The position numbers were made by a program, and so were the translations under genes. A DNA stretch of 64,000 nt, taken from positions 1,152 to 65,151 of the forward strand of contig URWD01000002.1 of NCBI GenBank assembly GCA_900551525.1, in the 5' to 3' direction. Under the pieces are notes generated by a model. That model was not told where the DNA came from, did no database searches, and saw only the letters and a program-made list of their open reading frames with translations. Below are positions 1-64,000 of this stretch, piece by piece. The first letter of the stretch is position 1, and each line of letters starts with the position of its first letter. The DNA comes from an uncultured Mycoplasmatota bacterium. Its GTDB lineage: Bacteria > Bacillota_I > Bacilli_A > RF39 > UBA660.

Positions 1-303
1 GAATGTCAAATAAAATGTTGTGAGGAACCAGTCATAGAATTAATTCCAAATAGTATTGATGCTTCATTTGAAAAACACGTACCAACATATGAAATAATAA
101 ATGATGAAATATATGTAAAAGTAAATCATGTCATGGAAGATGATCATTTTATTATGTGGATAGCTTTAGTAAATGAAAACGTAACTGAAAAAGTTAAATT
201 ATTAGTAAATGAGCCTGCTGAATGTAAGTTTAAATACATAAAGGGATCAAAATTATATGCATATTGCAATAAACATGGTCTTTGGACTTGCGATGTAAAA
301 TAA
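1..303 (+). CDS. Desulfoferrodoxin / superoxide reductase family protein, 3' part (5' end lies outside the window)
   Basis: Frame +1 is open from base 1 to TAA 301-303. The translation ...CCEEP...EKHVPTYE...HVMEDDHFIMWIAL...YCNKHGLW carries the His/Cys ligand pattern of the SOR iron centre. Confidence 0.7.
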   Translation, partial: ECQIKCCEEPVIELIPNSIDASFEKHVPTYEIINDEIYVKVNHVMEDDHFIMWIALVNENVTEKVKLLVNEPAECKFKYIKGSKLYAYCNKHGLWTCDVK

Positions 304-319
304 AATTCTTGGAGCTAAG

Positions 320-1765
320 ATGAAAAAGCGTAAAATACGAGTTATAATCGGAGTAATATTATCTTTAATAATATTAGTTATCTTAGTAGCTTTGATATTT
401 AACACTAGTGCATTAATAAAAAACATAAATAATAAAAATAATGAATATCCTAAAGAAAAAAATAATACCATTGAAATTATTGATTTAACTAAAAATAACT
501 CTGATATTTCTTGTTTAAATGAAGAAGAATTTTACAAAGATGAAACATATATTTACTATCTACCATGTAATAGCAAATATATAAGTGTTATTTATAATGA
601 AGAAAAATTTGATATTAAAACAGCATTAACTAATAAAATAATTAAATTAACAGACTTAGATAAATATAATATTAAATATATAAAAAAAGAAATTTCCAAA
701 GAAGAAACAAATAAAATAATAACAATTTCATTTGATACCAAAGGTGGAAGTAAATTAGATAGTATCTCATTAGACAATAATCAAACTTTTAGATTACCAG
801 AAAATCCAACATATAATGGCTATATTTTTAAAGGTTGGTTAGACAAAAACAACAATAAAATTACAAATGAGACTATATTTAAAGAAGACACTACTCTTTA
901 TGCTATCTGGGAAAAAGTAGACAAAAAGAACAATGTAGTAACAGAAAAACCAACAAATAATAATAGTGTGAATAATAATCAAAATAATGAAAATACTAGT
1001 AAAGAGCCAGATAAAGTTGATAAACCACAACAAGAAGAACCCCCTAAAGAAACAGAAAAAACTCAAGCTCAAAAAAATAATGAATATCGAAATCAAATTC
1101 AAAACAAATATTCAATTAAAATAGCATATCAAGATGAAATGGACTATTATTCGATGAATGGCTATACAAGACAAATAATCGAGGATGATAATGAAATAAA
1201 TAAGTATCTTATAGAAATAGATAAAGCACTTGCCAAATATCCTGAAGGCTTTTTCAAAGAAATGAAAAACTTTAATATGCCAGCAACTATATATTTAGTT
1301 AAAAGTATAAGTGGTAATGTATCCGGGGTTACAGATGCTCATATAAAAACAAATATCATAATAATGATAGAACCATCACTATTATTTGAATACGTACTTC
1401 ATCACGAAATAATGCATTATATAGATTCATATATTAGTGTTAAAGGTTATCCAATCGATATAAATAAAAGCATGAATGAAGTAAACCCAGATGGCTTCAT
1501 ATATGGAGATGAAAGTAACGATTATGTCTATAATTTCACAGAAGTAAAAAATGCTTATTTTGTATCAAAATATGGAAAAACAAACTATTTAGAAGATAGA
1601 GCAGTAATTTTTGCAGAATTAATGTTTAGAACTTACACAAAAGATTGTTATGCAAAAAATACACCTATAAATAAAAAAGCAAACTTTATAAGTTCACAAA
1701 TAAAAGAACATTTTTCCATTTTAAAAAGTACCGAAAAATATTATTGGGATAGATTTATTAAATGA
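320..1765 (+). CDS. Membrane-anchored extracellular protein: Listeria-Bacteroides repeat plus C-terminal HExxH (ATLF/M34-like) metallopeptidase-like domain
   Basis: GGAG 311-314 precedes ATG 320. It has an N-terminal TM (VIIGVILSLIILVILVALIF) and the repeat ITISFDTKGG...GYIFKGWLD...TLYAIWEK. The C-terminus has HHEIMH followed by EDRAVIFAELMF (HExxH plus a distal FAE glutamate). This C-terminus is paralogous to that of 27970-29589. Confidence 0.65.
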   Translation: MKKRKIRVIIGVILSLIILVILVALIFNTSALIKNINNKNNEYPKEKNNTIEIIDLTKNNSDISCLNEEEFYKDETYIYYLPCNSKYISVIYNEEKFDIKTALTNKIIKLTDLDKYNIKYIKKEISKEETNKIITISFDTKGGSKLDSISLDNNQTFRLPENPTYNGYIFKGWLDKNNNKITNETIFKEDTTLYAIWEKVDKKNNVVTEKPTNNNSVNNNQNNENTSKEPDKVDKPQQEEPPKETEKTQAQKNNEYRNQIQNKYSIKIAYQDEMDYYSMNGYTRQIIEDDNEINKYLIEIDKALAKYPEGFFKEMKNFNMPATIYLVKSISGNVSGVTDAHIKTNIIIMIEPSLLFEYVLHHEIMHYIDSYISVKGYPIDINKSMNEVNPDGFIYGDESNDYVYNFTEVKNAYFVSKYGKTNYLEDRAVIFAELMFRTYTKDCYAKNTPINKKANFISSQIKEHFSILKSTEKYYWDRFIK

Positions 1766-1785
1766 TAAAAAAGAAAGGAGGTCAA

Positions 1786-2145
1786 ATGAAAAATACTTTA
1801 TTATTAAAAATAATTGCTGTAATAATTGTTTTAATAGGAGTTGGATTTGGAATATACAAAAGCGTAACCAAAGAAAAAGATCTTGTTTTTGAAGCTACAA
1901 TTAAAGATGTTGTACCTTCAGATAATAAATATACTATTTTAGTTGAAAAAAAAGACAAAGATAATGTTATAGAATACGAATTCGAAATAGATAACAAAAC
2001 TAAAATAATATATGAAAATAAAGAAGTTACATTAGATAAATTAAAAGTAAATCAACAAGTATCTATAACAGCAGAAGATGTAATGATGCCAAGTGATCCT
2101 GCAAAGTTAGCTAATGTTAAAAAGATAGTTATCTTAAAGGACTAA
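1786..2145 (+). CDS. Small N-terminally anchored protein, function unknown
   Basis: RBS AAAGGAGG 1774-1781 precedes ATG 1786. The track ORF start at 1762 overlaps the previous gene's stop and has no RBS. MKNTLLLKIIAVIIVLIGVGFGIY is a single TM or signal anchor. Confidence 0.55.
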   Translation: MKNTLLLKIIAVIIVLIGVGFGIYKSVTKEKDLVFEATIKDVVPSDNKYTILVEKKDKDNVIEYEFEIDNKTKIIYENKEVTLDKLKVNQQVSITAEDVMMPSDPAKLANVKKIVILKD

Positions 2146-2147
2146 AG

Positions 2148-2176
2148 AGAAAATAAGAAATTATTTTCTTTTTTTT
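2148..2176 (+). terminator. Rho-independent terminator
   Basis: Stem AGAAAATAA (2148-2156) pairs with TTATTTTCT (2161-2169), with loop GAAA and then a T7 run. Confidence 0.6.
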
Positions 2177-2207
2177 AAAAGTCTGTTATAATTAAATTGT
2201 GATTTAT

Positions 2208-2972
2208 ATGAATATAGAAATAAAAAAATATGACCAAGAAAATGCTAGTGTTTGTAATGATTTATTAACCAAACTAATAAATGATGAAACAAAATATGAT
2301 GAAAATTTAAAAATTAACATTATAATTAATGATTATTATAATAAATTAAATGAAAACTCAGTTATATATATAGCATTTATAAATAATAAAGTAGTAGGAT
2401 ATATATATGGATATGTAGCTGAAGATATTCTTGTTAAAGAAAAAACAGCTAAACTAGATGCATTATACGTTATAGAAGAATATCGTGGTAATAAAATTGC
2501 TAGTAAATTAATTGAAGAATATAAAAATTGGTGTTTTAGTAAAGAAGTAAAATACATCGAAGTAACAGCATGGAACGATAATATTGATGCTACTAAAATA
2601 TATTTAAAACAAGACTTTATACCAAAGAAAACAACCTATATTTATGGATGCCCAAAAAAACAATATCAAAAATTAGTAAGAGATAAAATACCTGAAAAAA
2701 TAAAAAATAATAATGAAGAACCAATAACTAGAATTCTAGATGAAAAAGAATTTAAAGAGGAATTAGAAAAGAAATTATATGAAGAATATATTGAAGTAAT
2801 AAGTGCTAAAGGTGAAGAAAAATTAGAAGAACTTGCAGATATGCTTGAAGTTATATCAGCCCTTGCAAATTCTGAAAATAAAACGTTAGATGACATTATA
2901 AACATTGCAAATAATAAAAAGAATAAACGTGGAGCATTTAATGATAAAATATTTTTAGAAGGCATAAAATGA
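2208..2972 (+). CDS. Fusion protein: N-terminal GNAT acetyltransferase plus C-terminal all-alpha MazG/PRA-PH-like NTP pyrophosphohydrolase
   Basis: The start is ATG 2208 (alternative GTG 2199). The N-half has a GNAT pattern (VVGYIYGYV, YVIEEYRGNKIASKLI). The C-half has KLVRDKIPEKI...EEYIEV...EELADMLEVISAL...KRGAFNDKIFL, typical of MazG-like house-cleaning pyrophosphatases. Confidence 0.6.
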   Translation: MNIEIKKYDQENASVCNDLLTKLINDETKYDENLKINIIINDYYNKLNENSVIYIAFINNKVVGYIYGYVAEDILVKEKTAKLDALYVIEEYRGNKIASKLIEEYKNWCFSKEVKYIEVTAWNDNIDATKIYLKQDFIPKKTTYIYGCPKKQYQKLVRDKIPEKIKNNNEEPITRILDEKEFKEELEKKLYEEYIEVISAKGEEKLEELADMLEVISALANSENKTLDDIINIANNKKNKRGAFNDKIFLEGIK

Positions 2973-4465
2973 GCAAATACAAAATAGATTATGAGATATT
3001 AACTTTAGAAAAACTTCAAAAAAGATTAGAAAAAATAATTTCCAATCCAGAAAATAAATTTAAAGTAACAAAATTAGAAAATATAGGATATACAACATGT
3101 GGATTTCCAATTGAACATTATTCTATAGGTAATGGCCCATTTCATGTTACTTATATGGGTGGAGCACATGGTAATGAAATAATAAGTGTAGATTTTGTTA
3201 CACAACTTATGCAAAATTTAGCACTTGGAAACAATTTTGATAATTTTGACCCAGAGATATTTACAATTGATTTTATACCAGTCCAAAATCCTGAAGGATT
3301 TGCAGTCACAACATATGCTTTAGATAGCGTCATGAAAAATATGACTGAAGAAGAGATTGAAAAATTTAGTAAAACGTATTGGACAGTATTTCGTGAAGAT
3401 GATCAAAATGTATTAAAAATAGATAAACTTCTTAAGACAATTAGTGAAGAATTTAACACTTTTGTTGATATTAATTCTTTTTGGATAAATTTTCAAAACA
3501 AAGTAATAACAAGAAATTCAGTATATGATTATTTAATTCAAGAATATCATTTTAATAACTCAAAATTATATTTAGTAATTTCAAATGTCTTAAAAGATAC
3601 ATTATTTATTGAAAGAAAACACACTAATTTCTTTAATAGTGTTACTCCAGAATGCATACCGGAAATTACAAAAGCTCATCAAACTTTAAAATCTAAGATA
3701 ATTAATATGTATCGAAATAATTTATTTCCAAATGGTTCTTTAGCAAATTTTTATTCAAATGCAAATGGTGTAAACTTAAATGATAATAATCCTATTTACT
3801 ACAAAATAATGAAAGAACAAATATCCAAATATGGGAAAACATTAGGTAACATGAGAGATAATCATATTACTAAAAGCATCAAAGGACCAATTGGTATGGC
3901 AAATTATGATATGAGTGAAGAATTTAGATTTGAACCAGAAAATACAGCATTACTTAACTATTTGCATAAATTAGAAAGTAAAGGGGAAAACATAGCTTTT
4001 TTCAACTGCCATGGAACAGGTGGTTTACTATACACATATCCAATATTTATTTATGATTACAACACCAAAGAAAATGAAATAAGAGATTTTACTTTCTATA
4101 TTAATAATAGAATAGCAACTGAATATACAAAAGCAATCGGAGAAATTTATCAAAAAGAAACTGGAAAATATGACACATATAAAATGATGGGACATCCAGA
4201 AAGAATAACAGGAGTGGGAGATCTACTTCGTCAAAAATATATTGCTTCGTTCATGTTAGAACTATCAAAAATGGGAGGTAATCCAATATCTCCATACGGA
4301 GATAAAAATGGTAATTTCTATTTAACTATGACTAGCAACTTTAATGCATTTAACAAAACTTTAGAAACAATATTAAGTATAAAGCATCTTTATAAGAGTA
4401 GTTATATAATGACTTATGATGAATTTGGAATGGTTCATTATGAAGAAAGTTCTAGGTCAAGATAA
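2969..4465 (+). CDS. M14-family zinc carboxypeptidase-like protein
   Basis: ATG 2969 overlaps the preceding TGA (ATGA). YMGGAHGNEIISVDF supplies the HxxE zinc site and FFNCHGTGG a distal His. Confidence 0.55.
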   Translation: MSKYKIDYEILTLEKLQKRLEKIISNPENKFKVTKLENIGYTTCGFPIEHYSIGNGPFHVTYMGGAHGNEIISVDFVTQLMQNLALGNNFDNFDPEIFTIDFIPVQNPEGFAVTTYALDSVMKNMTEEEIEKFSKTYWTVFREDDQNVLKIDKLLKTISEEFNTFVDINSFWINFQNKVITRNSVYDYLIQEYHFNNSKLYLVISNVLKDTLFIERKHTNFFNSVTPECIPEITKAHQTLKSKIINMYRNNLFPNGSLANFYSNANGVNLNDNNPIYYKIMKEQISKYGKTLGNMRDNHITKSIKGPIGMANYDMSEEFRFEPENTALLNYLHKLESKGENIAFFNCHGTGGLLYTYPIFIYDYNTKENEIRDFTFYINNRIATEYTKAIGEIYQKETGKYDTYKMMGHPERITGVGDLLRQKYIASFMLELSKMGGNPISPYGDKNGNFYLTMTSNFNAFNKTLETILSIKHLYKSSYIMTYDEFGMVHYEESSRSR

Positions 4466-4490
4466 GCTCGCACAACTTGCGAGTTTTAAT
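4465..4490 (+). terminator. Possible rho-independent terminator
   Basis: Stem AGCTCGCA (4465-4472) pairs with TGCGAGTT (4478-4485), followed by a short TTTT tract. Confidence 0.4.
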
Positions 4491-4508
4491 GTGCCCTAAA
4501 AAATAGCT

Positions 4509-4536
4509 TTACAACTTAAAAATAATTTGCTATAAT
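4509..4536 (+). promoter_or_regulatory. Sigma-A-type promoter candidate
   Basis: TTACAA (4509-4514), a 16-nt spacer, then TATAAT (4531-4536), about 27 nt upstream of ATG 4563. Confidence 0.4.
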
Positions 4537-4562
4537 TTATTCATAATAAAGGGCGTGATTAA

Positions 4563-5825
4563 ATGAAGATATCAAATGAAGTAAAAGCATTACTAGACAA
4601 ATTATATAATCTTCGTGGTGAAGATAGTGTAATACTAGCTAAAATGAATAAAGAAAGAGAAGAAGCTATTGAAACTGGTGAAAGAACTAAAAATGAAAAA
4701 GAAGTTCTACTTGAAAAAATAGCTAAATTAACTAAAGAAGAAGAAACCCTTCAAGAAGAAGGAAATAAACTAATATCTCTACTTAGTAATATAAATAGAG
4801 ATGATTTTGCTAATGTATTAGATCGTTTACAAATAGATTTTGATCCTGCATCAATAAATGAAAAAGTAAATAATATGCTACCATCAACAATTGAAAAGGT
4901 AGTAGCAGAAAATAAATTAGCTAGTGAAGAACTTGAAAATGTTGAAACAGAAATGAACAATGCTATAACAAAAGTTGAAGAATTAGGCATTAGAAAAGAT
5001 GAAGCATTAAGTAATCAAGCAAAGCTTAATGAATATTTTAATTTAGCTTTAGAAGGTAACATCAATATAACCAGAGATGCAATTACAAGTTTACTTGAAA
5101 AATTTGAATTTAATGAAGATGAACAAAGAGAAGCTGCAAAAATCCTAATGTTCCCAGAAGATGCACTTTATGAATATGATGGCATTTACAAAAGTAGAGA
5201 TAAAGCAAGTAGAAAAACAATAACTGATGTTTTGGTTGAAGCTAAAAAAGAATCTCGTGCTGAAAATAAGGAAGTAGTAAACGAAGTTAAAGAAACTGCT
5301 CCAGAAGTAGAAGCAAGTCTAGAAGCTCCATCAGCATTGGAAGATATTTTTGATAAAGTAATAACTGAAAATAACATCCCAGAAGTAGAAAAACAAAAAG
5401 AAGAAACACCAGTGTTAAGTGAAGAAACTTCTGAAATGGTAACTGAAGTAGTTAGTGAAAAAAATGAAAAAGAAAAATTAATTACATTATTAACATCTCT
5501 AGAAGTAAATGCTAATATATTAACAAATGAACAATTAGAAAAGATTCTTGCTAATTATGATGAAGAATTAATAAAAACAAATATTAGTGTATTAAAAGAA
5601 TACAAAATATCTCTTGATGTTATAAAAGAAAATCCAGAAATTCTTTATGACAAAGAATTAAAAGAAAAATTAGAAAAGTTAATAAATATTGGTAAAGAAG
5701 CTCGTGATATTAGTTTAATGCCAAGTATTTTAGTAAAATATGATTTAAAAGGTTTAAATAACACCATAAATGTATTACAAATAAGTGGATTAGATCCTAA
5801 AAAGGTTCCGTTAATGGCTTATTAG
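4563..5825 (+). CDS. Acidic coiled-coil protein with C-terminal mTERF-like helical repeats (hypothetical)
   Basis: A 420-aa ORF rich in E/K/L with a coiled-coil-like N-half. The C-terminus has about three ~30-aa repeats: ISVLKEYKISLDVIKENPEILY, KLEKLINIGKEARDISLMPSILV and TINVLQISGLDPKKVPLMA. Confidence 0.5.
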   Translation: MKISNEVKALLDKLYNLRGEDSVILAKMNKEREEAIETGERTKNEKEVLLEKIAKLTKEEETLQEEGNKLISLLSNINRDDFANVLDRLQIDFDPASINEKVNNMLPSTIEKVVAENKLASEELENVETEMNNAITKVEELGIRKDEALSNQAKLNEYFNLALEGNINITRDAITSLLEKFEFNEDEQREAAKILMFPEDALYEYDGIYKSRDKASRKTITDVLVEAKKESRAENKEVVNEVKETAPEVEASLEAPSALEDIFDKVITENNIPEVEKQKEETPVLSEETSEMVTEVVSEKNEKEKLITLLTSLEVNANILTNEQLEKILANYDEELIKTNISVLKEYKISLDVIKENPEILYDKELKEKLEKLINIGKEARDISLMPSILVKYDLKGLNNTINVLQISGLDPKKVPLMAY

Positions 5826-5838
5826 AAAGGAGTATATA

Positions 5839-6507
5839 ATGAAATCATTTGAAGAAGTAAAAAGTATATACGAAGAAGAAAAAGTTGGGTTTGACGTAAA
5901 TAAAGAACATCCTGAAAAGTTCTTATTATCATTAGAACTAGCAAATGATGGAAATAAAGAATTTCTAAAAAAATATGGTATAGAATTAAAACCAAGTGAA
6001 TGGATAGTTTTGACAATAGAACCTGAAATTCTAAAAAAAGCAGTATTAAGAGCTAAAGATTTAGGATTTCTAGAAGCTTATGTTCAATCACCATCATTTT
6101 TAAAACAAGATGTTGATAAAGTCATAAAAAGAATAGGTGAACTTGAACATTTAGGTATTCCATATAGAAGTGAAAAAGGAAAATATCAATCATTTCTATT
6201 TAGTGAAAGAGGATATAACTATGTTTTACAAAATAGTGGGAAAGAAGTTGATAAAACTCCCAGTGTGATTGATGCAGAATTAAAAGAACTAGCGGATAGA
6301 GTTATGGAAACTTTTGCTATGGAAGATAAAAAAAATGAAATATATGAAAATCTAGCGAAAATTGAAAAACAAGGTTTAGGAATTAGGGAATCATTAATAA
6401 AAGCATTTGAAGTATATAATGATAGTGGTAATTTAGACTATTTAATATCAAGCATAGATGAAATTCTAGAAGCAAATAAAGAAGAAGTAAAAGGGAGAGT
6501 AGCATGA
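5839..6507 (+). CDS. Hypothetical protein with mTERF-like helical repeats
   Basis: RBS AAAGGAG lies upstream. Repeats are EFLKKYGIELKPSEWIVLTIEPEIL, VLRAKDLGFLEAYVQSPSFL and VIKRIGELEHLGIPY. Confidence 0.5.
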   Translation: MKSFEEVKSIYEEEKVGFDVNKEHPEKFLLSLELANDGNKEFLKKYGIELKPSEWIVLTIEPEILKKAVLRAKDLGFLEAYVQSPSFLKQDVDKVIKRIGELEHLGIPYRSEKGKYQSFLFSERGYNYVLQNSGKEVDKTPSVIDAELKELADRVMETFAMEDKKNEIYENLAKIEKQGLGIRESLIKAFEVYNDSGNLDYLISSIDEILEANKEEVKGRVA

Positions 6508-6791
6508 GTTTTTTAAAAGAATATGGTTTTTTAGATAGTGATATTAGTGAGTATGAAAATAACACTCCAGAAAAGATGAAAAAAGTAATCGAAGAACATG
6601 AAAATCTAGTAAAGGTAAATTTAGAATATTTAAAAAACTTAGGTATTGAAACTTATAAAGAAATATTTATAAATTATCCAGATATGTTCTTAATGGATGC
6701 TAGTAATTTTGAAGAAAGTTTTTCTAAATATGATAAAGAAGAATTAATTACCAAACTAAATGCTAATTTCAAAATGGTAAAATATCTATAA
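6504..6791 (+). CDS. Small protein with mTERF-like repeats (hypothetical)
   Basis: ATG overlaps the upstream stop (ATGA). Repeats are FLKEYGFLDSDISEY and NLEYLKNLGIETYKEIFINYPDMFLMD. Confidence 0.5.
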   Translation: MSFLKEYGFLDSDISEYENNTPEKMKKVIEEHENLVKVNLEYLKNLGIETYKEIFINYPDMFLMDASNFEESFSKYDKEELITKLNANFKMVKYL

Positions 6792-6821
6792 AAAATAATC
6801 GCAAAAGCGATTATTTTTTTT
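6792..6821. terminator. Bidirectional terminator between convergent genes
   Basis: An 11-bp stem pairs AAAATAATCGC (6792-6802) with GCGATTATTTT (6807-6817), with loop AAAA. A T-run lies on the + strand and an A-run on the other side. Confidence 0.7.
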
Positions 6822-7620
6822 GTAAGCTATATAAATTTATTTCAGGTTTATTAAATAATCTAAATTCTATTTTAGGAGTACCAATACCACCAGAAATAAA
6901 TAATTTAGAATTATTTTCTTCATAACTACCATATTTATATTTTTTAGACCAATCTGTTGATATTATACCGCCATAAAAAGGTAAAACAACAAGACCATTT
7001 AGAGAATGTCCAGCAAGCATAACATCAATATCATCATTTTTCAAAGTTTCAAAGTAGTCTGGATAATGAGTAATAACTAAATTAAAAGTAGTATCTAAAT
7101 TATCATCAATACTTATAGCTTTACTAACATTATCCAAATTAGTTAAACCAGTTATTTTGATAGGGTTTACATCCTTATAAAAAATATAATTTGATTCATT
7201 ATCTAGTATTTTAAACTGAGCATCATTCATTATTTCACTATATTTATTTATCTCATCATTATCCCCGATAACAGCATATTTATACAAAGTACAATCCATA
7301 TTCTTTAATAATTCTTTTAATTTATTAATATCATCATTATTTAAATTATTATTCTTATATAATAAATCTCCGGTAAAAACTATAATATCTGGTTTTAAGT
7401 CATTTACCTTTGCAAAAATATTTTGAATTCTGTTTAAATCATTTTTGTCCTTTATTAAAAAGTCGGATAATTGAAGTATTTTAAAACCATCAAAAGAGTC
7501 AGAAAGATTTTGAACTTCTATATTTTTAGATACGATTTTAAAACCTTTTGGGTTAATAAAAAATCCGTATAAAACTAAACAAATTATAAAAATAAATATC
7601 ACTAAAAAAAATTTTTTCAT
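6811..7620 (-). CDS. Membrane-anchored calcineurin-like metallophosphoesterase homolog (YkuE-like) with substituted metal ligands
   Basis: It has an N-terminal TM and the YkuE-like layout: QLSDFL (usually DxH), FTGDLL, VIGDNDE (usually GNHD), ITHYPD and AGHSLNG (usually GHTHGG). Confidence 0.65.
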   Translation of the reverse strand: MKKFFLVIFIFIICLVLYGFFINPKGFKIVSKNIEVQNLSDSFDGFKILQLSDFLIKDKNDLNRIQNIFAKVNDLKPDIIVFTGDLLYKNNNLNNDDINKLKELLKNMDCTLYKYAVIGDNDEINKYSEIMNDAQFKILDNESNYIFYKDVNPIKITGLTNLDNVSKAISIDDNLDTTFNLVITHYPDYFETLKNDDIDVMLAGHSLNGLVVLPFYGGIISTDWSKKYKYGSYEENNSKLFISGGIGTPKIEFRLFNKPEINLYSLQKK

Positions 7621-7681
7621 TATTTACCCCGATTTCTACAATATAAATATATCATATTTATAAATTATTATCAATTTAGAA

Positions 7682-7710
7682 TTGAAAAAACTCAAATAAT
7701 ATGGTAAACT
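7682..7710 (+). promoter_or_regulatory. Sigma-A-type promoter with extended -10, upstream of the pilus-like operon
   Basis: TTGAAA (7682-7687), a 17-nt spacer, then TGgTAAACT (7702-7710). Confidence 0.5.
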
Positions 7711-7732
7711 AAATCATAGGTAGGTGGGCAAA

Positions 7733-8494
7733 ATGCATAGTTTTAAAAAATCTGCAATAATTGCTTTTTCATCACTATTTTTACTAACAAATGTAAACGC
7801 AGCTACATGTGGTTATGAAGAAAAAGCAAAGTTAAATAATGAAATAACAAATGTAAAGGCAAATTATGAAATTAAAGAAAGGGTAATGAATAAAGACGAA
7901 TATACAATTTCCGATGCTTTAATTGGAACTGAATACGAAGATACGTATGAAGCCACAACAGAATATATTCAAGTAAATATTTTGAATTTAACTGAAAATA
8001 TGTATGTTGAAGTAACAAATGATTATAACGATGATAAAGCTATATATCAATATAGTGACACAAAAAACGGGAACATATCATTTGATTGGCATGAAATTGA
8101 TGAACTGGTAACATATACTATTAAGGTTTATGCCTCAAGCGCTACAGGATGTGAAGGAACGATACTAAAAACATTGTATCAAGCTTTACCAAGGTATAAT
8201 GATTACTCAACATATGATATTTGTAAAAATATTCCTGATTCGTATTTATGTCAAAGGTATGTAACATATGAAAATATCGGTTTTGATGTTTTTACTGGTA
8301 GAATATATAAAGAAGTAGAAAAGAAAATTCAAAAAGAAGAAGAAACTAAAGAAAATGAAAAATGGTATAAAAAGGTTCAAAACTTTATTGTTAAACATAA
8401 AGTGCCATTTATCATCGGGGGAACAATATTGGTTGTCGCAGTTGGAAGTACAACATATATAATAATAAAGAAACGTAGGAGAAGTATAATATGA
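7733..8494 (+). CDS. Secreted protein with C-terminal TM anchor and 4 Cys; first gene of the operon (unknown function)
   Basis: The start is ATG 7733 (alternative GTG 7724), preceded by a G-rich RBS (GGTGGG). It has the signal peptide AIIAFSSLFLLTNVNA/ATC and the C-terminal anchor PFIIGGTILVVAVGSTTYIII followed by KKRRRS. There is no LPXTG motif. Confidence 0.6.
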   Translation: MHSFKKSAIIAFSSLFLLTNVNAATCGYEEKAKLNNEITNVKANYEIKERVMNKDEYTISDALIGTEYEDTYEATTEYIQVNILNLTENMYVEVTNDYNDDKAIYQYSDTKNGNISFDWHEIDELVTYTIKVYASSATGCEGTILKTLYQALPRYNDYSTYDICKNIPDSYLCQRYVTYENIGFDVFTGRIYKEVEKKIQKEEETKENEKWYKKVQNFIVKHKVPFIIGGTILVVAVGSTTYIIIKKRRRSII

Positions 8495-11400
8495 AAAAAA
8501 ATTTGAAAATATTAATAATTTTATTAACAATTTTTATTGGTTTTGCTAGCGCTGATGTTAAAGCTAGAACCATTGAAGAAAAAGAACAATTTACAAAACA
8601 AGCTAGTGGAAAACATAGTATCAGTGGTTTGAGCATTTTTGATGGTACTACATTTGGTATGTGGAAATATTCATTTGTTGATACTTCCAGTGAAAATTTT
8701 GTGGGATACTGTATGGACCCACATAAAGACGCATCTAATGGATATAAAGTCGATCGTATTCTCGGAGATACAGCGTATACAAAAAGAATAAATGCTTTTG
8801 ACCTAGGTGTCCTAGAAATTATTAAAAATGGTAAAAACCAATATAATGATAGTTTAACCTTTACAGTTGATGGCAGTTCAAAAACAATTAGTGGAGATTC
8901 ACTTTATGCTGCAACAAGTATAGCGGTACGTGCTTTTGCTTTAGGTGTCTTTGGATATGGCGGAGATGTTGAAAGTGCTAAATCAAGTCTAGTTCCATAT
9001 TATACAGGTGTTGCATCAGCACATATAACTAGGGGAATTCAATGGGCATCATACAACATAGATAAAATAAATACAATAACTGATACAAAATGTACAGGTT
9101 CTGTTGAAGATTTCAGAAAATGTTATGAAAAAACTTTTATTAAAGGATTTTTAAAGAATAATTGGTATAAAAATAGTTATAATTTCAAAATAAGCAGCAG
9201 TAGCTCTGAAGGCTATTTAGTAATGTATGCGGCTCAAAGTTTATTTATGAAAGGTTTTAACAGAGCATATGAAGTAATAACTGGTGATGTAACGACTGCT
9301 ACAGTTACAGCAACTGCCAACCCTTCAACAACAGATAAAACAACAACAGATAATACTATTGAAGAATATTATCATCAAACAATAGAGTTTGCTCAATTTG
9401 ATGCTCAAGATGGAAAAATAGATAATTTTACATTAACATGTCAAGACTGTGCAAAAAATAATATAACTTTAGGAAATCTTGAATTTTTTAATCCACAAAT
9501 AAATGATTGGCAAGTTGTTTCAAATATTAACGTTTTAACAGCATTTGATGCTGATGGTAAAACAAAAAGTGGAAAAATAGAATTGAGATTTAAAGTTACT
9601 AGGATAAAAGATGATGAAAATTGCAAATCAGTAAATTATAAAATATCATATAGATACGATGACCCAAGTTTAAAATACATCGGAGCATTATTGAAAACTA
9701 GTGATACAAGTAAACAAAGATTCTTTATTATTCAAAAAAATGATGGAAATTTAAAAAGTGAAATAACTGGAACGATAAAATGTTCAGCTTCTTGTGATAC
9801 AGAATTAGAATTACCAGTATGTAGCTATGAAGAAGATGATGCTGTTGCAAAAATCAATGGTCCAACCAAGATTAAAACTTGTATAATAGATAACCAAGAT
9901 GATGCAGGTAACACATATCAATTTACATCAGATGTAGGTGGAGTTGACAATTCTTACTGTAAAATCTATTGTAAAGAAGATTATGCAGAAATTAAATTAA
10001 ACCCAATAGTTAAAAATGTAAAATGTGGTGGATATTTCAAATTAACAAGTAAAATAAATGGTACAAAAACTTGTTATACAGGAAGTCCAAATACAACAGA
10101 AAACTCAACAAATGGTAAAAACAGTATAGATAAAGAAAAGTATTTACAAGATATAATTGCTGCTCAAAATAAAATGATTGAAGGCAGAGATTGGATATTA
10201 AAGGCTGAAGCGGCTTGGAAAACTATTCATGAACATACTGTTTCTTGTAGTTGTAATGGTTCTTATGATTATAATCACTCTCATGGTTCATATGCAGGAA
10301 TTGAAGCTGGAACTCCAACTGCAGAAGGATATGTACCAATAAAAAATGCCACACATAGCTACAGCATCGGCGGTGGCGGTGCATGCAATGTTGATTGGGA
10401 TGAATGTCCAAATGCTAACGGAAATGGTACTCATCGTTGTTGCGGAAGTGCAAATCCTACAGATGGAGATAGTTATAGTGATGTTTCTAACAAAATTCAA
10501 TCTCAATATTACAACCACGGAAAACAATTAATAGAAGAAGGTTTCAGAGCTTATGAAAAGGCTTTGAGAGATTACAATGCTTGTACAACAGCATGGACAA
10601 ACGAATTTGCTTTTGCTCAAGAAGTAAGATATTATTATGATGAAAATCGTGGAAAAGATAATACAAACTATGCTCCATACTTTGATTTATTAACTGGTAA
10701 AGATGAATTACAAAAATTAGAAAAATATGGAAATGAAAAAGTTGATACAAAAATTACAGTATGCACTGGGGCAACAAATGACAAGTATGAATGCTTAAAT
10801 AAAAATAATGAAAAAACATTTGACTTATCAATAGATAGCAACAGAAAAGTTGATTATAATTATAATTCATCATATGGAAATGTCTTTGCAACAAAACCAT
10901 ATACAACTTGTACAGTAAATGGTTGCGAAACAAAGAACCCATACGTTTCACAAGCAGCGTTTATAAAAAAAGAAGTAACAAAAGAACAAAAATACATTAC
11001 ACCAACAGCTTTCTATCAAATAGCTGCTAACGGAAAAGTAATAGCTTACGACAATTATTCAATTGATAAGGTTCAACTAGAACCATTAGTTAATAAATTA
11101 CCAATATCAACAAGTTCAGTTGGTGGTGGAGTATTCAAACTACTAGTTGAAAATCTTGGTGAATTCTATGATAAAAAAGATACTTATGGTAGATTAATTG
11201 ATTACAATGGAGTTAATGAAACTAAGAGTGTAGCTTATGCAGTAGGTGTAAACGCATTTGATGGCGAATATGTATGCTACTATGAAAATACATGTAGACC
11301 AAAAGATTGTCCTAACTGTGACTTTGTTTGTGAAGGTGATGGATGTGAATGGAAAGACTGTCCTTCATGCAACATATCATGTGTTAACTGTATATTCAAC

Positions 11401-11937
11401 TTAGACGATTTAAATATAATAGTTAAAACAATTACTACAACAGATGTAAATGCAGCAAATAGAACACATGGTTATAACTGGATTACATCAAGTAGTATGG
11501 AAGCATTACAATTATTAACTAAAAAAGCTTCAATGACAATTAGTGAAATTGAAGAAATAAATGAAATGATATATGATGATAAGACAACAGATGGATCAAC
11601 ACTTGGATTTAGTATTAAATTAACACCTGAAATAATAAATAAAATTACAGCATATAACAAAGACAATGAAGATAATGGTGGTTATATAAATAACTCATTA
11701 ACATGTTATGATGCCACAATTGATGGTGAAACATATAAAAACATTTATTGTTATAGCGAACTAATTGACAAGTTAGTTACTGAAAATGGTGATAATGTTA
11801 CAGTACTTCCGAGTAGAGTAAATGATGAAGCAAGACGTGCTAATGACACTGGAACTAGTGGTTATTGGACATTATGGTCAAATTATAGAATAGATAAAAC
11901 AAGTGAATCCGTAATCGGCGGACCATCTTGGAAATAA
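8491..11937 (+). CDS. 1148-aa secreted cysteine-rich protein (candidate filament-associated adhesin; function unknown)
   Basis: ATG overlaps the upstream TGA, and the RBS is AGGAGAAG. It has the signal peptide MKKNLKILIILLTIFIGFASADVKA and about 37 Cys by my count. Ten of those Cys fall within 39 residues (nt 11275-11391), including a tandem KDCPxCxxxC repeat. It has no TM and no LPXTG. Confidence 0.7.
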   Translation: MKKNLKILIILLTIFIGFASADVKARTIEEKEQFTKQASGKHSISGLSIFDGTTFGMWKYSFVDTSSENFVGYCMDPHKDASNGYKVDRILGDTAYTKRINAFDLGVLEIIKNGKNQYNDSLTFTVDGSSKTISGDSLYAATSIAVRAFALGVFGYGGDVESAKSSLVPYYTGVASAHITRGIQWASYNIDKINTITDTKCTGSVEDFRKCYEKTFIKGFLKNNWYKNSYNFKISSSSSEGYLVMYAAQSLFMKGFNRAYEVITGDVTTATVTATANPSTTDKTTTDNTIEEYYHQTIEFAQFDAQDGKIDNFTLTCQDCAKNNITLGNLEFFNPQINDWQVVSNINVLTAFDADGKTKSGKIELRFKVTRIKDDENCKSVNYKISYRYDDPSLKYIGALLKTSDTSKQRFFIIQKNDGNLKSEITGTIKCSASCDTELELPVCSYEEDDAVAKINGPTKIKTCIIDNQDDAGNTYQFTSDVGGVDNSYCKIYCKEDYAEIKLNPIVKNVKCGGYFKLTSKINGTKTCYTGSPNTTENSTNGKNSIDKEKYLQDIIAAQNKMIEGRDWILKAEAAWKTIHEHTVSCSCNGSYDYNHSHGSYAGIEAGTPTAEGYVPIKNATHSYSIGGGGACNVDWDECPNANGNGTHRCCGSANPTDGDSYSDVSNKIQSQYYNHGKQLIEEGFRAYEKALRDYNACTTAWTNEFAFAQEVRYYYDENRGKDNTNYAPYFDLLTGKDELQKLEKYGNEKVDTKITVCTGATNDKYECLNKNNEKTFDLSIDSNRKVDYNYNSSYGNVFATKPYTTCTVNGCETKNPYVSQAAFIKKEVTKEQKYITPTAFYQIAANGKVIAYDNYSIDKVQLEPLVNKLPISTSSVGGGVFKLLVENLGEFYDKKDTYGRLIDYNGVNETKSVAYAVGVNAFDGEYVCYYENTCRPKDCPNCDFVCEGDGCEWKDCPSCNISCVNCIFNLDDLNIIVKTITTTDVNAANRTHGYNWITSSSMEALQLLTKKASMTISEIEEINEMIYDDKTTDGSTLGFSIKLTPEIINKITAYNKDNEDNGGYINNSLTCYDATIDGETYKNIYCYSELIDKLVTENGDNVTVLPSRVNDEARRANDTGTSGYWTLWSNYRIDKTSESVIGGPSWK

Positions 11938-11948
11938 GGGGTGACTAA

Positions 11949-12362
11949 ATGAAGAATGCATTCTGGGCATACTGGTTGATACTATTAGGTATAGTAATCG
12001 TAGTAATAATGCTACTTGTTCAAAATCTTACAACAAGTAGCACTCAAGATTACTATCTAATTAAAGAAATAACTGAAGCATCTATGATTGATGCAGTAGA
12101 TTATTCTTATTATAGAACCTATGGTGAAGTAAAAATAAACAAAGAAAAATTTTATGAAAGTTTTATACGTCGTTTTTCAGAAAATGCCGCATTAAACACA
12201 ACTTACACAGTAAGCTTTTATGGAGTTTATGAAGCTCCCCCAAAAGCTAGTGTAGAAATTAAAAGTAAATCTAATACATTCAATGTTGTAGGTGATTCAA
12301 CTACATTTGATATGGTAGAAAGAATAGATGCAATACTTGAAGGTAATACACTTGATGAATAA
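11949..12362 (+). CDS. N-terminally anchored small protein, possibly pseudopilin-like
   Basis: RBS GGGGTG precedes the start. FWAYWLILLGIVIVVIMLLV is a TM, followed by a ~100-aa extracytoplasmic domain. Confidence 0.45.
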   Translation: MKNAFWAYWLILLGIVIVVIMLLVQNLTTSSTQDYYLIKEITEASMIDAVDYSYYRTYGEVKINKEKFYESFIRRFSENAALNTTYTVSFYGVYEAPPKASVEIKSKSNTFNVVGDSTTFDMVERIDAILEGNTLDE

Positions 12363-12379
12363 CATAAGGAGGAATAAAA

Positions 12380-13150
12380 ATGGGTGGTAAGAAAAATGTA
12401 TTTACAAAGTTTTTAACAAATAAAACAACAGTTACGTTAGTAGGTATTGTTCTAGGACTAGGAGTTTTAGTGGGATTTTACATATATCGTGTTAATAAAC
12501 AAGTAAATCCCACCCGTATTCCTGTTGCTAAAAGAGCTATAAGTGCTACTGAAGAAATAACAAAAGATGACATCGAATATGTCAAAGTTAGTAAAAGTTT
12601 CTTAAAAAAAAGAGATGTTTATCAATCAGTAACAAATTTAGTTGGTAAATATGTTTCAACTGGAACATCTATTCCTAAGGGAGGAATGTTCTATACAGCT
12701 CAAGTTGTTGAAAAAAAGGAATTACCAAATGCTATATTTGATGAAATACCTGAAGGATATACAATCTATCAATTAAAAGTAGATAATAATACAACATATG
12801 CTAATTCAATATATCCTGGTGATAAAATAGATTTATGGCTTAAAACAACTGAAAATGGTATTTTAGTTTTTGGTGAATTTATATCAAATATTGAGGTCTT
12901 AGCAGTTCGTGATAATGCTGGTCAAAATGTTTTTGATGTTACAAGTGGAAGAACTCCAGCATGGTTATTATTTGCTGTAAAGACTGATTTATATCGTTAT
13001 TTAAAACTAGCTGAAAGCATATCTGGGATGACTATTATTCCGGTTCCAAAAAATAATTTGGCAAATCCAGATGTTGGGTCAACTGAATATACAAGTCAAG
13101 AACTTATAGATATTCTAGATAGACAAACTCTTAGAATGGAGGCCCAATAA
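12380..13150 (+). CDS. cpaB: Flp pilus assembly protein CpaB-like (SAF domain), paralog 1
   Basis: RBS AAGGAGG precedes the start. It has an N-terminal TM, the SAF-like segment IPVAKRAISATEEITKDDIEYVKV, and a C-terminal beta-rich RcpC/CpaB-like part. Confidence 0.6.
   Translation: MGGKKNVFTKFLTNKTTVTLVGIVLGLGVLVGFYIYRVNKQVNPTRIPVAKRAISATEEITKDDIEYVKVSKSFLKKRDVYQSVTNLVGKYVSTGTSIPKGGMFYTAQVVEKKELPNAIFDEIPEGYTIYQLKVDNNTTYANSIYPGDKIDLWLKTTENGILVFGEFISNIEVLAVRDNAGQNVFDVTSGRTPAWLLFAVKTDLYRYLKLAESISGMTIIPVPKNNLANPDVGSTEYTSQELIDILDRQTLRMEAQ
12792..12846. repeat. 55-nt patch nearly identical (54/55) to 13562-13616
   Basis: CAACATATGCTAAtTCAATATATCCTGGTGATAAAATAGATTTATGGCTTAAAAC, with a single t/c difference at 12805/13575. 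The flanking paralog sequence is clearly diverged. Confidence 0.9.
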
Positions 13151-13959
13151 TGAATAATATCTTAGCAAAAATTAAAAATTTATTTCTTAATAGAAATACT
13201 GTTACAATATTGGGCGTTATAGCTGGTGTTATAGCATTATGGTTTGCTTATAGTATAACTTTAGACAAAGCTGTAAAACCTCAAAAAGTGCCAGTTGCAG
13301 CCAAAGATTTAACTGCAGGAACAATTATAACAAAAGAAGATATTGAATATGTTGAAGTAAATTCTGATGTATTAAAAAAGGCAAGTGTAGTAACTAGTTC
13401 TTCACAACTTATTGGTTATTATGTAACAAATAATACATCAGTAGTTCGTGGTTCAATGTTTTACAAAAGTCAAGTTGTAACAAAAGATAAATTAATTGAA
13501 AGAGATTTGGAAACAGTCCCAGAAGGTTATAGACTTTACTGGCTAAAAGTAGACAATGCTTCAACATATGCTAACTCAATATATCCTGGTGATAAAATAG
13601 ATTTATGGCTTAAAACTAAGAATGAAGGCAAATATGTATACGAAGAATTTATAACAAATATTGAAGTTCTTAGTGTTAAAGATTCAAAAGGACAAAATGT
13701 TTTTGATGTATCAAGCGGAAGAACTCCAGCAGTACTTGTATTTGCAGTAACAGATGAAATGTTCTCATATTTAAGTAAAATAGGTTATTTAAGTGGTATG
13801 GATTTATATCCAGTTCCAATTAATAAAAAGAATTCAGATAAAGATGCTACTACAGAAATAACAAATGATGCTTTAAGAACATTAATCGATAGCCAAGCTA
13901 GAAATGTTACACCAGATACAAATGAATCAAATAATGATAATAATACAAATAATGAATAA
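13150..13959 (+). CDS. cpaB: Flp pilus assembly protein CpaB-like (SAF domain), paralog 2
   Basis: The start overlaps the upstream stop (TAATG). The architecture matches 12380-13150: VPVAAKDLTAGTIITKEDIEYVEV, and it shares the block YANSIYPGDKIDLWLKT. Confidence 0.6.
   Translation: MNNILAKIKNLFLNRNTVTILGVIAGVIALWFAYSITLDKAVKPQKVPVAAKDLTAGTIITKEDIEYVEVNSDVLKKASVVTSSSQLIGYYVTNNTSVVRGSMFYKSQVVTKDKLIERDLETVPEGYRLYWLKVDNASTYANSIYPGDKIDLWLKTKNEGKYVYEEFITNIEVLSVKDSKGQNVFDVSSGRTPAVLVFAVTDEMFSYLSKIGYLSGMDLYPVPINKKNSDKDATTEITNDALRTLIDSQARNVTPDTNESNNDNNTNNE
13562..13616. repeat. Second copy of the 55-nt conserved patch (see 12792-12846)
   Basis: Direct comparison of the two stretches gives an offset of exactly 770 nt. 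Confidence 0.9.
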
Positions 13960-13965
13960 AAGAGG

Positions 13966-15072
13966 GTGTTACTAGTGAATGATGCTGTATTTTCACAAAT
14001 AGATTTTGGACCTTTAAAAGAGTTTTTAGAAGAAGATAACATAACTGACGTATCATATTCTAATGGTGGTCAAGTTTGGCTAAAAACTCTTGATAAAGGT
14101 ATATATAGGGTTGAAAGACCAGAAATAAATAATGCTTTAATGGAAAAGCTAGCTTTTCAATGTTCAAATGTTATGGGTAAAACATTTAATATGGCCCATC
14201 CATTTTTGGATGCTGAATCTGCAGAACTTCGTTTAAACTTTGTTCATGAATCTATAGCCACAAATGGTATTTGTTGCGTTATAAGAAAGACGCCTGCCAA
14301 AATCCGTCTAAACAAAGATAAACTGATAAATGAAAAATATGTAACAGAGGATTTACATGACTTTTTAATGACTTGTGTTGAAGGACACTGTAATATTATT
14401 GTAAGTGGGGAAACTGGATCAGGTAAAACAGAACTTGTTAAATACTTAGCCGCTCATACAAAAGAAAATGAAAAAATAATAACAATTGAAGATACTCTAG
14501 AACTTCACTTAGATAAAATATTTCCACATCGTGATATTGTTGCTATGAAAACAAATAATATTGCATCTTACTCAGATGTACTAGTAACATGTATGCGACA
14601 AAACCCAAGATGGATTTTACTATCCGAAGTTCGTTCAGCAGAAGCAGTTACAGCAGTACGTAACTCAATATCATCTGGACACAACATTATATCAACAATT
14701 CACTCAGATAGAGCTTTAAACATACCAATGCGTTTATATAGTTTGCTAGAAAACAGTCAAGATATAGACCAATTCTTAAAGTCAATTCACAGATATGTTC
14801 AAATTGGTGTTCATGTTAAAGGTTACATGAGTAAAGAATTAGGTAGATTCCAACGTGAAATAATCGAAGTCGTAGAATTTTATGTTGATGAAAATAACGA
14901 AGCAAAATCCAATATTATCTTTAAAAAAAGTTTAGATGGCAAGTTCAGTTTTAATAACCCAAGTAAATATTTAATTGACTATTTAGGTGTTCAAGGTGTA
15001 ACATTAAAACCAGATTATTTTGTCAAATCAAAAAATGACACAAATTCAGAAGCTGAAATAGAAAGCTTATAA
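13966..15072 (+). CDS. cpaF: CpaF/TadA-type (VirB11-like) type II/IV secretion ATPase
   Basis: It has Walker A VSGETGSGKTE, Walker B / Asp box RWILLSEVR and His box SGHNIISTIHS, at ~365 aa. The start is GTG 13966 or in-frame GTG 13975; the RBS AAGAGGG at 13960-13966 overlaps GTG 13966, so it favours 13975. Confidence 0.85.
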   Translation: MLLVNDAVFSQIDFGPLKEFLEEDNITDVSYSNGGQVWLKTLDKGIYRVERPEINNALMEKLAFQCSNVMGKTFNMAHPFLDAESAELRLNFVHESIATNGICCVIRKTPAKIRLNKDKLINEKYVTEDLHDFLMTCVEGHCNIIVSGETGSGKTELVKYLAAHTKENEKIITIEDTLELHLDKIFPHRDIVAMKTNNIASYSDVLVTCMRQNPRWILLSEVRSAEAVTAVRNSISSGHNIISTIHSDRALNIPMRLYSLLENSQDIDQFLKSIHRYVQIGVHVKGYMSKELGRFQREIIEVVEFYVDENNEAKSNIIFKKSLDGKFSFNNPSKYLIDYLGVQGVTLKPDYFVKSKNDTNSEAEIESL

Positions 15073-15090
15073 CAGAAAGGAGCGTTTAAT

Positions 15091-16014
15091 ATGTTTACAG
15101 TTAATTTAACAAGTTATTTACCAGAATTGTTAATACTATTAGCAATTGCTACAGTGGTTTTAATAGCTCGTCGAAATCCTGGTGAAAACGTATATAAATA
15201 TGTAACAAATAAAGCAACTGATATGTATGATAAATACGCTCCATACTCATTTAAAATGGTAAGAGAAAAAGCAGTTGAATTAGGACAAGAATATACTCCA
15301 AGACAATATTTAACACAAGTTATAATTCTTGGTGGTATAGCAGCTTTAGTAGGATATTTTTACTTTTATAGTATTGTCATTGCTGTAATATATGCAATTG
15401 TAGCCATAGCATTTATACCATATCTTGCTTATTTAAGACTACAAAGAGTGTATAGTGAATATATATTTGAACAAATACAAACATATACAACAAATGTTAT
15501 AATGGAATTTAATACAACTCAAAGTTTTGTTAAAGCTCTTGAAGGTGTTAGAGATTCAGGGATTCTTGAAGAACCAGTTGTTAGTGATGTCAAAAAGATG
15601 ATTGAAATGTCATATCAAAATGGTACCATAGATGAATCAATAACTTATTTTAATAGCAAATACCCATTTTACATGGTAAAAAATATGCATCAATTATTCC
15701 TACAAATAACCAAAGAAGGTGCCAGAGATTCAGGACAAGCATTAGAAAATATGTCACTTGATATTGATGCCTTAGTAGAAGGTGTATATCGTGACCAAAT
15801 GGACAGAAATAATTTCCATGGCAGATTCCTAAGATTCGGTTTAATTTTATATTTACTCGTTATAGTTTTAAGATTCATGTTAGGTGAAGACAATTATATT
15901 AAATTACTAGATATATGGTATGTACAAATTATTTTACATGCTATTGTCATTATAAATGCTTTCTTTATGTTAAGTGGAGAAAAATACTATAATGAAGATG
16001 TAGGAGGAGAATAA
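15091..16014 (+). CDS. tadB: TadB-like platform protein (T2SS-F family)
   Basis: RBS AAAGGAG precedes the start. It is polytopic, with an N-terminal TM, a central TM pair and a C-terminal TM pair. The cytoplasmic helical domain is TTNVIMEFNTTQSFVKALEGV..., and the gene sits directly after the ATPase. Confidence 0.6.
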   Translation: MFTVNLTSYLPELLILLAIATVVLIARRNPGENVYKYVTNKATDMYDKYAPYSFKMVREKAVELGQEYTPRQYLTQVIILGGIAALVGYFYFYSIVIAVIYAIVAIAFIPYLAYLRLQRVYSEYIFEQIQTYTTNVIMEFNTTQSFVKALEGVRDSGILEEPVVSDVKKMIEMSYQNGTIDESITYFNSKYPFYMVKNMHQLFLQITKEGARDSGQALENMSLDIDALVEGVYRDQMDRNNFHGRFLRFGLILYLLVIVLRFMLGEDNYIKLLDIWYVQIILHAIVIINAFFMLSGEKYYNEDVGGE

Positions 16015-16802
16015 TGCAAATAGAAGTTATTATTGTCGCTGTAATCGTATTTGGTATAATGACTATAACTGGTCAAATAAGTATTAATCAGCTTATAAGT
16101 GATAATCAAATGCTTTTTATGAAGTTAAAAGAAAAAGATTGGGATTTTCTAGTCAGAGCCAAGTATGGAAATAATGTTAATCCAGACATTCTCTTTAATA
16201 AAAGAATAAAAAATGCTCTAATTACTATGGCTATAGCATTTGCCTTTTTAATCAAAGATTTAAATGCTGTTAAAGTATTATTAATATTTGTTCTAGGAGT
16301 GTTTATCTTTAAAACATCTTATAATGATATAAAAAAATATTATCAACGACATATGTCTGAAATAGACTCGATGTTACCACATTATTTAAAAAACCTAGAA
16401 ATATTAATTCAACATTATACTGTACCAGTTGCTATTGGTAAATCAATGGCTGAATCACCAGAAATATTTAAAGATGGATTACAAGAAATGATTGACTCTA
16501 TAAATTCTGGGGATGATACGATCGAACCATATATGGAATTTGCTAGAAAGTATCCAGTACGTGATTCAATGCGTATGATGCGTTTATTATATCGTCTAAG
16601 TTTAGGACGTCAAGAAAGAAAACAAGAACAAATACTAACATTTTCAAGATCAATATCTTCACTTCAACAAAAAGCTCGTGAAACAAGATACAAAAATAGA
16701 CTAGAAAAAATGGAAGGCAAAACCATGAGTATGCTTATAACAACTGGGGTAGGATTAATGATATTACTAGTTTTAGCTGTTATACAACTTATGGACATAT
16801 AA
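16014..16802 (+). CDS. tadC: TadC-like platform protein (T2SS-F family)
   Basis: TAATG overlap with the upstream gene. It has LPHYLKNLEILIQHYTVPVAIGKSMAESPEIFKDGLQEMIDSINSGDDTIEPYMEFARKYP and a C-terminal TM, typical of GspF/TadC domains. Confidence 0.65.
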   Translation: MQIEVIIVAVIVFGIMTITGQISINQLISDNQMLFMKLKEKDWDFLVRAKYGNNVNPDILFNKRIKNALITMAIAFAFLIKDLNAVKVLLIFVLGVFIFKTSYNDIKKYYQRHMSEIDSMLPHYLKNLEILIQHYTVPVAIGKSMAESPEIFKDGLQEMIDSINSGDDTIEPYMEFARKYPVRDSMRMMRLLYRLSLGRQERKQEQILTFSRSISSLQQKARETRYKNRLEKMEGKTMSMLITTGVGLMILLVLAVIQLMDI

Positions 16803-16826
16803 ATTTACAAAAAGTTTAAAATATAA

Positions 16827-16855
16827 TTGATATTTTAAGGAAATTAAGTTATAAT
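16827..16855 (+). promoter_or_regulatory. Internal sigma-A-type promoter in front of the pilin genes
   Basis: TTGATA (16827-16832), a 17-nt spacer, then TATAAT (16850-16855). A strong RBS GGAGG (16871-16875) follows. Confidence 0.55.
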
Positions 16856-16882
16856 AAAAATATATTAAAAGGAGGATAACAA

Positions 16883-17128
16883 ATGAAAGAAGCTACTGGA
16901 GAATTAAATATGACTGTAGTTACTGTAGTTGCAATTGCTGCTGTTGGTGCTTTCTTCTATTTCTTTATCTGGCCTGGTATTCAAGCTGGACTTTCAAGAA
17001 ATACTTGCCTAAATCTATGTCCAGGCGGAGAATTGGACACAGCCCAAGGACGTGGTGGTGTAGATGTTAATAACAGAACTTGTTTTTGTGCAGATGGAAC
17101 ACAAATAGATTTTGGCGACGAAGAATAA
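16883..17128 (+). CDS. Small Flp-sized pilin candidate 1 (81 aa, 4 Cys in the head)
   Basis: The layout is a short polar leader MKEATGELNMT, a ~22-aa hydrophobic helix VVTVVAIAAVGAFFYFFIWPGI, and a small Cys-containing C-terminal part. It sits in a Tad-like operon. Confidence 0.5.
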   Translation: MKEATGELNMTVVTVVAIAAVGAFFYFFIWPGIQAGLSRNTCLNLCPGGELDTAQGRGGVDVNNRTCFCADGTQIDFGDEE

Positions 17129-17150
17129 GACAAAACATAAGAGGTGAAAA

Positions 17151-17411
17151 ATGAAAGAGGCTACAGGAGAATTAAATATGACGATAATAGTTTCTATATC
17201 GATCGGTATCTTGGCAGCCTTTTTTTTCGGCTTTTTATGGCCAATGATTAATGGAAATTTTCAAAAAAATTCACAATGTAGCAAAGCTATATGTGATTGT
17301 AGTACTGAAGTAAGAAATACAATAGAAAACGAAACTGGTCAAAAAAATCATTGTTTATGCAGAAATAGTGCAACAGATGAAAACACTTTTTATTGCCCAT
17401 TCAAAGGTTAG
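17151..17411 (+). CDS. Small Flp-sized pilin candidate 2 (86 aa, 6 Cys in the head)
   Basis: RBS AGAGGTGA precedes the start. The leader MKEATGELNMT is identical to pilin 1 at the protein level and nearly so at the DNA level. A hydrophobic helix follows, then a divergent Cys-rich head. Confidence 0.5.
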   Translation: MKEATGELNMTIIVSISIGILAAFFFGFLWPMINGNFQKNSQCSKAICDCSTEVRNTIENETGQKNHCLCRNSATDENTFYCPFKG

Positions 17412-17420
17412 GAGGAAATT

Positions 17421-17918
17421 ATGAAAGAATCGATGAGTGTAACATATATATTTCAAATAGTAATACTATTTATTCTATTATTTACAGCAATAATGGCTTT
17501 AACAATAAATAATTCCAACGCCTTTGGAATTAAAGACCAAATAGTAAATATATTAGAAGCAAATGGGGGAAATTACTTAGAAGACGGAAATTTAGATGAA
17601 GAAATAATAAATTTAATAGAAAGTACATCATATCGTACAACTGGAAAATGCGATGAAGATTATCAAGGTTTTGATAGAACTGGAGCTGCTGTTTCATCTA
17701 ATCAAGATGCATCAATATGCATAAAAGAAGTAAATGCAACAGATGGTGTAGATAATTATCTATCGGATATTTTTGGCACTGGTAAAGTTGCAACAGGTGA
17801 TTTTATGCCAGGCAAATATTATCAAATAGTAGTATTTTTCCAATTAGATTTACCAGTTGTAAAACAAGTTTATAATTTTAAATCTAAAGCTGAAACAAAA
17901 GTTATATACCAAAAATAA
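17421..17918 (+). CDS. TadE-like pseudopilin candidate 1
   Basis: RBS AGGAGG precedes the start. The N-terminal helix is TYIFQIVILFILLFTAIMALTI, followed by a ~135-aa domain. It shares TGKC(D/P)E(D/N)... with 17932-18384. Confidence 0.4.
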   Translation: MKESMSVTYIFQIVILFILLFTAIMALTINNSNAFGIKDQIVNILEANGGNYLEDGNLDEEIINLIESTSYRTTGKCDEDYQGFDRTGAAVSSNQDASICIKEVNATDGVDNYLSDIFGTGKVATGDFMPGKYYQIVVFFQLDLPVVKQVYNFKSKAETKVIYQK

Positions 17919-17931
17919 GGAGAGAAATTAA

Positions 17932-18384
17932 ATGAAAACAGTAAGTGAATCAACATGGACATTTCAAATGATTATCTTCTTCATTCTAATATTTGCTTGT
18001 TTTCTAACTTTAGTTTTAAGTTATAATAAAGCTTATACAATAAAGAATCGTATGCTTAATATTATTGAAAAATATGAAGGTGTAACACCAACATCAGCTG
18101 AGCTAATAAATGACTACATATATAATAAAGGATATACCAATACTGGTAAATGTCCAGAAAACTGGATGGGAGCAACAAATATAGATGGAGAATTTGAGTT
18201 ATCAAAAAGTGATAACAGATATTTATATTGCTTTAAAAAAAGTTATAAAAATAATTTAGTATATTATGATGTAAAAGTTTTTTTTAGATTTAATTTACCT
18301 GTTATAGGTAGTATAGCAAACTATGAAATAGATGGAACAACAAAGACTTTTATAGGTGCAGAAGATCAAATAGAGGAGTATTAA
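17932..18384 (+). CDS. TadE-like pseudopilin candidate 2
   Basis: RBS AAGGAGAG precedes the start. The N-terminal helix is TWTFQMIIFFILIFACFLTLVL. It is a paralog of 17421-17918. Confidence 0.4.
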   Translation: MKTVSESTWTFQMIIFFILIFACFLTLVLSYNKAYTIKNRMLNIIEKYEGVTPTSAELINDYIYNKGYTNTGKCPENWMGATNIDGEFELSKSDNRYLYCFKKSYKNNLVYYDVKVFFRFNLPVIGSIANYEIDGTTKTFIGAEDQIEEY

Positions 18385-18385
18385 T

Positions 18386-19375
18386 ATGAATGTAATAGTA
18401 TCAAATAAATATCAATCATTATTATCAAGTTTAAATATTGATGTAATTAAAAGTATAAATGGAGAATTTACAGTAGAAGAATTAGTAAGTCAATTTCAAA
18501 GTTTTTACTTTAATAAAATGATTATAGACATAACAGCAATAAAAGGTTATGAAGAAATAACAGTAATGCAAAATTTATCTGTAAATTTTGATATGTCTAA
18601 AGTTATTTTATTACTAGATGATTCAGAAAAAGTTAATTCTCCAGTATATATATCACAATTAATATCTATGGGAATATACAATTTCACCAGTGATATAAAT
18701 ACAGTAAAATACCTAATAGATAATCCCAATCAATACAAAGATGTAGCAAACTATCATAATATAAGTGGATTTAAGAAACCAGTATTAAATGAAAGATCTG
18801 TTGATAATACTCGTGGTAAAATGGGGCAAAAGATTATTGGCTTTAAAAACATTACAGAACATGCTGGTGCAACAACACTAATATATTTGCTTAAATTACA
18901 CTTAGAAAAGGCATATAATGTTAAAGCTGTAGAAATAGATAAAAATGACTTTATATATTTTAATGATAATACACTTGAAAGTGTATCAAGTTTAGGTTTT
19001 AATGATTTTTTAAGTAATAATACCAATTATGATATAATTTTAGTTGATTTAAATGATGGAAACGTATCTGAGTACTGTCATGATATAATTTATTTAATTG
19101 AACCAGGTCTTATTAAATTAAATAAGTTAATTAGAGAAGACAATGCTATATTTACTAAATTAAATGAAAAAAAGATAGTTCTTAACAGAAGTGTACTTGA
19201 CACAAAAGATGTACAAGACTTTGAAAAAGAAAGTGGAAGTAAAGTTTTTTTCAATATGCCTTGTTTAGATGATAAGTTAGATGATCAAATGGTAGTTAAT
19301 GCTTTTTTAACAGCCTTAGGTTTTAGTAGAATTGATGCAAATGGAAGTTCAGGAATATTTAGTATATTCAAATAG
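18386..19375 (+). CDS. TadZ/CpaE-like protein: receiver-like N-domain plus ParA/MinD-like domain with degenerate Walker A
   Basis: RBS GAGGAG precedes the start. The N-terminus has a flavodoxin-like pattern (MNVIVSN...KMIIDITA...VILLLDD). The C-terminus has IIGFKNITEHAGATTLIYLL (where KGGxGKTT is expected), DIILVDLN, IYLIEPG and KIVLNR. Confidence 0.5.
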   Translation: MNVIVSNKYQSLLSSLNIDVIKSINGEFTVEELVSQFQSFYFNKMIIDITAIKGYEEITVMQNLSVNFDMSKVILLLDDSEKVNSPVYISQLISMGIYNFTSDINTVKYLIDNPNQYKDVANYHNISGFKKPVLNERSVDNTRGKMGQKIIGFKNITEHAGATTLIYLLKLHLEKAYNVKAVEIDKNDFIYFNDNTLESVSSLGFNDFLSNNTNYDIILVDLNDGNVSEYCHDIIYLIEPGLIKLNKLIREDNAIFTKLNEKKIVLNRSVLDTKDVQDFEKESGSKVFFNMPCLDDKLDDQMVVNAFLTALGFSRIDANGSSGIFSIFK

Positions 19376-19389
19376 GGAGGTAATGGAAT

Positions 19390-19740
19390 ATGAATTTTTG
19401 TTATAAGACTGCAAGTGTATGGTTATTTATTGGTAAATTATTATTCATTTTAAAGATATTAATACCAATAGCTATTATAGTATTAGGAAGCATAGATTTA
19501 GGAAAAGCAGTAATTTCAAGTGATGATAAATCAATAAAAACAGCTAGTACCAAGCTATTAAAAAGAATAGTAGCTGGAATATGCATTTTTTTCATACCAG
19601 TTATTATAAAAGTGTTATTTTCTATGATTGGCATTATAAGTGATGAAATAAAAAATGACTATATAAATTGTATAAACTGCATTACAGATCCGTATAACAA
19701 TTGTGATGCATCGTATGAAGGCAATATATACAAAAAATAA
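19390..19740 (+). CDS. 2-TM small membrane protein with N-terminal Cys and C-terminal C-x2-C-x6-C tail (family member 1)
   Basis: RBS GGGAGG precedes the start. Sequence: MNFCYKTASVWLFIGKLLFILKILIPIAIIVLGSIDLGKAVISSDDKSIK...RIVAGICIFFIPVIIKVLFSMIG...INCINCITDPYNNC. Confidence 0.6.
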   Translation: MNFCYKTASVWLFIGKLLFILKILIPIAIIVLGSIDLGKAVISSDDKSIKTASTKLLKRIVAGICIFFIPVIIKVLFSMIGIISDEIKNDYINCINCITDPYNNCDASYEGNIYKK

Positions 19741-19769
19741 TTGACTTTAATGTAAAATTAGGGTAAAAT
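19741..19769 (+). promoter_or_regulatory. Sigma-A-type promoter candidate
   Basis: TTGACT (19741-19746), a 17-nt spacer, then TAAAAT (19764-19769). RBS GAAGGAGG follows. Confidence 0.5.
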
Positions 19770-19796
19770 AAATATATACAGAAGGAGGAAAGTTTT

Positions 19797-20135
19797 ATGA
19801 ATTTTTGTGAAGATGCTGGTTCAGTTTGGTATACTCTTGGAATGTTTATGTTAGTATTCAAAGTTGTTATTCCAGTACTATTGATTGTTTTTGGAATGGT
19901 AGACTTAGGAAAAGCTGTAATATCAAGTGATGACAAAGCTGTATCAAAGGCTGCTAAAACATTATTAAATCGTGTTATAGCTGGGGTATGTATTTTCTTT
20001 ATTCCAACTATTGTAGGATTAGTATTTAAAATGGTTGGGGCATTTGGTGAGGTTAAAAATCAATATGATTATTGTGCTGCATGCGTAAGTAATCCAACCG
20101 GTGATAAATGTTCAGGTATAAAAAATAATGGCTAA
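19797..20135 (+). CDS. 2-TM small membrane protein with N-terminal Cys and C-terminal C-x2-C-x6-C tail (family member 2)
   Basis: Sequence: MNFCEDAGSVWYTLGMFMLVFKVVIPVLLIVFGMVDLGKAVISSDDKAVS...RVIAGVCIFFIPTIVGLVFKMVG...YCAACVSNPTGDKC. It is a paralog of 19390-19740. Confidence 0.6.
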   Translation: MNFCEDAGSVWYTLGMFMLVFKVVIPVLLIVFGMVDLGKAVISSDDKAVSKAAKTLLNRVIAGVCIFFIPTIVGLVFKMVGAFGEVKNQYDYCAACVSNPTGDKCSGIKNNG

Positions 20136-20157
20136 AAAAAATTAATAATTTAAACTT

Positions 20158-20196
20158 AACAAATGAGAAATTATTATTTCTCATTTGTTTTTTATT
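20158..20196 (+). terminator. Strong rho-independent terminator closing the operon
   Basis: A 14-bp perfect stem pairs AACAAATGAGAAAT (20158-20171) with ATTTCTCATTTGTT (20176-20189), with loop TATT, followed by TTTTTATTT. Confidence 0.85.
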
Positions 20197-20298
20197 TATA
20201 AAATATTTGATAAAAGATAAAGTATTACAGAATGTCAATATATCATTTTAAATAATATTATACAAAATGTGTAGATATAACAAATTAAAATTAATTCA

Positions 20299-20325
20299 TA
20301 AAAAATAGAGCTTATTCAGCTCTAT
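20299..20325 (-). terminator. Terminator of the 514-aa minus-strand gene
   Basis: Stem ATAGAGC (20305-20311) pairs with GCTCTAT (20319-20325) and spans the stop codon. The A-run 20300-20305 gives a U-run on the minus strand. Confidence 0.5.
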
Positions 20326-21856
20326 CTTCATATTCTCCAGTATAAGTATATCCTGCAAGTGATTTTTCTTTGCTCCATTTATATTCAAATGTTCTATGTG
20401 TCCAAGTATATTCAGTGTCAGTATCTATAATAGCATAGTCTTCATACTTAGATGCATTAGAAGCTAAATCCCATTTACATTTGCTTTCTCTTGTATAACT
20501 AACATCAAATTTCAATGGTACAAAATATACATTTTGACTTAAATTGCTAGCATAATATGGTGATACACCATTTAAATTTTTATAATTAATTGTAATTGTT
20601 GTAGCATAATTTCCTTCAGCTCTATTATAATAAGCTCCAGAAACTTCAAATGTAAAGTTATTTTTCTTTAATGAAGTATTTCTAAATGTTGATGCATTAT
20701 TTATTGCAACATTATATTTTCCAGTATTACCAGTCATATATAGGTTACCACGATTGTTAATATAAGCTTGATAGTCAGTATTTGAATTACTGAAATAAGA
20801 TTTACTATTGCCTACAATAGCAACACTATTAACATCACTAGGTAAATCTAGGAATTGAACTTCATAGTTATATTTACCAACTTTAGTAGTATCAGTAACA
20901 TATCCAGTTGAATAATAAGTTTTTTCATATTCTTTACAATAATTATTAGTTTCTACCAATTGTTTTTTATTTTCAGCATTAGAAGCATTAGAGTAACCGT
21001 TTTCCCAATCACTATATTTTACATATTTATAATATCTAACCTTGGTAGGTGTAGGATTAGGTTTGTTGTTATCGTTATTATTATTATTATTATTGTTATT
21101 GTTATTATTATTGTTATTGTTGCAATTTGTTTGACAACAACCATTTGAACAAGTTATTTTTATTGTAACCTTAGTAGTAACTGTTGTTTTAGTACTTGTA
21201 CTAGTGCTTGAACTATTTCCTTTACTAGTATTAGTATTATTTGAACTATTGTTACTATTTGTATTATTGTTAGTATTACTATTATTCTTATTTGTATTAG
21301 AATTTGTATTATTAGAGTTATTATTGTTGTTATTGTTATTATCAACAACATCAGTATTAGTTTTTGTATTATCTACTGTACAAGTTCCATTATCACATGA
21401 AGTCTTTTCAATAGTAGTAACAATAAAGTCTGATTGTTTTCCACAAGTTAAACTAACTTTTAATGCATAATTACCATCAGCAGTTTTAGTAGTTTGAATG
21501 TAACTTGAATTATTATCACAAGTTTTACCATCGTTAGTAAAATCGATTAATAACTTTTGGTTAATCATTTGTGCTAGTGTTACTTTTTCAGTTGCACCAA
21601 CTTTTTCAGGTAATTTTGATTTTGTGAAATATTCAAATGCTGCAGTTTTCATAGTGTTTATATTATTAATATATTTACTATTACTATCAGCTAATGTGTT
21701 ACTAGATTTAGTTGAACTATTGCCGGTTACTTTAACAAATATCCAACCAGCTATAAACACAATAACTGCAAGAATCACAAGTTTAATTGCAAGTGATCCC
21801 CAATTTAAACTTAAACTTTTCTTTCCATCTTCGTACATATAACGTACCCCCTTCAT
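20312..21856 (-). CDS. N-anchored surface protein with a pilin-like proximal domain, long Asn/Ser/Thr low-complexity spacers and a beta-rich C-terminal domain
   Basis: RBS GAGGA lies 8 nt upstream of ATG 21856. The TM is LAIKLVILAVIVFIAGWIFV. It has a Cys-bracketed domain (...DGKTCDNN...KVSLTCGKQ), poly-N runs, and a 250-aa Y/N/T-rich C-terminus. Confidence 0.7.
   Translation of the reverse strand: MKGVRYMYEDGKKSLSLNWGSLAIKLVILAVIVFIAGWIFVKVTGNSSTKSSNTLADSNSKYINNINTMKTAAFEYFTKSKLPEKVGATEKVTLAQMINQKLLIDFTNDGKTCDNNSSYIQTTKTADGNYALKVSLTCGKQSDFIVTTIEKTSCDNGTCTVDNTKTNTDVVDNNNNNNNNSNNTNSNTNKNNSNTNNNTNSNNSSNNTNTSKGNSSSTSTSTKTTVTTKVTIKITCSNGCCQTNCNNNNNNNNNNNNNNNNDNNKPNPTPTKVRYYKYVKYSDWENGYSNASNAENKKQLVETNNYCKEYEKTYYSTGYVTDTTKVGKYNYEVQFLDLPSDVNSVAIVGNSKSYFSNSNTDYQAYINNRGNLYMTGNTGKYNVAINNASTFRNTSLKKNNFTFEVSGAYYNRAEGNYATTITINYKNLNGVSPYYASNLSQNVYFVPLKFDVSYTRESKCKWDLASNASKYEDYAIIDTDTEYTWTHRTFEYKWSKEKSLAGYTYTGEYEDRAE
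21063..21123. repeat. Imperfect trinucleotide (ATT/GTT on +, i.e. AAT/AAC Asn codons on -) tract
   Basis: gttgttatcgttattattattattattattgttattgttattattattgttattgttg encodes an uninterrupted run of 15 Asn within NNNNNNNNNNNNNNNDNN. Confidence 0.9.
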
Positions 21857-22019
21857 TTGGAAAATCCTCTTTTCCTTTAAGTCGCCATTATTTTACCATA
21901 AAATATTCATTTTGTCAAATTTTATGCAATAAAAATTGTGGTATTTACAATAATTATATACTTTTGAAAAACTAATATTAAATATCTTTCTTAAAAAGTA
22001 TATTTTGAAAGAATATTAC

Positions 22020-22049
22020 TTGACTACAAATATATGTTTGTGATATATT
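22020..22049 (+). promoter_or_regulatory. uvrA promoter candidate (extended -10)
   Basis: TTGACT (22020-22025), an 18-nt spacer, then TGaTATATT (22041-22049). Confidence 0.4.
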
Positions 22050-22105
22050 ATTTCTGCATGAAAATTATCTTTTTGTGTCAAAATATGAAAAAGAGGTGTT
22101 TACTT

Positions 22106-24910
22106 ATGAATAATGATAAAATAATAATAAAAGGAGCTAGAGAAAACAATTTAAAAAATGTAGATTTAGAAATTCCTAAAAATAAGTTAGTTGTTATGAC
22201 CGGAGTATCAGGTTCAGGAAAAAGTAGTTTAGCATTCGATACTATTTATGCGGAAGGACAACGAAGATATGTAGAAAGTTTATCTGCTTATGCCCGTCAA
22301 TTTATTGGTGTAAATGAAAAACCAGATGTAGACTCTATTGAAGGATTATCACCATCAATATCAATTGACCAAAAATCTACAAACAAAAATCCACGTTCAA
22401 CTGTAGGTACTATAACTGAAATCTATGATTATTTACGTCTTTTATTTGCTAGAATTGGTAGACCTTACTGTCCAACACATCATACACCAATTAAAAGTCA
22501 AAGTATTGAAGAAATGACTAATAAAGTAATGGAATACAAAGGAAAAACAGTTACTATATTAGCACCTGTAGTTCATGGCGAAAAGGGAACACATAAAGAT
22601 TTATTTGATGAACTTCGTAAAGAAGGTTTTACACGTGTTCGCGTAAATGGCAAAAATATGAGTTTAAATGAAGAAATAACTCTAGAAAAAAATATTAAAG
22701 ACAATATAGATATTATAATAGATAAAATTACTGTAGATAATGAAGAATATAGCAGAATATTTGAAGCCGTAGAAACAAGCACCAAGAAAGCTGATGGTAA
22801 AGTAGTATTACTAGTTGATGATGAAGAAATATTCATGAGTGAAAAATATGCTTGTGAAATATGTAATTATTCAATACCAGAACTAGAACCAAGATTATTT
22901 TCATTTAATGCCCCATACGGAGCTTGTGAAGAATGTAAAGGCTTAGGTACAAAGCTTCATATCAGTAAAGATTTACTAATACCAGATCCTAATAAATCTT
23001 TAGTGGAAGGTGCCATATCTGCTTTAAGTATGGATTCAAATATGTACTTTACACAAATAGAAACAGTATGTAAAAGGTATGATATCAATATGTTTGCACC
23101 TGTAAAAGACATTCCTGAAGAAAAATTAAACTATATATTATATGGTACAAATGAAATTCTTGAATTTAAATATGTATCCAAAAATGGTAGTACCAGAAAT
23201 ACAAAAGGTACATATGAAGGTGTAATTCCAACACTAGAAAGAAGATATGTTGAAACAAAAAGTGGATGGATCAGGGAATGGCTTCAAGGGTATATGATTG
23301 AAACAGAGTGTCCAGTTTGTAAAGGAAAAAGATTACAAAAATCAGTATTATCTATATATATTAATGATAAGAATATTTTTGATATGTGTGATATGTCTAT
23401 AAGTGACTTACTTGATTTTGTTAAAAAGTTAAAACTAAATAACGAAGAAAAAGAAATAAGTAACCTTATATTAAAAGAAATAATTTCTAGACTAGAGTTT
23501 TTAAATAACGTTGGTTTATCATATTTAACTTTAACAAGAAGTGCAGGAACATTATCTGGTGGGGAAGCACAAAGAATAAGACTTGCCACTCAAATTGGTT
23601 CAAAATTATCTGGTGTTTTATATGTTCTTGATGAACCAAGTATAGGGCTACATCAAAAAGATAATGAACGTTTAATTAATTCATTAAAAGAAATGCGTGA
23701 CTTAGGTAATTCACTAATTGTTGTTGAGCATGATACAGATACTATGCTAGCATCAGACTATTTAGTAGATGTAGGACCTGGCGCAGGTGAATATGGTGGA
23801 CAAATTATGGCAGCAGGAACACCTGAAGAAGTTATGAAAAATCCAAATAGTTTAACAGGAAAATATCTAAGCGGAGAGTTAAAAATAGAAGTTCCAGAAA
23901 AACGAAGAAAAGGTAATGGTTTAAAAATTAGTATTAAAGGTGCCAAAGAAAATAATTTGAAAAATGTAAATGTAGATATTCCTCTTAATAAATTAGTTGT
24001 TGTAACTGGTGTATCAGGTTCAGGTAAATCTTCACTCATCAATGAGGTATTATATAAAAAACTAGCATCAGAAATTTATAAAAGCAAAGTAGTTCCTGGA
24101 GCATGTAAAGAAATAACTGGTCTTGAAAATATTGATAAAGTAATTCAAATAACTCAAGATGCTATAGGTAGAACCCCAAGAAGTAATCCAGCAACCTACG
24201 TTGGAGTATTTGATGATATTAGAGATTTATTTTCTCAAACAAAAGAAGCCAAAATGCGAGGCTATGACAAAGGACGTTTCTCATTTAATGTAAAAGGCGG
24301 AAGATGTGAAAATTGTTGGGGAGACGGTGTTAAAAAAATTGAAATGCATTTCCTAGCAGATGTTTATGTTCCATGTGATGTATGTAAAGGTAAAAGATAT
24401 AATAGAGAAACTCTGGAAATAAAGTATAAAGGCAAAAACATAAGTGAAGTTTTAGATATGAGAGTAAGTGAAGCACTAGAATTTTTTGAAAATGTTCCGA
24501 AAATTTACAATAAATTAAAAGTAATGATGGATGTTGGACTTTCATACATTAAATTAGGACAATCAGCACCTACATTATCAGGTGGGGAAGCCGGTCGTGT
24601 AAAGCTTGCAAAAGAACTTCAAAAAAAAGCAACAGGAAAATCAATATTTATACTTGATGAACCAACAACAGGACTTCATTCTGATGATATCAAAAAACTA
24701 TTAGTTATCCTAAATAGAATTGTGGATAACGGAGATACAGTTATAGTAATTGAACACAACCTAGATGTTATAAAAGTGGCAGATCACATTATAGATTTAG
24801 GCCCAGATGGTGGTAAATATGGAGGAAAAATCATTGCAACAGGAACTCCAGAACAAGTTGCAAAATGCAAGGGTTCATATACAGGTGAATTTTTAGCCAA
24901 AATACTATAG
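22106..24910 (+). CDS. uvrA: Excinuclease ABC subunit A
   Basis: RBS AAGAGG 22091-22096 precedes ATG 22106; the track start at 22034 is an unsupported extension. It has IIIKGARENNLKNV, two GVSGSGKSSL Walker A motifs, two LSGGEAQR/LSGGEAGR signatures and zinc-finger CxxC pairs. Confidence 0.95.
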   Translation: MNNDKIIIKGARENNLKNVDLEIPKNKLVVMTGVSGSGKSSLAFDTIYAEGQRRYVESLSAYARQFIGVNEKPDVDSIEGLSPSISIDQKSTNKNPRSTVGTITEIYDYLRLLFARIGRPYCPTHHTPIKSQSIEEMTNKVMEYKGKTVTILAPVVHGEKGTHKDLFDELRKEGFTRVRVNGKNMSLNEEITLEKNIKDNIDIIIDKITVDNEEYSRIFEAVETSTKKADGKVVLLVDDEEIFMSEKYACEICNYSIPELEPRLFSFNAPYGACEECKGLGTKLHISKDLLIPDPNKSLVEGAISALSMDSNMYFTQIETVCKRYDINMFAPVKDIPEEKLNYILYGTNEILEFKYVSKNGSTRNTKGTYEGVIPTLERRYVETKSGWIREWLQGYMIETECPVCKGKRLQKSVLSIYINDKNIFDMCDMSISDLLDFVKKLKLNNEEKEISNLILKEIISRLEFLNNVGLSYLTLTRSAGTLSGGEAQRIRLATQIGSKLSGVLYVLDEPSIGLHQKDNERLINSLKEMRDLGNSLIVVEHDTDTMLASDYLVDVGPGAGEYGGQIMAAGTPEEVMKNPNSLTGKYLSGELKIEVPEKRRKGNGLKISIKGAKENNLKNVNVDIPLNKLVVVTGVSGSGKSSLINEVLYKKLASEIYKSKVVPGACKEITGLENIDKVIQITQDAIGRTPRSNPATYVGVFDDIRDLFSQTKEAKMRGYDKGRFSFNVKGGRCENCWGDGVKKIEMHFLADVYVPCDVCKGKRYNRETLEIKYKGKNISEVLDMRVSEALEFFENVPKIYNKLKVMMDVGLSYIKLGQSAPTLSGGEAGRVKLAKELQKKATGKSIFILDEPTTGLHSDDIKKLLVILNRIVDNGDTVIVIEHNLDVIKVADHIIDLGPDGGKYGGKIIATGTPEQVAKCKGSYTGEFLAKIL

Positions 24911-24946
24911 TAATGAAATTTTCTAAAATATGATATTTTTATTAAG

Positions 24947-24980
24947 CACTACACTTCTATTAAAATGTGTAGTGTTTTTT
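24947..24980 (+). terminator. Rho-independent terminator after uvrA
   Basis: Stem CACTACAC (24947-24954) pairs with GTGTAGTG (24967-24974), followed by T6. Confidence 0.7.
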
Positions 24981-25106
24981 CTAGAATAAAGTTTTATTAA
25001 TAAGAAACAACTTTAAAATGTAAAATTTTACATAAAATTATAAATACGATATTAATAATAGATAAATTTAAAAAAATTTGTTACAATATTAATGGAGAGT
25101 GAATTT

Positions 25107-25916
25107 ATGAATAAATATATTTTTGAAATTGGCAATTTTAAATTAGAATGGTATTCAGCCTTAATAATAGTTGCAGCTATGATTGGTATAACAATGGTTT
25201 TAAAAGAAGCCAAAAGATACAAATATCCAACTGAATTTGTTTTTAACATGATATTCTGGGCCATAATATTTGGTATTATCGGGGCTAGAGCATATTATGT
25301 ATTATTCAATTTGGAATTATATGATAGTTTTTGGGAAGCTTGTAAAATCTGGGAAGGTGGACTTGCTATTCATGGAGGTATAATTGCTGGAGTTTTGGTT
25401 ATTCTATTATATTGTAAGAAATATAAAGTAAGAAGTATCAGAATGTTTGACTTTTTAGCCCCAGCTATGCTTCTTGCACAAGCAATAGGTAGATGGGGAA
25501 ATTTCTTTAATGGTGAAGCTCATGGACCTGCAACAACACTAGCCCATCTACAAAATTTACATATTCCAGAATTTATTATAAATGGTATGAATATTGATGG
25601 AATATACTATACCCCAACATTTTTATATGAATCAATTTGGTGTCTAGTAGGACTTTTACTACTTCTTATAATAAGAAGATTAAAGATTACCAAAGTTGGT
25701 CAACCATTTGCGTTATATTTAATGTGGTACGGACTAGGTCGCTTTATAATTGAGTCAATGCGAACTGACTCTTTAATGTTAGGTGGTTTCAAAATGGCAC
25801 AAATAGTATCTGTAATAATGATTTTTATAGGATTAATAATTATTATGATTACTGGTAGAAAAGGTCGATATGAAGATTTATATGATCAAGATGAAAATGA
25901 GGTAATAAGGTTCTAA
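25107..25916 (+). CDS. lgt: Prolipoprotein diacylglyceryl transferase
   Basis: GGAGAG 25094-25099 precedes ATG 25107 (alternative 25092). Motifs include WEGGLAIHGG and GRWGNFFNGEAHG, in a polytopic protein. Confidence 0.9.
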   Translation: MNKYIFEIGNFKLEWYSALIIVAAMIGITMVLKEAKRYKYPTEFVFNMIFWAIIFGIIGARAYYVLFNLELYDSFWEACKIWEGGLAIHGGIIAGVLVILLYCKKYKVRSIRMFDFLAPAMLLAQAIGRWGNFFNGEAHGPATTLAHLQNLHIPEFIINGMNIDGIYYTPTFLYESIWCLVGLLLLLIIRRLKITKVGQPFALYLMWYGLGRFIIESMRTDSLMLGGFKMAQIVSVIMIFIGLIIIMITGRKGRYEDLYDQDENEVIRF

Positions 25917-25927
25917 GGAGGAATTTT

Positions 25928-26803
25928 ATGTACGATATAATTATAATTGGCATGGGTATAAGTGGTATAACTGCAGGTATTTATGCTAAACGCAGTAATA
26001 AAAAGGTATTACTTATTGATAAAGGTATGCCCGGAGGCCTTTTGAATAACATAGATAAAGTTAGTAATTATCCAGGAGTTCCTGAAATAACTGGCCCAGA
26101 TTTTGCTGAAATTCTTGAAAAACAAGTAGAACATTTAGATATTCCGTATGTTTTGGAAGAAGTAAAGAGTTTAGAATTAAACGAAGAAACTAAAAAAGTA
26201 ATAACCGAAAACAATACATATGAGGCTAAAAGAGTAATATTAGCAATGGGAAGAAAACCAAAATATTTAGGCTTAGATAATGAAAAATCTTTACTTGGAA
26301 AAGGATTGTCGACATGTGCAGTATGTGATGCATTCTTTTACAAAAATGAGAATATAGCAATCGTAGGTACTGGCAATAGTGCTCTTCAAGAAGCGTTATA
26401 TCTAGCAAATATCGTTGGCCATATTTATATTATCAATCGAAGAGATGATTTTCGTGGAGAAGAAATTCTTGTAGAAAATATAAAGAAAAATCCTAAGATA
26501 GAAATAATTTACAATGCTAATATCGAAAGTATGAATGAAGAAAATAACAAATTATCCAGTATAACTCTAGATAATGGTACCACATTAAATGTTAAGGGTG
26601 TATTTATCTATGTCGGATATAGACCCGTAACAGATTTTATACCAAAAGAAATACTTGATGAAAATGGTTATGTAAAAGTAAATGAAAAATTAGAAACAGA
26701 AATAAATGGAGTATATGCTATCGGCGATATCATTAATAAAGATACATATCAACTAGTAACAGCAGCAGCAGATGGGGCTAGAGTAATAACAAATATGAAA
26801 TAA
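25928..26803 (+). CDS. trxB: Thioredoxin-disulfide reductase
   Basis: RBS AAGGAGG precedes the start. It has the FAD motif IIIIGMGISG, the redox motif CAVCDAFF and the NADPH motif IVGTGNSA. Confidence 0.9.
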   Translation: MYDIIIIGMGISGITAGIYAKRSNKKVLLIDKGMPGGLLNNIDKVSNYPGVPEITGPDFAEILEKQVEHLDIPYVLEEVKSLELNEETKKVITENNTYEAKRVILAMGRKPKYLGLDNEKSLLGKGLSTCAVCDAFFYKNENIAIVGTGNSALQEALYLANIVGHIYIINRRDDFRGEEILVENIKKNPKIEIIYNANIESMNEENNKLSSITLDNGTTLNVKGVFIYVGYRPVTDFIPKEILDENGYVKVNEKLETEINGVYAIGDIINKDTYQLVTAAADGARVITNMK

Positions 26804-26965
26804 GATGAAAATTCTTATTTTTCTTTGATAAAAATTGCTATGCGACGTAATAAATTTTTTATCTACTTTTGTAAAGTTTTTACATATTTTGTAACTCAAA
26901 AATGTAAAGAAAAGTTAATTCATGCAAAATGGTGTGTCGAACCATGAGAGGTTTTGTCGAAAGCC

Positions 26966-26993
26966 TTGAAAGTGGTAAAAAGGTGTGTATAAT
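26966..26993 (+). promoter_or_regulatory. Sigma-A-type promoter candidate for the Rpn-like gene
   Basis: TTGAAA (26966-26971), a 16-nt spacer, then TATAAT (26988-26993). Confidence 0.45.
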
Positions 26994-27021
26994 AGCTTGG
27001 CAAGAAAGGAGGTTTCCACTT

Positions 27022-27891
27022 ATGCAAAGATTAGAAATCAAGAAAATCAATGCCAGAGATAGTATTGTCAAAAAGATATTCACCTCAACTGAAGATGGGC
27101 TTAAATATTTAAGTAAAATTGTATGTAAAGTTTTAGATATTTCTGAAGAAGATGTAACATTTTCTTTAATTCATCCAGATGTTAGTGTAAATGAAAATTC
27201 TGTAAATAGTGAAGTTGATGTAGCATTAGAAAGTAATGAAATGCTTGTAAATGTTGAAGTAAATAGTGTAAGAAGCAGAAAAAATGAACGTAAGAACAAT
27301 ATGTATATTTGTCATTTAGTTTTAAGGCAGACTCGAAATGCTGAAGATTATAGTAAGAAGTTTAAGAAGGTTTACCAAATAAATCTAAACACATATAGTG
27401 TTACAAATGATGATAGATTTATAGTTAGAAGTAGACTTTTAGATGATAAAACATATGAAGAAATACACTCATTTTTTGAAATCTACGACATAAATCTTGC
27501 AAAAATTCTTGATATGGATTATACTAAAATTATGAAAGACGATGAGTCTTTAGAAAAATTATTATATCTTTTAATCAGTGATGATGAAAGATTAATAAAA
27601 AAGGTATATGATGGTGATGATTTTATGGCTAAAATAATACGTGAAGTAAAAAATAATTCAGATGACTTTGATAATCTACTTAGATATAATAGAGATGTTA
27701 TATTTGATGGTAATGAAAAAGAAGAAGCTTTTGAAGATGGTTTAGAACGTGGAGTTAAAAAAGGCTATAAGCTTGGTGTTGAGCAAACAGCCAAAGAAAT
27801 GCTTCAAGAAAATTGTGATGTAAATTTAATTTGTAGAGTTACCAAATTATCACTTGATGAAGTTGAAAGATTAAAAGAAGAATTGAAATAA
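27022..27891 (+). CDS. Rpn/YhgA-like PD-(D/E)XK recombination-promoting nuclease / putative transposase family protein
   Basis: RBS AAAGGAGG 27005-27012 precedes ATG 27022; the track start at 26929 lies upstream of the promoter. Supporting motifs are SEVDVALES...VNVEVNS, NMYICHL and the C-terminal helical repeat GLERGVKKGYKLGVEQTAKEML. Confidence 0.6.
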   Translation: MQRLEIKKINARDSIVKKIFTSTEDGLKYLSKIVCKVLDISEEDVTFSLIHPDVSVNENSVNSEVDVALESNEMLVNVEVNSVRSRKNERKNNMYICHLVLRQTRNAEDYSKKFKKVYQINLNTYSVTNDDRFIVRSRLLDDKTYEEIHSFFEIYDINLAKILDMDYTKIMKDDESLEKLLYLLISDDERLIKKVYDGDDFMAKIIREVKNNSDDFDNLLRYNRDVIFDGNEKEEAFEDGLERGVKKGYKLGVEQTAKEMLQENCDVNLICRVTKLSLDEVERLKEELK

Positions 27892-27906
27892 AATTCTTCT
27901 TTTTTA
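27877..27906 (+). terminator. Rho-independent terminator
   Basis: Stem GAAGAATT (27877-27884) pairs with AATTCTTC (27892-27899), followed by T6. It overlaps the stop codon. Confidence 0.6.
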
Positions 27907-27969
27907 GTTAAAATAACAAGCTTTTATATAAATTTTATGGTAAAATATATTTACATGGAGTTGACCTGT

Positions 27970-29589
27970 ATGAAGAAAAATACTACTCTTACATTGCTTT
28001 TACTTTTAATAATAATGCTTCTTGTCATGCTTGGATTTAAAATGTACGAAGATTATAATTCTGATGATGTCACCAAAAGTATTTATTCCTTCGAAGCCTA
28101 TCCTTTATATATAGATAATTATATCTTTATAAATAGTGAAATAAACAATAATAAAATGTACTTATTATACGAAAATAATAATGACTATTTACTTAAAGAA
28201 ATAGATACTATAAGTAAAAAAGAAAATATTTATAGTAAAAATATTAATATGTCTTGTAACTTAAAAAATGATAATAACAATCCGTATATAGTTTGTAAAG
28301 ATGAAAGTAAAATAAGTGTATATAATATATACCTAGAGCTTCTAGAAGAAAGAGAGCTAATCACTGAAAATGACTATACAGTAAAATCTAGTATATATGA
28401 AAATAATTTTAATGAATATTCTGAAGTAATTGACAGCATTTGTAATTTAAAATGTTTACTTATAAGAAAAGATAGTATTACAGAAAAAATAAATTTATAC
28501 AAAGAAACTATTTTAAAAGAAGAAAACATTAAAAATTATGATATTTTTGAAAAAGGAGTATTTACATATAGTAATGATAAAATAAAAATATATAATACAA
28601 ATAATGATTACAAGGAATTCAAAAGCCCTACTGAAAATTTAACAAGTAAAATAGTACACCTAAGTAAAAATGAATACAATTTATATGTATTAGAAAACAA
28701 AGAAATAGATGTTTATAATCTATATGAAAAAAGTAAAACCACCAGAATAGATATATATAAGGTTAAAGAAAATGTCAAAAGCATTAAAGTTTATGAAAAT
28801 AAACTATATGTGTTAACAGATAAAACGATATATGTTTATGATGTTTTTGATATTGAAGAAAGTATAAATAAAGACAATTTATTTGAAAATAATTATATAA
28901 GCAATAAAGTTACAGAAATAAAAGAAAATTATGGTATAAATGTAAATCTAAAAGAAAGTGTTAATATCATGCATAAAGACTACAACATAACTGAAGTAAA
29001 TAACTATAATGATATTATAGATGCTTTAAGTTATCTTGAAGATTATCTTCTTATTTTTAACAAAGAATTTTTTCAAAGATTTTATGAGTATGATATGAAA
29101 GGCTTAAATATATATTTTGCTTATGACATAACTGGTGGAGAACTGGAAAGTAGTCAAACAGATGTAGTTGGTTTATCATTTGTTAAAAATAGTGAATATG
29201 TAATAATAATTAAACTTAATTCCAAAGATAATTTACTTAATATACTAGCACATGAAACTATGCATATTATAGATGCTTATCTTAAACTTAAAGATTTTTC
29301 ATATGACTGGAATAATTTGAACCCAGAATATTTTACATATCAAAATGTATATTATCCAAATGTACTATATAAAGATGTTTTAGGAACTGGTAAATTTAAA
29401 GATGAAATATATTTTGTGGATAACTATGCTAGAACGAATGAAGGGGAAGATAGAGCACGTCTTTTTGAAAGTATTTGTTCATGTAAAAATTATGAAGAAT
29501 ATCCAAACTTAAATAACAAAATGAATTATCTAAAAAAAGTCTTAACTACTAATTTTCCTGAAATAAGTTATATAAAAGCTTTTGAATAA
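27970..29589 (+). CDS. Membrane-anchored extracellular protein with C-terminal HExxH (ATLF/M34-like) domain, paralog of 320-1765
   Basis: GGAG 27957-27960 precedes ATG 27970 (track start 27937). The TM is LTLLLLLIIMLLVML. The C-terminus has AHETMH...EDRARLFESIC and is colinear with the C-terminus of 320-1765. Confidence 0.6.
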   Translation: MKKNTTLTLLLLLIIMLLVMLGFKMYEDYNSDDVTKSIYSFEAYPLYIDNYIFINSEINNNKMYLLYENNNDYLLKEIDTISKKENIYSKNINMSCNLKNDNNNPYIVCKDESKISVYNIYLELLEERELITENDYTVKSSIYENNFNEYSEVIDSICNLKCLLIRKDSITEKINLYKETILKEENIKNYDIFEKGVFTYSNDKIKIYNTNNDYKEFKSPTENLTSKIVHLSKNEYNLYVLENKEIDVYNLYEKSKTTRIDIYKVKENVKSIKVYENKLYVLTDKTIYVYDVFDIEESINKDNLFENNYISNKVTEIKENYGINVNLKESVNIMHKDYNITEVNNYNDIIDALSYLEDYLLIFNKEFFQRFYEYDMKGLNIYFAYDITGGELESSQTDVVGLSFVKNSEYVIIIKLNSKDNLLNILAHETMHIIDAYLKLKDFSYDWNNLNPEYFTYQNVYYPNVLYKDVLGTGKFKDEIYFVDNYARTNEGEDRARLFESICSCKNYEEYPNLNNKMNYLKKVLTTNFPEISYIKAFE

Positions 29590-29618
29590 AATTTTTTTCA
29601 CAAATTAACAAATTTTAC

Positions 29619-29647
29619 TTGACTTTGATATAGACTATGTATATATT
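29619..29647 (+). promoter_or_regulatory. Promoter candidate for mazEF
   Basis: TTGACT (29619-29624), a 17-nt spacer, then TATATT (29642-29647). Confidence 0.4.
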
Positions 29648-29666
29648 AGAGATGGAGGGATAAGTT

Positions 29667-29909
29667 ATGGCATATAAAGTACAAAAATGGGGAAATTCTA
29701 ATGGAATAAGAATACCCAAAGTTTATTTAGAGGCTTTAAATTTAAAATCAGGAGATGCAGTAAACATTACAAGAGAGGGGGAACAAATCATTGTTACTAA
29801 AGCTCTTAGAAAGCCAGAAACACTAAAATCAAGAATTAAAAAATACAAAGGGCCTGAAAAAGTAGAAGACTTTACATGGGACGAAGCGAGGGGAAAAGAG
29901 TTATGGTAA
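29667..29909 (+). CDS. mazE: MazE/AbrB-fold (SpoVT-AbrB) antitoxin
   Basis: RBS GGAGGG precedes the start. VQKWGNSNGIRIPK is the swapped-hairpin motif. The 80-aa ORF overlaps the toxin gene. Confidence 0.75.
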   Translation: MAYKVQKWGNSNGIRIPKVYLEALNLKSGDAVNITREGEQIIVTKALRKPETLKSRIKKYKGPEKVEDFTWDEARGKELW

Positions 29910-30241
29910 AATATATTCCACAAGAAAGAGATATCGTATATATTAATTTTAACCCTATAAAAGGGCATGAACAAAAAGGAGAAAGACCAGCCTTGGTAAT
30001 AAGTAGTAGATTATTTAATCAGTTTACGAATATGGCAATAGTTTGTCCAATTACAACAAATACTAAAGGCTTTCCAACTCATTATGAGCTTACTGGTTTA
30101 AAAAAAATAAAGGGGTCAGTTTTGTGTGAGCACATCAGAAGCATTGATTATGCTGAGCGAAACATTGAGTTTATAGAGCGATGTAGCGACGAAGAATTTA
30201 ATAACATATTAGAATTAATAAAAAGTTTTTTTGAAAATTAA
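29903..30241 (+). CDS. mazF: MazF/PemK-family endoribonuclease toxin
   Basis: ATG 29903 overlaps the mazE stop (ATGGTAA). Motifs are YIPQERDIVYINFNPIKGHEQKGERPALVIS and VCPITTN. Confidence 0.85.
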   Translation: MVKYIPQERDIVYINFNPIKGHEQKGERPALVISSRLFNQFTNMAIVCPITTNTKGFPTHYELTGLKKIKGSVLCEHIRSIDYAERNIEFIERCSDEEFNNILELIKSFFEN

Positions 30242-30256
30242 GAAGGAGAATTATTT

Positions 30257-31678
30257 ATGAAAGTAAGAACACGTTATGCACCAAGTCCAACTGGATACAT
30301 GCACATAGGAAATTTAAGAACAGCAATATTTGAATATTTATTAGCTAAAAAATATAATGGAGATTTTATATTAAGAATTGAAGATACAGATCAAGAACGT
30401 GAAGTTGAAGGCGCAGTAGATTTTATTTACAATACTTTAGATTTATGCGGCTTTAAAATAGATGAAGGACCAAATAATGAAAAAGGTTATGGTCCATACA
30501 TTCAAAGTAAGAGAAAAGCTATTTATAAAGAATATGCTTTAAAACTTGTAGAAATGGGTAAAGCTTATTATTGTTTTTGTTCTGAAGAAGAACTAACAGC
30601 AATGCGTGAAAAAGCAGATGCTAGACATAAACCATTTTTGTATGATGGCAGATGTTCTAGACTAAGTAAGGAAAAGATTGAAGAAAATTTAAAAAATGGA
30701 GTTCCTTATGTAATTAGACAAAAAATGCCTAAAACTGGACAAACTATAGTTGAAGATGTCGTATATGGCAAAATTAAAATTGATAATAGCATCTTAGATG
30801 ACCAAATACTACTTAAAAGTGATGGCTTTCCAACATACAATTTTGCTAATGTAATTGATGACCATTTAATGGAAATAACTCATGTAATTCGTGGTAAAGA
30901 ATATCTAGACCAAACAGCTAAATACAATTTACTATATGAAGCATATGGCTGGGAAAAACCAACATATATTCATGTTGCTATGGTTCTAGGTGAAGATGGC
31001 AATAAATTATCTAAACGTAATGGTGATGCATCGTTCATGGATCTTTACAATGAGGGATATTTACCAAGTGCTGTAGTAAACTATCTAGCATTACTTGGAT
31101 GGAGTCCAGAAAGCAACCAAGAAGTATTCACAATGGAAGAACTTATTGCAAACTTTAATGAAAACAGAATAAGCAAATCATCAAGTCAGTATGATGTTAA
31201 AAAACTAAAATGGTTTAACCATCATTATATAAATAATCTAAGTGATGAAGAATATTTAACTTGGATTAAAAAATATTTTACAAACAATACGGAAGGTAAA
31301 ACTGAAGATTGGATTAACAAATTATTACTTGTTTATAAAAATCATATTGATTATGGAGCAGAAATTAATGAAGTAACAGCATCCTTCTTCGATAGTAACT
31401 TTGAAATAAATGAAGACGCAGCAGAATTTATGAAAAGTGATGAAGTAATACCTCATGTTGTTGAAGTTTTCAAAGAAGAAATTGAAAATACAACTGATTG
31501 GACAGTTGAAACTCTATCAAATGTTATAAACAATGTTAAGGAAAAAGCTGGAGTAAAAGGCAAAATGTTATACATGCCAATAAGAATAGCTGCAAGTGGT
31601 ATTATGCACGGACCAGAACTAGCAGATACTCTATACTTAATAGGCAAAGAAGAAATATTAAATAGGTTAACAAAATGA
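30257..31678 (+). CDS. gltX: Glutamyl-tRNA synthetase
   Basis: It has RYAPSPTGYMHIGNLRTA (the HIGH motif) and KLSKRNG (the KMSKS motif). Confidence 0.95.
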   Translation: MKVRTRYAPSPTGYMHIGNLRTAIFEYLLAKKYNGDFILRIEDTDQEREVEGAVDFIYNTLDLCGFKIDEGPNNEKGYGPYIQSKRKAIYKEYALKLVEMGKAYYCFCSEEELTAMREKADARHKPFLYDGRCSRLSKEKIEENLKNGVPYVIRQKMPKTGQTIVEDVVYGKIKIDNSILDDQILLKSDGFPTYNFANVIDDHLMEITHVIRGKEYLDQTAKYNLLYEAYGWEKPTYIHVAMVLGEDGNKLSKRNGDASFMDLYNEGYLPSAVVNYLALLGWSPESNQEVFTMEELIANFNENRISKSSSQYDVKKLKWFNHHYINNLSDEEYLTWIKKYFTNNTEGKTEDWINKLLLVYKNHIDYGAEINEVTASFFDSNFEINEDAAEFMKSDEVIPHVVEVFKEEIENTTDWTVETLSNVINNVKEKAGVKGKMLYMPIRIAASGIMHGPELADTLYLIGKEEILNRLTK

Positions 31679-32070
31679 AAAAAAGAATAGGTTGGCTTGT
31701 TATACCAATAGTATTTATTGTCATCGGAGTTTATATATATCTTTTCTTTAATGAAGGTGAAAATATTTATACTCATAGAAATCAAGAATTTACAATGAAA
31801 GTTAAAGATTTTGCTAACATAGAGGATGATATCTATTTAAAATACTCCAAAGTAAGTGACAATAGATGCAAAGGGGAAGATTGTGAAAGAGAAGGAGAAA
31901 AACTAGCTAAATTAATAGTTATACATAATCCTTACATTGATACAGTAGAATTAAGTAGTATCAATAATGATGAGATTGAAATTAATAAAACAAAATACAA
32001 AATAAAACTGATAAAATATGATACTAATAGTGATGAAATTACTTTAAAATTATTATATGAAGAAAAATAA
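31675..32070 (+). CDS. N-anchored small protein, unknown function
   Basis: ATGA overlap with gltX. The TM is WLVIPIVFIVIGVYIYLFF. Confidence 0.5.
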   Translation: MKKRIGWLVIPIVFIVIGVYIYLFFNEGENIYTHRNQEFTMKVKDFANIEDDIYLKYSKVSDNRCKGEDCEREGEKLAKLIVIHNPYIDTVELSSINNDEIEINKTKYKIKLIKYDTNSDEITLKLLYEEK

Positions 32071-32081
32071 AAGGAGAAAAA

Positions 32082-33470
32082 ATGAAAATATATAATACAC
32101 TTACAAGAAAAATTGAAGAATTCGTGCCATGGCAAGAAGGTAAAGTCGGATTATATACATGTGGACCAACAGTATATCATTATGCTCACATAGGAAACAT
32201 GAGAAATTACATTGGTCATGATATTTTAGATAAAACTTTAAGATATCTTGGCTATGATGTTAAACGAGTTATGAACATTACTGATGTTGGTCATTTAACA
32301 AGTGACTCAGACTCTGGTGATGACAAAATGGTAAGTAGTGCCAAAAAAGAACATAAAACAGTAATGGATATTGCTAGATTTTATACTGATGCATTCTTTA
32401 AAGATTTTGAAGATTTAAACAATAGAGTTCCAGATGTAGTAAGTCCTGCCACAGCTAATATAAATGAATATATTAAAATAATAGAAAGTTTACTTGCTAA
32501 AGGTTATGCTTATAAAAGCGGAGGAAATATATATTTTGATACATCAAAATTAGATGATTACTACAAGCTTACAAACCATAAAGCTGATGAAATGGTTGTT
32601 GGAGTTCGTGAAGGTGTTGAAGAAGATTCTTCTAAGAAAAATCAAAATGATTTTGTTCTTTGGTTTACTAAATCTAAATTTGATGAACAAGATTTAAAAT
32701 GGGAAAGTCCATGGGGACTAGGATATCCTGGTTGGCATATAGAATGTACTGGTATAAGCATCAAATACTTAGGAGAATACTTAGACATTCATGGTGGTGG
32801 AGTAGATAACATATTTCCACATCACACAAATGAAATTGCCCAAAGTGAAAGTTATCTTGGACATAAATGGTGTAATTATTGGTTCCACAATGAACATTTA
32901 AATGATGAAACTGGCAAAATGAGTAAAAGTCATGGAGCAATTTTAACGGTTCAAGTACTAAAAGAAAAAGGTTATGATCCACTAAGTTTTAGATATATGT
33001 GTCTTTTAAGTCATTATCGTCGTCAATTAACATTTTCATATAGTTCGCTAGATGGTGCAGAAAATGCATATAAAAAATTACGTAGTAAAACATCAAGTCT
33101 AAAATTTGATAATAACATTAATGAAGAAGATTATAAAACTTGGAAAGACAAATTTGTGTCATGCCTAGAAGATGATTTAAACACAGCAAATGCTATAACA
33201 GTTTTACATGATTTACTAAAAAGTGATGTAAATGAAGGCACAAAATACAAATTAGTTGGTGAATTTGATAGCGTACTAAGCCTAGATTTATTAAAACAAG
33301 ACATAAAGAAAATTGATAATGAAGAAGAAATTATCAAAAAAATAAATGAACGTAATGAAGCTAAAAAGAACAAAAATTACGAACTTGCTGATAGTATCAG
33401 AGCTGAATTACTTGCAAAAGGAATTGTATTAAAAGATACTCGCGAAGGCACAACTTATGAGGCTATATAA
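32082..33470 (+). CDS. cysS: Cysteinyl-tRNA synthetase
   Basis: Motifs are [24 protein letters not shown] and GKMSKSHG. Confidence 0.95.
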
Positions 33471-34639
33471 TGAAGAAAGTTAGTATTTTTCTTCTAAGCC
33501 TCTTTTTCTTTATCTATCCTGTATATGCCGAAGAATTTTCTATTACTGGTGAAAATGTAATTTTATACAACATGAATGATGATAAGGTATTATATAGTAA
33601 AAATGCAGATGAAATAGTTGAAATAGCTAGTTTAACAAAGATGATGACAGCTTTAGTAACAATCGAAAATACAAGTGATTTAACTAAAGAAATAACTATT
33701 ACAGAAAAAGATTTCGAAGGCACAACAGAGTATTCAAAAGCCGGTTTTAAAGTCGGAGATAAAGTAACATATGAAGATTTACTTTATGGTATTTTACTTC
33801 CAAGTGGTGCAGATGCTGTTAACGCTGCAGTAAATAATACATTAGGTTATGAAAAATTCATAAGTAAAATGAATGAAACAGCCAAAAAAATAGGATTAAA
33901 TAATACTAAATTTTCAAATCCAATTGGCAAAGATGATGAAAATAATTATTCAACAGCAAGTGATATAGCTAAACTTTTAAAATATGCTTTAAAAAATGAA
34001 ACCTTTAAAAGAGTATTTACAACTAAAAGTTATAAAACAACAAATGGTTTAAATTTAAAAAGTACAATAAGTAACTATGATAATATTTTACAGACGAATA
34101 AAATAGATGGTGCAAAAAGTGGATTTACTAAAGAAGCAGGTCGCTGTCTTGCTTCAATAACAAATCTTCATGATGTAAATTATTTACTTGTAGTAATAAA
34201 ATCAAGTACAGAATATCCATATAATGCAGTTAAAGATACAATAAATATTTATAATTATTATGATGAAAATTACAGTTATCAAAGTATTTTAGATGATGAT
34301 ACATTTATTAAAGAAATACCTATCAAATTAAGTAATAACAAATCATATAAAATAACAGGTTCTGAAAATATATCGTTATATTTAAAAAATGATACTAAAG
34401 TAAATTATGTTTACGAAGGTGTAGATGAGATATCTTATAAAACTAAAAAAGGTGCAATACTTGGAACAATAAAAATTTATGAAGGCGAAAAATTACTTGA
34501 AACAAGTATTGTCTACCTTGAAGAAAATATTAAATATTATCCATTAGAACTATGTTTAATTATTTTAATAACTTTAATAATATTAATTATATTTATTTTG
34601 AAAAATAAGAAAAGAAAAAGAAGGAGAAGACGTAAATGA
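33470..34639 (+). CDS. D-alanyl-D-alanine carboxypeptidase (S11) with C-terminal TM anchor
   Basis: It has a signal peptide, SLTKMMT (SxxK), LPSGADA, KSGFT (KTG-like), and a C-terminal TM followed by KKRKRRRRRK. Confidence 0.8.
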   Translation: MKKVSIFLLSLFFFIYPVYAEEFSITGENVILYNMNDDKVLYSKNADEIVEIASLTKMMTALVTIENTSDLTKEITITEKDFEGTTEYSKAGFKVGDKVTYEDLLYGILLPSGADAVNAAVNNTLGYEKFISKMNETAKKIGLNNTKFSNPIGKDDENNYSTASDIAKLLKYALKNETFKRVFTTKSYKTTNGLNLKSTISNYDNILQTNKIDGAKSGFTKEAGRCLASITNLHDVNYLLVVIKSSTEYPYNAVKDTINIYNYYDENYSYQSILDDDTFIKEIPIKLSNNKSYKITGSENISLYLKNDTKVNYVYEGVDEISYKTKKGAILGTIKIYEGEKLLETSIVYLEENIKYYPLELCLIILITLIILIIFILKNKKRKRRRRRK

Positions 34640-35337
34640 CAAAGGTAAATCACATTGGTATTATAGTTGATGGTAATGGCAGATGGGCAAAAGAAAAAGG
34701 AAAAAGTAGAAGCGAAGGGCATAAAGCTGGAGCAGAAACTCTTGAAAAAATAATTTTGTATATAAGTAAAGAAAATATAGCAAATTATTTAAGTTTATAC
34801 GTTTTTTCAACAGAAAATTTTAGTAGAAGTCCAGAAGAAGTAAATTATTTAATGGAACTTTTTATGAAATGGTTCAAAAAATGCAAAGAAAAATATAAAG
34901 ATGCAAATATTAAAGTTTTATTTTCATCTCAAAAAGAGTTTTTAAAACCAGAAATTGTAAAAGCCATAGATGAACTTGAAGAAGCCACTAAAGATAATAC
35001 TGGCTTAGTTGTTAACTTTTGCTTAAGTTATGGAGGCAGACAAGAAATAGTTGATGCTACTAAAAAAATAGCAACAGCTGTTTTAGAAAATAAATTAAAT
35101 ATTAATGATATAAATGAAGAATTATTTAAAAAATACTTATATAATGACTTACCAGATGTTGACTTTTTAATTCGCACAAGTGGTGAAAATAGAGTTAGCA
35201 ACTTTATGCTATGGCAAATATCTTATGCTGAAATGTACTTTCCAAAAGTATATTTTCCTGACTTTACTCCAAAATGTTTGGAAGAAGCAATTGAAGAATA
35301 CGAAAAAAGAGATAGAAGATTTGGTAATGTAAAATAA
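34636..35337 (+). CDS. uppS: Isoprenyl transferase (undecaprenyl-diphosphate synthase)
   Basis: Motifs are HIGIIVDGNGRWA and IRTSGENRVSNFMLWQISYAE. Confidence 0.9.
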   Translation: MTKVNHIGIIVDGNGRWAKEKGKSRSEGHKAGAETLEKIILYISKENIANYLSLYVFSTENFSRSPEEVNYLMELFMKWFKKCKEKYKDANIKVLFSSQKEFLKPEIVKAIDELEEATKDNTGLVVNFCLSYGGRQEIVDATKKIATAVLENKLNINDINEELFKKYLYNDLPDVDFLIRTSGENRVSNFMLWQISYAEMYFPKVYFPDFTPKCLEEAIEEYEKRDRRFGNVK

Positions 35338-35369
35338 AAAATTGGTGATACAAATTCACCAATTTTTTT
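35338..35369. terminator. Bidirectional terminator between convergent genes
   Basis: An 11-bp stem pairs AAAATTGGTGA (35338-35348) with TCACCAATTTT (35356-35366), flanked by A/T runs. Confidence 0.75.
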
Positions 35370-36114
35370 AACCAATTAATTTTAACGCTAGATACATTCC
35401 AAATGTAATCGCAGAAGTAATTATTAAAATTAAACTTGTATATCCAGCCATTCCCATTCTATCTTTTTTATTAAGCTCATTTAAATAATCTACATTTTTA
35501 TCAAATTCACTATAACCACCAAATTCAGGTTTTGTTCGTGTTAAAGTCATTTCTTTTCCCATTGTATTTGATTGTTGTTGATTCATACTAGTCATCTCAT
35601 CATTATATGCATTAGAAACCATTTGATAAGCGTTATAAGCATTTGGATTTGCAAGTCTTCTAGCTTCTTCAATAATTTTCTTAGTAGCCATAAAATCTGT
35701 TATAAACATCCTAACACTTTCGTTTTGATAATATTTATCAAAAAATTGTGCATTTCTAGCATAAATATTTAATTTATCAATATATTGACTAACATATTTT
35801 TTTATAGTTTCTTCTTCATCTTCAGTTATTATAAGTTGATTAAAATATTCCTCAATTTGAGCATTTTTATTCCCAGTTTGATAAAATCCATCTTTAAAAT
35901 AAATAAAAATATCTTCAGGATTCATATTAAAAAATACAGGATCAATTCTACTTAAACCATAACCGGAAAGCTTAACGTAATTTCCTTCATACACCAAACT
36001 ATCAGTTGGGATATCATAAGAAAATTCAGCTAAATTTGGGTATGTTTTTTGATAGTTTCTTAGTATCATATCATTATAGCTCACAACATTTTCATTATTT
36101 ATAATGTCACTCAT
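35368..36114 (-). CDS. Hypothetical protein with C-terminal TM
   Basis: A 248-aa ORF with the C-terminal TM GYTSLILIITSAITFGMYLAL. I recognise no motif. Confidence 0.5.
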   Translation of the reverse strand: MSDIINNENVVSYNDMILRNYQKTYPNLAEFSYDIPTDSLVYEGNYVKLSGYGLSRIDPVFFNMNPEDIFIYFKDGFYQTGNKNAQIEEYFNQLIITEDEEETIKKYVSQYIDKLNIYARNAQFFDKYYQNESVRMFITDFMATKKIIEEARRLANPNAYNAYQMVSNAYNDEMTSMNQQQSNTMGKEMTLTRTKPEFGGYSEFDKNVDYLNELNKKDRMGMAGYTSLILIITSAITFGMYLALKLIG

Positions 36115-36333
36115 GTTAAATCAACACTCCTATTTTCTAGTATTAAGTTTATCAAATATTAATAAAAATTACAATATCTATTTTTTAATAATTATTAAAT
36201 TTAATTTAAAAAAAACAAAAAAATAGGTAATTTTTAACCAAATTTTATAATTAATCTTATAAAAATTAATAAATTTCTAATTTTGAAATAAAAATAAAAA
36301 ATGATAAAGTGGACTTGAAAGGAGGTAAAATTA

Positions 36334-36711
36334 ATGAATCAAGTAATATTAGTTGGAAGATTATCTCAAGACCCTGAATATGAAATAACGGAAACTGGTA
36401 AAAAAAGAACTATAATAAATATTGCTGTAACTAGAGGTTTTAAAAATTCTGAAGGAAAATATGAAACAGATTTTATCAGATGTGTTCTTTGGAATGGTAT
36501 GGCATCAGCCACAAAAGATTATTGCCATACTGGAGATACAATTGGCATCAAAGGTCGTGTACAAAATAGTAGTTATGTAAATGATCAAAATGAAACAAAA
36601 TATATCACAGAAATAATTGCAGAAAGAATATCATTTATAGCATCATCAAATAAAAATCGTGGACTTCGTGAAGTTTCAGATGAAGATGATGCAATCATTG
36701 AATGTTTCTAA
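36334..36711 (+). CDS. ssb: Single-stranded DNA-binding protein (short paralog)
   Basis: RBS AAGGAGG precedes the start. The OB fold is MNQVILVGRLSQDPE...FIRCVLWNGMA...GDTIGIKGRVQNSSY. The acidic tail DEDDAIIECF differs from the canonical DDDLPF. Confidence 0.8.
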   Translation: MNQVILVGRLSQDPEYEITETGKKRTIINIAVTRGFKNSEGKYETDFIRCVLWNGMASATKDYCHTGDTIGIKGRVQNSSYVNDQNETKYITEIIAERISFIASSNKNRGLREVSDEDDAIIECF

Positions 36712-36757
36712 CATCTTCTTTTTTCAAAGGCATATACTTAACTAAGGTGATTTTAAA

Positions 36758-37534
36758 TTGAAACATTTTCGAAATATTGGCATTCTTGCTATTGCAGCCT
36801 TTAGTTTTATTTACACAGAAAAAATAGCTAATTTAACACTTGAAAATAGTGAAATTTATCAAAAGATTAAGAGTGAAGAAGGAGAGTTTAATGAAGCATT
36901 TGTAAATGCAGAAATTACTGATAAGTATATAACTCCGGGATTAAATGGCAAAGTAGTAAACATCAAAAATAGTTTCTATAACATGAAAGATTTAAATGCC
37001 TTCAATTCCTATTATTTAATTTTTGATACATCTTACCCCGAAGTTACACTTGAAAATAATAAAGATAAAATAGTAAACAAAGGCAATCGTTACAAAAAAA
37101 GTGTTTCTTTCATATTAGAATATGATAAAGAATTAATAAATTACTTTAAAGAAAATAATATTGAAGCAAGCATACTTGTTACTATGGACAATTTTAATAA
37201 AAATGAAAATTTAGAGCAAATCAATAATGAGGTAAATAAATATAAAGACTTAGAAGCACTAATAAATAAGTATAGTAATAATACTCATATCTGCTATGTA
37301 ACAAATAAAAATGAAAAAATATGTCGTAAAAACCAAAAATACTTGGTAAAAACTGATAAAATATTAAACAATAACACTTTCATAACTCTTAAAAATTCGA
37401 TTGAATCAGGTGACATATACTATGTAGAAAAAAATGCAGATGTTAAAAATATTAAGATATTAATTAATAGTATTATTTATAAAGATTTAGACATTATTTC
37501 TTTAAGTAGGATGCTAAGTGAAGAAAGAGATTGA
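36758..37534 (+). CDS. N-anchored hypothetical protein
   Basis: RBS AAGGTGA 36744-36750 precedes TTG 36758. The TM is IGILAIAAFSFIY. Confidence 0.45.
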   Translation: MKHFRNIGILAIAAFSFIYTEKIANLTLENSEIYQKIKSEEGEFNEAFVNAEITDKYITPGLNGKVVNIKNSFYNMKDLNAFNSYYLIFDTSYPEVTLENNKDKIVNKGNRYKKSVSFILEYDKELINYFKENNIEASILVTMDNFNKNENLEQINNEVNKYKDLEALINKYSNNTHICYVTNKNEKICRKNQKYLVKTDKILNNNTFITLKNSIESGDIYYVEKNADVKNIKILINSIIYKDLDIISLSRMLSEERD

Positions 37535-37604
37535 TTTAATTTAAGTTTTTTGGTATAATTTATTTACCGAAGAACTTATTTTTTTTAAATGAAGGTGATA
37601 ATAT

Positions 37605-39239
37605 ATGAGTAAAATAAAGATTTTTGGTTTGGGAGGACTTTCTGAAAGTGGAAAGAATTCCTATGTAATTGAAGTGGATGACGAAATATATGTTTTTGAT
37701 GCCGGAATAAAATTTGCTAGTGGAAATTTACTAGGAATTGATTACATTATGCCTGATTTTAGTTATCTAGTTAAAAATAAAAAAAGAATTAAAGGTTTAT
37801 TTATAACCCATGGACATCCAGAAAATATGGGAGCTGTCCGTGACCTTTTAAAAGATATTCCATCGTTAAAAGTATATGCCACAAAATATACTAAATTTGA
37901 ACTTATGGAAGATGGCGTAAATGAAAATAATATTGAATTAATTAAACCACACAAGAAAATTAATTTTGGTAATGTTTCTATATTTCCAATTTCTGTTTCA
38001 CATTCTGTACCAGATGCAGTTATGTATGTTGTAAATACTAAAGATGGAGCAATATGTTATACTGGAGATTTCATTATTGACCCAAGTATGCAAGGTGCTT
38101 ATGATATGGATATAGGTAAAATTGCCTATATTGGTAAACAAGGAGTATTATGTTTATTATGTGAATCTTCTTTTGCAGAAAAAAATGGTCATACATCTCC
38201 GAAACACAGACTTGTAAGCTTTTTTGAAGATGTCATAAAACATCATGACAAAAGAATTATTTTTTCTGTATTGCCAACACATTTATATACAATATCTGAA
38301 ATATTTGAAGCTGCAGCAAATTCGCATCGTAAGATAGTTTTAATGGGAAAAAGACTTCAAAATGTATTAAATTTTGCAAGTAAAGAAGGCTACATGCATT
38401 ATAATGAAGAATTACTAGGGGATTTATCAAATATTAATGATGATAATGCCATTCTTTTAGTAATGGATGATAGAACAACGCCTTATGCTAACATGAATAA
38501 AATTCTAAACGGCTACGATAAATTTATTACACTAAAACCAACAGACACAATAGTTTTCGCAGAACCACGTTATGACAGTACTGAAAAAGTTTTAGTAAAA
38601 CTTCAAAATGAACTTGCTAAATTTGGCTGCAATATTGAAACTATTGATAAAGAAAAAGAAATACTACATCATGCATCACGTGAAGATTTAATGCTAATGA
38701 TTAAGCTAATAAATCCGAAATTCTATATGCCAGTAAAAGGTGAATATCGTTACATGGTAAATAATGCTAATCTAGCAAGTAACTTAGGAATTCCAGATAG
38801 TAACATTTTACTTAAACAAAATGGAGATGTTGTGACATTTGAAAATGGTAAACTTATAGATAACTTTGCCAGAATTAAAGTAGATGATGTTTTAATAGAT
38901 GGAACAAGTAATGATGATATTGGGGATTTAGTTATCAAAGATAGAGAAATGCTTTCGGAAAATGGTATAGTACTAATTAGTGCCACAGTTGACAAGAAAG
39001 ATAAAGTTCTACTTGTGGGTCCAGAAGTTACAACCCGTGGATTTATCTATGTTAAAGATTCTGCAGACATGATTAAAGAGATAAAAGTAATATGTGAAGC
39101 CATTATTAATAGAAATATAACTCCAAAATACATTGATTTTAATCAAATAAAAGTTGAAATAAGAGAAGAACTAAGTAGATACTTATATGAACAAACAGAA
39201 TGTAAACCAATGATAATTGCGGTTGTTCAAGAAGTATAA
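37605..39239 (+). CDS. rnj: Ribonuclease J family protein (J2-like; non-canonical motif II)
   Basis: It has the beta-CASP metallo-beta-lactamase layout: KIFGLGGLSESGKN, ITHGHPENMG (canonical HGHEDH), VSHSVPDA and YTGDF, plus a C-terminal domain, at 544 aa. Confidence 0.85.
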   Translation: MSKIKIFGLGGLSESGKNSYVIEVDDEIYVFDAGIKFASGNLLGIDYIMPDFSYLVKNKKRIKGLFITHGHPENMGAVRDLLKDIPSLKVYATKYTKFELMEDGVNENNIELIKPHKKINFGNVSIFPISVSHSVPDAVMYVVNTKDGAICYTGDFIIDPSMQGAYDMDIGKIAYIGKQGVLCLLCESSFAEKNGHTSPKHRLVSFFEDVIKHHDKRIIFSVLPTHLYTISEIFEAAANSHRKIVLMGKRLQNVLNFASKEGYMHYNEELLGDLSNINDDNAILLVMDDRTTPYANMNKILNGYDKFITLKPTDTIVFAEPRYDSTEKVLVKLQNELAKFGCNIETIDKEKEILHHASREDLMLMIKLINPKFYMPVKGEYRYMVNNANLASNLGIPDSNILLKQNGDVVTFENGKLIDNFARIKVDDVLIDGTSNDDIGDLVIKDREMLSENGIVLISATVDKKDKVLLVGPEVTTRGFIYVKDSADMIKEIKVICEAIINRNITPKYIDFNQIKVEIREELSRYLYEQTECKPMIIAVVQEV

Positions 39240-39280
39240 TTTATAAAAAATCACTCATACTATAAATGGGTGATTTTTAA

Positions 39281-39697
39281 ATGAATGATGTAGAAGCATT
39301 AAATGAACTATATAAAGTAGTTACAATGGGAATAATAGGAATTGATGAAGTAAAAGGGCATATCGAGGATAAAGCATTAGCAAAAACTATGAGTGATGCC
39401 AAGAAAAAATACATGGTAAATAAAATGGATATTACAAACATGTTAAAAGAACTTGGTGAAGAGCCAACAGAAATAAACATAATCATCAAAATGTTTAATG
39501 AAATTTATACAGGAATAGAATTAATTAAGTGTGATGATGCAAAAATAGCAAAAATGTTAACTGAAGGAACTAATAAAGGCATTATCAAAGTTGAAGAAAT
39601 ACTGAACTCTGAAACTGATAAAAAAGTAACTGAACTTGCTGAAGAATTATTAGAACTTTTAGAATTTCAAATTAAATCATGGAAATCATATCTTTGA
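39281..39697 (+). CDS. Hypothetical helical protein
   Basis: A 138-aa ORF with codon usage like its neighbours. I recognise no motif. Confidence 0.45.
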   Translation: MNDVEALNELYKVVTMGIIGIDEVKGHIEDKALAKTMSDAKKKYMVNKMDITNMLKELGEEPTEINIIIKMFNEIYTGIELIKCDDAKIAKMLTEGTNKGIIKVEEILNSETDKKVTELAEELLELLEFQIKSWKSYL

Positions 39698-39775
39698 TAT
39701 TTTTAGTATAAAATTTTAACCTCTTGACAATAATTAAAAAAAGTTATATTATATCTAGGCATTCGAGGGGAAATT

Positions 39776-40351
39776 ATGATTAAAAATAATATTGAAGAAA
39801 AAAATAGTAAAAGAAAAGAAGAAATTGACCAGATAATAGGTAATTTAGAACTTGTCCAAAATGATTTAAAGGTACTATTATTAGAAGAGGATACAAAATT
39901 ATCAATAGAAAAAGGTAGATTATCTGAGCTTAGTTCATTATCAACAAAACTCAGAAATAAAAAAGACAGAGGAACAAATGATTTTTTAATGAGCACAACA
40001 ATTTTTTTATCGATAGTATTAATGCAAGCTATAACTTCACTTGGAACTTTGTTTTATTTAGTTTTAGTTATCTATTTATTAAAAGTTCCTAAATTCATAA
40101 AGTTATACAAAATGATAAAAAATAAGGATATTGAGAATTTAGAAAATGCTAAAAGTGATATTAAAAATAAAATAGATGAGTCTTTATATTACAAAAGAAT
40201 GTTAGAACAAAGGATTCGAAAAACACAATATAAAATTGAAGAAATGGCAGTTGAAAAAAGTGTTTTAGATGACATTAATTTTTATTTTGAAAATCAAGAA
40301 GAAATTAAATGTGATAGAGAATTTAATCTTCAAAGAACAAGACAAATGTAA
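39776..40351 (+). CDS. Hypothetical membrane protein with coiled-coil flanks
   Basis: RBS GAGGGG precedes the start. It has central TMs (TIFLSIVLMQAITSLGTLFYLVLVIYLL). Confidence 0.45.
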   Translation: MIKNNIEEKNSKRKEEIDQIIGNLELVQNDLKVLLLEEDTKLSIEKGRLSELSSLSTKLRNKKDRGTNDFLMSTTIFLSIVLMQAITSLGTLFYLVLVIYLLKVPKFIKLYKMIKNKDIENLENAKSDIKNKIDESLYYKRMLEQRIRKTQYKIEEMAVEKSVLDDINFYFENQEEIKCDREFNLQRTRQM

Positions 40352-40479
40352 GTTTTTATTTTCATACTTGTTATGGCACAAAAAAGTATTGGAATAGATA
40401 TATTATCAAATACTTTAAAAAATGAAGTTGTACCATATTGTTTAAGTAGAAAATTAATAAAATGAGCAAAAAAATATTA

Positions 40480-40508
40480 AAAAAGATAGATTAATCTATC
40501 TTTTTTTT
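40480..40508 (+). terminator. Rho-independent terminator
   Basis: Stem AAAAGATAGA (40481-40490) pairs with TCTATCTTTT (40495-40504), with loop TTAA and then a T-run. TATAAT at 40510-40515 follows immediately and is a candidate ackA -10. Confidence 0.65.
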
Positions 40509-40534
40509 GTATAATAGAAGAAGAGGTGAAAGAA

Positions 40535-41722
40535 ATGAAAATATTAGCAGTAAATGCAGGTAGTTCATCATTAAAATTTACATTAATTGAATTACCAGAA
40601 AAAAATGTCGTAGCAAGTGGATTGTTCGAAAAAATAGGTATAAATGGTTCTTGTTATACAATTAAATATAATGGAGAAAAAGTTAAAAAAGAAGTAAATT
40701 TAGTAGATCATTCAGTTGCTGTAAGAATATTAATGGAAGAACTTATTAATATGGGAATAATAAGTTCATTAGATGAAATTGAAGGAGTAGGACATCGTAT
40801 GGTTCATGGTGGACAAGAATTCACAGAATCAGTTGTATTAACAGAAGATGTTCTAGCTAGAGTTGCTAAATATAATGAATTAGCACCACTTCATAATCCA
40901 GCCAATATCATGGGAGTAAAAGCTTTCATGAAGGCATTACCAAATACAATTCAAGTTGGTGTATTTGATACAGCATTCCATACAACAATGAAAGAAGCTG
41001 AATATTTATATCCAGTTCCATATGAATGGTATGAAAAATATGGTGTTAGAAAATATGGTTTCCATGGTACAAGTCATAGATTCATTAACAAAACAATTAG
41101 TGAATATTTTGGTAGAAATGATTTAAAAGTTATCTCTTGTCACATTGGTAATGGTGGTTCTATAACAGCTATTGATTCTGGAAAAGTAGTTGATACTTCT
41201 ATGGGATTTACACCACTTGCAGGTATAATGATGGGAACTCGTAGTGGTGATATTGATGCATCAATGTTATCATACTTAGAAGGCAAAACTGGTAAATCAC
41301 TTGAAGAACTTACAAATGACTTAAATAAAAAGAGTGGACTTTTAGGTGTAAGTGGAGTAAGTAGTGATTCAAGAGACGTTGAAATGGCTGCTGATGAAGG
41401 AAATGAAAGAGCAATATTAGCTCAAGAAATGTATGCTAAAAAGATAGCTAATTATATAGCAATGTATAACAATTTACTTGGTGGAGCAGATGTAATTACT
41501 CTAACTGCAGGTGTTGGTGAAAACAGTAAAACAATGCGTAAATCAATCATTGAAAAAATAGCATCTCTAGGTGTTAAAATAGATGATGAAAAAAATGATT
41601 TTCGTGGAGAATTCCGTCTTATTTCAACAGATGACTCAAAAATTCCAGTATATGTTGTTCCAACAGATGAAGAATTAATGATTGCTATGGATACTATGGA
41701 ATTAAAGAATAAAAATAACTAA
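40535..41722 (+). CDS. ackA: Acetate kinase
   Basis: RBS AGAGGTGA precedes ATG 40535. Motifs are MKILAVNAGSSSLKF, GHRMVHGG and FHGTSHRF. Confidence 0.95.
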   Translation: MKILAVNAGSSSLKFTLIELPEKNVVASGLFEKIGINGSCYTIKYNGEKVKKEVNLVDHSVAVRILMEELINMGIISSLDEIEGVGHRMVHGGQEFTESVVLTEDVLARVAKYNELAPLHNPANIMGVKAFMKALPNTIQVGVFDTAFHTTMKEAEYLYPVPYEWYEKYGVRKYGFHGTSHRFINKTISEYFGRNDLKVISCHIGNGGSITAIDSGKVVDTSMGFTPLAGIMMGTRSGDIDASMLSYLEGKTGKSLEELTNDLNKKSGLLGVSGVSSDSRDVEMAADEGNERAILAQEMYAKKIANYIAMYNNLLGGADVITLTAGVGENSKTMRKSIIEKIASLGVKIDDEKNDFRGEFRLISTDDSKIPVYVVPTDEELMIAMDTMELKNKNN

Positions 41723-41739
41723 TTAGAAAGAGTGATAAA

Positions 41740-42705
41740 ATGAAGGAAATGTACAAAAAAATAATTAAGATAATCAAAAAATATGACAAAATAGTACTGG
41801 CACGTCATATTAGTCCCGATCCAGATGCTATAGCTAGTCAAATAGCTTTAAGGGATTCAATTAAATTAACATTTCCGAATAAAGAAGTATATGCAGTAGG
41901 TGCAGGAGTTCATAAATTTAAATATTTAGGAGCTCTTGACAAACCTGATTTAAGTACTTTAAATAATTCTTTATTAATTGTACTTGATGTTCCGAACTTT
42001 TATAGGGTGGATGGTATAAATGGATTAGAATACGATGCTATTTTAAAAATTGACCATCATCCAGCAGAAGATATCGTTGGTGATGTTGACTGGACTGACT
42101 CAACTAAATCTAGTACATGTGAAATGATTGCAGAACTTCTTCTTTATAGTCCACTTGCCATGGATACCAAAATTGCTGAAGATTTATATGTAGGAATGGT
42201 TTTTGACAGTGATAGATTTTTACTACCAAACACAAGCGCTGAAACTTTAAAAACAGCATACGAACTTGTTAAAACAAGCAATATCAATTTTGTAAATCTT
42301 TATGACAATTTATATGAAAGAAGCATAAATGAAGAAAAGTTCCGTGCATATCTCATAAACAATATAGAAATAACTGAAAATAGATTTGGTTTTATCTTTG
42401 TTCCAAGTGAAGACTTAAAGAAATTTAATGTTGAACCAACAAGTGTATCAAATCAAGTTAATGATTTCTATTTTATTAAAGAACTTATGTGTTGGATGTT
42501 CGTAGTATACGATGAAAGAAATGATATTTATAAAGCAAATATCAGAAGTCGTGGACCAGTTATCAACGAAGTGGCAACAAAATATAATGGGGGAGGACAT
42601 AAATTTGCATCTGGATGTCGAACTAGTGATTATAAAGTAATTGAAGCTTTAGCTAAAGATTTAGATGCAACATGTAAAAAGTATAATGATGAAGAAAATA
42701 TCTAA
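41740..42705 (+). CDS. nrnA: DHH/DHHA1 phosphoesterase (NrnA-like oligoribonuclease / pAp phosphatase)
   Basis: Motifs are ARHISPDPDAIAS, LDVPN, KIDHHP and GGGHKFASG. Confidence 0.8.
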   Translation: MKEMYKKIIKIIKKYDKIVLARHISPDPDAIASQIALRDSIKLTFPNKEVYAVGAGVHKFKYLGALDKPDLSTLNNSLLIVLDVPNFYRVDGINGLEYDAILKIDHHPAEDIVGDVDWTDSTKSSTCEMIAELLLYSPLAMDTKIAEDLYVGMVFDSDRFLLPNTSAETLKTAYELVKTSNINFVNLYDNLYERSINEEKFRAYLINNIEITENRFGFIFVPSEDLKKFNVEPTSVSNQVNDFYFIKELMCWMFVVYDERNDIYKANIRSRGPVINEVATKYNGGGHKFASGCRTSDYKVIEALAKDLDATCKKYNDEENI

Positions 42706-43453
42706 TATAAAAAAGAAAAATAACAAATATATAATAACTCTAGGTGATAAAACTCAGCTAGAGTTTTATAGTGATACATTAATTAAATATAATTTATTAA
42801 AACCTAGAGAACTATCTGATATAGAGTTTAAGGAAATTATAAATTATAATAATTATTATGAAGCTTTCAATAAGTCATTAAAACTCATTAGTAATAAACA
42901 AAGAACAAAAAAAGAATTAGAAAATAAATTAAAAGATTATTCTAAAGAAACAATAGGTAAAGTAATTAAAAAGTTAGAAGAACTAGATTATTTAAATGAA
43001 CAAAATTACATAAGAAGTTATATCAACGATCAAATAAATCTAGGAATAAAAGGTCCAAACTATATAAAAAGAGAATTGGAAAAATTAAAGTTAAATTCAT
43101 TATATATAAACGAATCCATCGTTAGTATAGATGAGTCTATTTGGAAAGAAAAAATAGAAAAAATTATAAATAAGAAAATAAAAGCTAATAAAAATTTAAG
43201 TAGGAATAATCTTATTTTAAAACTTAAAAGTTATTTAATATCACTAGGTTATAAATCTAGTATGGTAGTAGAAATGCTCAATTTAGTAGATTTCGAAGAA
43301 AATAATTCTATATTAGAAAAAGAATATCAAAAAGAATATAAGAAATTAAATAAAAAATATAATGGGAAAGAATTAGAAAATAAAATAAAGTATAACCTTT
43401 ATAAAAAAGGCTTTTCTTTAAATGATATAGATAAAATTCAAAACAAATACTAG
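42686..43453 (+). CDS. recX: RecX-like regulatory protein
   Basis: The start is ATG 42686 or 42689, overlapping the nrnA end. It has three-helix repeats with KVIKKLEELDYLNEQNYIRSYIND. Confidence 0.6.
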   Translation: MMKKISNIKKKNNKYIITLGDKTQLEFYSDTLIKYNLLKPRELSDIEFKEIINYNNYYEAFNKSLKLISNKQRTKKELENKLKDYSKETIGKVIKKLEELDYLNEQNYIRSYINDQINLGIKGPNYIKRELEKLKLNSLYINESIVSIDESIWKEKIEKIINKKIKANKNLSRNNLILKLKSYLISLGYKSSMVVEMLNLVDFEENNSILEKEYQKEYKKLNKKYNGKELENKIKYNLYKKGFSLNDIDKIQNKY

Positions 43454-43504
43454 ATTATCACCAAAATAATTGCTATAATAATTGTATAAGATAAGGTGAT
43501 ATTA

Positions 43505-44812
43505 ATGAAGTATATGAAAATAATGATACTTGCAATAACTCTTTTACTATTAACCGGATGTGGGTGGAGTGATGTCCAAGATAAGTATGAAGATTTATTA
43601 AATCAAAATATTTCTTGTACTTATTATACAGAAGAAAAGAGTGCCTCAGACGATTTTTTTGGAGTGGGAACCATGGTATTATCTGCAGATTATAATGGTT
43701 TTTATCTAAATTTGAACAATAATAAAAAAATAGTTTTATATGACAATAATGGAGAAAATACTTATTTAGACTTTCCAACTCAATATGTTTATATGCAAAC
43801 AGATTTCAAAGAAAGTTATTTCAAAAAATATCTAGAAAATAATAGCTGTCCTTCTACAATTTATATTTATATGGGAGGAGATCCTTATTTTTCAGTTAAT
43901 AGTTGCGATGGAATAGGAGCTTGCAGTTCTTATGTTCTTAAACAAAATCAAGTAACAGATGAAAATGGTGAAAAGATTGATTGTCACTATCCAAATGCAG
44001 TTGCGTGTGCTAAAACATCAACAGAAAATACTAAACCTAAGTATTATTTAGAGTTTGGTTATTATAAAAAATCAAATGGTACAATATCAAAATATTTTGG
44101 TGTTTCATCAGATAAAAACTACAAAAATATGGAAGTTGCTATAGATGACGATGAATTGACAGTTTATGAAAATTTATCATTTTTTACGGTTACGTCAGAT
44201 GCTTCAAAAGAAATATATCTTTCTAACAATAAATTTATTGCCATGGATAAGTTAATCATAAAACCAACTGTGACAACCAACACAACTTACTTTATTACGG
44301 GACCAAATTCAACAAATTATGGAGATTTAGATGAAGTTGGTAACGAGGAAGTTCCAAACATTGATCCGGACAATTCAGAAATTGAAAATACACCGCAAGA
44401 GGATTTGGATATAACAGAAGTTGAAGTATGTGGTGCAGGAACAACATCGCTTCTTGTATTTCAAGTAATAGGTTATATAATATTAATAATAAAAATATTA
44501 GTACCAATTATATTAATAGTACTTGGAAGCATAGATTTAGGAAAAGCATCATTAAGTGGAGATGACAAAGCAGTAAAAGAAGCAGCAATTAGCTTCGCTA
44601 AAAGAGTATTAATTGGATTAATAATATTCTTCGTACCAACAATATTAGATTTCTTTTTAGGACTTGTTGAAGGCACAACTGATGTATCCAGTAAATACCG
44701 TGGATGTACAGATTGTGTACTAAATCCAAATAATAGTAGTAAATGTTCTCCAAAAAAGTTGAATGATAATAACTCTGCCCAAGATGGTGTTTCTACTAGC
44801 GGAAAATTTTAG
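43505..44812 (+). CDS. Lipoprotein with a ~300-aa extracellular domain fused to the 2-TM / C-x2-C-x6-C module (family member 3)
   Basis: AAGG 43493-43496 precedes ATG 43505. The lipobox is LLLTGC. The C-terminus reads EVCGAGTTSLLVFQVIGYIILIIKILVPIILIVLGSIDLGKASLSGDDKAVK...LIGLIIFFVPTILDFFLGLV...GCTDCVLNPNNSSKC. Confidence 0.7.
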   Translation: MKYMKIMILAITLLLLTGCGWSDVQDKYEDLLNQNISCTYYTEEKSASDDFFGVGTMVLSADYNGFYLNLNNNKKIVLYDNNGENTYLDFPTQYVYMQTDFKESYFKKYLENNSCPSTIYIYMGGDPYFSVNSCDGIGACSSYVLKQNQVTDENGEKIDCHYPNAVACAKTSTENTKPKYYLEFGYYKKSNGTISKYFGVSSDKNYKNMEVAIDDDELTVYENLSFFTVTSDASKEIYLSNNKFIAMDKLIIKPTVTTNTTYFITGPNSTNYGDLDEVGNEEVPNIDPDNSEIENTPQEDLDITEVEVCGAGTTSLLVFQVIGYIILIIKILVPIILIVLGSIDLGKASLSGDDKAVKEAAISFAKRVLIGLIIFFVPTILDFFLGLVEGTTDVSSKYRGCTDCVLNPNNSSKCSPKKLNDNNSAQDGVSTSGKF

Positions 44813-44822
44813 TAAAAGAGGT
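44384..44822. repeat. 439-nt direct repeat, copy 1 (437/439 identical to 45614-46052)
   Basis: A base-by-base comparison finds differences only at 44778 (c vs t) and 44796 (c vs g). The repeat covers the last 143 codons, the stop, and 10 nt beyond it including AAAAGAGGT. Confidence 0.95.
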
Positions 44823-44830
44823 GAAATAGA

Positions 44831-46042
44831 GTGAAAAAATATTTTTGCATAATAACTTTGTTAGCTTTATTTATTTTGCCAACATCAATTAAGGCAGAAG
44901 AATATGATTGCTACTATTATTCCAAAAATAAAAGAAGTGAGGTTGGATATAATCTTCAAGAGAAACATGTAGGATTATTTGGAAATAATTCAATTGATAT
45001 CATTAAATTTAAAGGAAAAGCACTAAACAAAAGTACAACTGGAAACAAAAGTGTTGGAGATCAAATTCCCGATAAATGTTATGAATATGTTTCAATAAAA
45101 GCATCCAAAGTTATGACTTCAGGAAGAACAACATATTCTTTTAAATTAGGTGATGATATTACTGATGTAAGTTCCCAAAGTAATGCTGATGATGTTATTT
45201 TAAAACTAAATGGTTTTCTAGAGGATAGTGAAGAAAAAATTTGTCAAAATGAAGTTAAGTCAAGCATTAATTATAACAATGACTTAGATGAACTAGATTT
45301 AGATATAAAGGCAACATATGCAGTTAGATTTAAGTTTGTAACAAAAGAAGATGGCAAAAGAGAATTTATTGTTTCATATGATGGAGCTGAAAAAAGTAGT
45401 GGGGAATTTGAAAGTACAAACGTGCCAAGTGTCAGTTTAGATAATGTAAAAAATGATAATGGTGATATTGCCACATTCGGTGTAGATAGTGAATATGTGG
45501 AAAAATTTTGGGGAGCATGCGTTGCACCATCCATGTTCAACATCAAAAAAAGTGGTTCAACCTATACCTTGTTTTCAGATAGAAAAGAAGATAATGAAAA
45601 TTATCAAAAAGAAGAAAATACACCGCAAGAGGATTTGGATATAACAGAAGTTGAAGTATGTGGTGCAGGAACAACATCGCTTCTTGTATTTCAAGTAATA
45701 GGTTATATAATATTAATAATAAAAATATTAGTACCAATTATATTAATAGTACTTGGAAGCATAGATTTAGGAAAAGCATCATTAAGTGGAGATGACAAAG
45801 CAGTAAAAGAAGCAGCAATTAGCTTCGCTAAAAGAGTATTAATTGGATTAATAATATTCTTCGTACCAACAATATTAGATTTCTTTTTAGGACTTGTTGA
45901 AGGCACAACTGATGTATCCAGTAAATACCGTGGATGTACAGATTGTGTACTAAATCCAAATAATAGTAGTAAATGTTCTCCAAAAAAGTTGAATGATAAT
46001 AACTCTGTCCAAGATGGTGTTTCTAGTAGCGGAAAATTTTAG
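44831..46042 (+). CDS. Secreted protein with a ~260-aa extracellular domain fused to the 2-TM / C-x2-C-x6-C module (family member 4)
   Basis: RBS AAAAGAGGTG precedes GTG 44831. The signal peptide is LLALFILPTSIKA/EE. The C-terminal 143 aa differ from those of 43505-44812 at only 2 residues. Confidence 0.7.
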   Translation: MKKYFCIITLLALFILPTSIKAEEYDCYYYSKNKRSEVGYNLQEKHVGLFGNNSIDIIKFKGKALNKSTTGNKSVGDQIPDKCYEYVSIKASKVMTSGRTTYSFKLGDDITDVSSQSNADDVILKLNGFLEDSEEKICQNEVKSSINYNNDLDELDLDIKATYAVRFKFVTKEDGKREFIVSYDGAEKSSGEFESTNVPSVSLDNVKNDNGDIATFGVDSEYVEKFWGACVAPSMFNIKKSGSTYTLFSDRKEDNENYQKEENTPQEDLDITEVEVCGAGTTSLLVFQVIGYIILIIKILVPIILIVLGSIDLGKASLSGDDKAVKEAAISFAKRVLIGLIIFFVPTILDFFLGLVEGTTDVSSKYRGCTDCVLNPNNSSKCSPKKLNDNNSVQDGVSSSGKF

Positions 46043-46052
46043 TAAAAGAGGT
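45614..46052. repeat. 439-nt direct repeat, copy 2
   Basis: See 44384-44822. The offset is exactly 1230 nt. Confidence 0.95.
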
Positions 46053-46102
46053 CATTTTTAGCAAAAAAATGCTAGATTTGACTTTTTTTTAGTTAACATT
46101 TG

Positions 46103-46150
46103 TGATATAATTTAACTATCAGTTTTAAGTGGGCAGGAAATCCCACTTTT
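46103..46150 (+). promoter_or_regulatory. Extended -10 promoter candidate followed by a leader hairpin/terminator upstream of rimP-nusA
   Basis: TGaTATAAT lies at 46103-46111. Stem AAGTGGG (46127-46133) pairs with CCCACTT (46142-46148), with an 8-nt loop, followed by TTTTATTATT. Confidence 0.4.
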
Positions 46151-46172
46151 ATTATTAGTTATGGAGGTGTTT

Positions 46173-46427
46173 ATGAAACTAGTATTAGACAAACTTAAAA
46201 TTGATTTACAAGAGGCTTTTGAAAAGACAGACATAATTGTTGATGACATAACTTTTGAAGAAAAAGGAAAATATAAGTTTTTAACAGTAACTTTAGATAA
46301 AATCGGAGGTATTGATTTAGAAACCATAGTTGAAGCCACCAAAGTTGTAAATGAAGTAGTGGATAAAGCCGATATAACAGATGATAGCTACATATTAGAT
46401 GTAGTAAGTAAAGAAAGAGGAGAGTAA
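46173..46427 (+). CDS. rimP: Ribosome maturation factor RimP, N-terminal domain only
   Basis: RBS GGAGGTG 46163-46169 precedes ATG 46173. FLTVTLDKIGGIDLETIVEATKVVNEVVDKADITDDSYILDVVS matches the RimP N-domain. The ORF stops 2 nt before nusA, so there is no room for the C-terminal domain. Confidence 0.6.
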   Translation: MKLVLDKLKIDLQEAFEKTDIIVDDITFEEKGKYKFLTVTLDKIGGIDLETIVEATKVVNEVVDKADITDDSYILDVVSKERGE

Positions 46428-46429
46428 AA

Positions 46430-47557
46430 ATGAGTAAACAACAATCAAGTGGAAGTGAATTAATTAAGGCATTAAATGTTTTAGTAGAAGAAAAAAACAT
46501 AAGCCCAGATGTAGTATTTGAAGCTTTACAATTAGCCCTTCAAACTGCATACAAGAAAAATTTTAATTCCAAGACAAATGTTAGAGTAGACATCAATCGT
46601 GAAACTGGAGATATCAAAGTATATTCATATTACGTTGTAGTTCCTGAAATAAAAGAAGCAGAACTAGTGGAAGATGAAGAAGGAAATATTACTAGAATAG
46701 AACCAGAAATTAATCGTGATGCTCAAATACTTTTGGAAGATGCCCAAAAGAAGGTGCCAAATATCAAAGTTGGTGAAACAATTGAAGAAGAAGTAACACC
46801 TAAAGATTTTGGTAGAGTAGCAGCAGGAACAGCAAAACAAGTTGTAATGCAAAAAATAAGAGAAGCAGAAAAAAACAGTGTAATTGAAGAATTTTCTGAT
46901 AAACAAGATGAATTAATGATTGGTATGGTAGCAATGGAAGACCAAAATAACTACTATATTGATTTAGGTAGAACCAGAGGAATACTTCCAAAAAGAGAAA
47001 CAATACCAGGTGAACAAATCATAATGGGTTCAAATATTAAAGTATATGTTAGTAAAGTTGAAAGTGGACCAAAAGGACCAATCATCAAATTATCAAGAAA
47101 TAATTATGGATTTGTTAAAAGATTATTTGAACATGAAATACCAGAAGTTGCAAATGGCACAATCGTAATTGCTGGTGTAGCTAGAGAACCTGGTATTAGA
47201 ACAAAAATTGCTTTATATTCAATTAATGATAGAATAGATGCAATAGGTTCATGTATCGGTGAACGTGGTTCAAGAATAGCTGGCATTTTAAAAGAACTAA
47301 AAGGTGAAAAAGTAGATTTAGTTTTATATAGTGAAGATGCAGCAGAATATATAAAAAATGCTATGACACCAGCAAAAGATGTTATAGTATCAATACCAGA
47401 TGCTGAAGTAAGAAATGCTCTAGTTATTGTGGGTAGTGATAACTTATCAGCAGCTATAGGTAAAAAGGGAAGCAATATTAAATTAGCTAGTAAACTAACC
47501 AAATATCATTTAGAAATTAAGACCATGGAAGAAATACAACAAGCAGGAAACAAATAA
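46430..47557 (+). CDS. nusA: Transcription termination/antitermination factor NusA
   Basis: It has the NusA N-terminal domain, an S1 domain (MIGMVAMEDQNNYYIDLG) and two KH domains (GACIGERGSRI-like CIGERGSRIAGI; AIGKKGSNIKLA). Confidence 0.95.
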   Translation: MSKQQSSGSELIKALNVLVEEKNISPDVVFEALQLALQTAYKKNFNSKTNVRVDINRETGDIKVYSYYVVVPEIKEAELVEDEEGNITRIEPEINRDAQILLEDAQKKVPNIKVGETIEEEVTPKDFGRVAAGTAKQVVMQKIREAEKNSVIEEFSDKQDELMIGMVAMEDQNNYYIDLGRTRGILPKRETIPGEQIIMGSNIKVYVSKVESGPKGPIIKLSRNNYGFVKRLFEHEIPEVANGTIVIAGVAREPGIRTKIALYSINDRIDAIGSCIGERGSRIAGILKELKGEKVDLVLYSEDAAEYIKNAMTPAKDVIVSIPDAEVRNALVIVGSDNLSAAIGKKGSNIKLASKLTKYHLEIKTMEEIQQAGNK

Positions 47558-47814
47558 TGAAAAAAATACCAATGCGTTCTTGTATCATTACTAAAGAAAA
47601 GCTACCAAAAAAAGAATTAATCAGAGTAGTTAGAACCCCTGAAGGAGAAATAGTAATTGATGAAATAGGAAAAGCAAATGGCCGTGGAGCTTATTTAAAA
47701 AAAGATATTGAGGTTATAAAAAAAGCTAAAAATAATAAAGTATTAAATAGAGTACTTGAAGTAGAAGTGCCCGATTCTATTTACGAAAAATTAGAAGAAA
47801 TAGTACAAAAATAA
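47557..47814 (+). CDS. ylxR: YlxR/RnpM-family RNA-binding protein (DUF448)
   Basis: TAATG overlap with nusA. Motifs are PMRSCIITKEKLPKKELIRVV and GRGAYL. Confidence 0.8.
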   Translation: MKKIPMRSCIITKEKLPKKELIRVVRTPEGEIVIDEIGKANGRGAYLKKDIEVIKKAKNNKVLNRVLEVEVPDSIYEKLEEIVQK

Positions 47815-47831
47815 CGAAAGGTTGTGATTAA

Positions 47832-49940
47832 ATGAAAGTATCAGAATATGCAAATGATGTAAATTTATCTGTAGCAGAAATCCTAAAAAAATGTCATGAA
47901 CTAGCAATAAATGTTAATACAAAAGATGACTATTTAACAGATGATGATATCATAATGCTAGATAACACTATTAATTTAATTAGTACGGATGAAGAAATTA
48001 CTTACGAAGAAGAGGAAGATATCGAAGATAAAGTAGATGAAATAATGACATCTTCAAAAGTAGATAAAACAATGAAAGAAAGCGTAAGTAAAGAAAAACT
48101 TAAGAAAAAAGATGCCAATAAACAAGAATTTAACATGTTAAAGAAAGAAATGTACAAGCATAAAAATAAGCTTATGAAAAATGAAGCTGATGAAAACGTT
48201 GTGCTTTACAAAAATGGCATGAGTGTTAGTGAATTTGCTAGCGTTTTAAATGTTGGTGGAGCAGAAATCATTAAAAAATTAATGGAAAATGGTTTAATGT
48301 TAAGCTTGAATCAACCAATAGATTTTGAAAATGCAGAAATTATAGCACTTGACTATAATAAAACTTTAAAAAGAGAAGAAACACAAGATGTTACTAATTT
48401 TGAAGAATATGAAATAATAGATAAAGAAGAAGATTTAGTAAAAAGACCACCAATAGTAACTATAATGGGCCATGTTGACCATGGTAAAACAACACTTCTT
48501 GACTATATAAGAAATACACATGTAGTTGATAAAGAATTTGGCGGAATTACACAACATATTGGAGCTTATCAAACTAAATACAAAGATGAACTTATAACAT
48601 TTATTGATACACCAGGCCATGCAGCTTTTACAGAAATGCGTGCCAGAGGTGCATCAGTTACAGATATCGTAATTATAATAGTTGCAGCTGATGATGGTGT
48701 AAAACCACAAACGAAAGAAGCAGTGGATCATGCGTTAAGTGCAAAAGTTCCAATTATTGTTGCAGTTAACAAAATTGATAAACCAGATGCAAACATTGAT
48801 AGAGTTTTAACAGAAATGGCTGAAATAGGCATAACACCGGAAAGTTGGGGTGGAGATATTCCATTTATAAATATATCTGCTCACACAGGTGAAGGAATTG
48901 ATTTACTTCTTGAAACAATTCTTACAATTGCTGAAGTAGGTGAGTTAAAGGCCAATCCAAATCGTTATGCAGTCGGAGCAGTTATTGAGTCAAGACTTGA
49001 TAAAAATGTTGGGGGTATTGCATCATTCTTAATTCAAAACGGAACACTTAGAATTGGTGACCCAATTGTTGTTGGAACAAGTTATGCTAAAGTAAGAACT
49101 ATGAAAAACGATCGTGGTGAATCAATCGTTGAAGCTGGACCATCAACACCAGTTGAAATAACAGGTTTAACTGAAAATCCATCTGCAGGTGATAAATTTA
49201 TGGCTTTCGAAACAGAAGCAGAAGCAAAATCTGTAGCAGAAAAAAGAAAAGATGCTGCTAAAATGAATGCTGGTAAAGATAAAAAAGTATCACTTGATGA
49301 TTTATTTGCATCTGTTGATGCTGGAAATAAAGAAATTAATGTAGTTTTAAAAGCTGATGTTCGTGGTTCTGAAGAAGCAGTAAAAAATGCTTTAGAAAAA
49401 ATCAAAGAACAAGATGTTTCTGTTAAAGTAATAAGAAGTGGTATTGGTGCCATCACTGAATCAGATGTAGTTTTAGCTAGTGCATCAAATGCCATTATTA
49501 TTGGATTTAACGTTGTAGCATCTTCAAGTGCCAAAGATATAGCCAAAGATAATAATATTGATATAAGATTATATACAATTATTTACAAGTTAGTTGAAGA
49601 TATTGAAGCTGCTATAAATGGTATGTTAGACCCAGAATTTGAAGAAAAAATACTTGGTGAAGCCGAAATTAGAAAAATATTCAAATTTTCTAAAATTGGT
49701 AACATTGCAGGTTCATATATTACAAATGGTATAGTTAAAAATGGCGCTCTTGCTCGTGTTATACGTGATGGTGTAGTAATTGCTAGTGACGAAAAAATAG
49801 CATCTCTTCAAAGAGAAAAAGACACAGTTAAAGAAGTTAAAAAAGGTTTTGAATGTGGTATTACCTTAGAAAAATTTAATGATTTCAAAGAAGGCGACAC
49901 TATCGAAGCTTATGAAATGATCGAGGTAAAACATGCCTAA
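47832..49940 (+). CDS. infB: Translation initiation factor IF-2
   Basis: G-domain motifs are [17 protein letters not shown] and NKIDK, and the C-terminal domains are conserved. Confidence 0.95.
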
Positions 49941-50277
49941 GTATAAGATTGCTAGAATAGCAAGTGATATTCAAAGATATCTTGGTGATATTTTAATAAA
50001 TGAAGTAAACGATGAAATTTTAAAGCATATAACTATAACAGGCTGTGATTTAACAAATGATTTAAGTTATTGTAAAGTATATTTTACTTCATTTGACAAT
50101 TTAGATATTAAATCTTTAGAAAAAGAAGTTAACGAAGCAGCACCATTTATACGTGGAAAACTTAGTGAAAAATTAGAAATCAGACATACACCAGAATTAA
50201 AATTTGTATTTGATAAATCAATAGCTTATGGGGAAAAAATAGAAGCAATAATAAAGTCAATAGACAAGGGGGAATAA
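49933..50277 (+). CDS. rbfA: Ribosome-binding factor A
   Basis: It overlaps the infB end by 8 nt. Sequence: RIASDIQRYLGDIL...ITITGCDLTNDLSYCKVYF...IRHTPELKFVFD. Confidence 0.85.
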   Translation: MPKYKIARIASDIQRYLGDILINEVNDEILKHITITGCDLTNDLSYCKVYFTSFDNLDIKSLEKEVNEAAPFIRGKLSEKLEIRHTPELKFVFDKSIAYGEKIEAIIKSIDKGE

Positions 50278-50278
50278 G

Positions 50279-50857
50279 ATGATAACTTTAGTAAAAAAAA
50301 TACCTGCTGCATACGAAAATGCAGTTCTTGAAAGATATTATAAATTTTACCAATTTCTAAATTGTGAAAGAGATATTTTAAACAAAAATCTTAGATTCAC
50401 AATGGATGAAAGTAAACTAACTGACAAAGAATTATACAACAAATCATTTATGGATTCTAGAAAAACAATAAAGAATGAAAATTACAATTTCTCTTTCTTA
50501 TTATCATTTGATTGTGAAGAAAGGTTAGTAGCAGTAACAAGAATTTATATAACTAAAACACGTGTTAACGTATGTGATATGGTTTATTTAAATTATCCAG
50601 ATATAGCAGAAAAATTAATGTTACTAAATGAAATTATTCAAAAAGTTGAAGAAATTGCTAGTTTAAGTGGTCAAGAAATTGATTTTGAAATTCCAATTAA
50701 TGATACAGCTGCTATGAGTTTTGCTACAACATGTGGTTTTGAACAACTAACAGGAGAAAAGGAATCATATAGAACTTTAGTATTTATCAAGCAAATAGAA
50801 AAGAGAGAAATAGATGGACAAACTCTTAGTCGTAAACAAGGAAAAGAATCTAACTAG
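50279..50857 (+). CDS. Hypothetical protein, possibly GNAT-like
   Basis: A 192-aa ORF whose C-terminus ...FEIPINDTAAMSFATTCGFEQ resembles a GNAT tail. It is wedged between rbfA and truB. Confidence 0.4.
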   Translation: MITLVKKIPAAYENAVLERYYKFYQFLNCERDILNKNLRFTMDESKLTDKELYNKSFMDSRKTIKNENYNFSFLLSFDCEERLVAVTRIYITKTRVNVCDMVYLNYPDIAEKLMLLNEIIQKVEEIASLSGQEIDFEIPINDTAAMSFATTCGFEQLTGEKESYRTLVFIKQIEKREIDGQTLSRKQGKESN

Positions 50858-51653
50858 TAGAGATATAGTTAATAATTTAACAAAAATATTTAATACCAAA
50901 AAAATAGGTCATACAGGCACTTTGGATCCAATTGCAACTGGAGTACTTGTATGCCTTTTTGGTAAATACACCAAACTAGTGGATTTACTAACATCTCTAG
51001 ACAAAGAATATATTGCAGAAATAAAGTTAGGAATTAAAACTGACACTGGTGATATAACAGGTTCTATAATAGAAAATAAAAAATATAACATTACTAAAGA
51101 AGAAATTATAAAAGTATTTGAGAAATTTCCACAAAAATATGAACAAACAGTGCCAAAATATTCAGCAGTAAAAATAAATGGTAAGAAACTATATGAATAT
51201 GCAAGAAATAATATTGAAATTGAATTACCAAAACGTGAAGTAAGTATATTTTCTCTTGAGTTAATAGATTATGAAAAAGATATAATTAAATTTAAAACTC
51301 ATGTTTCAAAAGGAACATACATTAGAAGTTTAATTGAAGATATATGTGAAAAATTAGGTACTATAGGTACAATGAATAATCTTATAAGAACTAAGCAAGG
51401 AGGTTTTGATATAGAAGATTCATTTATACTAGATGATATAAAAAATGGTAACTTTAAATTTCAAAACATTCATGAATTTTTAAAATATCCAAGTATAGAA
51501 ATAAATGATGAATTAATTAAAATTATAAAAAATGGTGGAAGAATTAAAAATATTTATAATGTTCAAGATAAAGTAATATTTACATATCAAGGTGAAGATA
51601 TAGCAATATATGAAACAAATAATGAAACTTTAAAACCATACATAATGTTTTAA
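50814..51653 (+). CDS. truB: tRNA pseudouridine(55) synthase
   Basis: Motifs are VNKEKNLTSRDIV and GHTGTLDPIATGVLV. The start overlaps the upstream ORF by 44 nt. Confidence 0.9.
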   Translation: MDKLLVVNKEKNLTSRDIVNNLTKIFNTKKIGHTGTLDPIATGVLVCLFGKYTKLVDLLTSLDKEYIAEIKLGIKTDTGDITGSIIENKKYNITKEEIIKVFEKFPQKYEQTVPKYSAVKINGKKLYEYARNNIEIELPKREVSIFSLELIDYEKDIIKFKTHVSKGTYIRSLIEDICEKLGTIGTMNNLIRTKQGGFDIEDSFILDDIKNGNFKFQNIHEFLKYPSIEINDELIKIIKNGGRIKNIYNVQDKVIFTYQGEDIAIYETNNETLKPYIMF

Positions 51654-51748
51654 AGTTTTTGTTTGAAAAATTTTTTTCTTCACAAACTAATATAAAACAA
51701 TTGTATATAAAATAAAACTATGTTAATATAAAAAGATGGAGGTAACTT

Positions 51749-54700
51749 ATGCAAATAGATAATATTGAAGAACTAATTAATAAAACAAATATTACAGCAT
51801 TTGTCCATACATCCGATATAGTAGCAGGCAAAACATATGATGTTAGTAAAATTTCATTTTTAAATAAAAAAGAAAATTATAATGAAAATGGTAAAGTAAC
51901 TCACTATTGGTACGAAGTAGATGATGAAGAAAAGCCAACATATTACGATGTTATGGTTTCAATTGAAAACAATAAAAAAATATTAAGAACAGCATGTGAT
52001 TGTAAAAATTTCCGAAGCATAAGAAGTTGCAAACACATTGCTGCAGTAATATTAAATAATTATGAAGAAATGTTTGGTAAAATGTTTATTAACATTCCAA
52101 AGATATCAAGTAGTATATTAGAAAAATTTATTACGAGTGAAGAAAACATTATTAAAAAAGAGTTAACTGTTAATTTGATAATTAACGTTACAGAAAGAAA
52201 AAGCAATTATTACTACTATTATAATTCTATAGAATGCACCGTAAAAATACTTATCGGAGATGAAAAATTATATACTCTAGGAAATCATGCAAGTGCTTTT
52301 AAAAGTGTATATGAATCCGGAGAAGGTGAAGTTTATTTTGGCAAAAGTTTTACATATAATCCTCAAAAATATTATTTAAGTAGTGATGCAGAAACAATTT
52401 TAAAAGCTTATTATAATACTTTTGATGATGGAGGATATAATTATATCAATACATCATCTTTAAAAAAATTTTTAAATAAACTAAAAAATATAAAATTTGT
52501 TATTAACAATTATGAAGTTGATGGCATTAGTGAATACTTTCCAATTGATACAAATTTAATAAAGAAAAATGAAACTTATGAATTAGATTTTGATTTAGAA
52601 AACATAGAAAACTTAATAGAAAAAGATTATGAATACATATTTTACAAAGGAAAGCTATATCATTTAAATGCCAAAGAACAAGAATTAATCGAAGATTTAA
52701 AACAGAATGAATTAGATAAACTAATAATATCTAAGGATAAATTAGACCTATTTAACAAAGGTCTTCTTAAAGTAGTTAGAAAAAAATTAAAAATAGATTC
52801 CTCCGTTGATGATATAGTTTTACCAAGTATTATTAAAGCAAAACTTTATTTTGATATTAGAAATGAATATATAATTTCTAATATAGTATTTAATTATGAT
52901 GATAAAGAAATAGATTACTTTAATAAATCAAATGAAATACTACGAGATATAAATTTTGAAACGAGTGTCTTAAATGATGTTGGCAAATATGGTTTTATAC
53001 TTGAAAAAGATAAACTAGTTTTACGAGATATAGAACAAGAAGTAGAATTTTTAGAAAATGGTCTTGAACAACTTGCTACCAAATACGAAATATTCACAAC
53101 TGAAAAATTTAAAAATATTAAAATTAAAAAGAAAACATCTGTATCATCAATGTTTGGCATAGGTCAAGACAATATATTAAGTTATAACTTTAATTTAGGT
53201 GATATTAATAGTAGTGAACTAGTAAGTATATTTGATAGTATTAAAGATAAGAAAAAATATTATCGTCTTAAAAATGGTGATATTATAAATCTTGAAGATG
53301 AATCACTGCAAGAACTAAACAATTTAACTGAAGAATTAGAACTAACTGACGAAGAAATAATAAATGGCAAAGGAAGTATATTAAAATATCGTGCTATTTA
53401 TTTAGATAGTTTAAAGAAAACAAAATATTCAATTATTTCCACAGACAATTTATTTGACAACTTTATAAAAAACTTTTATGAATATAAAGATAGTAATTTG
53501 AGTTTAGAAGATACAAGTATCTTACGTGATTATCAACTAACCGGAGTAAAATGGCTATACAATTTAGCTAAAACAGGTTTCGGTGGTATTTTAGCAGATG
53601 AAATGGGACTAGGTAAAACAATTCAAGTCATCTATTATATAAAACAAATGTTAAAAGATAATCCTACATCTAAATTTTTAATAGTGGTTCCAACATCACT
53701 TGCATACAACTGGGAACATGAGTTTGATAGTTTTGCAAGCCAAATAAAAAAAGCAATTTGCATAGGTTCAAAAGAAAAAAGAAAACATATTTTAAAAGAT
53801 TTAAATAAAATAAATGTAATAATCACTACATATGGCTTATTACGTGAAGATGAAGAAATTTATGAAAATTTAAATTTTAATACCATGATAATTGATGAAG
53901 CTCAAAATATTAAAAATAATCATGCTGGTATTACAAAAGTAGTAAAAAGCATAAAAGCAGAAACAAAATTTGCTTTAACAGGTACTCCGCTTGAAAACTC
54001 AATACTTGAATTATGGAGTATATTTGATTTTATTATGCCAGGTTATTTAGCAAATTTAACTAAATTTCAAAGTAAATATAAAATTAAAGATTTTGATGAA
54101 GATAGTGAAATATTAATTAAAGGTTTAAGCAAACAAATTAATCCATTTATTCTAAGAAGAAAGAAAAGTGATGTTGTTAAAGAACTTCCTGAAAAATTAA
54201 TAAATGACATATACATTGATTTAAAAGATGAACAAAAGAAACTATATGTTGCAGAACTAAACAGAGTAAAAGAAGAAATGGATAAGATTATTAAAGAAGA
54301 GGGAATGAATAAAGCCAGATTTTTAATTCTTCAGTTACTTACTAAATTAAGACAAATTTGTATAGACCCAAGTATCGTATATGATAACTATACTGATGGT
54401 TCAAATAAAATTGAACAGTTGGAAAATATTGTAAGTGAATATACAAAAAACAATCATAAAGTATTAATATTTTCATCATTTAAAACTGCTTTAAACATAG
54501 TTAAAGAAAAATTAAATAATGCCAAAATAAAAACTTATATGATTGATGGATCAGTACCAGCCAAAACTAGAATAGAAATGGTAGATAATTTCAATGAAAA
54601 TGATGATATAAAAGTATTTTTAATAATGTTAAAATCCGGAGGAACAGGATTAAATCTAGCATCAGCAGATGTTGTCATTCACTTAGATTTATGGTGGAAT

Positions 54701-54937
54701 CCTCAAGCTGAAAATCAAGCAACAGATAGAGCCCACCGAATAGGTCAAACCAACACAGTTGAAGTAATTCATTTAATAACCAAAGGAACTATTGAAGAAA
54801 AAATATTAGAACTTCAAAATAAAAAGCGAATATTAAGTGATAAATTAATAGATGGAGAGATAAGAGATAAAAATATTATATCAGAACTTACCAAGGAAGA
54901 TATTGAGAAGTTATTATCGTATGAAAATAGAGAATAA
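51749..54937 (+). CDS. SWIM zinc-finger / SNF2-family helicase (YwqA/RapA-like)
   Basis: RBS GGAGG precedes the start. The SWIM motif is CDCKNFRSIRSCKHIAAV. SNF2 motifs are LADEMGLGKT, DEAQNIKN, TGTPLEN and QATDRAHRIGQ. Confidence 0.85.
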   Translation: MQIDNIEELINKTNITAFVHTSDIVAGKTYDVSKISFLNKKENYNENGKVTHYWYEVDDEEKPTYYDVMVSIENNKKILRTACDCKNFRSIRSCKHIAAVILNNYEEMFGKMFINIPKISSSILEKFITSEENIIKKELTVNLIINVTERKSNYYYYYNSIECTVKILIGDEKLYTLGNHASAFKSVYESGEGEVYFGKSFTYNPQKYYLSSDAETILKAYYNTFDDGGYNYINTSSLKKFLNKLKNIKFVINNYEVDGISEYFPIDTNLIKKNETYELDFDLENIENLIEKDYEYIFYKGKLYHLNAKEQELIEDLKQNELDKLIISKDKLDLFNKGLLKVVRKKLKIDSSVDDIVLPSIIKAKLYFDIRNEYIISNIVFNYDDKEIDYFNKSNEILRDINFETSVLNDVGKYGFILEKDKLVLRDIEQEVEFLENGLEQLATKYEIFTTEKFKNIKIKKKTSVSSMFGIGQDNILSYNFNLGDINSSELVSIFDSIKDKKKYYRLKNGDIINLEDESLQELNNLTEELELTDEEIINGKGSILKYRAIYLDSLKKTKYSIISTDNLFDNFIKNFYEYKDSNLSLEDTSILRDYQLTGVKWLYNLAKTGFGGILADEMGLGKTIQVIYYIKQMLKDNPTSKFLIVVPTSLAYNWEHEFDSFASQIKKAICIGSKEKRKHILKDLNKINVIITTYGLLREDEEIYENLNFNTMIIDEAQNIKNNHAGITKVVKSIKAETKFALTGTPLENSILELWSIFDFIMPGYLANLTKFQSKYKIKDFDEDSEILIKGLSKQINPFILRRKKSDVVKELPEKLINDIYIDLKDEQKKLYVAELNRVKEEMDKIIKEEGMNKARFLILQLLTKLRQICIDPSIVYDNYTDGSNKIEQLENIVSEYTKNNHKVLIFSSFKTALNIVKEKLNNAKIKTYMIDGSVPAKTRIEMVDNFNENDDIKVFLIMLKSGGTGLNLASADVVIHLDLWWNPQAENQATDRAHRIGQTNTVEVIHLITKGTIEEKILELQNKKRILSDKLIDGEIRDKNIISELTKEDIEKLLSYENRE

Positions 54938-54983
54938 AAAAAGAAATGTTAATTTAGTTCTCGAACTAAATGCATTTCTTTTT
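54938..54983. terminator. Long bidirectional hairpin between convergent genes
   Basis: The outer stem pairs AAAAAGAAATG (54938-54948) with CATTTCTTTTT (54973-54983). The inner stem pairs ATTTAGTT (54952-54959) with AACTAAAT (54964-54971). Confidence 0.65.
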
Positions 54984-56394
54984 GATTTGGATATAAATTT
55001 TCAAGTAATTGATATTGTATAGCTAAGTCAAGTGCTAAGGTAACAAGTACTTCTTTAGCTTTTGTGTAATCACAACACACAATTTTTTCAGTTCCATCAG
55101 GCATCACAAAAGTCTTTTTATTATGTTCATCAATTTTAATATTATGCATTTGTGAATTATGAATTTGATATATTCTATTATGAAGCCTAGGTGAGCCAAC
55201 AAATAAAGAAATTTTATTAATAGGATCAACAACAAGTTGAGTTCCAGCAAATCCAGGTGACATAAAAGCTCTACCAGAAAGTGGAGGATATACAGATAAA
55301 AATTCAGGATCTGGTTGTTTTAAATAAACTAAAGAACCATAAAATCTCGTATATTTATCATCATCTTTGAAGCCAGTTTCAGTATCACTCATAGATAATA
55401 AACTATCTTTAGTAATTAATCTTTCATCTATTAAGGCTTTAGCAAATTTTATCATATCATTTTTAGTAGAAAAGAAACCTGCATGACCTGGAGCAATTCC
55501 TTCTTTTTGACCAATAGCGTTAGCTTTTGGATCATGAACCGTACCAGGAACATTATCATATCTAGTTATAGCACTGCCATCCTGAGTAATAATCGTAGAG
55601 TAATTTTCATTAGCAACTCTATCTAAATCATAAGAAGGAACATTTAAATAAGTATTATACATTCCACATCTTCTAAATATCATTGTTTCTACAAATTTAT
55701 AAAACTTCATACAAGTAACTTTTTCCACTAAAACTCTTAAAATCATAGCTCCAATATCAGTATAAGCATTCTCAGGTTGAACATCTCTAGGATAAGCTTG
55801 ATATAAAATATTTAAAGCTTCTTCTTTATTTTTAGCGCTATCTATTCTACTTGGAGTAGCAACACTCACTCTAAATTTAAGTAAATCATATATAGTAGTA
55901 TTACCTAAGTTTTTAAATTCAGGTACATATTTTGTAACAGGTTCAAAAACATCAATTAATTTATCTTCAGCAAGTATCAAAATTGCAACCGCAGTAAATG
56001 TTTTTGAAGTTGAAGCTAAATCAAAAATAGTATTTTGTTCAATAGGTAATTCATCTTTAACTAGAATACCATTTTTCATAACATATTCTTGTCTATTACC
56101 ACATATAACAGTATCCCTATTTTTAAATGTTCCAAAATCCAATATAAGTCCCGGAGTAATCTGAGTATCTTTAACAAAATTATCAATTATTTCCTTTAAT
56201 CCACTTTGAAGAAATAATTTTAATCTAAGACTAGTTAAACTAGCATATGGATTTTCGCTGATAACTTTCATAACTGGTTTCAAAATCTTTTTATAATCTT
56301 TTTCAGTATAAATATCTTGCAAACAAGGTATATTAGTATCATATTGATTTTTTAATAATGTATCTAAATATTTTTTATAAGTAACATATTTCAT
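54949..56394 (-). CDS. Serine hydrolase of the beta-lactamase/transpeptidase-like (class C / esterase) family
   Basis: Motifs are ASTSKTFTA (SxxK), NAYTDIG and APGHAGFFST (HxG in place of KTG). Confidence 0.75.
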   Translation of the reverse strand: MKYVTYKKYLDTLLKNQYDTNIPCLQDIYTEKDYKKILKPVMKVISENPYASLTSLRLKLFLQSGLKEIIDNFVKDTQITPGLILDFGTFKNRDTVICGNRQEYVMKNGILVKDELPIEQNTIFDLASTSKTFTAVAILILAEDKLIDVFEPVTKYVPEFKNLGNTTIYDLLKFRVSVATPSRIDSAKNKEEALNILYQAYPRDVQPENAYTDIGAMILRVLVEKVTCMKFYKFVETMIFRRCGMYNTYLNVPSYDLDRVANENYSTIITQDGSAITRYDNVPGTVHDPKANAIGQKEGIAPGHAGFFSTKNDMIKFAKALIDERLITKDSLLSMSDTETGFKDDDKYTRFYGSLVYLKQPDPEFLSVYPPLSGRAFMSPGFAGTQLVVDPINKISLFVGSPRLHNRIYQIHNSQMHNIKIDEHNKKTFVMPDGTEKIVCCDYTKAKEVLVTLALDLAIQYQLLENLYPNQKEMHLVRELN

Positions 56395-56498
56395 CTTATT
56401 ATCCCCCTAAGACAATCTTATTATAATAAATGTTAAAAAATTTGTCAATTTATAGTGCATAATTTTCCAATATGTGGTAAAATGAAAAAGGTGAAAAT

Positions 56499-57674
56499 AT
56501 GAAAAGGACAAATAAGACAACAGAAGTAAAATGCACAGATTTTGCTAACACAATCTACAATATCAGAAAGAAAAGAGATATAACACAAAAAGAACTCGCA
56601 GATTTAATTGGTGTTTCAGATAGAACTATATCGAAATGGGAGAATGGTTCGACAGTTCCAGACTTAGAAACAATAAAGAAATTATGTAATGAATTAGGAA
56701 TATCTCCAGATTCAATAGTTAAATCGGAGAAAAATTATAAAGATAGACTTCAAGATTTTAAGAGAATGGTAGGTAAATTTTTAAATTATATTTTGAAAAA
56801 TATCTTTTTAATAGGTTTTATAGTTAATACAATAAGAATTTATAATCTGACTTATGAAAGTGAAAATATTACTTTTGAAGATGGTTATTTCTTCAAAACA
56901 AAGGTTTTAAATATAATAACTATCAACAACATCAAATTAGAGAAAATAAATTATGAACCAACAAGTACAAAAATAGAACTTTATACATACTTGAATGGAG
57001 ATAAACATGTAATTTACGAAAGTGATACACTTAACAACATTTATATAGAGGAAAGCAAATCCTACTCAGATTTATTAACAAAAGATGTAATTGAAAACAT
57101 CAAGAACAATTTATATATTAAAATTTATACAACAGATATAGATAACAATAATTATTCTTATGAAAGCAAATTAATATTAAAGCAAAAGTTAAACAATAAT
57201 AAACTTTGTTATAATGAATACATCAAAGAACAAAATAAAAAAATAGAGGATTTGGGTTTGCAAAATCCTTTTTTAGTGCTCAAAGAAAATAAGTATAATA
57301 ACGATAATACAACACCAGTAGTAGAAAGTGATAATAGTATAAATAAACTAGAAAGTTTAGGCTTTACTTATGATGAAAAAACTGAAACTTACACTAAAAT
57401 TGATGAAGATGGGGAGATCAAATACAAAACTAGTACAAATATAATAAAGATAACACACAGCTACGAAAGTAATTTATATGAAACCACACTCACAATTGCA
57501 AATCAGAGAATTTCTTGTACGATATTTGATAATAATGGTAATGTAGTAATGAATGTTAAATATATTATTGGAAGTAAAAATAAAGAGTGTCTCCTTGGCA
57601 ATTGCAAAAATTATAGTAATGAAATTAATCATATTCTCAGTATTTATAATGAAATAGTGAATGTTCTCCAATAA
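56499..57674 (+). CDS. XRE-family HTH protein with a TM segment and a large extracytoplasmic domain
   Basis: The HTH is IRKKRDITQKELADLIGVSDRTISKWENGSTVPDLETIKKL. The TM is ILKNIFLIGFIVNTI. Confidence 0.7.
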   Translation: MKRTNKTTEVKCTDFANTIYNIRKKRDITQKELADLIGVSDRTISKWENGSTVPDLETIKKLCNELGISPDSIVKSEKNYKDRLQDFKRMVGKFLNYILKNIFLIGFIVNTIRIYNLTYESENITFEDGYFFKTKVLNIITINNIKLEKINYEPTSTKIELYTYLNGDKHVIYESDTLNNIYIEESKSYSDLLTKDVIENIKNNLYIKIYTTDIDNNNYSYESKLILKQKLNNNKLCYNEYIKEQNKKIEDLGLQNPFLVLKENKYNNDNTTPVVESDNSINKLESLGFTYDEKTETYTKIDEDGEIKYKTSTNIIKITHSYESNLYETTLTIANQRISCTIFDNNGNVVMNVKYIIGSKNKECLLGNCKNYSNEINHILSIYNEIVNVLQ

Positions 57675-57728
57675 GAGAAATGCAACTCCCGCGATTTTCT
57701 ATTTCCTTTTTCGACATAATCTGATACG

Positions 57729-58583
57729 ATGAATGTGGAACAGAGAGGAGGTGCACTTGAACAGCTGAAAAAAATTATTATGACTATTTCAATTCTGTTA
57801 ATTATGATTATTTCAACAAATGTAAAGGCAGCAAATCTAACAGATGAAGAATATGCAAGACTTAGAAATTTATTTTCAGATGCACGTATATCAATGATGA
57901 GCGATGAAGATGCAGCAAGATATTTAAGTTATGATTTAGAGCATGTCAACAAAGTAAGTAAGTACTACAAGGTTACAGAAACAACAAATGGAACTATTGC
58001 AACAGAGGTCAGCAAAGAAGAAGCAATAGCGGCAGCAGAGACAGAGAATAATATATCCCCAACGGCTACTTACCATACAACATCATACAAAAATATCGAA
58101 ATATCTTCAACATATGTAAGCAAAAATAAATATTATATTAATTTGGTTAACGCATGGTTAATTACACCAAGAGTAAAATCATATGATGTAATTGCTATAC
58201 GTGTTAATGATGCCACAGTGGTTGATGGTACACAAATGGGGACACAATCATACGGCACAGGAAGTTCAAATGATATGGTAAATTATTCATATCAAGGAAC
58301 CAATATGGTTCTAAGTTCAAATGGTTTTGGTATATCAATGAATCTAGTTGATGCAGCAACAACATTTACTTGCGATATAGAAGCAGTGGTAACAGCAACA
58401 TCTCAGTGGGCTACAGTTTATGGTAGCTACCAACATGCAATGACAGCAGTTACACTAGCTAAATCAAAATCATACACAATAAGTCACAATGGTTATGGTA
58501 AAGTTATCAATTTTGCCACAGCTGTTCAAAACGATTATGATAACATGCAAGGAGTGTCAATTTCATTGGGATACACAGCATAG
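57729..58583 (+). CDS. Secreted T/A/S/G-rich protein of unknown function, compositionally atypical
   Basis: The ORF has the signal-like segment MTISILLIMIISTNVKA/AN. The start is uncertain: ATG 57729 has no RBS, and ATG 57780 lies 29 nt after GGAGG 57746-57750. Local G+C is far above that of the neighbours. Confidence 0.5.
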   Translation: MNVEQRGGALEQLKKIIMTISILLIMIISTNVKAANLTDEEYARLRNLFSDARISMMSDEDAARYLSYDLEHVNKVSKYYKVTETTNGTIATEVSKEEAIAAAETENNISPTATYHTTSYKNIEISSTYVSKNKYYINLVNAWLITPRVKSYDVIAIRVNDATVVDGTQMGTQSYGTGSSNDMVNYSYQGTNMVLSSNGFGISMNLVDAATTFTCDIEAVVTATSQWATVYGSYQHAMTAVTLAKSKSYTISHNGYGKVINFATAVQNDYDNMQGVSISLGYTA

Positions 58584-58764
58584 TAACAATTCTGAAATGC
58601 TATCATATAAGTATTCTATAAAAGCATATACAATACGTAGAGATTATAAGTGGTATTCAACAACAGTCAATTTAATAGTGTAGGAACTATACGAGGTTTG
58701 TGTTTAACATATATAATATATTAAGCTTTTGTAGTACAAAAAATCATCTTAGAATATTGCAACA

Positions 58765-58862
58765 TTTCCATTAATCCACCATGAGTCTAATTGTAGGAAT
58801 AAATTCCGTCCACACATCATACGATTAGAATAGAAAAATGAAAGATGGTGGATTAATGGAAA
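58765..58862 (+). promoter_or_regulatory. 18-nt perfect inverted repeat whose distal arm covers the spoIVA RBS and start codon
   Basis: TTTCCATTAATCCACCAT (58765-58782) is the exact reverse complement of ATGGTGGATTAATGGAAA (58845-58862). The second arm contains GGTGGA and ATG 58856. Confidence 0.6.
58799..58825 (+). promoter_or_regulatory. Sigma-E-like sporulation promoter candidate
   Basis: ATA (58799-58801), a 16-nt spacer, then CATACGAT (58818-58825). The published consensus is ATa-16/18-cATAca-T. This is matched by eye only. Confidence 0.3.
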
Positions 58863-60334
58863 AAGAAAAAATTATATCATCAATAGCAAAGCGCGGGGAT
58901 GGTGAAATCTACTTAGGAGTAGTTGGCGCTGTTCGTACAGGTAAATCAACATTCATTAAACGATTCATAGAAAATCTAGTTGTACCTAATATAACAGATG
59001 AATATGAAAAGAAAAGATGTTTAGATGAAATACCTCAAAGTGCGCAAGGTAAAACCATAATGACTACAGAACCTAAATTTGTACCAAGTAATGGTGCAAC
59101 AATCAAAGTCGGCGAATTCGAAACAAGCATCAAGTTAGTTGATTGTGTAGGTTATGTCATTCCTGAAGCTAATGGTTTTGTTGATGAAGAAGGAAATCCA
59201 AGGATGGTAAAAAGTCCATGGTTCGAGGATGCGATTCCCTTTGTTGAAGCGGCTGAAATAGGAACAGAGAAGGTTATCAAAGATCATGCAACAATAGGGA
59301 TTGTTGTCACAACAGATGGTTCATTCGGTGAAATCAAAAGGGAATCTTATCTCGATGCAGAAGAAAAAGTTGTAAGTGAATTAAAAACTATTGGAAAACC
59401 ATTCATAGTTATTCTAAATAGTATTCACCCAACTAATACTGAAACACAAGAACTAGCAAGAAACTTAAGTGATGCTTATGATGTGCCAGTAATGCCAATA
59501 AGTGCAGAGTTAATGAATGAAAAAGAGATAATGGAAATACTTAAAACAGCACTTTATGAATTCCCAGTTTTAGATATCAAAGTTAAAGTGCCAGAGTGGG
59601 TAAACGTATTACCAAATAATAATGAAATTAAAATGCATTATTTAGAAAAAATTAAAGAAAGTGTAATCAGTGTTGAAAAAGTTAAAGATGTTGACTATAT
59701 ATTGGAACATTTCAGCGATTCAGAATATATTTCAAACTCCTTTATATCTGAATTAGATGCATCTACGGGAACTGTTACAATAACTTTAGAAAGTTCAAAT
59801 GAACTTTACACACAAACACTTAAATCTTTAATGGGCGATATGGTAACTACTAAAGCAGGACTTTTAAAAATATTTGCTAATTATAAGGAAGATAAAGAAG
59901 AAATGGATTCTTTAAGAGGTGCTATAAAAATGGCCAAAAGTACTGGTTATGGAATAGTATATCCTGGATTAAAAGAATTAAAACTTCAAACTCCTGAACT
60001 TGTTAAACAAGGTAGCAGATATGGGGTAAAACTTAAAGCTGTTGCATCAAGCATTCACATGTTAAAAGTAGATGTTGAATCGACTTTTGAACCTATAATA
60101 GGTAGTGAATTGCAATCTAAAGAATTAATTGATAGATTAATGAAAGATTATGAAAACGATGCATCAAGTATTTGGAAAAGTGAAATATTTGGTAGAAGTC
60201 TTGAAGCAATTGTACAAGAGGGTATTCAAGCAAAACTTAGCATGATGCCAGATAATACAAGATATAAACTTAAAGACACAGTTTCTAAAATAGTAAATAA
60301 AGGTTCAAATACTTTAATTGCAATAGTAATTTAG
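58856..60334 (+). CDS. spoIVA: Stage IV sporulation protein A
   Basis: MEKEKIISSIAKRGDGEIYLGVVGAVRTGKSTFIKRF matches the SpoIVA N-terminus and Walker A. The track start at 58838 adds 6 residues that B. subtilis SpoIVA, as I recall it, lacks. Confidence 0.9.
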   Translation: MEKEKIISSIAKRGDGEIYLGVVGAVRTGKSTFIKRFIENLVVPNITDEYEKKRCLDEIPQSAQGKTIMTTEPKFVPSNGATIKVGEFETSIKLVDCVGYVIPEANGFVDEEGNPRMVKSPWFEDAIPFVEAAEIGTEKVIKDHATIGIVVTTDGSFGEIKRESYLDAEEKVVSELKTIGKPFIVILNSIHPTNTETQELARNLSDAYDVPVMPISAELMNEKEIMEILKTALYEFPVLDIKVKVPEWVNVLPNNNEIKMHYLEKIKESVISVEKVKDVDYILEHFSDSEYISNSFISELDASTGTVTITLESSNELYTQTLKSLMGDMVTTKAGLLKIFANYKEDKEEMDSLRGAIKMAKSTGYGIVYPGLKELKLQTPELVKQGSRYGVKLKAVASSIHMLKVDVESTFEPIIGSELQSKELIDRLMKDYENDASSIWKSEIFGRSLEAIVQEGIQAKLSMMPDNTRYKLKDTVSKIVNKGSNTLIAIVI

Positions 60335-60358
60335 CTATTGCTTTTTTTGTTAATTGAT

Positions 60359-60390
60359 AGGCACTTTTTATAAAAATGTGCCTTAATTTT
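60359..60390 (+). terminator. Terminator after spoIVA
   Basis: Stem AGGCAC (60359-60364) pairs with GTGCCT (60378-60383) with inner A/T pairs, followed by TAATTTT. Confidence 0.5.
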
Positions 60391-60402
60391 AAGTAATAAA
60401 AA

Positions 60403-60430
60403 AATCTAGGAGAATAATTTCTTCTAGATT
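60403..60430 (-). terminator. Terminator downstream of tRNA-Lys (minus strand)
   Basis: An 11-bp stem with one mismatch on the minus strand pairs AATCTAGGAGA (60403-60413) with TCTTCTAGATT (60420-60430). The A-run 60397-60402 becomes a U-run on the minus strand. Confidence 0.55.
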
Positions 60431-60445
60431 TTATAAGACTTTCAA

Positions 60446-60521
60446 TGGTGGGCTGTTAGGGATTCGAACCCTAGACCCATTGATTAAGAGTCAATTGCTC
60501 TACCAACTGAGCTAACAGCCC
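60446..60521 (-). tRNA. tRNA-Lys (anticodon CTT), CCA encoded
   Basis: The reverse complement is GGGCTGTTAGCTCAGTTGGTAGAGCAATTGACTCTTAATCAATGGGTCTAGGGTTCGAATCCCTAACAGCCCACCA. All four stems pair, the anticodon loop is CT-CTT-AA, and the T-loop is TTCGAAT. Confidence 0.95.
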
Positions 60522-60608
60522 ATTGTTAACATTTATTGTTTTAATTTCCAACAACAAATAGATTATATCAAAAAGTTATTCATAATGCAAGGTATTTGCA
60601 TAAAATAA

Positions 60609-60637
60609 TTGTTAATTTTTAGAATAAATGTTATACT
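60609..60637 (+). promoter_or_regulatory. Promoter candidate for the HerA-like gene
   Basis: TTGTTA (60609-60614), a 17-nt spacer, then TGtTATACT (60629-60637). Confidence 0.35.
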
Positions 60638-60662
60638 TAAATAAAGAATAGGAATGGTTGTT

Positions 60663-62390
60663 ATGTTTGGTAAGATAAAAAGAATAAATAATAATGAAGT
60701 TACTATTGAAAATACTTCTGGTAAAGCTATATCTAGTTTAATTGGATGTCATGTTATTTTTTTAGAAGATATCAGAAGAATAGTGGGTGAAGTAACATAT
60801 ATAGATGAAGTAGAAGCCAAAATACTTTTAGTTGGTGAAATAATAAATAATGTGTTTAATGCTGGTATAATTAAGAAACCTAGTGGTATAGCCCCAGTTA
60901 GAGTTATAAATAAAGATGAACTAGAACTTATTATCGGAAAAAGTGAAATTCAAAAAGAAAATTTATTACTTGGAACGTCTTCAATATATAAAACATTCAA
61001 TGTATCAGTACCATTAAATGATATATTTGCCAATCACTTAGCAATCATTGGTAATACTGGTTCAGGTAAATCCTGTGGAGTAGCAAGAATGCTTCAAAAT
61101 TTATTTTTTATAAACAAACCTATAAATTCTCACATAGTTTTATTTGATGCTTATGGTGAATACGTTGAAACATTTAAAAATATAAATAATCTAGGATTAA
61201 ATTTTGCTAGTTTTTCGGGAAATTCTAAAAATGGCAAAGAATATCAACTTAAATTTCCAGCATGGTTTTTAGACGTTGATGATTTAGCATTATTACTTCG
61301 AGTTTCTAGTCCAGATCAATTACCAGTTTTAAAAAAATCATTAAAATTAGTTAAAATATTTAAAAGTAATACCCCAGAAATTAAAAGATATAAAAACGAT
61401 ATTATAGCTAAATGTTTAATGGATATATTAACAAGTGGAAGATCATCAAGTACTATCAGAGACCAAGTAATTGCAGTTTTAACTCATTATAACACTGAAG
61501 ATTTAAATCTTGATTCAACCATACATCAACCAGGTTATGACAGAACATTTAGGCAATGTTTGTTAATTGATGATTCTGGAAAAATGAATGCAATTTTCGA
61601 AGTCATGAAGTTTTTACAACAATTTGAAAATATAGATTTAGAAAGCATAGATATTGTAGATGCTATGTGTTATTCTCTTGAAGATTTATATAGTGCTCTA
61701 GAGTTTTCTCTTATTAGTGAAGGAACCATTAATAATGATATAATTTATAAAGAGATGAATATTTTAAAAACAAGACTTCAAAGTATAATAAATAGTGATA
61801 CCAAACACATATTTAATGTTGATGAGTATATTGGAAAAGAAGAATTTGTAAGAGATATGTTTATTAAAAATAATTTAGTAAATATAGATTTAAGTGATAT
61901 TGATGATGATTTTGCTAAAGTACTAACTAAAATATATAGTAAGCTTTTATTTAATTATACAACTTCATTAGAAAAAAGAGGTAGTTCGTCATTTAATATT
62001 ATTTTGGAAGAAGCCCATAGATATGTACAAAATGATAATGATATAAATATAATTGGCTATAACATATTTGATAGAATTACTAAAGAAGGAAGAAAATATG
62101 GAACACTTCTTACATTTATTACGCAAAGACCTAGTGAACTTTCTACAACTTCTTTAAGTCAATGTGCAAACTTTATAGTATTCAGAGTATTTCATCCAGC
62201 AGACTTAGAGATTGTAAGAACAATGAGCACCAATGTATCAATGGCTAATATTGAGCAAATTAAATCGTTATCACCAGGTTCAGCTTTTGCCTTCGGGGTA
62301 GGATTTAAAATACCAATTTTAGTTAATTTTGAACTTCCAAATCCAATTCCGGAAAGTACAAGTGTTAATGTTAAAAATATTTGGTTTTAA
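60663..62390 (+). CDS. HerA/FtsK-like ATPase (DUF87 'helicase HerA central domain' family), stand-alone
   Basis: AGGA 60650-60653 precedes ATG 60663 (alternative 60654). The N-terminal barrel is KIKRINNNEVTIEN...IVGEVTYIDE. It has Walker A AIIGNTGSGKS, Walker B NIILEEAHRY, and ITQRPSELSTTSLSQCANFIVFRV. Confidence 0.75.
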   Translation: MFGKIKRINNNEVTIENTSGKAISSLIGCHVIFLEDIRRIVGEVTYIDEVEAKILLVGEIINNVFNAGIIKKPSGIAPVRVINKDELELIIGKSEIQKENLLLGTSSIYKTFNVSVPLNDIFANHLAIIGNTGSGKSCGVARMLQNLFFINKPINSHIVLFDAYGEYVETFKNINNLGLNFASFSGNSKNGKEYQLKFPAWFLDVDDLALLLRVSSPDQLPVLKKSLKLVKIFKSNTPEIKRYKNDIIAKCLMDILTSGRSSSTIRDQVIAVLTHYNTEDLNLDSTIHQPGYDRTFRQCLLIDDSGKMNAIFEVMKFLQQFENIDLESIDIVDAMCYSLEDLYSALEFSLISEGTINNDIIYKEMNILKTRLQSIINSDTKHIFNVDEYIGKEEFVRDMFIKNNLVNIDLSDIDDDFAKVLTKIYSKLLFNYTTSLEKRGSSSFNIILEEAHRYVQNDNDINIIGYNIFDRITKEGRKYGTLLTFITQRPSELSTTSLSQCANFIVFRVFHPADLEIVRTMSTNVSMANIEQIKSLSPGSAFAFGVGFKIPILVNFELPNPIPESTSVNVKNIWF

Positions 62391-62396
62391 TTTAAG

Positions 62397-62428
62397 ACTA
62401 TTCTAAATTGCATTAGAATAGTTTTTTT
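62397..62428 (+). terminator. Rho-independent terminator after the HerA-like gene
   Basis: A 10-bp stem pairs ACTATTCTAA (62397-62406) with TTAGAATAGT (62413-62422), followed by T7. TATAAT at 62431-62436 follows. Confidence 0.8.
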
Positions 62429-62456
62429 GCTATAATTAATAAGGAGGGTATTTATA

Positions 62457-63443
62457 ATGGGCTTATTTGATAAATTAAAAAATATAATTAATAAAAAAGA
62501 AAATATAGAAGTAAAAGATGAAAATGTACAAAAATATGATGAGGGTTTAGAAAAATCAAGAAATGAATTTGTTTCTAAACTTAGTATGCTTGGTATTAAA
62601 TATACTAAAATAAATGATGAATATTTTGATGAACTTGAAAATATTTTGATTATGGCTGATATTGGTATTAATACAGTTATGGATTTTATGGATAGACTTA
62701 GAAAAAGAGTAAAGTCTGAAAATATAACTGATACTAAATATTTAAATGAAGTTATTGTAGATGAACTTTTTATAATATATGTTAATAATGAATCTATAAC
62801 TGATAAAATAAATATGGCTGAAGATGGACCAACAGTTATACTTATGGTTGGTGTTAATGGAGTAGGTAAAACCACAACAATTGCCAAACTTGCTCATAAA
62901 TATAAAAATGAAGGCAAAAAGGTAATGTTAATAGCAGGTGATACGTTTAGAGCTGGAGCTGTTGAACAATTAAAAATTTGGGCAGATAGAACTAATTCTT
63001 TATTTTATGGTAAAGAAAATACTGACCCCGCTGGTGTTATTTATGATGGACTTGTAAAAGCAAAAGAAGATGGTGCTGATATAGTTTTAATTGATACTGC
63101 AGGTAGACTTCATAATAAAGTTAATTTAATGAAAGAACTAGAAAAAATAAATAAAGTTATTGGTAGAATTATTCCTGGGGCACCTCATGAAACATTACTT
63201 GTAATTGATGCCACTACTGGTCAAAATGGTATTATGCAAGCTAAAGCATTTAAAGAAATTACTGATATTACAGGAATAGTTTTAACTAAACTTGATGGAA
63301 CTGCTAAAGGTGGAATTGTACTTGCCATAAAGGAAGAAGTAAATATTCCTGTTAAGTTTGTAGGTCTTGGGGAAAAAATGACAGATTTAATTCCATTTGA
63401 TATAGAAAACTATATATATGGTTTATTTAAGGATTTGATGTAA
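62457..63443 (+). CDS. ftsY: Signal recognition particle receptor FtsY
   Basis: RBS AAGGAGGG precedes the start. Motifs are MGLFDKLKN, GVNGVGKTTT, DTAGR and TKLDGTAKGG. Confidence 0.95.
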   Translation: MGLFDKLKNIINKKENIEVKDENVQKYDEGLEKSRNEFVSKLSMLGIKYTKINDEYFDELENILIMADIGINTVMDFMDRLRKRVKSENITDTKYLNEVIVDELFIIYVNNESITDKINMAEDGPTVILMVGVNGVGKTTTIAKLAHKYKNEGKKVMLIAGDTFRAGAVEQLKIWADRTNSLFYGKENTDPAGVIYDGLVKAKEDGADIVLIDTAGRLHNKVNLMKELEKINKVIGRIIPGAPHETLLVIDATTGQNGIMQAKAFKEITDITGIVLTKLDGTAKGGIVLAIKEEVNIPVKFVGLGEKMTDLIPFDIENYIYGLFKDLM

Positions 63444-63742
63444 TGGAAGATTTTGTATATTATGGAGAACTATTTAATATATATGGTTCACTTCTAAATG
63501 AATCAAACAGAAAGTTTTATAAACTTTATTATGAAGAAAACTTTACATTACAAGAAATAGCAGATTTAGAAAAAGTATCTAAAAGTTATGTAGGTAATAT
63601 AATAAATAAAACAAGTAAAAAGTTAAAAGAATATGAAAGTAAGTTACATATTTATGAAAGTAAGAGAAAATTAGAAGAAATATTGTTTTTTGATAATATA
63701 AATCAGATAAAAAATAGTATAAAAGAAGTAATAGAGTTCTAA
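63443..63742 (+). CDS. ylxM: YlxM/UPF0122 putative DNA-binding protein (sigma-70 region-4-like)
   Basis: TAATG overlap with ftsY. Sequence: YGSLLNESNRKFYKLYYEENFTLQEIADLEKVSKSYV. Confidence 0.8.
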   Translation: MEDFVYYGELFNIYGSLLNESNRKFYKLYYEENFTLQEIADLEKVSKSYVGNIINKTSKKLKEYESKLHIYESKRKLEEILFFDNINQIKNSIKEVIEF

Positions 63743-63780
63743 TAAAAAATAATAATCATAATAATTAGTAAGGTGTATAT

Positions 63781-64000
63781 ATGAAAAAAATTTTATTAAT
63801 TATTATGAGTTTTTTATTTTTAACTCTAGGAGTTAAAGCTGAAGAAGATTTTGCTCCGAATGCCAAAAGTGCTATCTTAGTGGATAATCTATCTGGTAAA
63901 GTGCTTTACGAAAAAAATGCTGATGAAAAGTTAGCTCCAGCATCGATGACAAAACTTGGAAGCATGCTTTTAATTATGGAAGCAATAGATAATGGAAGCT
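63781..64000 (+). CDS. D-alanyl-D-alanine carboxypeptidase (S11), 5' part truncated by the window edge
   Basis: AAGGTG 63770-63775 precedes ATG 63781. It has the signal peptide MKKILLIIMSFLFLTLGVKA, then SAILVDNLSGKVLYEKNADEKLAPASMTKL (SxxK). It is absent from the ORF track because it is open-ended. Confidence 0.7.
   Translation, partial: MKKILLIIMSFLFLTLGVKAEEDFAPNAKSAILVDNLSGKVLYEKNADEKLAPASMTKLGSMLLIMEAIDNGS

Follow-up and report, generated by a model that had tools for sequence, protein, structure and literature searches.

A 15-gene chromosomal locus in an uncultured gut Bacilli lineage (Clostridium sp. CAG:609 / Candidatus Onthocola group) encodes, judged by its predicted proteins, a surface machine of the Tad type (type IV filament), albeit a highly divergent one. 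We consider it probable, at roughly 70%, that the product is a Tad-like machine of a monoderm and belongs to the type IV filament superfamily. This reading draws on the g06 ATPase, the homology chain of the platform proteins g07 and g08, the g04/g05 pair, five shared leaders, conserved promoters and a terminator, and synteny, together with collinear loci on Priestia and B. cereus plasmids, the leaders of the B. cereus pilins, and a g02 protein that is hypervariable yet conserves its cysteines. It is weakened by the small number of curated-family matches, a poor platform model, the failure to find an A24 peptidase, the missing Glu at +5, the Glu at -1 of g12, and the ambiguity between VirB11 and CpaF.

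Layout, promoters and spread of the locus

The window (the whole 64-kb stretch of DNA analyzed) is chromosomal, and the ORF list places 15 co-directional genes on its + strand between 7733 and 20135. The features are as follows (↓, predicted end of the leader).

7682..7710, +, promoter P1, TTGAAA-17-TGgTAAACT, 5' of g01 (scan and conservation)
7733..8494, +, g01, secreted protein: signal peptide, 4 Cys, C-terminal TM anchor, KKRRR tail (ORF)
8491..11937, +, g02, 1148-aa secreted Cys-rich protein (ORF, orthologue alignment)
~10138-10590, +, hypervariable cassette of g02, aa ~550-700 (comparison with orthologues)
11949..12362, +, g03, DUF5411 protein, 137 aa, N-terminal helix, leader MK[EN][AS]xW[G/A]↓YW (Pfam DUF5411, 3.5e-58)
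12380..13150, +, g04, CpaB/RcpC-like protein 1: N-terminal TM, SAF and RcpC (Pfam, TIGR03177, hhalign)
13150..13959, +, g05, CpaB/RcpC-like protein 2 (Pfam, hhalign)
13966..15072, +, g06, secretion ATPase of the CpaF/TadA-VirB11 group, 368 aa (Pfam T2SSE, 7.6e-29)
15091..16014, +, g07, polytopic platform protein 1, TadB/TadC-like (five hydrophobic segments; merged profile)
16014..16802, +, g08, platform protein 2, paralogue of g07 (HMM matches; merged profile)
16827..16855, +, promoter P2, TTGATA-17-TATAAT, pilin genes (scan and conservation)
16883..17128, +, g09, pilin candidate 1, 81 aa, MKEATG↓ELNMT, 4 Cys (orthologue alignment)
17151..17411, +, g10, pilin candidate 2, 86 aa, g09-type leader, 6 Cys (orthologue alignment)
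17421..17918, +, g11, minor-pilin-like protein 1, 165 aa, N-terminal helix, 2 invariant Cys (alignment)
17932..18384, +, g12, minor-pilin-like protein 2, 150 aa, paralogue of g11 (hhalign, 100% to g11)
18386..19375, +, g13, two-domain pseudo-NTPase: alpha/beta N-domain and SIMIBI-type P-loop fold (AF2, Foldseek)
19390..19740, +, g14, 2-TM, T4SS_pilin-like (VirB2-like) paralogue a, N-terminal FC and C-terminal CxxC...C (alignment)
19741..19769, +, promoter P3, TTGACT-17-TAAAAT, last 2-TM gene, g15 (scan and conservation)
19797..20135, +, g15, 2-TM, T4SS_pilin-like paralogue b (PF18895, family-level matches)
20158..20196, +, intrinsic terminator, 14-bp stem and T-run (scan and conservation)

The genes overlap at 8491/8494, 13150, and 16014 or are separated by 7 to 25 nt; only two gaps are wider, one of 81 nt (16802-16883) and one of 57 nt (19740-19797). 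An earlier note on this DNA had described a co-directional operon of 16 overlapping or closely spaced genes with two wider internal gaps. The block and its spacing are as described, but the count is 15, which is also the sum of that note's own list, and the spacers are too short for another ORF.

Our scan located all the promoter candidates and the 14-bp-stem terminator previously claimed, the latter at 20158-20189. The promoter scan carries no weight by itself, since it returned 120 sites versus 105 +/- 9 in shuffled sequences, and it is conservation that distinguishes these elements. P1 keeps its -35, extended -10, and AGGTAGGTG ribosome-binding site in more than 25 related loci, and P2, which fits the consensus at 11/12 positions, is found exactly or with one mismatch in nearly all 36 related spacers, including those of relatives at ~50% protein identity. 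Most related loci also have a TTGAC(A/T)...TAAAAT promoter 5' of the 2-TM gene, equivalent to P3, and a hairpin with a T-run 3' of the last gene. P1, P2, and P3 are kept in distant relatives within otherwise variable AT-rich spacers, and two of these three conserved promoters are predicted to serve the pilin genes and the final 2-TM gene, respectively.

The g06 ATPase is encoded in at least 567 species-level genomes, the best 80 of which have ATPases 77 to 99% identical to the window copy. The synteny check proposed in the earlier note found gene order to be identical in every relative whose fetched DNA spans the locus, and the chromosomal site of the locus is fixed, with a phosphoesterase gene on one side and uvrA on the other. 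Within this large group of uncultured gut Bacilli, the locus is conserved vertically at a single chromosomal position. Nothing was found 3' of platform 2 in at least 12 related loci, L052 and L026 among them, although the flank there was ample.

Motor, platform and pilin-like proteins

Only the ATPase, g05, and the DUF5411 protein reached curated-family thresholds among the window proteins (Pfam, NCBIfam). The ATPase had been called CpaF/TadA type, and its placement in the T2SSE/CpaF/VirB11 family agrees with this. Its best solved relative in the PDB is CpaF (2.7e-19), followed by FlaI (3e-16) and VirB11 (1.6e-14), and the NCBIfam models for VirB11 (2e-33) and the TadA type (4e-31) both scored under their cut-offs, such that g06 is roughly equidistant from VirB11 and CpaF. 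The proposal of two tandem SAF/CpaB-like proteins was borne out by Pfam, NCBIfam, and hhalign. For g04, RcpC (1.3e-4), SAF (5.9e-4), and TIGR03177 (3.7e-10) each fell below cut-off, and g05 exceeded its Pfam cut-offs (RcpC, 31.6 versus 28.8 bits; SAF, 31.2 versus 21 bits); the two aligned with canonical CpaB at 73% and 85%, respectively (hhalign). Many relatives have a single CpaB-like copy.

The two T2SS-F-type platform proteins of the earlier note could be recovered through profiles merged with Bacillus plasmid homologues, whereas direct tests (Pfam, PDB profiles, AF2/Foldseek) were all without a match; the AF2 model was poor (pLDDT 59.5), and Foldseek returned nothing. The g07 family HMM matches a Priestia "T2SS F family" protein at 40 bits, and the platform 1 profile matches a B. 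cereus plasmid protein at 14.6 bits. The g08 HMM gave 52 bits against Priestia, 33 bits against B. cereus, and 17 bits against pLS20 gene 39. The Priestia/B. cereus plasmid platform proteins in turn match canonical TadB/TadC (96%, E 1e-9), as do the merged profiles of g07 (70%, E 3.9e-5) and g08 (91.5%, E 8.6e-7), with negative controls at ≤0.3%; platform 1 and platform 2 profiles match each other at 94%. By this transitive comparison, which runs only via the Bacillus plasmid homologues, g07 and g08 are paralogues related to TadB/TadC; with the ATPase and the CpaB-like pair, they are the firmly assigned components. Lineage-only profiles fall short of TadB/TadC, Flp, TadE, and TadZ.

Downstream of the platform genes, the g09 N-terminus is invariant across 56 orthologues, and g10 is its paralogue (hhalign, 100%). 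The leader of g11 reads M[KR]E[AS]x[G/S], and position -1 of g12 is Gly in 71% of orthologues, with Glu in the window copy. A common leader, M-K/R-E/N-A/S-x(1-2) with a final residue that is usually Gly (sometimes Ala, Ser, or Glu), precedes a hydrophobic helix in g03, g09, g10, g11, and g12. Among the 431 ATG-started ORFs of the window, the pattern fits just these five, from which it was also derived. The earlier note had overlooked this pilin-type N-terminus in the 137-aa DUF5411 protein. It was right that the pilin leaders lack G/xxxxEY; in its place stands a nearly invariant MKEATG↓ELN, whose sixth residue is Gly, and g09 and g10 have no Glu at +5. Pilins of the B. cereus plasmid (...NESG↓MHNLF) share Gly at -1 and Asn at +3 with those of the window.

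The labels "Flp" and "TadE-like" were not supported by the comparison: g09 has no similarity to Flp and g11 none to TadE (hhalign, 0.5% and 0.4%), leaving size and topology only, and g11 is weakly similar to DUF4320 of the Bacillus loci (40%, hhalign). The five leader-bearing proteins nevertheless look like prepilins, matching neither Flp nor TadE. As previously stated, no A24-type prepilin peptidase was found in the 64 kb, where no ORF with at least three TM segments resembles one, nor was one found within ~10 kb on either side of the locus in DNA fetched from 80 relatives. Tad systems whose locus has no peptidase gene are not unusual (PMC6668835).

Surface proteins, g13 and the 2-TM proteins

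We found no Pfam or NCBIfam family for g01, whose 4 Cys are conserved at 98 to 100% in 66 orthologues, and no family or PDB match for g02. The latter has a signal peptide and no obvious wall or membrane anchor. The ~37 Cys previously reported for it number 37, of which ~24 are shared by 80% or more of 59 orthologues. Compared with related locus L001, where the ATPase is 99% identical, g02 has 81 to 83% identity and its cassette 32%. The protein is a candidate adhesin or displayed cargo. Paired cysteines, said to occur in almost every extracytoplasmic product, are absent from both CpaB-like proteins, the DUF5411 protein, and both platform proteins (0 Cys), and the statement is only partly true.

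The g13 family comprises only 576 clusters. Its AF2 model (pLDDT 73.5) gave IcmF as the best Foldseek match (1.8e-6), followed by HypB/UreG/MeaB (E 1e-4 to 1e-3) and ParA (4e-3). The protein had been taken for a TadZ/CpaE homolog, which it resembles in fold class (SIMIBI P-loop) and two-domain layout; no sequence match and no Pfam, PDB, or TadZ profile links them, and the degenerate Walker A (KNxTEHAGATT) has lost its lysine.

A VirB2-like T4SS_pilin match of the 2-TM proteins, also weak, had been overlooked. PF18895 matched 11 of 20 members of the g14/g15 family (best, 7.6e-7) and g15 itself at E 9e-4 (19.7 bits against a cut-off of 26.6), but not g14, so the two fall weakly into this VirB2-like family. 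Such VirB2/TrbC-like pilins occur in T4SS arrays of Patescibacteria (bioRxiv 10.1101/2025.01.22.634366). They too are small 2-TM hairpins, often in variable tandem copies, and g15 also has its own promoter; the window copies differ in their scores below cut-off, their N-terminal Cys and C-terminal CxxC...C tail, and the lack of VirB4/VirB6 nearby.

Related loci and alternative readings

Among annotated proteins, the nearest relatives of the ATPase are encoded by Bacillaceae plasmids, many of which are predicted to be conjugative, including pLS20-type plasmids and pXO1- and pXO2-sized B. anthracis plasmids, the last two with ATPase and platform homologues; the plasmid ATPases are just ~27 to 34% identical to g06. 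The block related to the window locus spans genes 36 to 45 in pLS20, within an unassigned stretch (genes 34 to 47) of the conjugation operon, and genes 36-37-38-39 correspond in order to DUF5411, ATPase, platform 1, and platform 2. The pLS20-family block and the Priestia and B. cereus loci share this order, an N-anchored ~120-aa protein, a downstream T4SS_pilin-family 2-TM protein (in pLS20, gene 45, at 32.1 bits, above the PF18895 cut-off), and an upstream large surface protein or adhesin. On the Priestia and B. cereus plasmids, the order is big surface protein, DUF5411, CpaB, ParA-like protein, ATPase, T2SSF, and platform 2, followed by two pilins and a DUF4320 protein in B. cereus and by the DUF4320 protein only in Priestia. 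Unlike the window locus, these two, though not pLS20, have a recognizable ParA-like gene 5' of the ATPase, the pLS20 block adjoins VirD4/VirB4/VirB6 genes, and the plasmid versions have no Cys-rich character. A "secretion-related operon" predicted in Roseburia, Ruminococcus, and Eubacterium and flagged as uncharacterized (Miller et al. 2022, PMC9523054) also combines CpaF, a PilC/GspF-like protein, DUF5411, and a large surface protein, again in Firmicutes of the gut. That operon is from Clostridia and has 8 to 9 genes, its large protein is internalin-like, and the likeness is by description, not gene by gene. The earlier note's statement that the complement cannot be mapped onto a described system therefore calls for qualification, with collinear relatives on Bacillaceae plasmids and a related predicted system in Clostridia, all of them uncharacterized.

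Measured against the Tad/Flp (type IVc) pili of Aggregatibacter (tad), Caulobacter (cpa), and the monoderms Bifidobacterium breve and Micrococcus luteus, the window locus has the same succession of one CpaF/TadA-type ATPase, two paralogous platform genes, small pilin genes, and two minor-pilin-like genes. Actinobacterial loci are ordered tadA-tadB-tadC-flp-tadE-tadF, matching this arrangement. CpaB/RcpC-like proteins are likewise present, a secretin is absent as expected in a monoderm, and a peptidase gene located elsewhere has precedent (PMC6668835). In contrast to Tad/Flp pilins, those of the window have a 6-residue leader, Glu at +1, a predicted mature length of 75 to 80 aa, and a Cys-rich tail. 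The locus also differs in that homology to Flp, TadE, and TadZ could not be detected, in the position of its putative organizer g13 at the locus end, and in adding g01, g02, DUF5411, and VirB2-like proteins.

The plasmid relatives would also fit a cell-to-cell contact or DNA-transfer/uptake apparatus, namely, a chromosomal, domesticated relative of the gene block preceding the T4SS core in pLS20-type conjugative plasmids, whose Tad-like motor and VirB2-like pilin would cooperate to bring partner cells or DNA to the surface, as opposed to simple adhesion. The plasmid setting of the nearest ATPases, the collinearity with pLS20, the family shared by g14/g15 and gene 45, and their conserved own promoter are consistent with this. 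In Micrococcus, DNA uptake is mediated by Tad pili (PMC6370729), which have also been reported to be essential for the process in Liberibacter (PMC8513845). We nonetheless regard it as unlikely, given that no VirB4, VirD4, VirB6, or relaxase gene adjoins the locus, that its chromosomal site is fixed, that g14/g15 have no direct similarity to gene 45, and that pLS20 genes 36 to 47 are themselves without known function (PMC8557374).

A type-II-secretion-like machine, in which the pilin-like proteins form only a short piston that pushes g02 and perhaps other cargo through the wall, seems doubtful. In its favor, g02 has no obvious anchor, belongs to the operon, and is coupled to g01 in translation; the Priestia and B. 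cereus loci carry a large surface protein at its position, and the Clostridia relatives were classed as secretion related (PMC9523054). However, g02 already comes with a signal peptide of the Sec type, and in a monoderm there is no outer membrane to be crossed. Moreover, a strong, conserved, dedicated P2 is expected for an abundant filament subunit, and parts of the CpaB and TadB/TadC types are characteristic of Tad pili rather than T2SS. It is very improbable that there is no type IV filament at all and that a VirB11-type ATPase and two novel membrane proteins assemble VirB2-like g14/g15, with the five pilin-like proteins as uncleaved bitopic accessories. The best NCBIfam match of the ATPase (VirB11), the T4SS_pilin matches, and the missing peptidase, Flp/TadE similarity, and +5 Glu would fit; the TadB/TadC link, CpaB, and CpaF as the best solved ATPase relative do not, and the related Priestia locus encodes a small polytopic protein with TadV-like Asp motifs, though no Pfam match. 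Known VirB2 pili depend on VirB4, which is absent at the locus.

In the preferred Tad-like reading, the g06 hexamer would dock on the g07/g08 platform and extract g09/g10 subunits from the membrane for polymerization into a thin filament primed by the minor pilins g11, g12, and g03. The MKEATG leader would be cut by a prepilin peptidase encoded elsewhere, or cleavage may be dispensed with. Membrane-anchored g04/g05 may form a ring or conduit across the wall zone, with g13 as a TadZ-like organizer and g01 as a membrane-anchored helper; the VirB2-like g14/g15 would be well expressed, and the conserved, even-numbered cysteines may form disulfides or bind metal. The fast-evolving, Cys-rich g02 and its hypervariable cassette would be the surface binding module, and the machine would most likely serve attachment to host material or other cells.

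Organization and genomic setting of the locus

Inspection of the ORFs in the window identified 15 co-directional genes rather than the 16 counted in the earlier note, whose own list sums to 15; no spacer could hold one more. Genes overlap or lie 7 to 25 nt apart, except across two spacers, at 16802-16883 (81 nt) and 19740-19797 (57 nt).

7733-20135, + strand: 15-gene block, encoding a secreted Cys protein (g01), a 1148-aa Cys-rich protein (g02), a DUF5411 protein (g03), two CpaB/RcpC-like proteins (g04, g05), an ATPase (g06), platform 1 and platform 2 (g07, g08), two pilin candidates (g09, g10), two minor-pilin-like proteins (g11, g12), a pseudo-NTPase (g13), and two 2-TM proteins (g14, g15)
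7682, 16827, and 19741: promoters P1, P2, and P3, before g01, g09, and g15, respectively
20158-20189: terminator hairpin after the last gene

The three promoter-like sites and the terminator noted earlier were all recovered. On its own, the promoter scan was uninformative (120 sites versus 105 ± 9 in shuffles of this 27% G+C DNA). When related loci were compared, the -35, -10, and ribosome-binding sites of P1, P2, and P3 formed conserved blocks within variable spacers, even in relatives whose proteins are just ~50% identical, and in most relatives the last gene is followed by a hairpin and T-run. Given this conservation, the block is served by one outer promoter and by two internal ones, P2 for the pilin genes and P3 for the final 2-TM gene. 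An Rfam scan of the locus detected no riboswitch and no other RNA.

At least 12 related loci yielded nothing 3' of platform 2, although 5 to 10 kb of flanking DNA was covered. Since this break falls at P2, the locus comprises two modules. Three related loci (L038, L040, and L061) carry a terminator-like hairpin between platform 2 and P2, ahead of the first pilin gene, that the window lacks; there, each module may have a transcript of its own.

The neighbors of the locus are housekeeping genes (uvrA, lgt, trxB, gltX, cysS, uppS, RNase J, ackA, nusA, infB, and truB). Given these neighbors and an empty megablast search against plasmid and phage collections, a mobile element was ruled out.

Two other regions of the window were recorded. 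A PD-(D/E)XK transposase-family gene lies amid housekeeping genes at 26929-27891. At 60446-62390, 40 kb from the locus, a tRNA-Lys (CTT) on the - strand is directly followed by a HerA/FtsK-like ATPase gene that matches DUF87, FtsK_SpoIIIE, and, weakly, TrwB; this pair could mark the edge of an integrated element.

An ATPase relative is encoded in at least 567 species-representative genomes, the best 80 of which are 77 to 99% identical. These genomes are labeled as uncultured Bacilli, "uncultured Tenericutes," Clostridium sp. CAG:609, and Candidatus Onthocola; NCBI places Onthocola under Bacilli incertae sedis, and this group probably belongs to the GTDB order RF39. The host lineage is a widespread group of uncultured gut Bacilli that appears to have undergone genome reduction. 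Where the fetched DNA spans the locus, a synteny check found the same gene order, often with the same phosphoesterase gene and uvrA on either side where the flanks are covered. Copy number differs among relatives (one to two each for CpaB, pilins, and 2-TM genes), and conservation is very uneven among the products.

Table. Identity of locus products to relatives
ATPase (g06): 77-99%
Platform proteins (g07/g08): 55-100%
Pseudo-NTPase (g13): 50-98%
DUF5411 protein (g03): 49-99%
CpaB (g04/g05): 31-99%
1148-aa protein (g02): 20-81%

Motor, platform, and accessory proteins

The generic model of the type IV filament superfamily (Denise et al. 2019) comprises an ATPase, an IM platform protein, and a major pilin. 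The proposed CpaF/TadA-type ATPase is a member of the T2SSE family (Pfam, 7.6e-29; 100.9 bits against a cut-off of 24.9) and falls in the PilB/TadA/VirB11 class of hexameric ATPases. Its closest solved structure is CpaF (PDB, 2.7e-19), followed by FlaI and then VirB11; it scored near-equally with the curated VirB11 (2e-33) and TadA-type (4e-31) models, below the cut-off for both. The SAF/CpaB-like pair was also upheld: g04 and g05 matched canonical CpaB (hhalign, 73 to 85%), and g05 exceeded the Pfam cut-off, with 31.6 bits for RcpC (cut-off, 28.8) and 31.2 bits for SAF. The CpaB/RcpC protein of Tad systems is present.

The platform proteins were less direct to place. Neither g07 nor g08 had a direct family match, and the window proteins were negative in Pfam, PDB-profile, and Foldseek tests. 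PDB searches with profiles of g07, g08, and the merged platform alignments yielded no meaningful match, nor did the Priestia T2SSF protein alone; the AF2 model of g07 had low confidence (pLDDT, 59.5), and Foldseek with that model was uninformative, returning nothing under E = 1. The T2SS-F-type assignment nevertheless stands transitively, through Bacillus plasmid homologs. The g07 and g08 family HMMs scored 40 and 52 bits, respectively, against Priestia plasmid counterparts and 15 and 33 bits against those of B. cereus, and on either plasmid platform 1 bears the annotation T2SS F family and scores slightly under the Pfam T2SSF cut-off. Bacillus-plasmid platform 1 in turn matched canonical proteobacterial TadB/TadC at 96.4% (E, 1e-9), and Bacillus-plasmid platform 2 did so at 84%. 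Merged RF39 and Bacillus profiles matched TadB/TadC at 70% for platform 1 (E, 3.9e-5) and 91.5% for platform 2 (E, 8.6e-7), and the platform 1 and platform 2 profiles matched each other at 94% (E, 1.3e-7); negative controls gave ≤0.3%. In the type IV filament profile check, the ATPase thus matched directly, whereas the platform proteins matched via merged profiles only. Profiles and gene order together place two platform paralogs (TadB and TadC) after a single ATPase, as in Tad systems.

In g13, only the fold class and the two-domain layout resemble TadZ/CpaE, a ParA/MinD-type ATPase with an atypical receiver domain. In its AF2 model (pLDDT, 73.5), a disordered linker joins an alpha/beta N-domain to a second alpha/beta domain at the C-terminus, which is of the SIMIBI P-loop class. 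The best Foldseek match was the fused mutase IcmF (1.8e-6); HypB, UreG, and MeaB followed at E values of 1e-4 to 1e-3 and ParA at 4e-3. The Walker A motif, KNxTEHAGATT, is missing its lysine, and this degenerate form is conserved throughout the family. PDB sequence and profile searches with g13 gave no meaningful match, and an hhalign comparison with the ParA-like protein of the Bacillus loci fell short of significance. Since no TadZ structure was among the 50 best fold matches, the hhalign comparison with canonical TadZ was not significant (3%), and the family forms a small, closed group (a HMMER search of 1.84 billion representatives gave 576 clusters), the label "TadZ homolog" was dropped.

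Pilin-like proteins, cysteines, and possible leader processing

The pilin candidates g09 and g10 (81 and 86 aa) begin with a nearly invariant MKEATG|ELN that leads into a hydrophobic helix. The minor-pilin-like g11 and g12 carry the leader M[KR]E[AS]x[G/S], and DUF5411 carries MK[EN][AS]xW[G/A] ahead of its helix; the leader pattern, which was derived from these five proteins, fits them alone among window ORFs. As the earlier note had observed, the Flp motif G/xxxxEY is absent from g09 and g10, which also lack Glu at +5 and match no family. Its Flp and TadE labels did not survive: g09 and g10 had no Flp_Fap match and scored 0.5% against canonical Flp (hhalign), and g11 and g12 scored 0.4% against canonical TadE, with which they agree just in size, topology, and position. 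DUF5411 was likewise negative against TadE/DUF4320 by hhalign. The B. cereus plasmid pilins have a longer leader, ending in ...NESG|MHNLF, and share with the window pilins a Gly at -1 and an Asn at +3. Given the common leader and helix and this similarity to the B. cereus pilins, we read g03, g09, g10, g11, and g12 from their sequences as putative prepilin-like proteins with a very short leader, no Glu at +5, and no detectable Flp or TadE homology. The sequence pattern expected of a class III signal peptide (short charged leader, Gly at -1, and hydrophobic helix) is visible in g09 and g10 and recurs in the other three.

The claim that nearly all extracytoplasmic products carry paired cysteines holds only in part, as CpaB, DUF5411, and the platforms have none. 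Where present, the cysteines are kept despite protein divergence (4/4 in g01, ~24/37 in g02, and 2/2 in each of g11 and g12). The 1148-aa g02 matched no family and nothing meaningful in the PDB. Its C-terminal third is best conserved, and residues ~550 to 700 (window, ~10138-10590) form a hypervariable cassette, which shares 32% identity with its counterpart in a strain that matches the window at 99% in the ATPase and at 88 to 100% in the other operon proteins. Other surface-type proteins in the window were also noted.

20312-21856, - strand: convergent neighbor of the locus, a protein of 514 aa with an N-terminal anchor, 10 Cys, and long low-complexity stretches of Asn/Ser/Thr
43496-44812 and 44831-46042, + strand: tandem ~400-aa proteins with 11 and 9 Cys, respectively

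The 514-aa protein has no family match and adjoins the locus in many relatives (25 to 85% identity); it may be a further surface protein tied to the system. One of the tandem proteins has a lipoprotein-like N-terminus and the other a signal-peptide-like one, and both have three C-terminal TM segments at matching positions; neither matched Pfam or NCBIfam. The host organism seems to favor Cys-rich envelope proteins.

In agreement with the earlier note, no A24-like prepilin peptidase ORF exists in the 64-kb window, and none was found in the DNA fetched around the locus of 80 relatives (≤10 kb on each side). This gap at the locus does not demonstrate genome-wide absence. Tad peptidases are often encoded elsewhere or common to several systems (PMC6668835), and the gene may lie at another site. 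A divergent gene for a CPBP (CAAX-type) intramembrane protease lies ≤1.5 kb upstream of the first gene in 22 of 55 relatives (L052, 3740-4312, and 21 further loci), although not in the window; this protease is a possible leader-processing enzyme, as a lead only.

Relatives, classification, and implications

The nearest annotated ATPase relatives (27 to 34% identity) are on Bacillaceae plasmids, including those of pLS20 type and B. anthracis plasmids of pXO1 and pXO2 size. On the Priestia and B. cereus plasmids, the loci run in the order large surface protein, DUF5411, CpaB, ParA-like protein, ATPase, T2SSF, and platform 2; 3' of platform 2, B. cereus has two pilins and a DUF4320 protein, whereas Priestia has the DUF4320 protein only. 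Upstream of the Tad-like locus on a Priestia koreensis plasmid (L082, 1461-1979) is a 172-aa polytopic "hypothetical protein" with no Pfam match, whose Asp motifs (ITDVKELKTYN and SPGDTKMF) resemble those of a TadV-type aspartyl prepilin peptidase. Genes 36 to 39 of pLS20 (L081, pLS20-type plasmid pNARUSE, 8395-13214) encode DUF5411, ATPase, platform 1, and platform 2 and are collinear with the window locus; pLS20 gene 45 (76 aa) scored 32.1 bits against T4SS_pilin, above the cut-off of 26.6. The 2021 description of pLS20 reported these genes as being of unknown function and no VirB2 homolog as present (PMC8557374). A literature search for a connection between pLS20 and a pilus found none. A language-model study predicted an operon of CpaF, PilC/GspF, and DUF5411 for Roseburia, Ruminococcus, and Eubacterium but did not characterize it (PMC9523054).

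The g14/g15 family, with its conserved N-terminal Cys and C-terminal CxxC...C, weakly matches Pfam T4SS_pilin (PF18895, VirB2-like) in 11 of 20 members at E ≤ 0.01 (best, 7.6e-7). The window g15 itself scored 19.7 bits, under the 26.6-bit cut-off, g14 did not match, and direct comparison of g14/g15 with pLS20 gene 45 was negative. Of the parts of conjugative type IV secretion systems (monoderm MPF types), the VirB4 ATPase, the VirB6 channel, a coupling protein, and a relaxase were found neither adjoining the locus nor among the window ORFs scanned (all but a few). The window holds DUF5411 (195.7 bits), a CpaF/VirB11-like ATPase, and two platform genes in one block, collinear with the Priestia, B. 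cereus, and pLS20 loci. The best reading of the locus is a monoderm type IV filament system that is Tad-like and strongly divergent and falls in an uncharacterized DUF5411-associated subfamily of Firmicutes. It is a divergent form of an already known type, not a new kind of system. Literature searches found no described system in RF39. In this large gut lineage, the subfamily locus has become a fixed part of the chromosome and is enriched in putatively cysteine-stabilized surface parts. Adhesion is its most likely use; a less likely alternative, which the plasmid relatives and VirB2-like proteins suggest, is that it acts in contact between cells or in DNA traffic.

A bolder scenario, which we consider improbable, is that the lineage operates a type IV filament without an A24 peptidase, with a fixed MKEATG tag kept or cleaved by some other protease, the CPBP enzyme being one candidate, and a VirB2-like pilin co-assembled or cooperating. 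If true, the machine would connect Tad pili with pilus-less Gram-positive conjugation systems as a living link, as in the pLS20 block. The question raised is whether a type IV filament can work with a 6-residue leader, no Glu5, and possibly no dedicated peptidase.

Reading the locus as Tad-like gives the Pfam family DUF5411 its first functional frame, as pilin-like. It also suggests that pLS20-type genes 36 to 45, and perhaps related pXO1/pXO2 genes, are a Tad-like module with a VirB2-like pilin, an idea that is testable because pLS20 is genetically tractable in Bacillus subtilis. For the gut lineage itself, this 12.5-kb surface machine pairs an ATPase that is 77 to 99% identical among the best 80 of at least 567 genomes with a hypervariable cassette in a large displayed protein, and the locus is therefore likely key to host or partner attachment.

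Follow-up and report, generated by a model that had tools for sequence, protein, structure and literature searches.

The cysteine-rich protein and its operon

The window, by which we mean the whole 64,000-nucleotide stretch of DNA analysed here, comes from a low-GC, spore-forming gut Firmicute. The host synthesizes peptidoglycan, as indicated by a PBP5-like carboxypeptidase and UppS. A run of 15 genes, with gaps of -4 to 80 nt between them, forms a Tad-like operon:

7724-20135, forward strand: the 15-gene operon
7724-8494, forward strand: gene 1, 256 aa, with a signal peptide, 4 Cys, a C-terminal transmembrane helix (aa 221-240) and a KKRRRSII tail
8491-11937, forward strand: the giant ORF, 1148 aa, with a Sec signal peptide and 37 Cys
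11949-12362, forward strand: DUF5411 protein, 137 aa, with an N-terminal transmembrane helix (Pfam PF17424, E 3.5e-58)
12380-13959, forward strand: two CpaB/RcpC-like proteins, 256 and 269 aa (PF16976, SAF and TIGR03177, partly below cut-off)
13966-15072, forward strand: TadA/VirB11-class secretion ATPase, 368 aa (PF00437, E 7.6e-29)
15091-16802, forward strand: two polytopic membrane proteins in the TadB/TadC position, 307 and 262 aa, each with 4-5 hydrophobic segments
16827-16855: promoter-like site upstream of the pilin-like genes
16883-18384, forward strand: four pilin-like proteins, two small (81 and 86 aa) and two larger (165 and 150 aa)
18386-20135, forward strand: soluble protein in the TadZ/CpaE position, 329 aa, then two small paralogues, 116 and 112 aa
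20158-20189: terminator-like hairpin that closes the operon

The giant gene is the second of the run, as a preliminary description of this DNA had stated. Its ATG start codon is preceded, about 12 nt upstream, by AGGAG. The N-terminus consists of KK, a hydrophobic core and then ASA/VKA near residues 19-25, which make up a signal peptide of the Sec type, not the pilin type. Residues 1-19 are the sole hydrophobic segment, and a scan of the protein for an LPXTG-like motif or a lipobox found neither. The ORF analysis therefore bears out the earlier account of an 1148-residue protein that has a signal peptide and lacks a transmembrane segment, LPXTG and lipobox. The stop codon of gene 1 overlaps the giant start (ATGA) by 4 nt, or by 1 nt in one cassette, and the overlap is kept in the related loci L003, L005, L008, L009, L010 and L012.

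Several of the other assignments are looser. The secretion ATPase matches the NCBIfam VirB11 and TadA-family models below their cut-offs, and the two polytopic membrane proteins are assigned to TadB/TadC by position, since they have no Pfam match. The small pilin-like proteins begin MKEATG/ELNMT and contain 4 and 6 Cys, and the larger two have an N-terminal hydrophobic segment. Because the two pilin-like proteins scanned against Pfam and NCBIfam gave no match, we infer their pilin-like status. The two paralogues at the end of the operon each have two hydrophobic segments and a CxxC...C tail. Genes of like size occupy the stretch from the TadZ/CpaE position to the operon end in L003, L010 and L012. 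Among the ORFs scanned we found no prepilin peptidase.

A family confined to pilus-type operons

The giant founds a large, unnamed and unannotated family for which the only setting seen is the pilus-type operon of gut Firmicutes. It comprises 110 close homologues and at least 470 clusters at 50% identity, and no family protein that we scanned scores above a Pfam or NCBIfam cut-off. Wherever a related locus extends far enough for a verdict, down to about 26% identity, the giant lies second in the same Tad-like operon. The order of membrane anchor, giant, DUF5411, CpaB, ATPase, two membrane proteins and pilin-like genes is identical in L003, L010 and L012, and L005 and L009 share it up to the contig end. 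The DUF5411 gene always comes after the giant gene, a position shared in L009, L010 and L012. The operons examined contain one giant each, except that L008 has two: its cassette of gene 1 and giant is duplicated in tandem, with gene-1 homologues (29-37% identity) preceding both giant paralogues.

Among the objections to an adhesin that the preliminary description had anticipated were orthologues unlinked to Tad-like genes and unconserved cysteines. Neither of these applies, since both the linkage and the cysteine conservation described below hold.

Architecture and conservation of the giant

An AF2 model, together with fold searches and alignments of the family, divides the mature protein as follows:

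8566-9780, forward strand: Class II thioester-domain-like head, residues 26-430 (AF2, Foldseek, Pfam TED)
8710-8712, forward strand: codon of Cys74 in Y-C-[IM]-D-P, where the third beta-strand ends; predicted cysteine of the thioester
9715-9717, forward strand: codon of Gln409 in K-Q-R-F-F, the predicted thioester glutamine, in the hairpin after the sandwich
9781-10125, forward strand: conserved Cys-rich beta module, residues 431-545
10126-10590, forward strand: long helical hairpin, residues 546-700
10591-11265, forward strand: beta-rich module, residues 701-925, with Cys pairs 758/768 and 807/812
11275-11391, forward strand: 10-Cys knot, residues 929-967, two half-repeats C-P-x-C-x3-C-x(2-4)-C after C929 and C935
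11392-11934, forward strand: conserved C-terminal module, residues 968-1148, with Cys 1072/1087, ending G-P-S-W-K-COOH

The Cys-rich module, with a median identity of 42% to distant members, holds cysteines 431, 435, 444, 464, 490, 494, 512 and 528 and the motif YCK[IV][FY]CKEDY; we found neither a fold nor a sequence match for it. In the secondary structure of the AF2 model, helices 548-581 and 662-700 form the hairpin. They flank a hypervariable loop (583-661) that contains Gly and Cys, has pLDDT below 50 and shows 13% identity. For residues 701-925, Foldseek returned no fold match with E below 0.01. The C-terminal module is poorly modelled by AF2. Its median identity is 42%, its cysteines 1072 and 1087 co-occur perfectly, and its last five residues (nt 11920-11934) belong to a family-wide signature: of the 259 members that exceed 900 aa, 245 finish with GP[SA][WY][KR]-COOH.

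Median identity is 21% in the head, compared with 42-45% in the Cys-rich module, knot and C-terminal module. By this measure conservation among the folded parts of the giant is lowest in the head, and it is highest in the C-terminal half.

The cysteines are conserved and lost in pairs

Cysteine makes up 3.2% of the giant, against a mean of 1.05% in the window's long ORFs; the figure of about 37 given previously is the exact count. As proposed earlier, the cysteines of orthologues were aligned, and they are conserved, with loss in pairs. Across 65 homologues (40-93% identity) 24 of the cysteines are invariant, including all 10 in the knot, and the pairs 201/211, 317/320, 758/768, 807/812, 947/952, 964/967 and 1072/1087 are lost together. 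The clusters reported before are present, with one qualification: the second (aa 586-651) falls in the hypervariable loop and is poorly conserved, its cysteines 586, 639 and 651 showing no conservation. Given an odd total and seven pairs that co-vary, Cys74, which never varies, would be the odd, 37th cysteine.

The block of 10 Cys in 39 residues is where the preliminary description had placed it, at aa 929-967 (nt 11275-11391), and so are the two copies of KDCPxCxxxC, KDCPNCDFVC (aa 938-947, nt 11302-11331) and KDCPSCNISC (aa 955-964, nt 11353-11382). The K-D of that motif is present in the window protein and is not kept in the wider family, where the retained unit is [DE]-C-P-x-C-x3-C. Family variants of the knot carry 5 to 13 Cys, with a minimal form of C + CPxC + CPxC, and co-loss within it affects 940/943, 947/952, 957/960 and 964/967. 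On these alignments the knot is a conserved CPxC-based module, and a search of PDB sequences with its profile gave no match. Pairwise co-loss fits disulfides at most cysteine sites, and the minimal form of the knot fits a Cys4 metal site equally well. The Pfam scan, which covered the window's ORFs other than those at 60.6-64 kb and four small operon proteins, detected no Dsb, thioredoxin-fold or VKOR gene, in agreement with the earlier remark that no Dsb/Bdb gene is visible nearby.

The head resembles a Class II thioester domain

Modelled alone, residues 26-430 gave a pLDDT of 92.3 and a pTM of 0.87. In the model, a beta-barrel with a helical lobe takes up residues 26-270, a beta-sandwich is inserted at 271-395, and a return hairpin covers 396-430. 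Foldseek matched the head to 6fwy, the Class II thioester domain (TED) of Enterococcus faecium TIE86, with E 6e-6 when the full model was the query and 4e-6 for the domain by itself. The match is collinear, has a probability of 1.0 and spans about 420 columns, the whole domain; its TM-scores are low (0.28-0.36, rmsd about 11 Å), and 6fwy is the single TED entry among the 50 matches listed. At the sequence level, Pfam TED (PF08341) was the commonest weak match among 22 family heads (4/22, best E 3.5e-5). The window protein itself scores 15.4 bits against a 22-bit threshold (E 0.026, aa 72-146). It has no match to TED_2 (PF20610), and profile searches of PDB sequences with the giant gave none. 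No alternative family or fold scored better for the head.

Thioester domains carry a cysteine motif, [YFL]C-phi-zeta, at the end of the third strand (PMC6194298), and YC74[IM]D76P fits it. With hhalign, this motif aligned to that of TIEpLS20 with E 0.003-0.006. Cys74 is invariant in 65/65 sequences. A wider alignment covers 146 sequences, the window protein and 145 representatives at 50% identity; 127 of them align at this position, and all of these have the cysteine. The only invariant Gln of the head is Gln409, some 21 residues short of the end of the domain, and the glutamine of TIE86 is placed alike (PMC6194298). Both residues are present in 115 of the 146 and both are unaligned in 12; about 12 more keep the Cys with a residue other than Gln at the aligned position, which misalignment may explain. 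The accessory TQxx-phi-W motif is degenerate (T-S-I-A-V-R). Overall, the likeness of residues 26-430 to a Class II thioester domain lies at the level of fold and, weakly, of sequence. The preliminary description had missed this domain, along with the odd-cysteine logic, the GPSWK end and the partnership with gene 1.

A probable covalent adhesin of the Tad-like system

Thioester domains are warheads with which Gram-positive bacteria bond covalently to their targets. We think it probable that the giant is an adhesin of the Tad-like (type IV filament) system, a covalent one displayed by or beside the pilus. An adhesin had been proposed before, and the thioester-domain-like head and the Tad-like linkage down to about 26% identity support it. 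Since the N-terminal 400 or so residues have the look of an adhesin warhead, the Class II thioester domain, this support is stronger than gene position. The same description had offered cargo as a second option, which is unlikely because the giant has its own Sec signal and, in a walled Gram-positive, no outer membrane to cross.

What we infer of the thioester bond, adhesion, docking and cysteine chemistry is the following. Sec would export the giant, and its head would fold as a Class II thioester domain with a predicted internal thioester between Cys74 (YCMDP) and Gln409 (KQRFF). A nucleophilic amine on the target would attack this bond, leaving bacterium and target covalently linked. The rest of the protein would stand in for the usual CnaB/isopeptide stalk and LPXTG anchor, the stalk parts being the Cys-rich beta module, the helical hairpin with its hypervariable loop, the beta module, the CPxC knot and the C-terminal module. 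The other 36 cysteines would stabilize this exposed stalk, most probably through local disulfides, with the knot perhaps a Cys4 metal site instead. While the head would evolve fast, the conserved C-terminal half may dock on the minor-pilin set, which would place the giant at the filament tip in the manner of PilY1, or else on the co-translated, membrane-anchored gene-1 product. A fast head with conserved C-terminal modules and end suggests adhesin-like evolution.

Tethering by the translationally coupled gene-1 protein is as simple as a tip location, and it leads to a possible, if less likely, reading in which the giant is a surface adhesin off the filament, held at the membrane or wall by this type I membrane protein so that the two make up an adhesin complex, with the Tad-like genes merely co-regulated neighbours. 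The gene-1 signal peptide and C-terminal anchor, its overlap with the giant gene in all loci, duplication of the two as a unit in L008 and the Sec signal of the giant all favor this arrangement. However, apart from the extra copy in L008, no related locus of sufficient length shows the cassette away from Tad-like genes, even at about 26% identity. The strong conservation of the C-terminal modules and exact end also points toward the filament, although docking on gene 1 would account for it equally well.

It is improbable that the giant is instead a structural or assembly part, such as a wall-spanning collar or filament primer, whose thioester reacts with amines of the cell's own peptidoglycan as a sortase-independent attachment. 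The host does make peptidoglycan, the giant lacks LPXTG or any other known anchor, and every operon examined has it once, or twice in L008. Yet no folded part is less conserved than the head, and the hypervariable loop and tandem paralogue fit diversifying target recognition better than an invariant self structure. Slightly less probable still is a head that is merely thioester-like, with a structural or catalytic Cys74 in some other Cys-rich secreted protein (enzyme, toxin or cargo): the low TM-scores to one matched TED structure, the sub-threshold Pfam score and the degenerate TQxx-phi-W motif would allow it, but the fold search, the family's Pfam matches and the order, spacing and invariance of both bond motifs are three independent lines that all agree on a TED, and nothing else scores better.

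Comparison with known adhesins and pilus systems

The putative covalent adhesin has a functional analogy, and only that, in the PilY1/PilC proteins. Like the giant, these non-pilin tip proteins of type IV pili are about 1100 aa long, carry a Sec rather than a pilin signal and are encoded beside pilin-like genes; their N-terminal part is variable, and their conserved C-terminal part is proposed to dock on minor pilins. Neither the C-terminal propeller of PilY1 nor a vWA domain has a sequence or fold match in the giant.

DUF5411-containing CpaF/PilC operons have been predicted, by computation only, in Roseburia, Ruminococcus and Eubacterium (PMC9523054). Compared by description, they too belong to gut Firmicutes, are Tad/type IV-like and encode an ATPase together with a DUF5411 protein, but they are described with an internalin-like protein instead of a Cys-rich thioester-type giant.

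The Class II TIE adhesins EfmTIE86, BaTIE and SaTIE (PMC6194298) share more with the giant. In both, the N-terminal domain comes straight after the Sec signal; a head lobe, inserted beta-sandwich and return hairpin follow one another; [YFL]C-phi-zeta lies on the third strand; and a late Gln lies in Q-zeta-phi-phi. In contrast to them, the giant has a larger helical lobe and sandwich, with 335 residues between Cys and Gln instead of about 200, and T-S-x-A-phi-R in place of TQxx-phi-W. It has no CnaB isopeptide/ester stalk or LPXTG, but a Cys-rich stalk without a fold match, and its gene lies in a Tad-like operon. PMC6194298 cites Cpa of Streptococcus pyogenes as a thioester tip adhesin of sortase pili. 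Cpa and the giant, whose tip location is putative, share the concept of a thioester warhead at a pilus end, but Cpa is a sortase-polymerized pilin with Class I TEDs, whereas the pilus of the giant is a type IV filament relative.

TIEpLS20 (p34), from the Bacillus subtilis plasmid pLS20, is a Class II TED adhesin on which conjugation depends (PMC8092201). Both it and the giant, a putative TED adhesin, are encoded in the operon of a secretion ATPase-driven envelope machine and not at a sortase locus, and neither has a known mode of surface retention. Their motifs are very similar: VYCIDPDK and YQRLM (Gln256) in TIEpLS20, GYCMDPHK and KQRFF in the giant. Unlike the giant, TIEpLS20 has 778 aa, CnaB-like domains and a single cysteine (PMC8092201). 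TIEpLS20 is plasmid-borne in a type IV secretion (conjugation) operon, whereas the giant is chromosomal, in a Tad-like operon with a housekeeping context, and the ORFs scanned here include no relaxase or VirB4 gene.

A secreted cysteine-rich protein encoded with Tad-like genes

The preliminary description placed a large secreted cysteine-rich protein second in a pilus operon, and its account of the gene holds. The ORF at 8491-11937 (+) encodes 1148 aa, with AGGAG about 12 nt 5' of the ATG, and is the second of fifteen packed (+) genes that span 7724-20135 with -4 to 80 nt between neighbours. The gene 5' of the operon lies on the opposite strand, and a terminator-like hairpin follows the last gene at 20158-20189. 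The sole hydrophobic segment of this giant protein is a clean N-terminal signal peptide (KK, a hydrophobic core, ASA at 19-21 and V-K-A at 23-25), in which A25 is nearly invariant across the family; a motif search found neither an LPXTG-like motif nor a lipobox. The 37 cysteines make up 3.2% of the protein, compared with an average of 1.05% in long ORFs of the window, an unusually high density for an exported Firmicute protein.

Genes of the operon, in order (all on the + strand)
7724-8494 (+), gene 1: 256-aa membrane-anchored partner with a signal peptide, 4 Cys, a C-terminal TM helix and a KKRRRSII tail
8491-11937 (+), the giant
After the giant, DUF5411 protein (E 3.5e-58)
After DUF5411, two CpaB/RcpC-like proteins (PF16976, 31.6 bits; above cut-off for one copy, weak for the other)
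13966-15072 (+), TadA/VirB11-class ATPase (PF00437, E 7.6e-29)
After the ATPase, two polytopic membrane proteins
Two small pilin-like proteins (MKEATG/ELNMT..., 4 and 6 Cys)
Two larger proteins (165 and 150 aa) with an N-terminal hydrophobic segment
After the larger pilin-like pair, a soluble protein (329 aa)
19390-19740 and 19797-20135 (+), two small paralogues (116 and 112 aa) with two hydrophobic segments each, closing the operon

The Tad label for this operon is only partly secured, with support from the ATPase and CpaB. Both a TadA/CpaF-class ATPase and a CpaB/RcpC-like protein are present, and NCBIfam models were matched only below their cut-offs. For the ATPase, the VirB11 model was slightly the best and "TadA family conjugal transfer-associated ATPase" about equal, both ahead of the pilus ATPase models and all far below cut-offs. 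The scanned pilin-like and polytopic proteins gave no family match, whether to Flp pilin (PF04964) or to TadB/TadC (T2SSF); their pilin-like and platform-like labels are based on size, hydrophobic N-termini and gene order. No prepilin peptidase (Peptidase_A24, TadV) was found in any scanned ORF of window positions 1-60334. The leader MKEATG/ELNMT of the pilin-like proteins departs from the Flp pattern G/xxxxEY.

The adhesin reading offered in the preliminary description depended on linkage between the giant and Tad-like genes in other genomes. That linkage extends to the relatives examined, down to about 26% identity, because the operon order recurs in them: it is repeated in L003 (45% identity) and in L010 and L012 (~26%), and is kept as far as the contig ends in L005 (39%) and L009 (38%). 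All five of these related loci also keep the 4-nt overlap between the gene-1 stop and the giant start. At a sixth, L008 (763-9672), the cassette of gene 1 and giant is present as two tandem copies, a 223-aa/1370-aa pair followed by a 243-aa/1095-aa pair. One copy has a 1-nt overlap, and the two giants are highly diverged; the arrangement looks like an expansion of adhesin paralogues.

The window is chromosomal, with a G+C content of ~27% and genes for UvrA, Lgt, GltX, CysS, NusA, IF-2, acetate kinase and RNase J. We rejected a mobile element or conjugation system as the source of the operon on the basis of this housekeeping context, the conserved synteny, and the lack of a relaxase, VirB4 and coupling protein. 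The host is predicted to make peptidoglycan, because a PBP5-like carboxypeptidase and UppS are encoded in the window, and it probably forms spores, because SpoIVA is encoded at 58838-60334 (+). Together with Lgt, these genes lead us to reject a wall-less, Mollicutes-like host.

The head of the giant resembles Class II thioester domains

An AlphaFold2 model of the full giant, built from a 65-sequence alignment, has a mean pLDDT of 74; it is good over most of residues 30-850 except for a loop at 583-661, and poor at 950-1148. Residues 26-432 modelled alone gave a very confident structure (pLDDT 92.3, pTM 0.87). In a Foldseek search of the PDB, a single match of the full model was significant, to the Class II thioester domain (TED) of the Enterococcus faecium adhesin TIE86 (6fwy, E 6e-6, probability 1.0), and all other matches had E above 0.01. 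The domain model again matched 6fwy alone (E 4e-6, probability 1.0), over ~420 columns that span the whole domain, with low TM-scores of 0.28-0.36; no further TED entry appeared among the 50 matches listed. An archaeal fusexin (7p4l, E 0.045) was rejected as a fold relative, with a probability of 0.18 and a TM-score of at most 0.15, and a Foldseek search of viral structures with the full model found nothing.

Sequence comparisons point the same way at lower significance. The Pfam TED model (PF08341) was the commonest weak match among 22 heads of the family (4/22, best E 3.5e-5). The window head reached 15.4 bits (E 0.026, aa 72-146), below the cut-off of 22, and did not match TED_2 (PF20610). 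TIEpLS20, the experimentally studied TED adhesin of plasmid pLS20, itself reaches only E 7.7e-5 on the PF08341 model. When the family profile was compared with TIEpLS20 by hhalign, either alone or as a three-sequence profile, only the Cys motif and the following helix aligned (E 0.003-0.006); a search for homologues of the TIEpLS20 head had yielded no more than 3 proteins, which limits the strength of such a profile. With the full giant, the head or the knot (a ten-cysteine block described below) as query, phmmer or profile searches gave no meaningful match among PDB sequences.

We then compared the head with what is known of the TED bond. The bond-forming Cys lies in a [YFL]C-phi-zeta motif on strand C, and in Class II domains the bond-forming Gln sits on a hairpin that returns after a beta-sandwich insert (PMC6194298). 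In the model of the giant, the third strand ends at Y73-C74-M75-D76-P, in which C74 and D76 are invariant in 65/65 homologues and Y73 in 64/65. A helical lobe is followed by a beta-sandwich (271-395) and then by a hairpin carrying K-Q409-R-F411-F, so that a Gln occupies the Class II position. Q409 is the sole invariant Gln of the head and lies ~21 residues before the domain end; its equivalent in TIE86 is Gln292, in a construct that ends at residue 314. The fit to phi-Q-zeta-phi-phi is partial, as Lys rather than a hydrophobic residue precedes Q409. Set against VYC(68)IDPDK and SSYQ(256)RLM in TIEpLS20, the giant has GYCMDPHK and SKQRFFI. Among the window giant and 145 representatives at 50% identity, Cys74 and Gln409 are both present in 115/146 and both unaligned in 12/146, and Cys74 is never substituted wherever it is aligned.

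A further TED motif, TQxx-phi-W on helix alpha2, is accessory, and its Gln and Trp are not essential to bond formation (PMC6194298). At the same position and spacing the giant has a degenerate version, T142-S-I-A145-V-R147, in which T142, A145 and R147 are invariant, Ser replaces Gln and Arg replaces Trp. One could take S143 for a lost bond-forming Gln and the domain for dead; we rejected this reading because the motif is accessory and the true Gln follows the sandwich (PMC6194298). Since 37 is an odd number, one cysteine should be left unpaired, and Cys74 is the natural candidate. Overall, we regard homology between the giant's head and TEDs as highly likely, and we lean towards a functional Cys74-Gln409 thioester.

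Cysteine pairing and the knot

Aligned across homologues, 24 cysteines are invariant in 65 sequences (40-93% identity), including all ten of the knot (aa 929-967). The conservation is also pairwise, a point that the preliminary description had proposed to check: 201/211, 317/320, 758/768, 807/812, 947/952, 964/967 and 1072/1087 are lost together, with phi coefficients of 0.44 to 1.0 over 263 sequences. Because close-neighbour cysteines vanish in pairs, the alignment supports local disulfides for most of the sites. The second of the originally listed clusters (aa 586-651) behaves differently, being poorly conserved and lying in a hypervariable loop between two long helices, with pLDDT below 50.

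In the gene-1 protein and each of the four pilin-like proteins, the part predicted to lie outside the cytoplasm carries an even number of cysteines; the 150-aa protein has one more Cys, inside its hydrophobic segment, and the membrane proteins of the operon have none. In line with the preliminary description, no Dsb, Bdb, VKOR or thioredoxin-fold gene was present among the ORFs of our Pfam scan, which covered ORFs up to 60.6 kb other than the small operon proteins at 17151, 17932, 19390 and 19797.

The knot occupies nt 11275-11391, with KDCPNCDFVC at nt 11302-11331 and KDCPSCNISC at nt 11353-11382. Two KDCPxCxxxC copies are thus present in the window, as first described; across the family the K-D is not kept, and the conserved unit is [DE]-C-P-x-C-x3-C. 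Each half of the knot reads C-P-x-C-x3-C-x(2-4)-C, and knot size ranges from 5 Cys (a minimal C + CPxC + CPxC) to 13. The minimal form keeps only C929 and two CPxC knuckles, C940-P-N-C943 and C957-P-S-C960, 14 residues apart; the co-lost pairs 947/952 and 964/967 are both missing from it. Two CPxC knuckles separated by 10-20 residues are the classic layout of a Cys4 site of the zinc-ribbon or rubredoxin type. We saw no His or Asp substitutions at knot cysteines in the family alignment, and the knot profile matched no PDB sequence, solved zinc domains included; model confidence is low here. The predicted chemistry of the knot is ambiguous between disulfides and a Cys4 metal site.

A conserved C-terminal half with a family-wide end motif

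Beyond residue 430, searches of Pfam, PDB sequences, and PDB and viral structures matched no known family or fold, the full model giving only weak Ig-like adhesin or pilin matches in the PDB. About 700 residues of the giant are thus without a known fold. Neither Pfam nor fold searches returned a beta-propeller of the PilY1/PilC kind, although the fold comparison is weak because the C-terminal 200 residues are poorly modelled.

Regions of the giant, with median identity of distant representatives to the window giant where calculated
Head, sandwich and hairpin: 21-23%
Residues 431-545, Cys-rich beta module, highly conserved, with YCK[IV][FY]CKEDY: 42%
Residues 548-581 and 662-700, helical hairpin with the hypervariable loop: 13% for the loop
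Residues 701-925, beta module
Residues 929-967, knot: 45%
Residues 968-1148, C-terminal module: 42%

Judged from these identities, the profile is that of an adhesin, because the putatively distal head diverges fast while the proximal part is kept. The conservation reaches the last residue: G-P-[SA]-[WY]-[KR]-COOH is the exact end of 245/259 family members longer than 900 aa. Retention of these residues at ~25% overall identity suggests that they may have a docking or sorting role. We know of no described C-terminal signal of the form GP[SA][WY][KR]-COOH, and the GP[SA]W[KR] end is a candidate for a new docking signal.

The family to which these features belong is a large one without any annotation. 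By a word-indexed search we recovered 110 full-length homologues of the giant at 38-99% identity and one partial match at 24%, none with a name or Pfam domain; cluster look-ups likewise gave no name. At a 50% identity level of clustering, an exhaustive profile search recovered 470 clusters at E <= 0.001, of which 316 reach E <= 1e-30. The members belong to uncultured gut Firmicutes of low GC content, among them Hadza human-gut MAGs and RUG-labelled MAGs; all relatives found are MAGs or metagenome contigs, and the nearest genome records carry the labels uncultured Bacilli or Erysipelotrichaceae. Pfam and NCBIfam searches of the full giant and six distant members reached no family threshold.

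A possible route to covalent attachment

These features can be assembled into a working model. Gene 1 and the giant would be co-translated, as their overlap suggests, and both proteins, as their signal peptides show, are exported by Sec, with the gene-1 protein remaining in the membrane. The giant would fold outside, where the Cys74-Gln409 thioester could form autocatalytically and the stalk could become cross-linked or metallated. In the least certain step, the conserved C-terminal half and the GPSWK end would dock the protein. One possible partner is a minor-pilin complex of DUF5411 and the 165- and 150-aa proteins, which would place the giant at the filament tip as PilY1 is placed on type IV pili; the other is the gene-1 anchor. 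Attack by a target amine on the thioester would then attach the cell covalently, as expected from known TED chemistry (PMC6194298).

In its strongest form, the model makes the giant a covalent tip "harpoon" on a Tad-like pilus of Gram-positive gut bacteria: a thioester adhesin of new architecture, recruited through a CPxC knot of metal or disulfide type together with GP[SA]W[KR]-COOH, independently of sortase and LPXTG. We put this forward tentatively and consider it rather doubtful as a whole. If true, it would connect thioester adhesins with type IV filaments for the first time and would establish a Firmicute signal for sorting or docking that is new; if confirmed, it would give these little-known commensals a covalent mechanism of attachment by way of a pilus system.

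Several known systems each share part of this arrangement. The closest likeness of the head is to Class II TEDs, and the closest situation is that of TIEpLS20, a TED adhesin that lacks a known anchor and is encoded in a conjugation operon (PMC8092201). In concept the nearest counterpart is Cpa, at the tip of sortase pili, and in position it is PilY1. As a whole protein, the giant falls outside the TIE definition because it has neither a CnaB isopeptide or ester stalk, with no Pfam match past the head, nor an LPXTG motif. Thioester adhesins are so far known as sortase-anchored surface proteins, components of sortase pili or, in one case, part of a conjugation operon; constant company with a Tad-like machine is a new context for them. 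Our full-text searches found no paper linking thioester domains to Tad pili. Four papers, three of them reviews or perspectives and the other an unrelated PilV study, name thioesters as well as type IV pili and tip adhesins. In Clostridia, a CpaF/PilC operon with a DUF5411 gene is known from computational prediction, and a giant-type protein is not described there (PMC9523054).

Further features of the operon and its surroundings

The two paralogues that close the operon (19390-19740 and 19797-20135) each combine a Lys/Arg-rich loop with a C-terminal tail in which a CxxC is accompanied by one further Cys (CINCITDPYNNC and CAACVSNPTGDKC). Like-sized genes occupy the same position in L003, L010 and L012. 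With their CxxC...C tails predicted to face outward, the paralogues are candidates for a dedicated thiol-oxidoreductase or for a VirB2-like subunit.

Upstream of the operon, a calcineurin-like metallophosphoesterase is encoded divergently in the window (6811-7620, -) and in L009, L010 and L012, and L003 and L005 have a like-sized ORF. In the distant loci L010 (stretch 7710-9188) and L012 (stretch 2130-3660), an Rce1-like CPBP intramembrane protease, absent there in the window, is encoded between it and gene 1; a connection with pilin or adhesin processing is conceivable. Three genes at 4563-6791 (+), encoding 420, 222 and 95 aa without a Pfam match, also lie upstream, and L003, L005 and L009 (38-45% identity) have like-sized ORFs, identically ordered, ahead of the operon. 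These genes may belong to the system or be conserved neighbours.

On the + strand, the best promoter-like site (TTGATA-17-TATAAT, 16827-16855) falls in the 80-nt gap 5' of the first pilin-like gene (16803-16882). In distant loci the same gap holds other genes, an inserted Bro-N gene in L010 (17580-18410) and a PDDEXK_2 transposase-like gene in L012 (11729-12589). Elsewhere, the window encodes a PDDEXK_2 transposase-like protein (26929-27891, +), a MazF/PemK-type toxin (29876-30241, +) and a Listeria-Bacteroides repeat domain protein (320-1765, +).

Follow-up and report, generated by a model that had tools for sequence, protein, structure and literature searches.

The two small genes considered here, pil1 and pil2, lie on the forward strand of a 64,000-nucleotide stretch of DNA from an uncultured Mycoplasmatota bacterium, the whole of which is referred to as the window. 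They sit inside a divergent Tad-like type IV filament operon, a context that the first-pass annotation of this DNA did not mention, and the order of the gene set is kept across 80 related loci. All of the features described below are on the same strand. At the upstream end is a gene for a 256-aa signal-peptide protein (7724..8494), a conserved partner that has no Pfam family and is found at the same relative position in 39 of the 80 loci. This is followed by an 1148-aa signal-peptide surface protein (8491..11937), a candidate adhesin without a Pfam match that is conserved in 35 loci and occupies the position of the thioester, Ig-like or isopeptide surface proteins upstream of homologous plasmid modules. 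Next come a DUF5411 protein with an N-terminal TM segment (11949..12362; Pfam PF17424, E=3.5e-58; 55 loci) and two paralogous CpaB/RcpC-like proteins. The first of these (12380..13150) matches RcpC at E=1.3e-4 and SAF at E=5.9e-4, both under the gathering score, and the second (13150..13959) reaches 31.6 bits for RcpC (cut-off 28.8) and 31.2 for SAF (cut-off 21). A TadA/CpaF/VirB11-type secretion ATPase (13966..15072) follows, which matches Pfam T2SSE at E=7.6e-29 and, in NCBIfam, both VirB11 (2e-33) and the TadA family (4e-31), in each case under the equivalog cut-off. Among plasmid genes it is closest to those labelled 'CpaF/VirB11 family' in Bacillales, one of them being pLS20 gene 37 (33% identity).

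Two polytopic platform proteins, one TadB-like (307 aa; 15091..16014) and one TadC-like (262 aa; 16014..16802), precede the pilin genes. On the other side of the pilin genes are two pseudopilin-like proteins of one family, of 165 aa (17421..17918) and 150 aa (17932..18384), each with an N-terminal TM segment; the family is present in 77 of the 80 loci. A conserved cytoplasmic protein of 329 aa (18386..19375), found in 72 of the loci, has no match in Pfam or the PDB and is possibly a degenerate ParA/TadZ-like protein. When its family is compared with a Priestia ParA-like gene by hhalign, the alignment covers the P-loop region with a non-significant E=0.17, and homology to TadZ is not demonstrable by profile comparison. 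The operon closes with two VirB2-like T4SS_pilin-family proteins that are 47% identical to each other. The first (19390..19740; 116 aa, 2-3 TM segments) belongs to a family seen in 62 of the 80 loci, and its orthologue in one of these (L037) scores 28 bits against Pfam T4SS_pilin, above the cut-off of 26.6. The second (19797..20135; 112 aa) matches T4SS_pilin at E=9e-4, under the cut-off, and has weak NCBIfam matches to CD3337/EF1877 and to the Mbov_0395 pilin-like family. An intrinsic-terminator-like hairpin (20158..20189), with a 14-bp stem and then a T run, marks the operon end. Pfam and NCBIfam searches, made singly and by family member, gave nothing meaningful for pil1, pil2, the pseudopilin-like proteins, the 329-aa protein and both polytopic proteins. 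Searches of the PDB with the pilin, platform and 329-aa sequence profiles returned only chance TM matches, and Megablast of 12000..22000 against plasmids and phages found no match.

pil1, pil2 and their family

The first gene, pil1 (16883..17128), encodes an 81-aa pilin-like protein with a variable head and is the presumed major subunit, and pil2 (17151..17411) encodes a paralogous pilin-like protein of 86 aa with a conserved C-terminal F-x-C-P-[FW]-K-G. The two share a layout in which a leader is followed by a hydrophobic helix, the one TM segment of each protein, and then by a Cys-rich tail. The translations bear out the earlier description of a hydrophobic helix of about 22 residues and of four and six Cys, which are C42, C46, C67 and C69 in pil1 and C43, C48, C50, C68, C70 and C82 in pil2. 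The reported identity of the first 11 residues, MKEATGELNMT, and near-identity of the DNA also hold, with three differences in the 33 nucleotides, all at synonymous third positions. The heads had been described as unrelated, which is wrong: pil2 aligns to pil1 up to residue ~50, and the alignment of the pair shares AFF[YF]..WP, a C-x3/4-C and a later C-x-C. By this comparison pil1 and pil2 are paralogues within one unannotated family. Assignment of either to the VirB2/TrbC-type pilins (PF18895, PF04956) was considered and rejected, given a single TM segment in place of a two-TM hairpin and no profile match.

The annotation of a near-consensus promoter and a strong ribosome-binding site ahead of pil1 is upheld. 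The sigma-70-type promoter, TTGATA-17-TATAAT (16827..16855), has 11 of 12 matches and is the best promoter-like match on the + strand within 11.5 kb. A promoter with at least 10 of 12 matches is found at the same position in 90% of 68 related loci, a match level that is reached by 5% of random 90-nt control windows, and this recurrence of position, together with the codon pattern of the leader given below, shows that the pilin-gene features go beyond chance. The Shine-Dalgarno sequence of pil1, AGGAGG (16870..16875), is 7 nt before the ATG, at a position that is purine-rich in 110 homologues, and GAGGTG (17141..17146) precedes the ATG of pil2, both being read from the sequence. Such a dedicated promoter and strong ribosome-binding site would provide the stoichiometric excess that a structural subunit needs.

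The family to which pil1 and pil2 belong is large: at 50% identity it falls into at least 590 clusters, and its hosts span at least 386 species of uncultured gut Bacilli. None of the 1811 pil1 homologues contains a Pfam domain, and there are 145 homologues of pil2. Within the 80 loci pil1 is the first pilin gene in 79, and pil1 is followed by pil2 in 52. Residues 1-31 of pil1 are ~93-100% conserved, and the head is hypervariable apart from its four Cys. An AlphaFold2 model of pil1 (pLDDT 85) has a helix from residue 10 to 45 and then a small beta head, and a Foldseek search of the PDB with this model found no match (best E=5.4).

Small size, a common N-terminus, variable Cys-containing C-termini and tandem paralogues are also what precursors of secreted Cys-rich peptides with a common leader, bacteriocin-like or signalling, would have. 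This explanation is extremely improbable, and its bacteriocin form was rejected, given that the most conserved part of the proteins is a 20-residue TM helix, which is absent from such leaders, that there is no double-glycine leader and no C39/ABC exporter, immunity or modification gene nearby, and that the genes are embedded in a T2SSE/T2SSF operon.

The leader and its proposed processing

In layout the two proteins follow the type IV pilins, with a short leader that ends in Gly(-1) and then a hydrophobic helix of ~20 residues. What, then, is the signal within this leader? The Flp site, G/x-x-x-x-E-Y, and the T4P site, G/FTLxE, are both missing from the two proteins, as had been noted from the start. 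For the former, MKEATG/ELNMTVV has Thr at +5 and Val at +6, and the motif is likewise absent across the 590 clusters; for the latter, there is no hydrophobic residue (F/M/L) at +1 and no Glu at +5. The FlaFind rule for archaeal class-III signals calls for a charged residue at -2, G/A at -1 and a Q/A-type residue at +1 (QxSxE in Epd pilins), and here the residue at -2 is Thr, which is not charged. A Pfam hmmscan of pil1 and pil2 at E<=10 gave no match to Flp_Fap (PF04964), N_methyl, Class_IIIsignal (PF04021) or TadE, and NCBIfam gave no Flp match. The suggestion that the leader is closer to archaeal class-III signals is not supported, there being no Class_IIIsignal match.

The start is nevertheless under strong constraint. 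Each position of M-K-E-A-T-G is at least 93% conserved in the pilins, with G6 in 129 of 138, and among the representatives listed from the 590 clusters position 6 is G or S. The +1 residue is Glu or Asp and the +5 residue Thr or Ala. In 110 homologous genes residues A4, T5, G6 and T11 are fixed and their fourfold-degenerate codons vary freely, so that the constraint acts on the protein, that is on the leader peptide. The same six-residue start, as M-[KR]-E-[AS]-x-G, is found on the pseudopilin-like proteins of the relatives, where position 6 is G in 64% and S in 26% (G or S in 118 of 131). Its presence on a second set of proteins supports the interpretation of MKEATG as a class-III-type leader with a predicted cut after G6.

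The enzyme for such a cut would have to be encoded elsewhere. The earlier statement that no cognate peptidase gene is in the window is correct, and no A24 motif is present there in any frame; the A24 signature is equally missing from 80 related 20-kb loci and from pLS20, as searched with G-x-[GAHS]-D-x-K, relaxed to G-x-[GA]-D in polytopic ORFs, a pattern applied without a positive control. A24 peptidases mainly need the Gly at -1 and tolerate many residues at +1, and the ComGC leaders of Firmicutes are just as short (MNEKG|F).

The search result also bears on a different possibility, namely that pil1 and pil2 are true filament subunits that are not processed by an A24 peptidase, with MKEATGELN either kept in the fibre or cut off by another enzyme that has so far escaped recognition. 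In that case the 11 nearly invariant residues would serve for docking to the platform or ATPase, or would help to build the fibre core. Besides the lack of an A24 motif in the window, the 80 loci and pLS20, this would fit with an N-terminus, MKEATGELN, that has a net charge of -1 and no basic leader, and with residues 1-11 that are conserved as strongly as the helix. Indeed, the leader varies no more than the mature N-terminus does, which is unusual for a peptide that is thrown away and argues against cleavage; the negative leader, the missing A24 signature and the lack of Glu at +5 likewise argue against a filament model with cleavage. The pseudopilin-like proteins of the window clade add to this, as protein 1 starts MKESMS, with Ser at position 6, and protein 2 MKTVSE, with Glu in place of Gly, so that a Gly-dependent cleavage cannot cover all four proteins. 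Moreover, the plasmid counterparts of the pilins start MLDQN[AT]DR, with no Gly. Set against these points, Gly or Ser at position 6 recurs in two otherwise unrelated families of the operon, as is classically seen where proteins are cut at a shared site. In addition, prepilin peptidases are often unlinked, with Denise et al. 2019 (PMC6668835) describing peptidases that serve more than one system and MSH loci that have none, and the A24 scan extended over the window, the loci and pLS20. Subunits that escape A24 processing are rather unlikely on balance, and cleavage after G6 is the reading followed below.

Relationship to Tad and conjugation systems

The Tad affinity of the operon is seen in its T2SSE ATPase, its split platform pair and its RcpC/SAF matches. 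The TadB-like protein has no match of its own in Pfam or the PDB, and a homologue search with the platform profile found close unannotated relatives only, with no bridge to T2SSF. The bridge is provided instead by the plasmid proteins of Priestia. Using hhalign, the TadB-like protein aligns to a Priestia 'type II secretion system F family protein' with a probability of 93.8% (E=1.7e-7, 235 columns; tblastn 1e-8), and that protein itself matches Pfam T2SSF at E=3.4e-5. The TadC-like protein aligns to the second Priestia platform gene with a probability of 97% (E=1.1e-10, 195 columns); its tblastn value is 9e-18, with matches in 75 sources. Profile comparison thus shows both platform proteins to be homologous to a T2SSF-family pair. 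The platform family comprises at least 8000 clusters at 90% identity. The hhalign comparison of the two window platform proteins with each other is weak, and the AlphaFold2 model of the 307-aa protein (pLDDT 57) is too poor for a structure search.

The locus resembles the Flp/Tad systems, such as Aggregatibacter Flp1 and Caulobacter PilA with TadA/CpaF, TadB/C, RcpC/CpaB, TadE/F and TadV, in several respects. Its subunits are very small and carry a long hydrophobic helix at the N-terminus, a single ATPase is combined with a platform that is split over two genes, CpaB/RcpC-like proteins are encoded, the pilins have pseudopilin-like genes beside them and, as in monoderm Tad systems, there is no secretin. 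Unlike the Flp pilins, however, pil1 and pil2 lack G/xxxxEY and a Flp_Fap match, have an acidic +1 residue instead of Glu at +5 and carry a Cys-braced head of 35-40 residues, which Flp pilins do not have. The platform proteins are too diverged for a direct T2SSF match, TadV is absent from the locus, TadZ, TadE and TadF are not demonstrable, and VirB2-like genes are part of the operon. For instance, TadE, Tad and DUF4320 profiles run against 42 members of the pseudopilin-like family gave one weak 'Tad' match (E=0.1), and in hhalign comparisons with DUF4320 proteins the family aligned over 36 columns only (E=0.029 and 0.0043), such that homology is not demonstrable. Firmicute Com pilins and archaeal class-III pilins (EppA/FlaK/PibD-type) also have a very short leader ending in Gly and then a hydrophobic helix, and the archaeal proteins, like pil1 and pil2, lack Glu+5; Tad systems are thought to stem from archaeal Epd-like pili (PMC6668835). 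Yet pil1 and pil2 differ from the Com pilins in having no FTLxE box and no N_methyl match, and from the archaeal ones in having no charged -2 residue, no QxSxE-type motif and no Class_IIIsignal match, and the ATPase and platform are of the Tad/VirB11 type rather than ComGA/ComGB.

A further parallel is provided by the conjugation operon of the pLS20 family (Bacillus subtilis natto; genes 36-41 and 45), the gene order of which is similar to that of the window. It runs from a surface adhesin through a DUF5411-like protein (gene 36, DUF5411 match at E=1.4e-5), a T2SSE ATPase and two polytopic proteins to a protein of ~120 aa that has its TM segment at the N-terminus, a tandem set of tiny single-TM proteins whose first 8 residues are invariant and a T4SS_pilin protein. 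A parallel module is also present on Brochothrix pL21564-1 and on a Paraclostridium plasmid. The polytopic pLS20 proteins p38 and p39 align weakly with the window platform proteins (hhalign E 0.02 and 0.0015), and no homology to pil1/pil2 is detectable when the pilin profile is compared with p41. The small proteins of the pLS20 family differ from pil1 and pil2 in being 47-57 aa long, in their MLDQN[AT]DR start and in having no Gly and no Cys head; the resemblance is positional only, with a small residue at 6, an acidic residue at 7 and an aromatic-Pro pair at 30-31. CpaB-like genes are present in the window operon and absent from pLS20, and the window locus, unlike pLS20, is chromosomal with no relaxase or VirD4 nearby.

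A Priestia koreensis plasmid (NZ_CP061869.1) has the same order, with an Ig-like surface protein, DUF5411, SAF/CpaB and CpaF/VirB11 proteins, then the T2SSF-family protein, the second platform protein and a DUF4320 protein. Its platform pair is demonstrably homologous to that of the window. At the spot of the window's second CpaB-like gene it has a recognisable ParA-like gene, and within the 13 kb examined there is no MKEATGELN-type pilin gene.

The predicted filament and its significance

The locus therefore has to be judged as a whole. Most likely, as far as sequence comparison goes, pil1 and pil2 are real pilin-like subunits, and the interpretation that we favour, and regard as fairly probable, is that they would form part of a highly diverged Tad-like (type IVc-like) filament of uncultured low-GC gut Bacilli, in which the major subunit is probably pil1, with a minor or specialised role for pil2. 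The original pilin proposal is strengthened by the T2SSE/T2SSF/CpaB context, the variable head, the AlphaFold2 fold and the pseudopilin leader, even as its unrelated heads fall away and its archaeal affinity finds no support. In the proposed mechanism, the subunits would insert into the membrane N-in/C-out via the conserved hydrophobic helix (residues ~10-31), and MKEATG would be removed after Gly6 at the cytoplasmic face by a peptidase of the prepilin type, the gene of which would lie in another part of the genome. The carboxylate of the new N-terminal residue, Glu7, could then neutralise the N-terminal amine, which is the job of Glu+5 in canonical pilins. The TadA/VirB11-type ATPase and the two T2SSF-related platform proteins would extract and polymerise the subunits, with the small, acidic, hypervariable head, cross-linked through its Cys residues, turned outward, and the two downstream pseudopilin-like proteins may prime or tip the fibre.

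The predicted fibre would probably establish contact between cells, or between a cell and a surface, in connection with DNA transfer and not just for adhesion, given the VirB2-like genes in the operon, the adjacency of VirB4 and VirB6 genes in related loci and the pLS20-type module. Genes of the VirB4-like and of the VirB6-like kind are each found immediately downstream in 16 loci, and about a quarter of the related loci have such neighbours. This same association could instead point to small bitopic membrane proteins that form no filament and serve as accessory or structural parts of a type IV secretion-related envelope complex, for example with the VirB2-like proteins. It would be in keeping with the lack of a canonical pilin motif and of a profile match, and with the corresponding pLS20 genes being listed as of unknown function (PMC8557374). 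But pil1 and pil2 directly follow an ATPase and a two-gene T2SSF-type platform, the sole known role of which is pilin-like polymerisation, exposed subunits typically have a head of this hypervariable, acidic and Cys-braced kind, the dedicated strong promoter argues for a high copy number and the window has no VirB4 or VirB6 gene, all of which makes the non-filament explanation quite unlikely.

The filament reading can be extended to a joint proposal, which is tentative and leans towards the doubtful: a class of type IV subunit that has so far gone unrecognised and bears a new signal, together with a Tad-derived module coupled to Gram-positive type IV secretion. The signal would consist of a non-basic leader of six residues, with an acidic residue at +1 and without Glu at +5; its processing would fall to an enzyme that is unlinked or not of the A24 type, or would not take place at all, and the machine would be a mating or contact pilus of monoderm bacteria, of which pLS20-family genes 36-41 with their 'VirB11' would be the plasmid-borne version.

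Current reviews describe Gram-positive conjugation systems without pili and without VirB11 homologues (PMC12857230, PMC11730352), and the pLS20 'VirB11' is flanked by genes listed as of unknown function (PMC8557374). The locus shows that this 'VirB11' type of ATPase comes with a complete filament-assembly module, consisting of the ATPase, a T2SSF-type platform pair and tiny pilin-like, pseudopilin-like and VirB2-like proteins. In gut Bacilli the module is also accompanied by CpaB-like proteins, often with VirB4/VirB6 genes adjacent. Judging from their rules, PilFind/FlaFind-type tools would probably miss these pilins, and the class-III signal sequence rules would be extended if the fibre is real. 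The module should be open to tractable genetics through pLS20 in B. subtilis. A real fibre would be a candidate for how monoderm donors reach recipients, and would represent a major surface structure, hypervariable in sequence, on gut bacteria that are abundant but uncultured.

The twin pilin-like genes

The two small genes pil1 (16883..17128, + strand, 81 amino acids) and pil2 (17151..17411, + strand, 86 amino acids) both start with MKEATGELNMT, and the 33 nucleotides encoding this start differ at three positions, all of them synonymous third positions. The promoter TTGATA-17-TATAAT (16827..16855, +) lies within the 80-nucleotide gap 3' of the preceding gene and is the top-scoring plus-strand promoter-like site of 11.5 kb. 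The ATG codons of pil1 and pil2 are preceded by AGGAGG (16870..16875, +) and GAGGTG (17141..17146, +), respectively. The first-pass annotation had described twin genes behind a near-consensus promoter and a strong ribosome-binding site, with hydrophobic stretches and with four cysteines in pil1 and six in pil2, all of which is correct. It had also called the C-terminal heads, the parts past the hydrophobic helix, unrelated, and this has to be revised: the proteins align through a common AFF[YF]-x3-WP motif and a C-x3/4-C...C-x-C skeleton shared by the heads, and are thus paralogs.

The conservation of both promoter and N-terminus is beyond chance. In 90% of 68 related loci the same position 5' of pil1 carries a promoter matching at 10 or more of 12 bases, against only 5% of random 90-nucleotide windows from these loci. 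Across 110 homologous genes A4, T5, G6 and T11 are invariant as residues while their fourfold-degenerate codons are free to vary, so that the constraint acts on the peptide and not on the DNA or RNA.

Within a set of 5.8 billion proteins there are 1811 homologs of pil1 and 145 of pil2, all of them uninformatively named and without a Pfam domain. The joint pil1 and pil2 profile yields 590 clusters at 50% identity; among the matches listed every alignment begins at residue 1, and the consensus at the N-terminus reads M-[KR]-E-A-[TS]-[GS]-[ED]-L-N-x-[TA]. In pil1 homologs the share of the commonest residue is 93-100% over positions 1-31; it falls to 73% over 32-47 and to no more than 33-42% in the head once the cysteines are set aside. 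The AlphaFold2 model of pil1 (pLDDT 85) is a confident one, with a single long helix over residues 10-45 and, after it, a small beta unit; Foldseek finds no PDB match for the model. Among 80 related loci, homologous regions of ~20 kb, pil1 is followed by pil2 in 52 and stands alone in 24. That the products are secreted Cys-rich peptides is hardly credible.

The operon and its filament-machine core

What machinery might such subunits serve? Clustering of every ORF of the 80 related loci defines a conserved set of co-oriented genes, which in the window extends on the plus strand from 11949 to 20135, with a terminator-like hairpin at its end (20158..20189, +). The set comprises a DUF5411 protein, one or two CpaB/RcpC-SAF proteins, a T2SSE ATPase, two polytopic proteins of ~300 and ~262 amino acids, one to three pilins, one or two N-terminal-TM proteins of 150-200 amino acids, a 329-aa protein and one or two T4SS_pilin-like proteins. 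At least 386 species are represented among the related loci, most of them gut MAGs of uncultured bacteria labelled 'Bacilli', 'Tenericutes' or 'Clostridium sp. CAG'. The window has a GC content of ~27% and its locus is chromosomal, with uvrA, lgt and trxB downstream and synteny kept on metagenomic contigs of up to 323 kb.

Two signal-peptide proteins (256 and 1148 amino acids, 7724..11937), which have no Pfam domains, lie 5' of the operon and are kept in 35-39 related loci; they occupy the same place as the thioester, Ig-like or isopeptide adhesins 5' of plasmid modules. Just past the terminator a convergent gene (20312..21856, - strand) encodes a protein of 514 amino acids, anchored in the membrane, which contains long tracts of poly-Asn and of Asn/Ser/Thr and has no Pfam family; it is found at the same position in ~20 related loci. 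Further away, the product of 58838..60334 has an N-terminus (…GVVGAVRTGKSTFIKRF…) that seems to resemble the sporulation ATPase SpoIVA; this would suggest that the host is a spore-former.

The ATPase (13966..15072) matches T2SSE at E=7.6e-29; its scores for the VirB11 and the TadA-family models of NCBIfam are about the same, both below cut-off. The second CpaB-like protein lies above the RcpC and SAF gathering scores. The 307-aa (15091..16014) and 262-aa (16014..16802) polytopic families have no Pfam or PDB match, even member by member. However, tblastn of the window ATPase against plasmids found a Priestia koreensis plasmid (NZ_CP061869.1) with the gene order Ig-like surface protein, DUF5411, SAF/CpaB, ParA-like, CpaF/VirB11, T2SSF-family protein, second membrane protein and DUF4320. 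The gene labelled 'type II secretion system F family protein' has a Pfam T2SSF match of E=3.4e-5. With hhalign the 307-aa family aligns to this protein at a probability of 94% (E=1.7e-7, 235 columns) and the 262-aa family to its neighbour at 97% (E=1.1e-10, 195 columns), with tblastn in agreement (1e-8 and 9e-18, respectively). The window thus encodes an ATPase with a split TadB/TadC-like platform, the central parts of a type IV filament machine. The labels TadZ-like, for the 329-aa protein (18386..19375), and TadE/DUF4320-like, for the two N-terminal-TM (pseudopilin-like) proteins, denote position, size and topology only, neither similarity being demonstrable by sequence comparison.

The shared leader and its possible processing

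Class-III (prepilin-type) signals are recognised by a short start that ends in a small residue before a hydrophobic helix. For the leader, comparing proteins within the operon tells the most. The pseudopilin-like proteins of most related species start M-[KR]-E-[AS]-[IVM]-G-[GST]-x-W, for instance MKEAIGGTWLF. Residue 6 is Gly in 129 of 138 pilin sequences and, in 131 pseudopilin-like sequences, Gly in 84, Ser in 34, Glu in 9 and Ala in 4. Two otherwise unrelated families therefore share a six-residue start with a small residue before the hydrophobic helix, a pattern that favours cleavage at TG|E, as the first-pass annotation had surmised. In the window clade the pseudopilin-like proteins start MKESMS (17421..17918, Ser6) and MKTVSE (17932..18384, Glu6), most other species keeping M[KR]E[AS]xG and the pilins keeping G6; the window-clade proteins would either be no longer cleaved or be cleaved independently of Gly.

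Several features weigh against TG|E cleavage and call for caution, including these Ser6 and Glu6 residues. No Glu stands at +5, where pilins have Thr and pseudopilin-like proteins Phe, and the +1 residue is acidic. The leader is not basic (K2, E3, E7), and in pil1 homologs conservation over residues 1-6 equals that of the mature part. MK[EN][AS] also opens the DUF5411 proteins, and the shared start may partly be a product of preferred early codons. None of the profiles Flp_Fap, N_methyl, Class_IIIsignal and TadE gives a match at E<=10.

The peptidase search covered the window and the 80 related loci. An unvalidated regular expression for the A24-type motif G-x-[GAHS]-D-x-K matched no ORF in any window frame, in line with the earlier statement that the window has no cognate peptidase gene, and none of the polytopic ORFs of the 80 loci; a looser form, G-x-[GA]-D, applied to proteins having four or more TM segments, gave no candidate family. 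The enzyme, if one exists, would be unlinked, which is not unusual since peptidases are shared between systems and there are MSH loci without one (Denise et al. 2019, PMC6668835). Filament subunits assembled without A24 processing would suit both this result and the atypical residues around TG|E, and would leave the shared leader to be explained otherwise; we consider this rather unlikely.

In the best-supported reading, on balance a probable one, the two proteins build a diverged Tad-like filament, pil1 as its major and pil2 as a minor subunit; the evidence is computational throughout. Expressed from their own conserved promoter, they would be inserted N-in/C-out and would probably lose their leader, cut behind G6, to an unlinked peptidase of the prepilin type, and the ATPase and platform pair would polymerise them, leaving the hypervariable, acidic, Cys-braced head exposed on the filament. 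Glu7, as the new N-terminus, could replace Glu+5 in charge neutralisation.

Association with type IV secretion and a plasmid parallel

The operon ends at its 3' side in VirB2-like proteins, a T4SS_pilin-like family present in 62 of the 80 loci. The window's 112-aa member matches T4SS_pilin at E=9e-4, and its ortholog in L037, a locus of Candidatus Coprovivens sp., passes the gathering score. Directly downstream, a VirB6-like polytopic protein is encoded in 16 related loci and a VirB4-like ATPase (P-loop_TraG 2.4e-13, AAA_10, DUF87) in 16, most carrying both; the arrangement occurs in 14-15 of the 55 loci whose sequence extends at least 9 kb 3' of the pilin. The window itself has no VirB4 or VirB6 homolog. 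In L037 (12867..19194) the operon runs on into genes for a second VirB2-like protein, then for a VirB6-like polytopic protein of ~900 amino acids, and lastly for a VirB4-like ATPase preceded by a small two-TM protein, and here, as in 15 other loci, the Tad-like module and the T4SS form a single gene cluster. This association would also fit pil1 and pil2 as non-filament bitopic components of a T4SS-related complex, an improbable reading.

Elsewhere in the window two adjacent genes (43496..44812 and 44831..46042; 438 and 403 amino acids) combine unrelated N-terminal signal or lipoprotein-type ectodomains with a common 142-aa C-terminal module, 98.6% identical between them and 42-45% identical (E~1e-24) to the operon's VirB2-like T4SS_pilin proteins. 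A VirB2-like membrane anchor with differing cargo domains seems to have undergone recent duplication or gene conversion here.

The Bacillus subtilis conjugative plasmid pLS20 provides a parallel. Its gene 37 ('VirB11') is among the best plasmid relatives of the window ATPase (33% identity), and its neighbourhood is ordered like the window operon: first a thioester adhesin, then DUF5411 (gene 36, E=1.4e-5), the gene 37 ATPase, two polytopic proteins, DUF4320 (gene 40, E=6e-3), three tandem single-TM ORFs of 47-57 amino acids, T4SS_pilin (gene 45, E=1.3e-7) and finally VirD4. The two 47-aa copies start MLDQNADR, which the 57-aa copy has after a 10-residue extension, and tandem copies starting MLDQNTDR number four on a Brochothrix plasmid and two on a Paraclostridium plasmid. 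In pLS20-family operons MLDQN[AT]DR is invariant at or near the N-terminus of the 2-4 tandem single-TM ORFs (47-57 aa); the module stretches compared are L085 (pLS20, NC_015148.1) 8395..13214, L088 4461..5189 and L086 9196..9599. Homology of these mini-proteins to pil1 and pil2 is not detectable by profile comparison, and the resemblance is by position only, with a small residue at 6, an acidic one at 7 and, in two of the three, aromatic-Pro at 30-31. Genes 36 and 38-47 have been listed as unknown and the family as encoding no pilus components (PMC8557374), and a 2025 review describes VirB11 as universally missing from Gram-positive T4SSs (PMC12857230). The pLS20-family conjugation operons contain an unrecognised filament-assembly-like module, made up of the DUF5411-like protein, the 'VirB11' ATPase, the two polytopic proteins, the DUF4320-like protein and the T4SS_pilin protein, next to the tandem single-TM ORFs.

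Tad-like systems are already known from Gram-positive bacteria. The window-type loci are unusual in their signal, with an acidic +1, no Glu+5 and a pilin N-terminus of 11 residues that is near-invariant across the species sampled, in the mini-head of the pilins, in lacking any linked peptidase, and in their coupling to VirB2, VirB4 and VirB6 genes. This coupling is paralleled on a plasmid that serves as a model of conjugation, where the components are still annotated as unknown.
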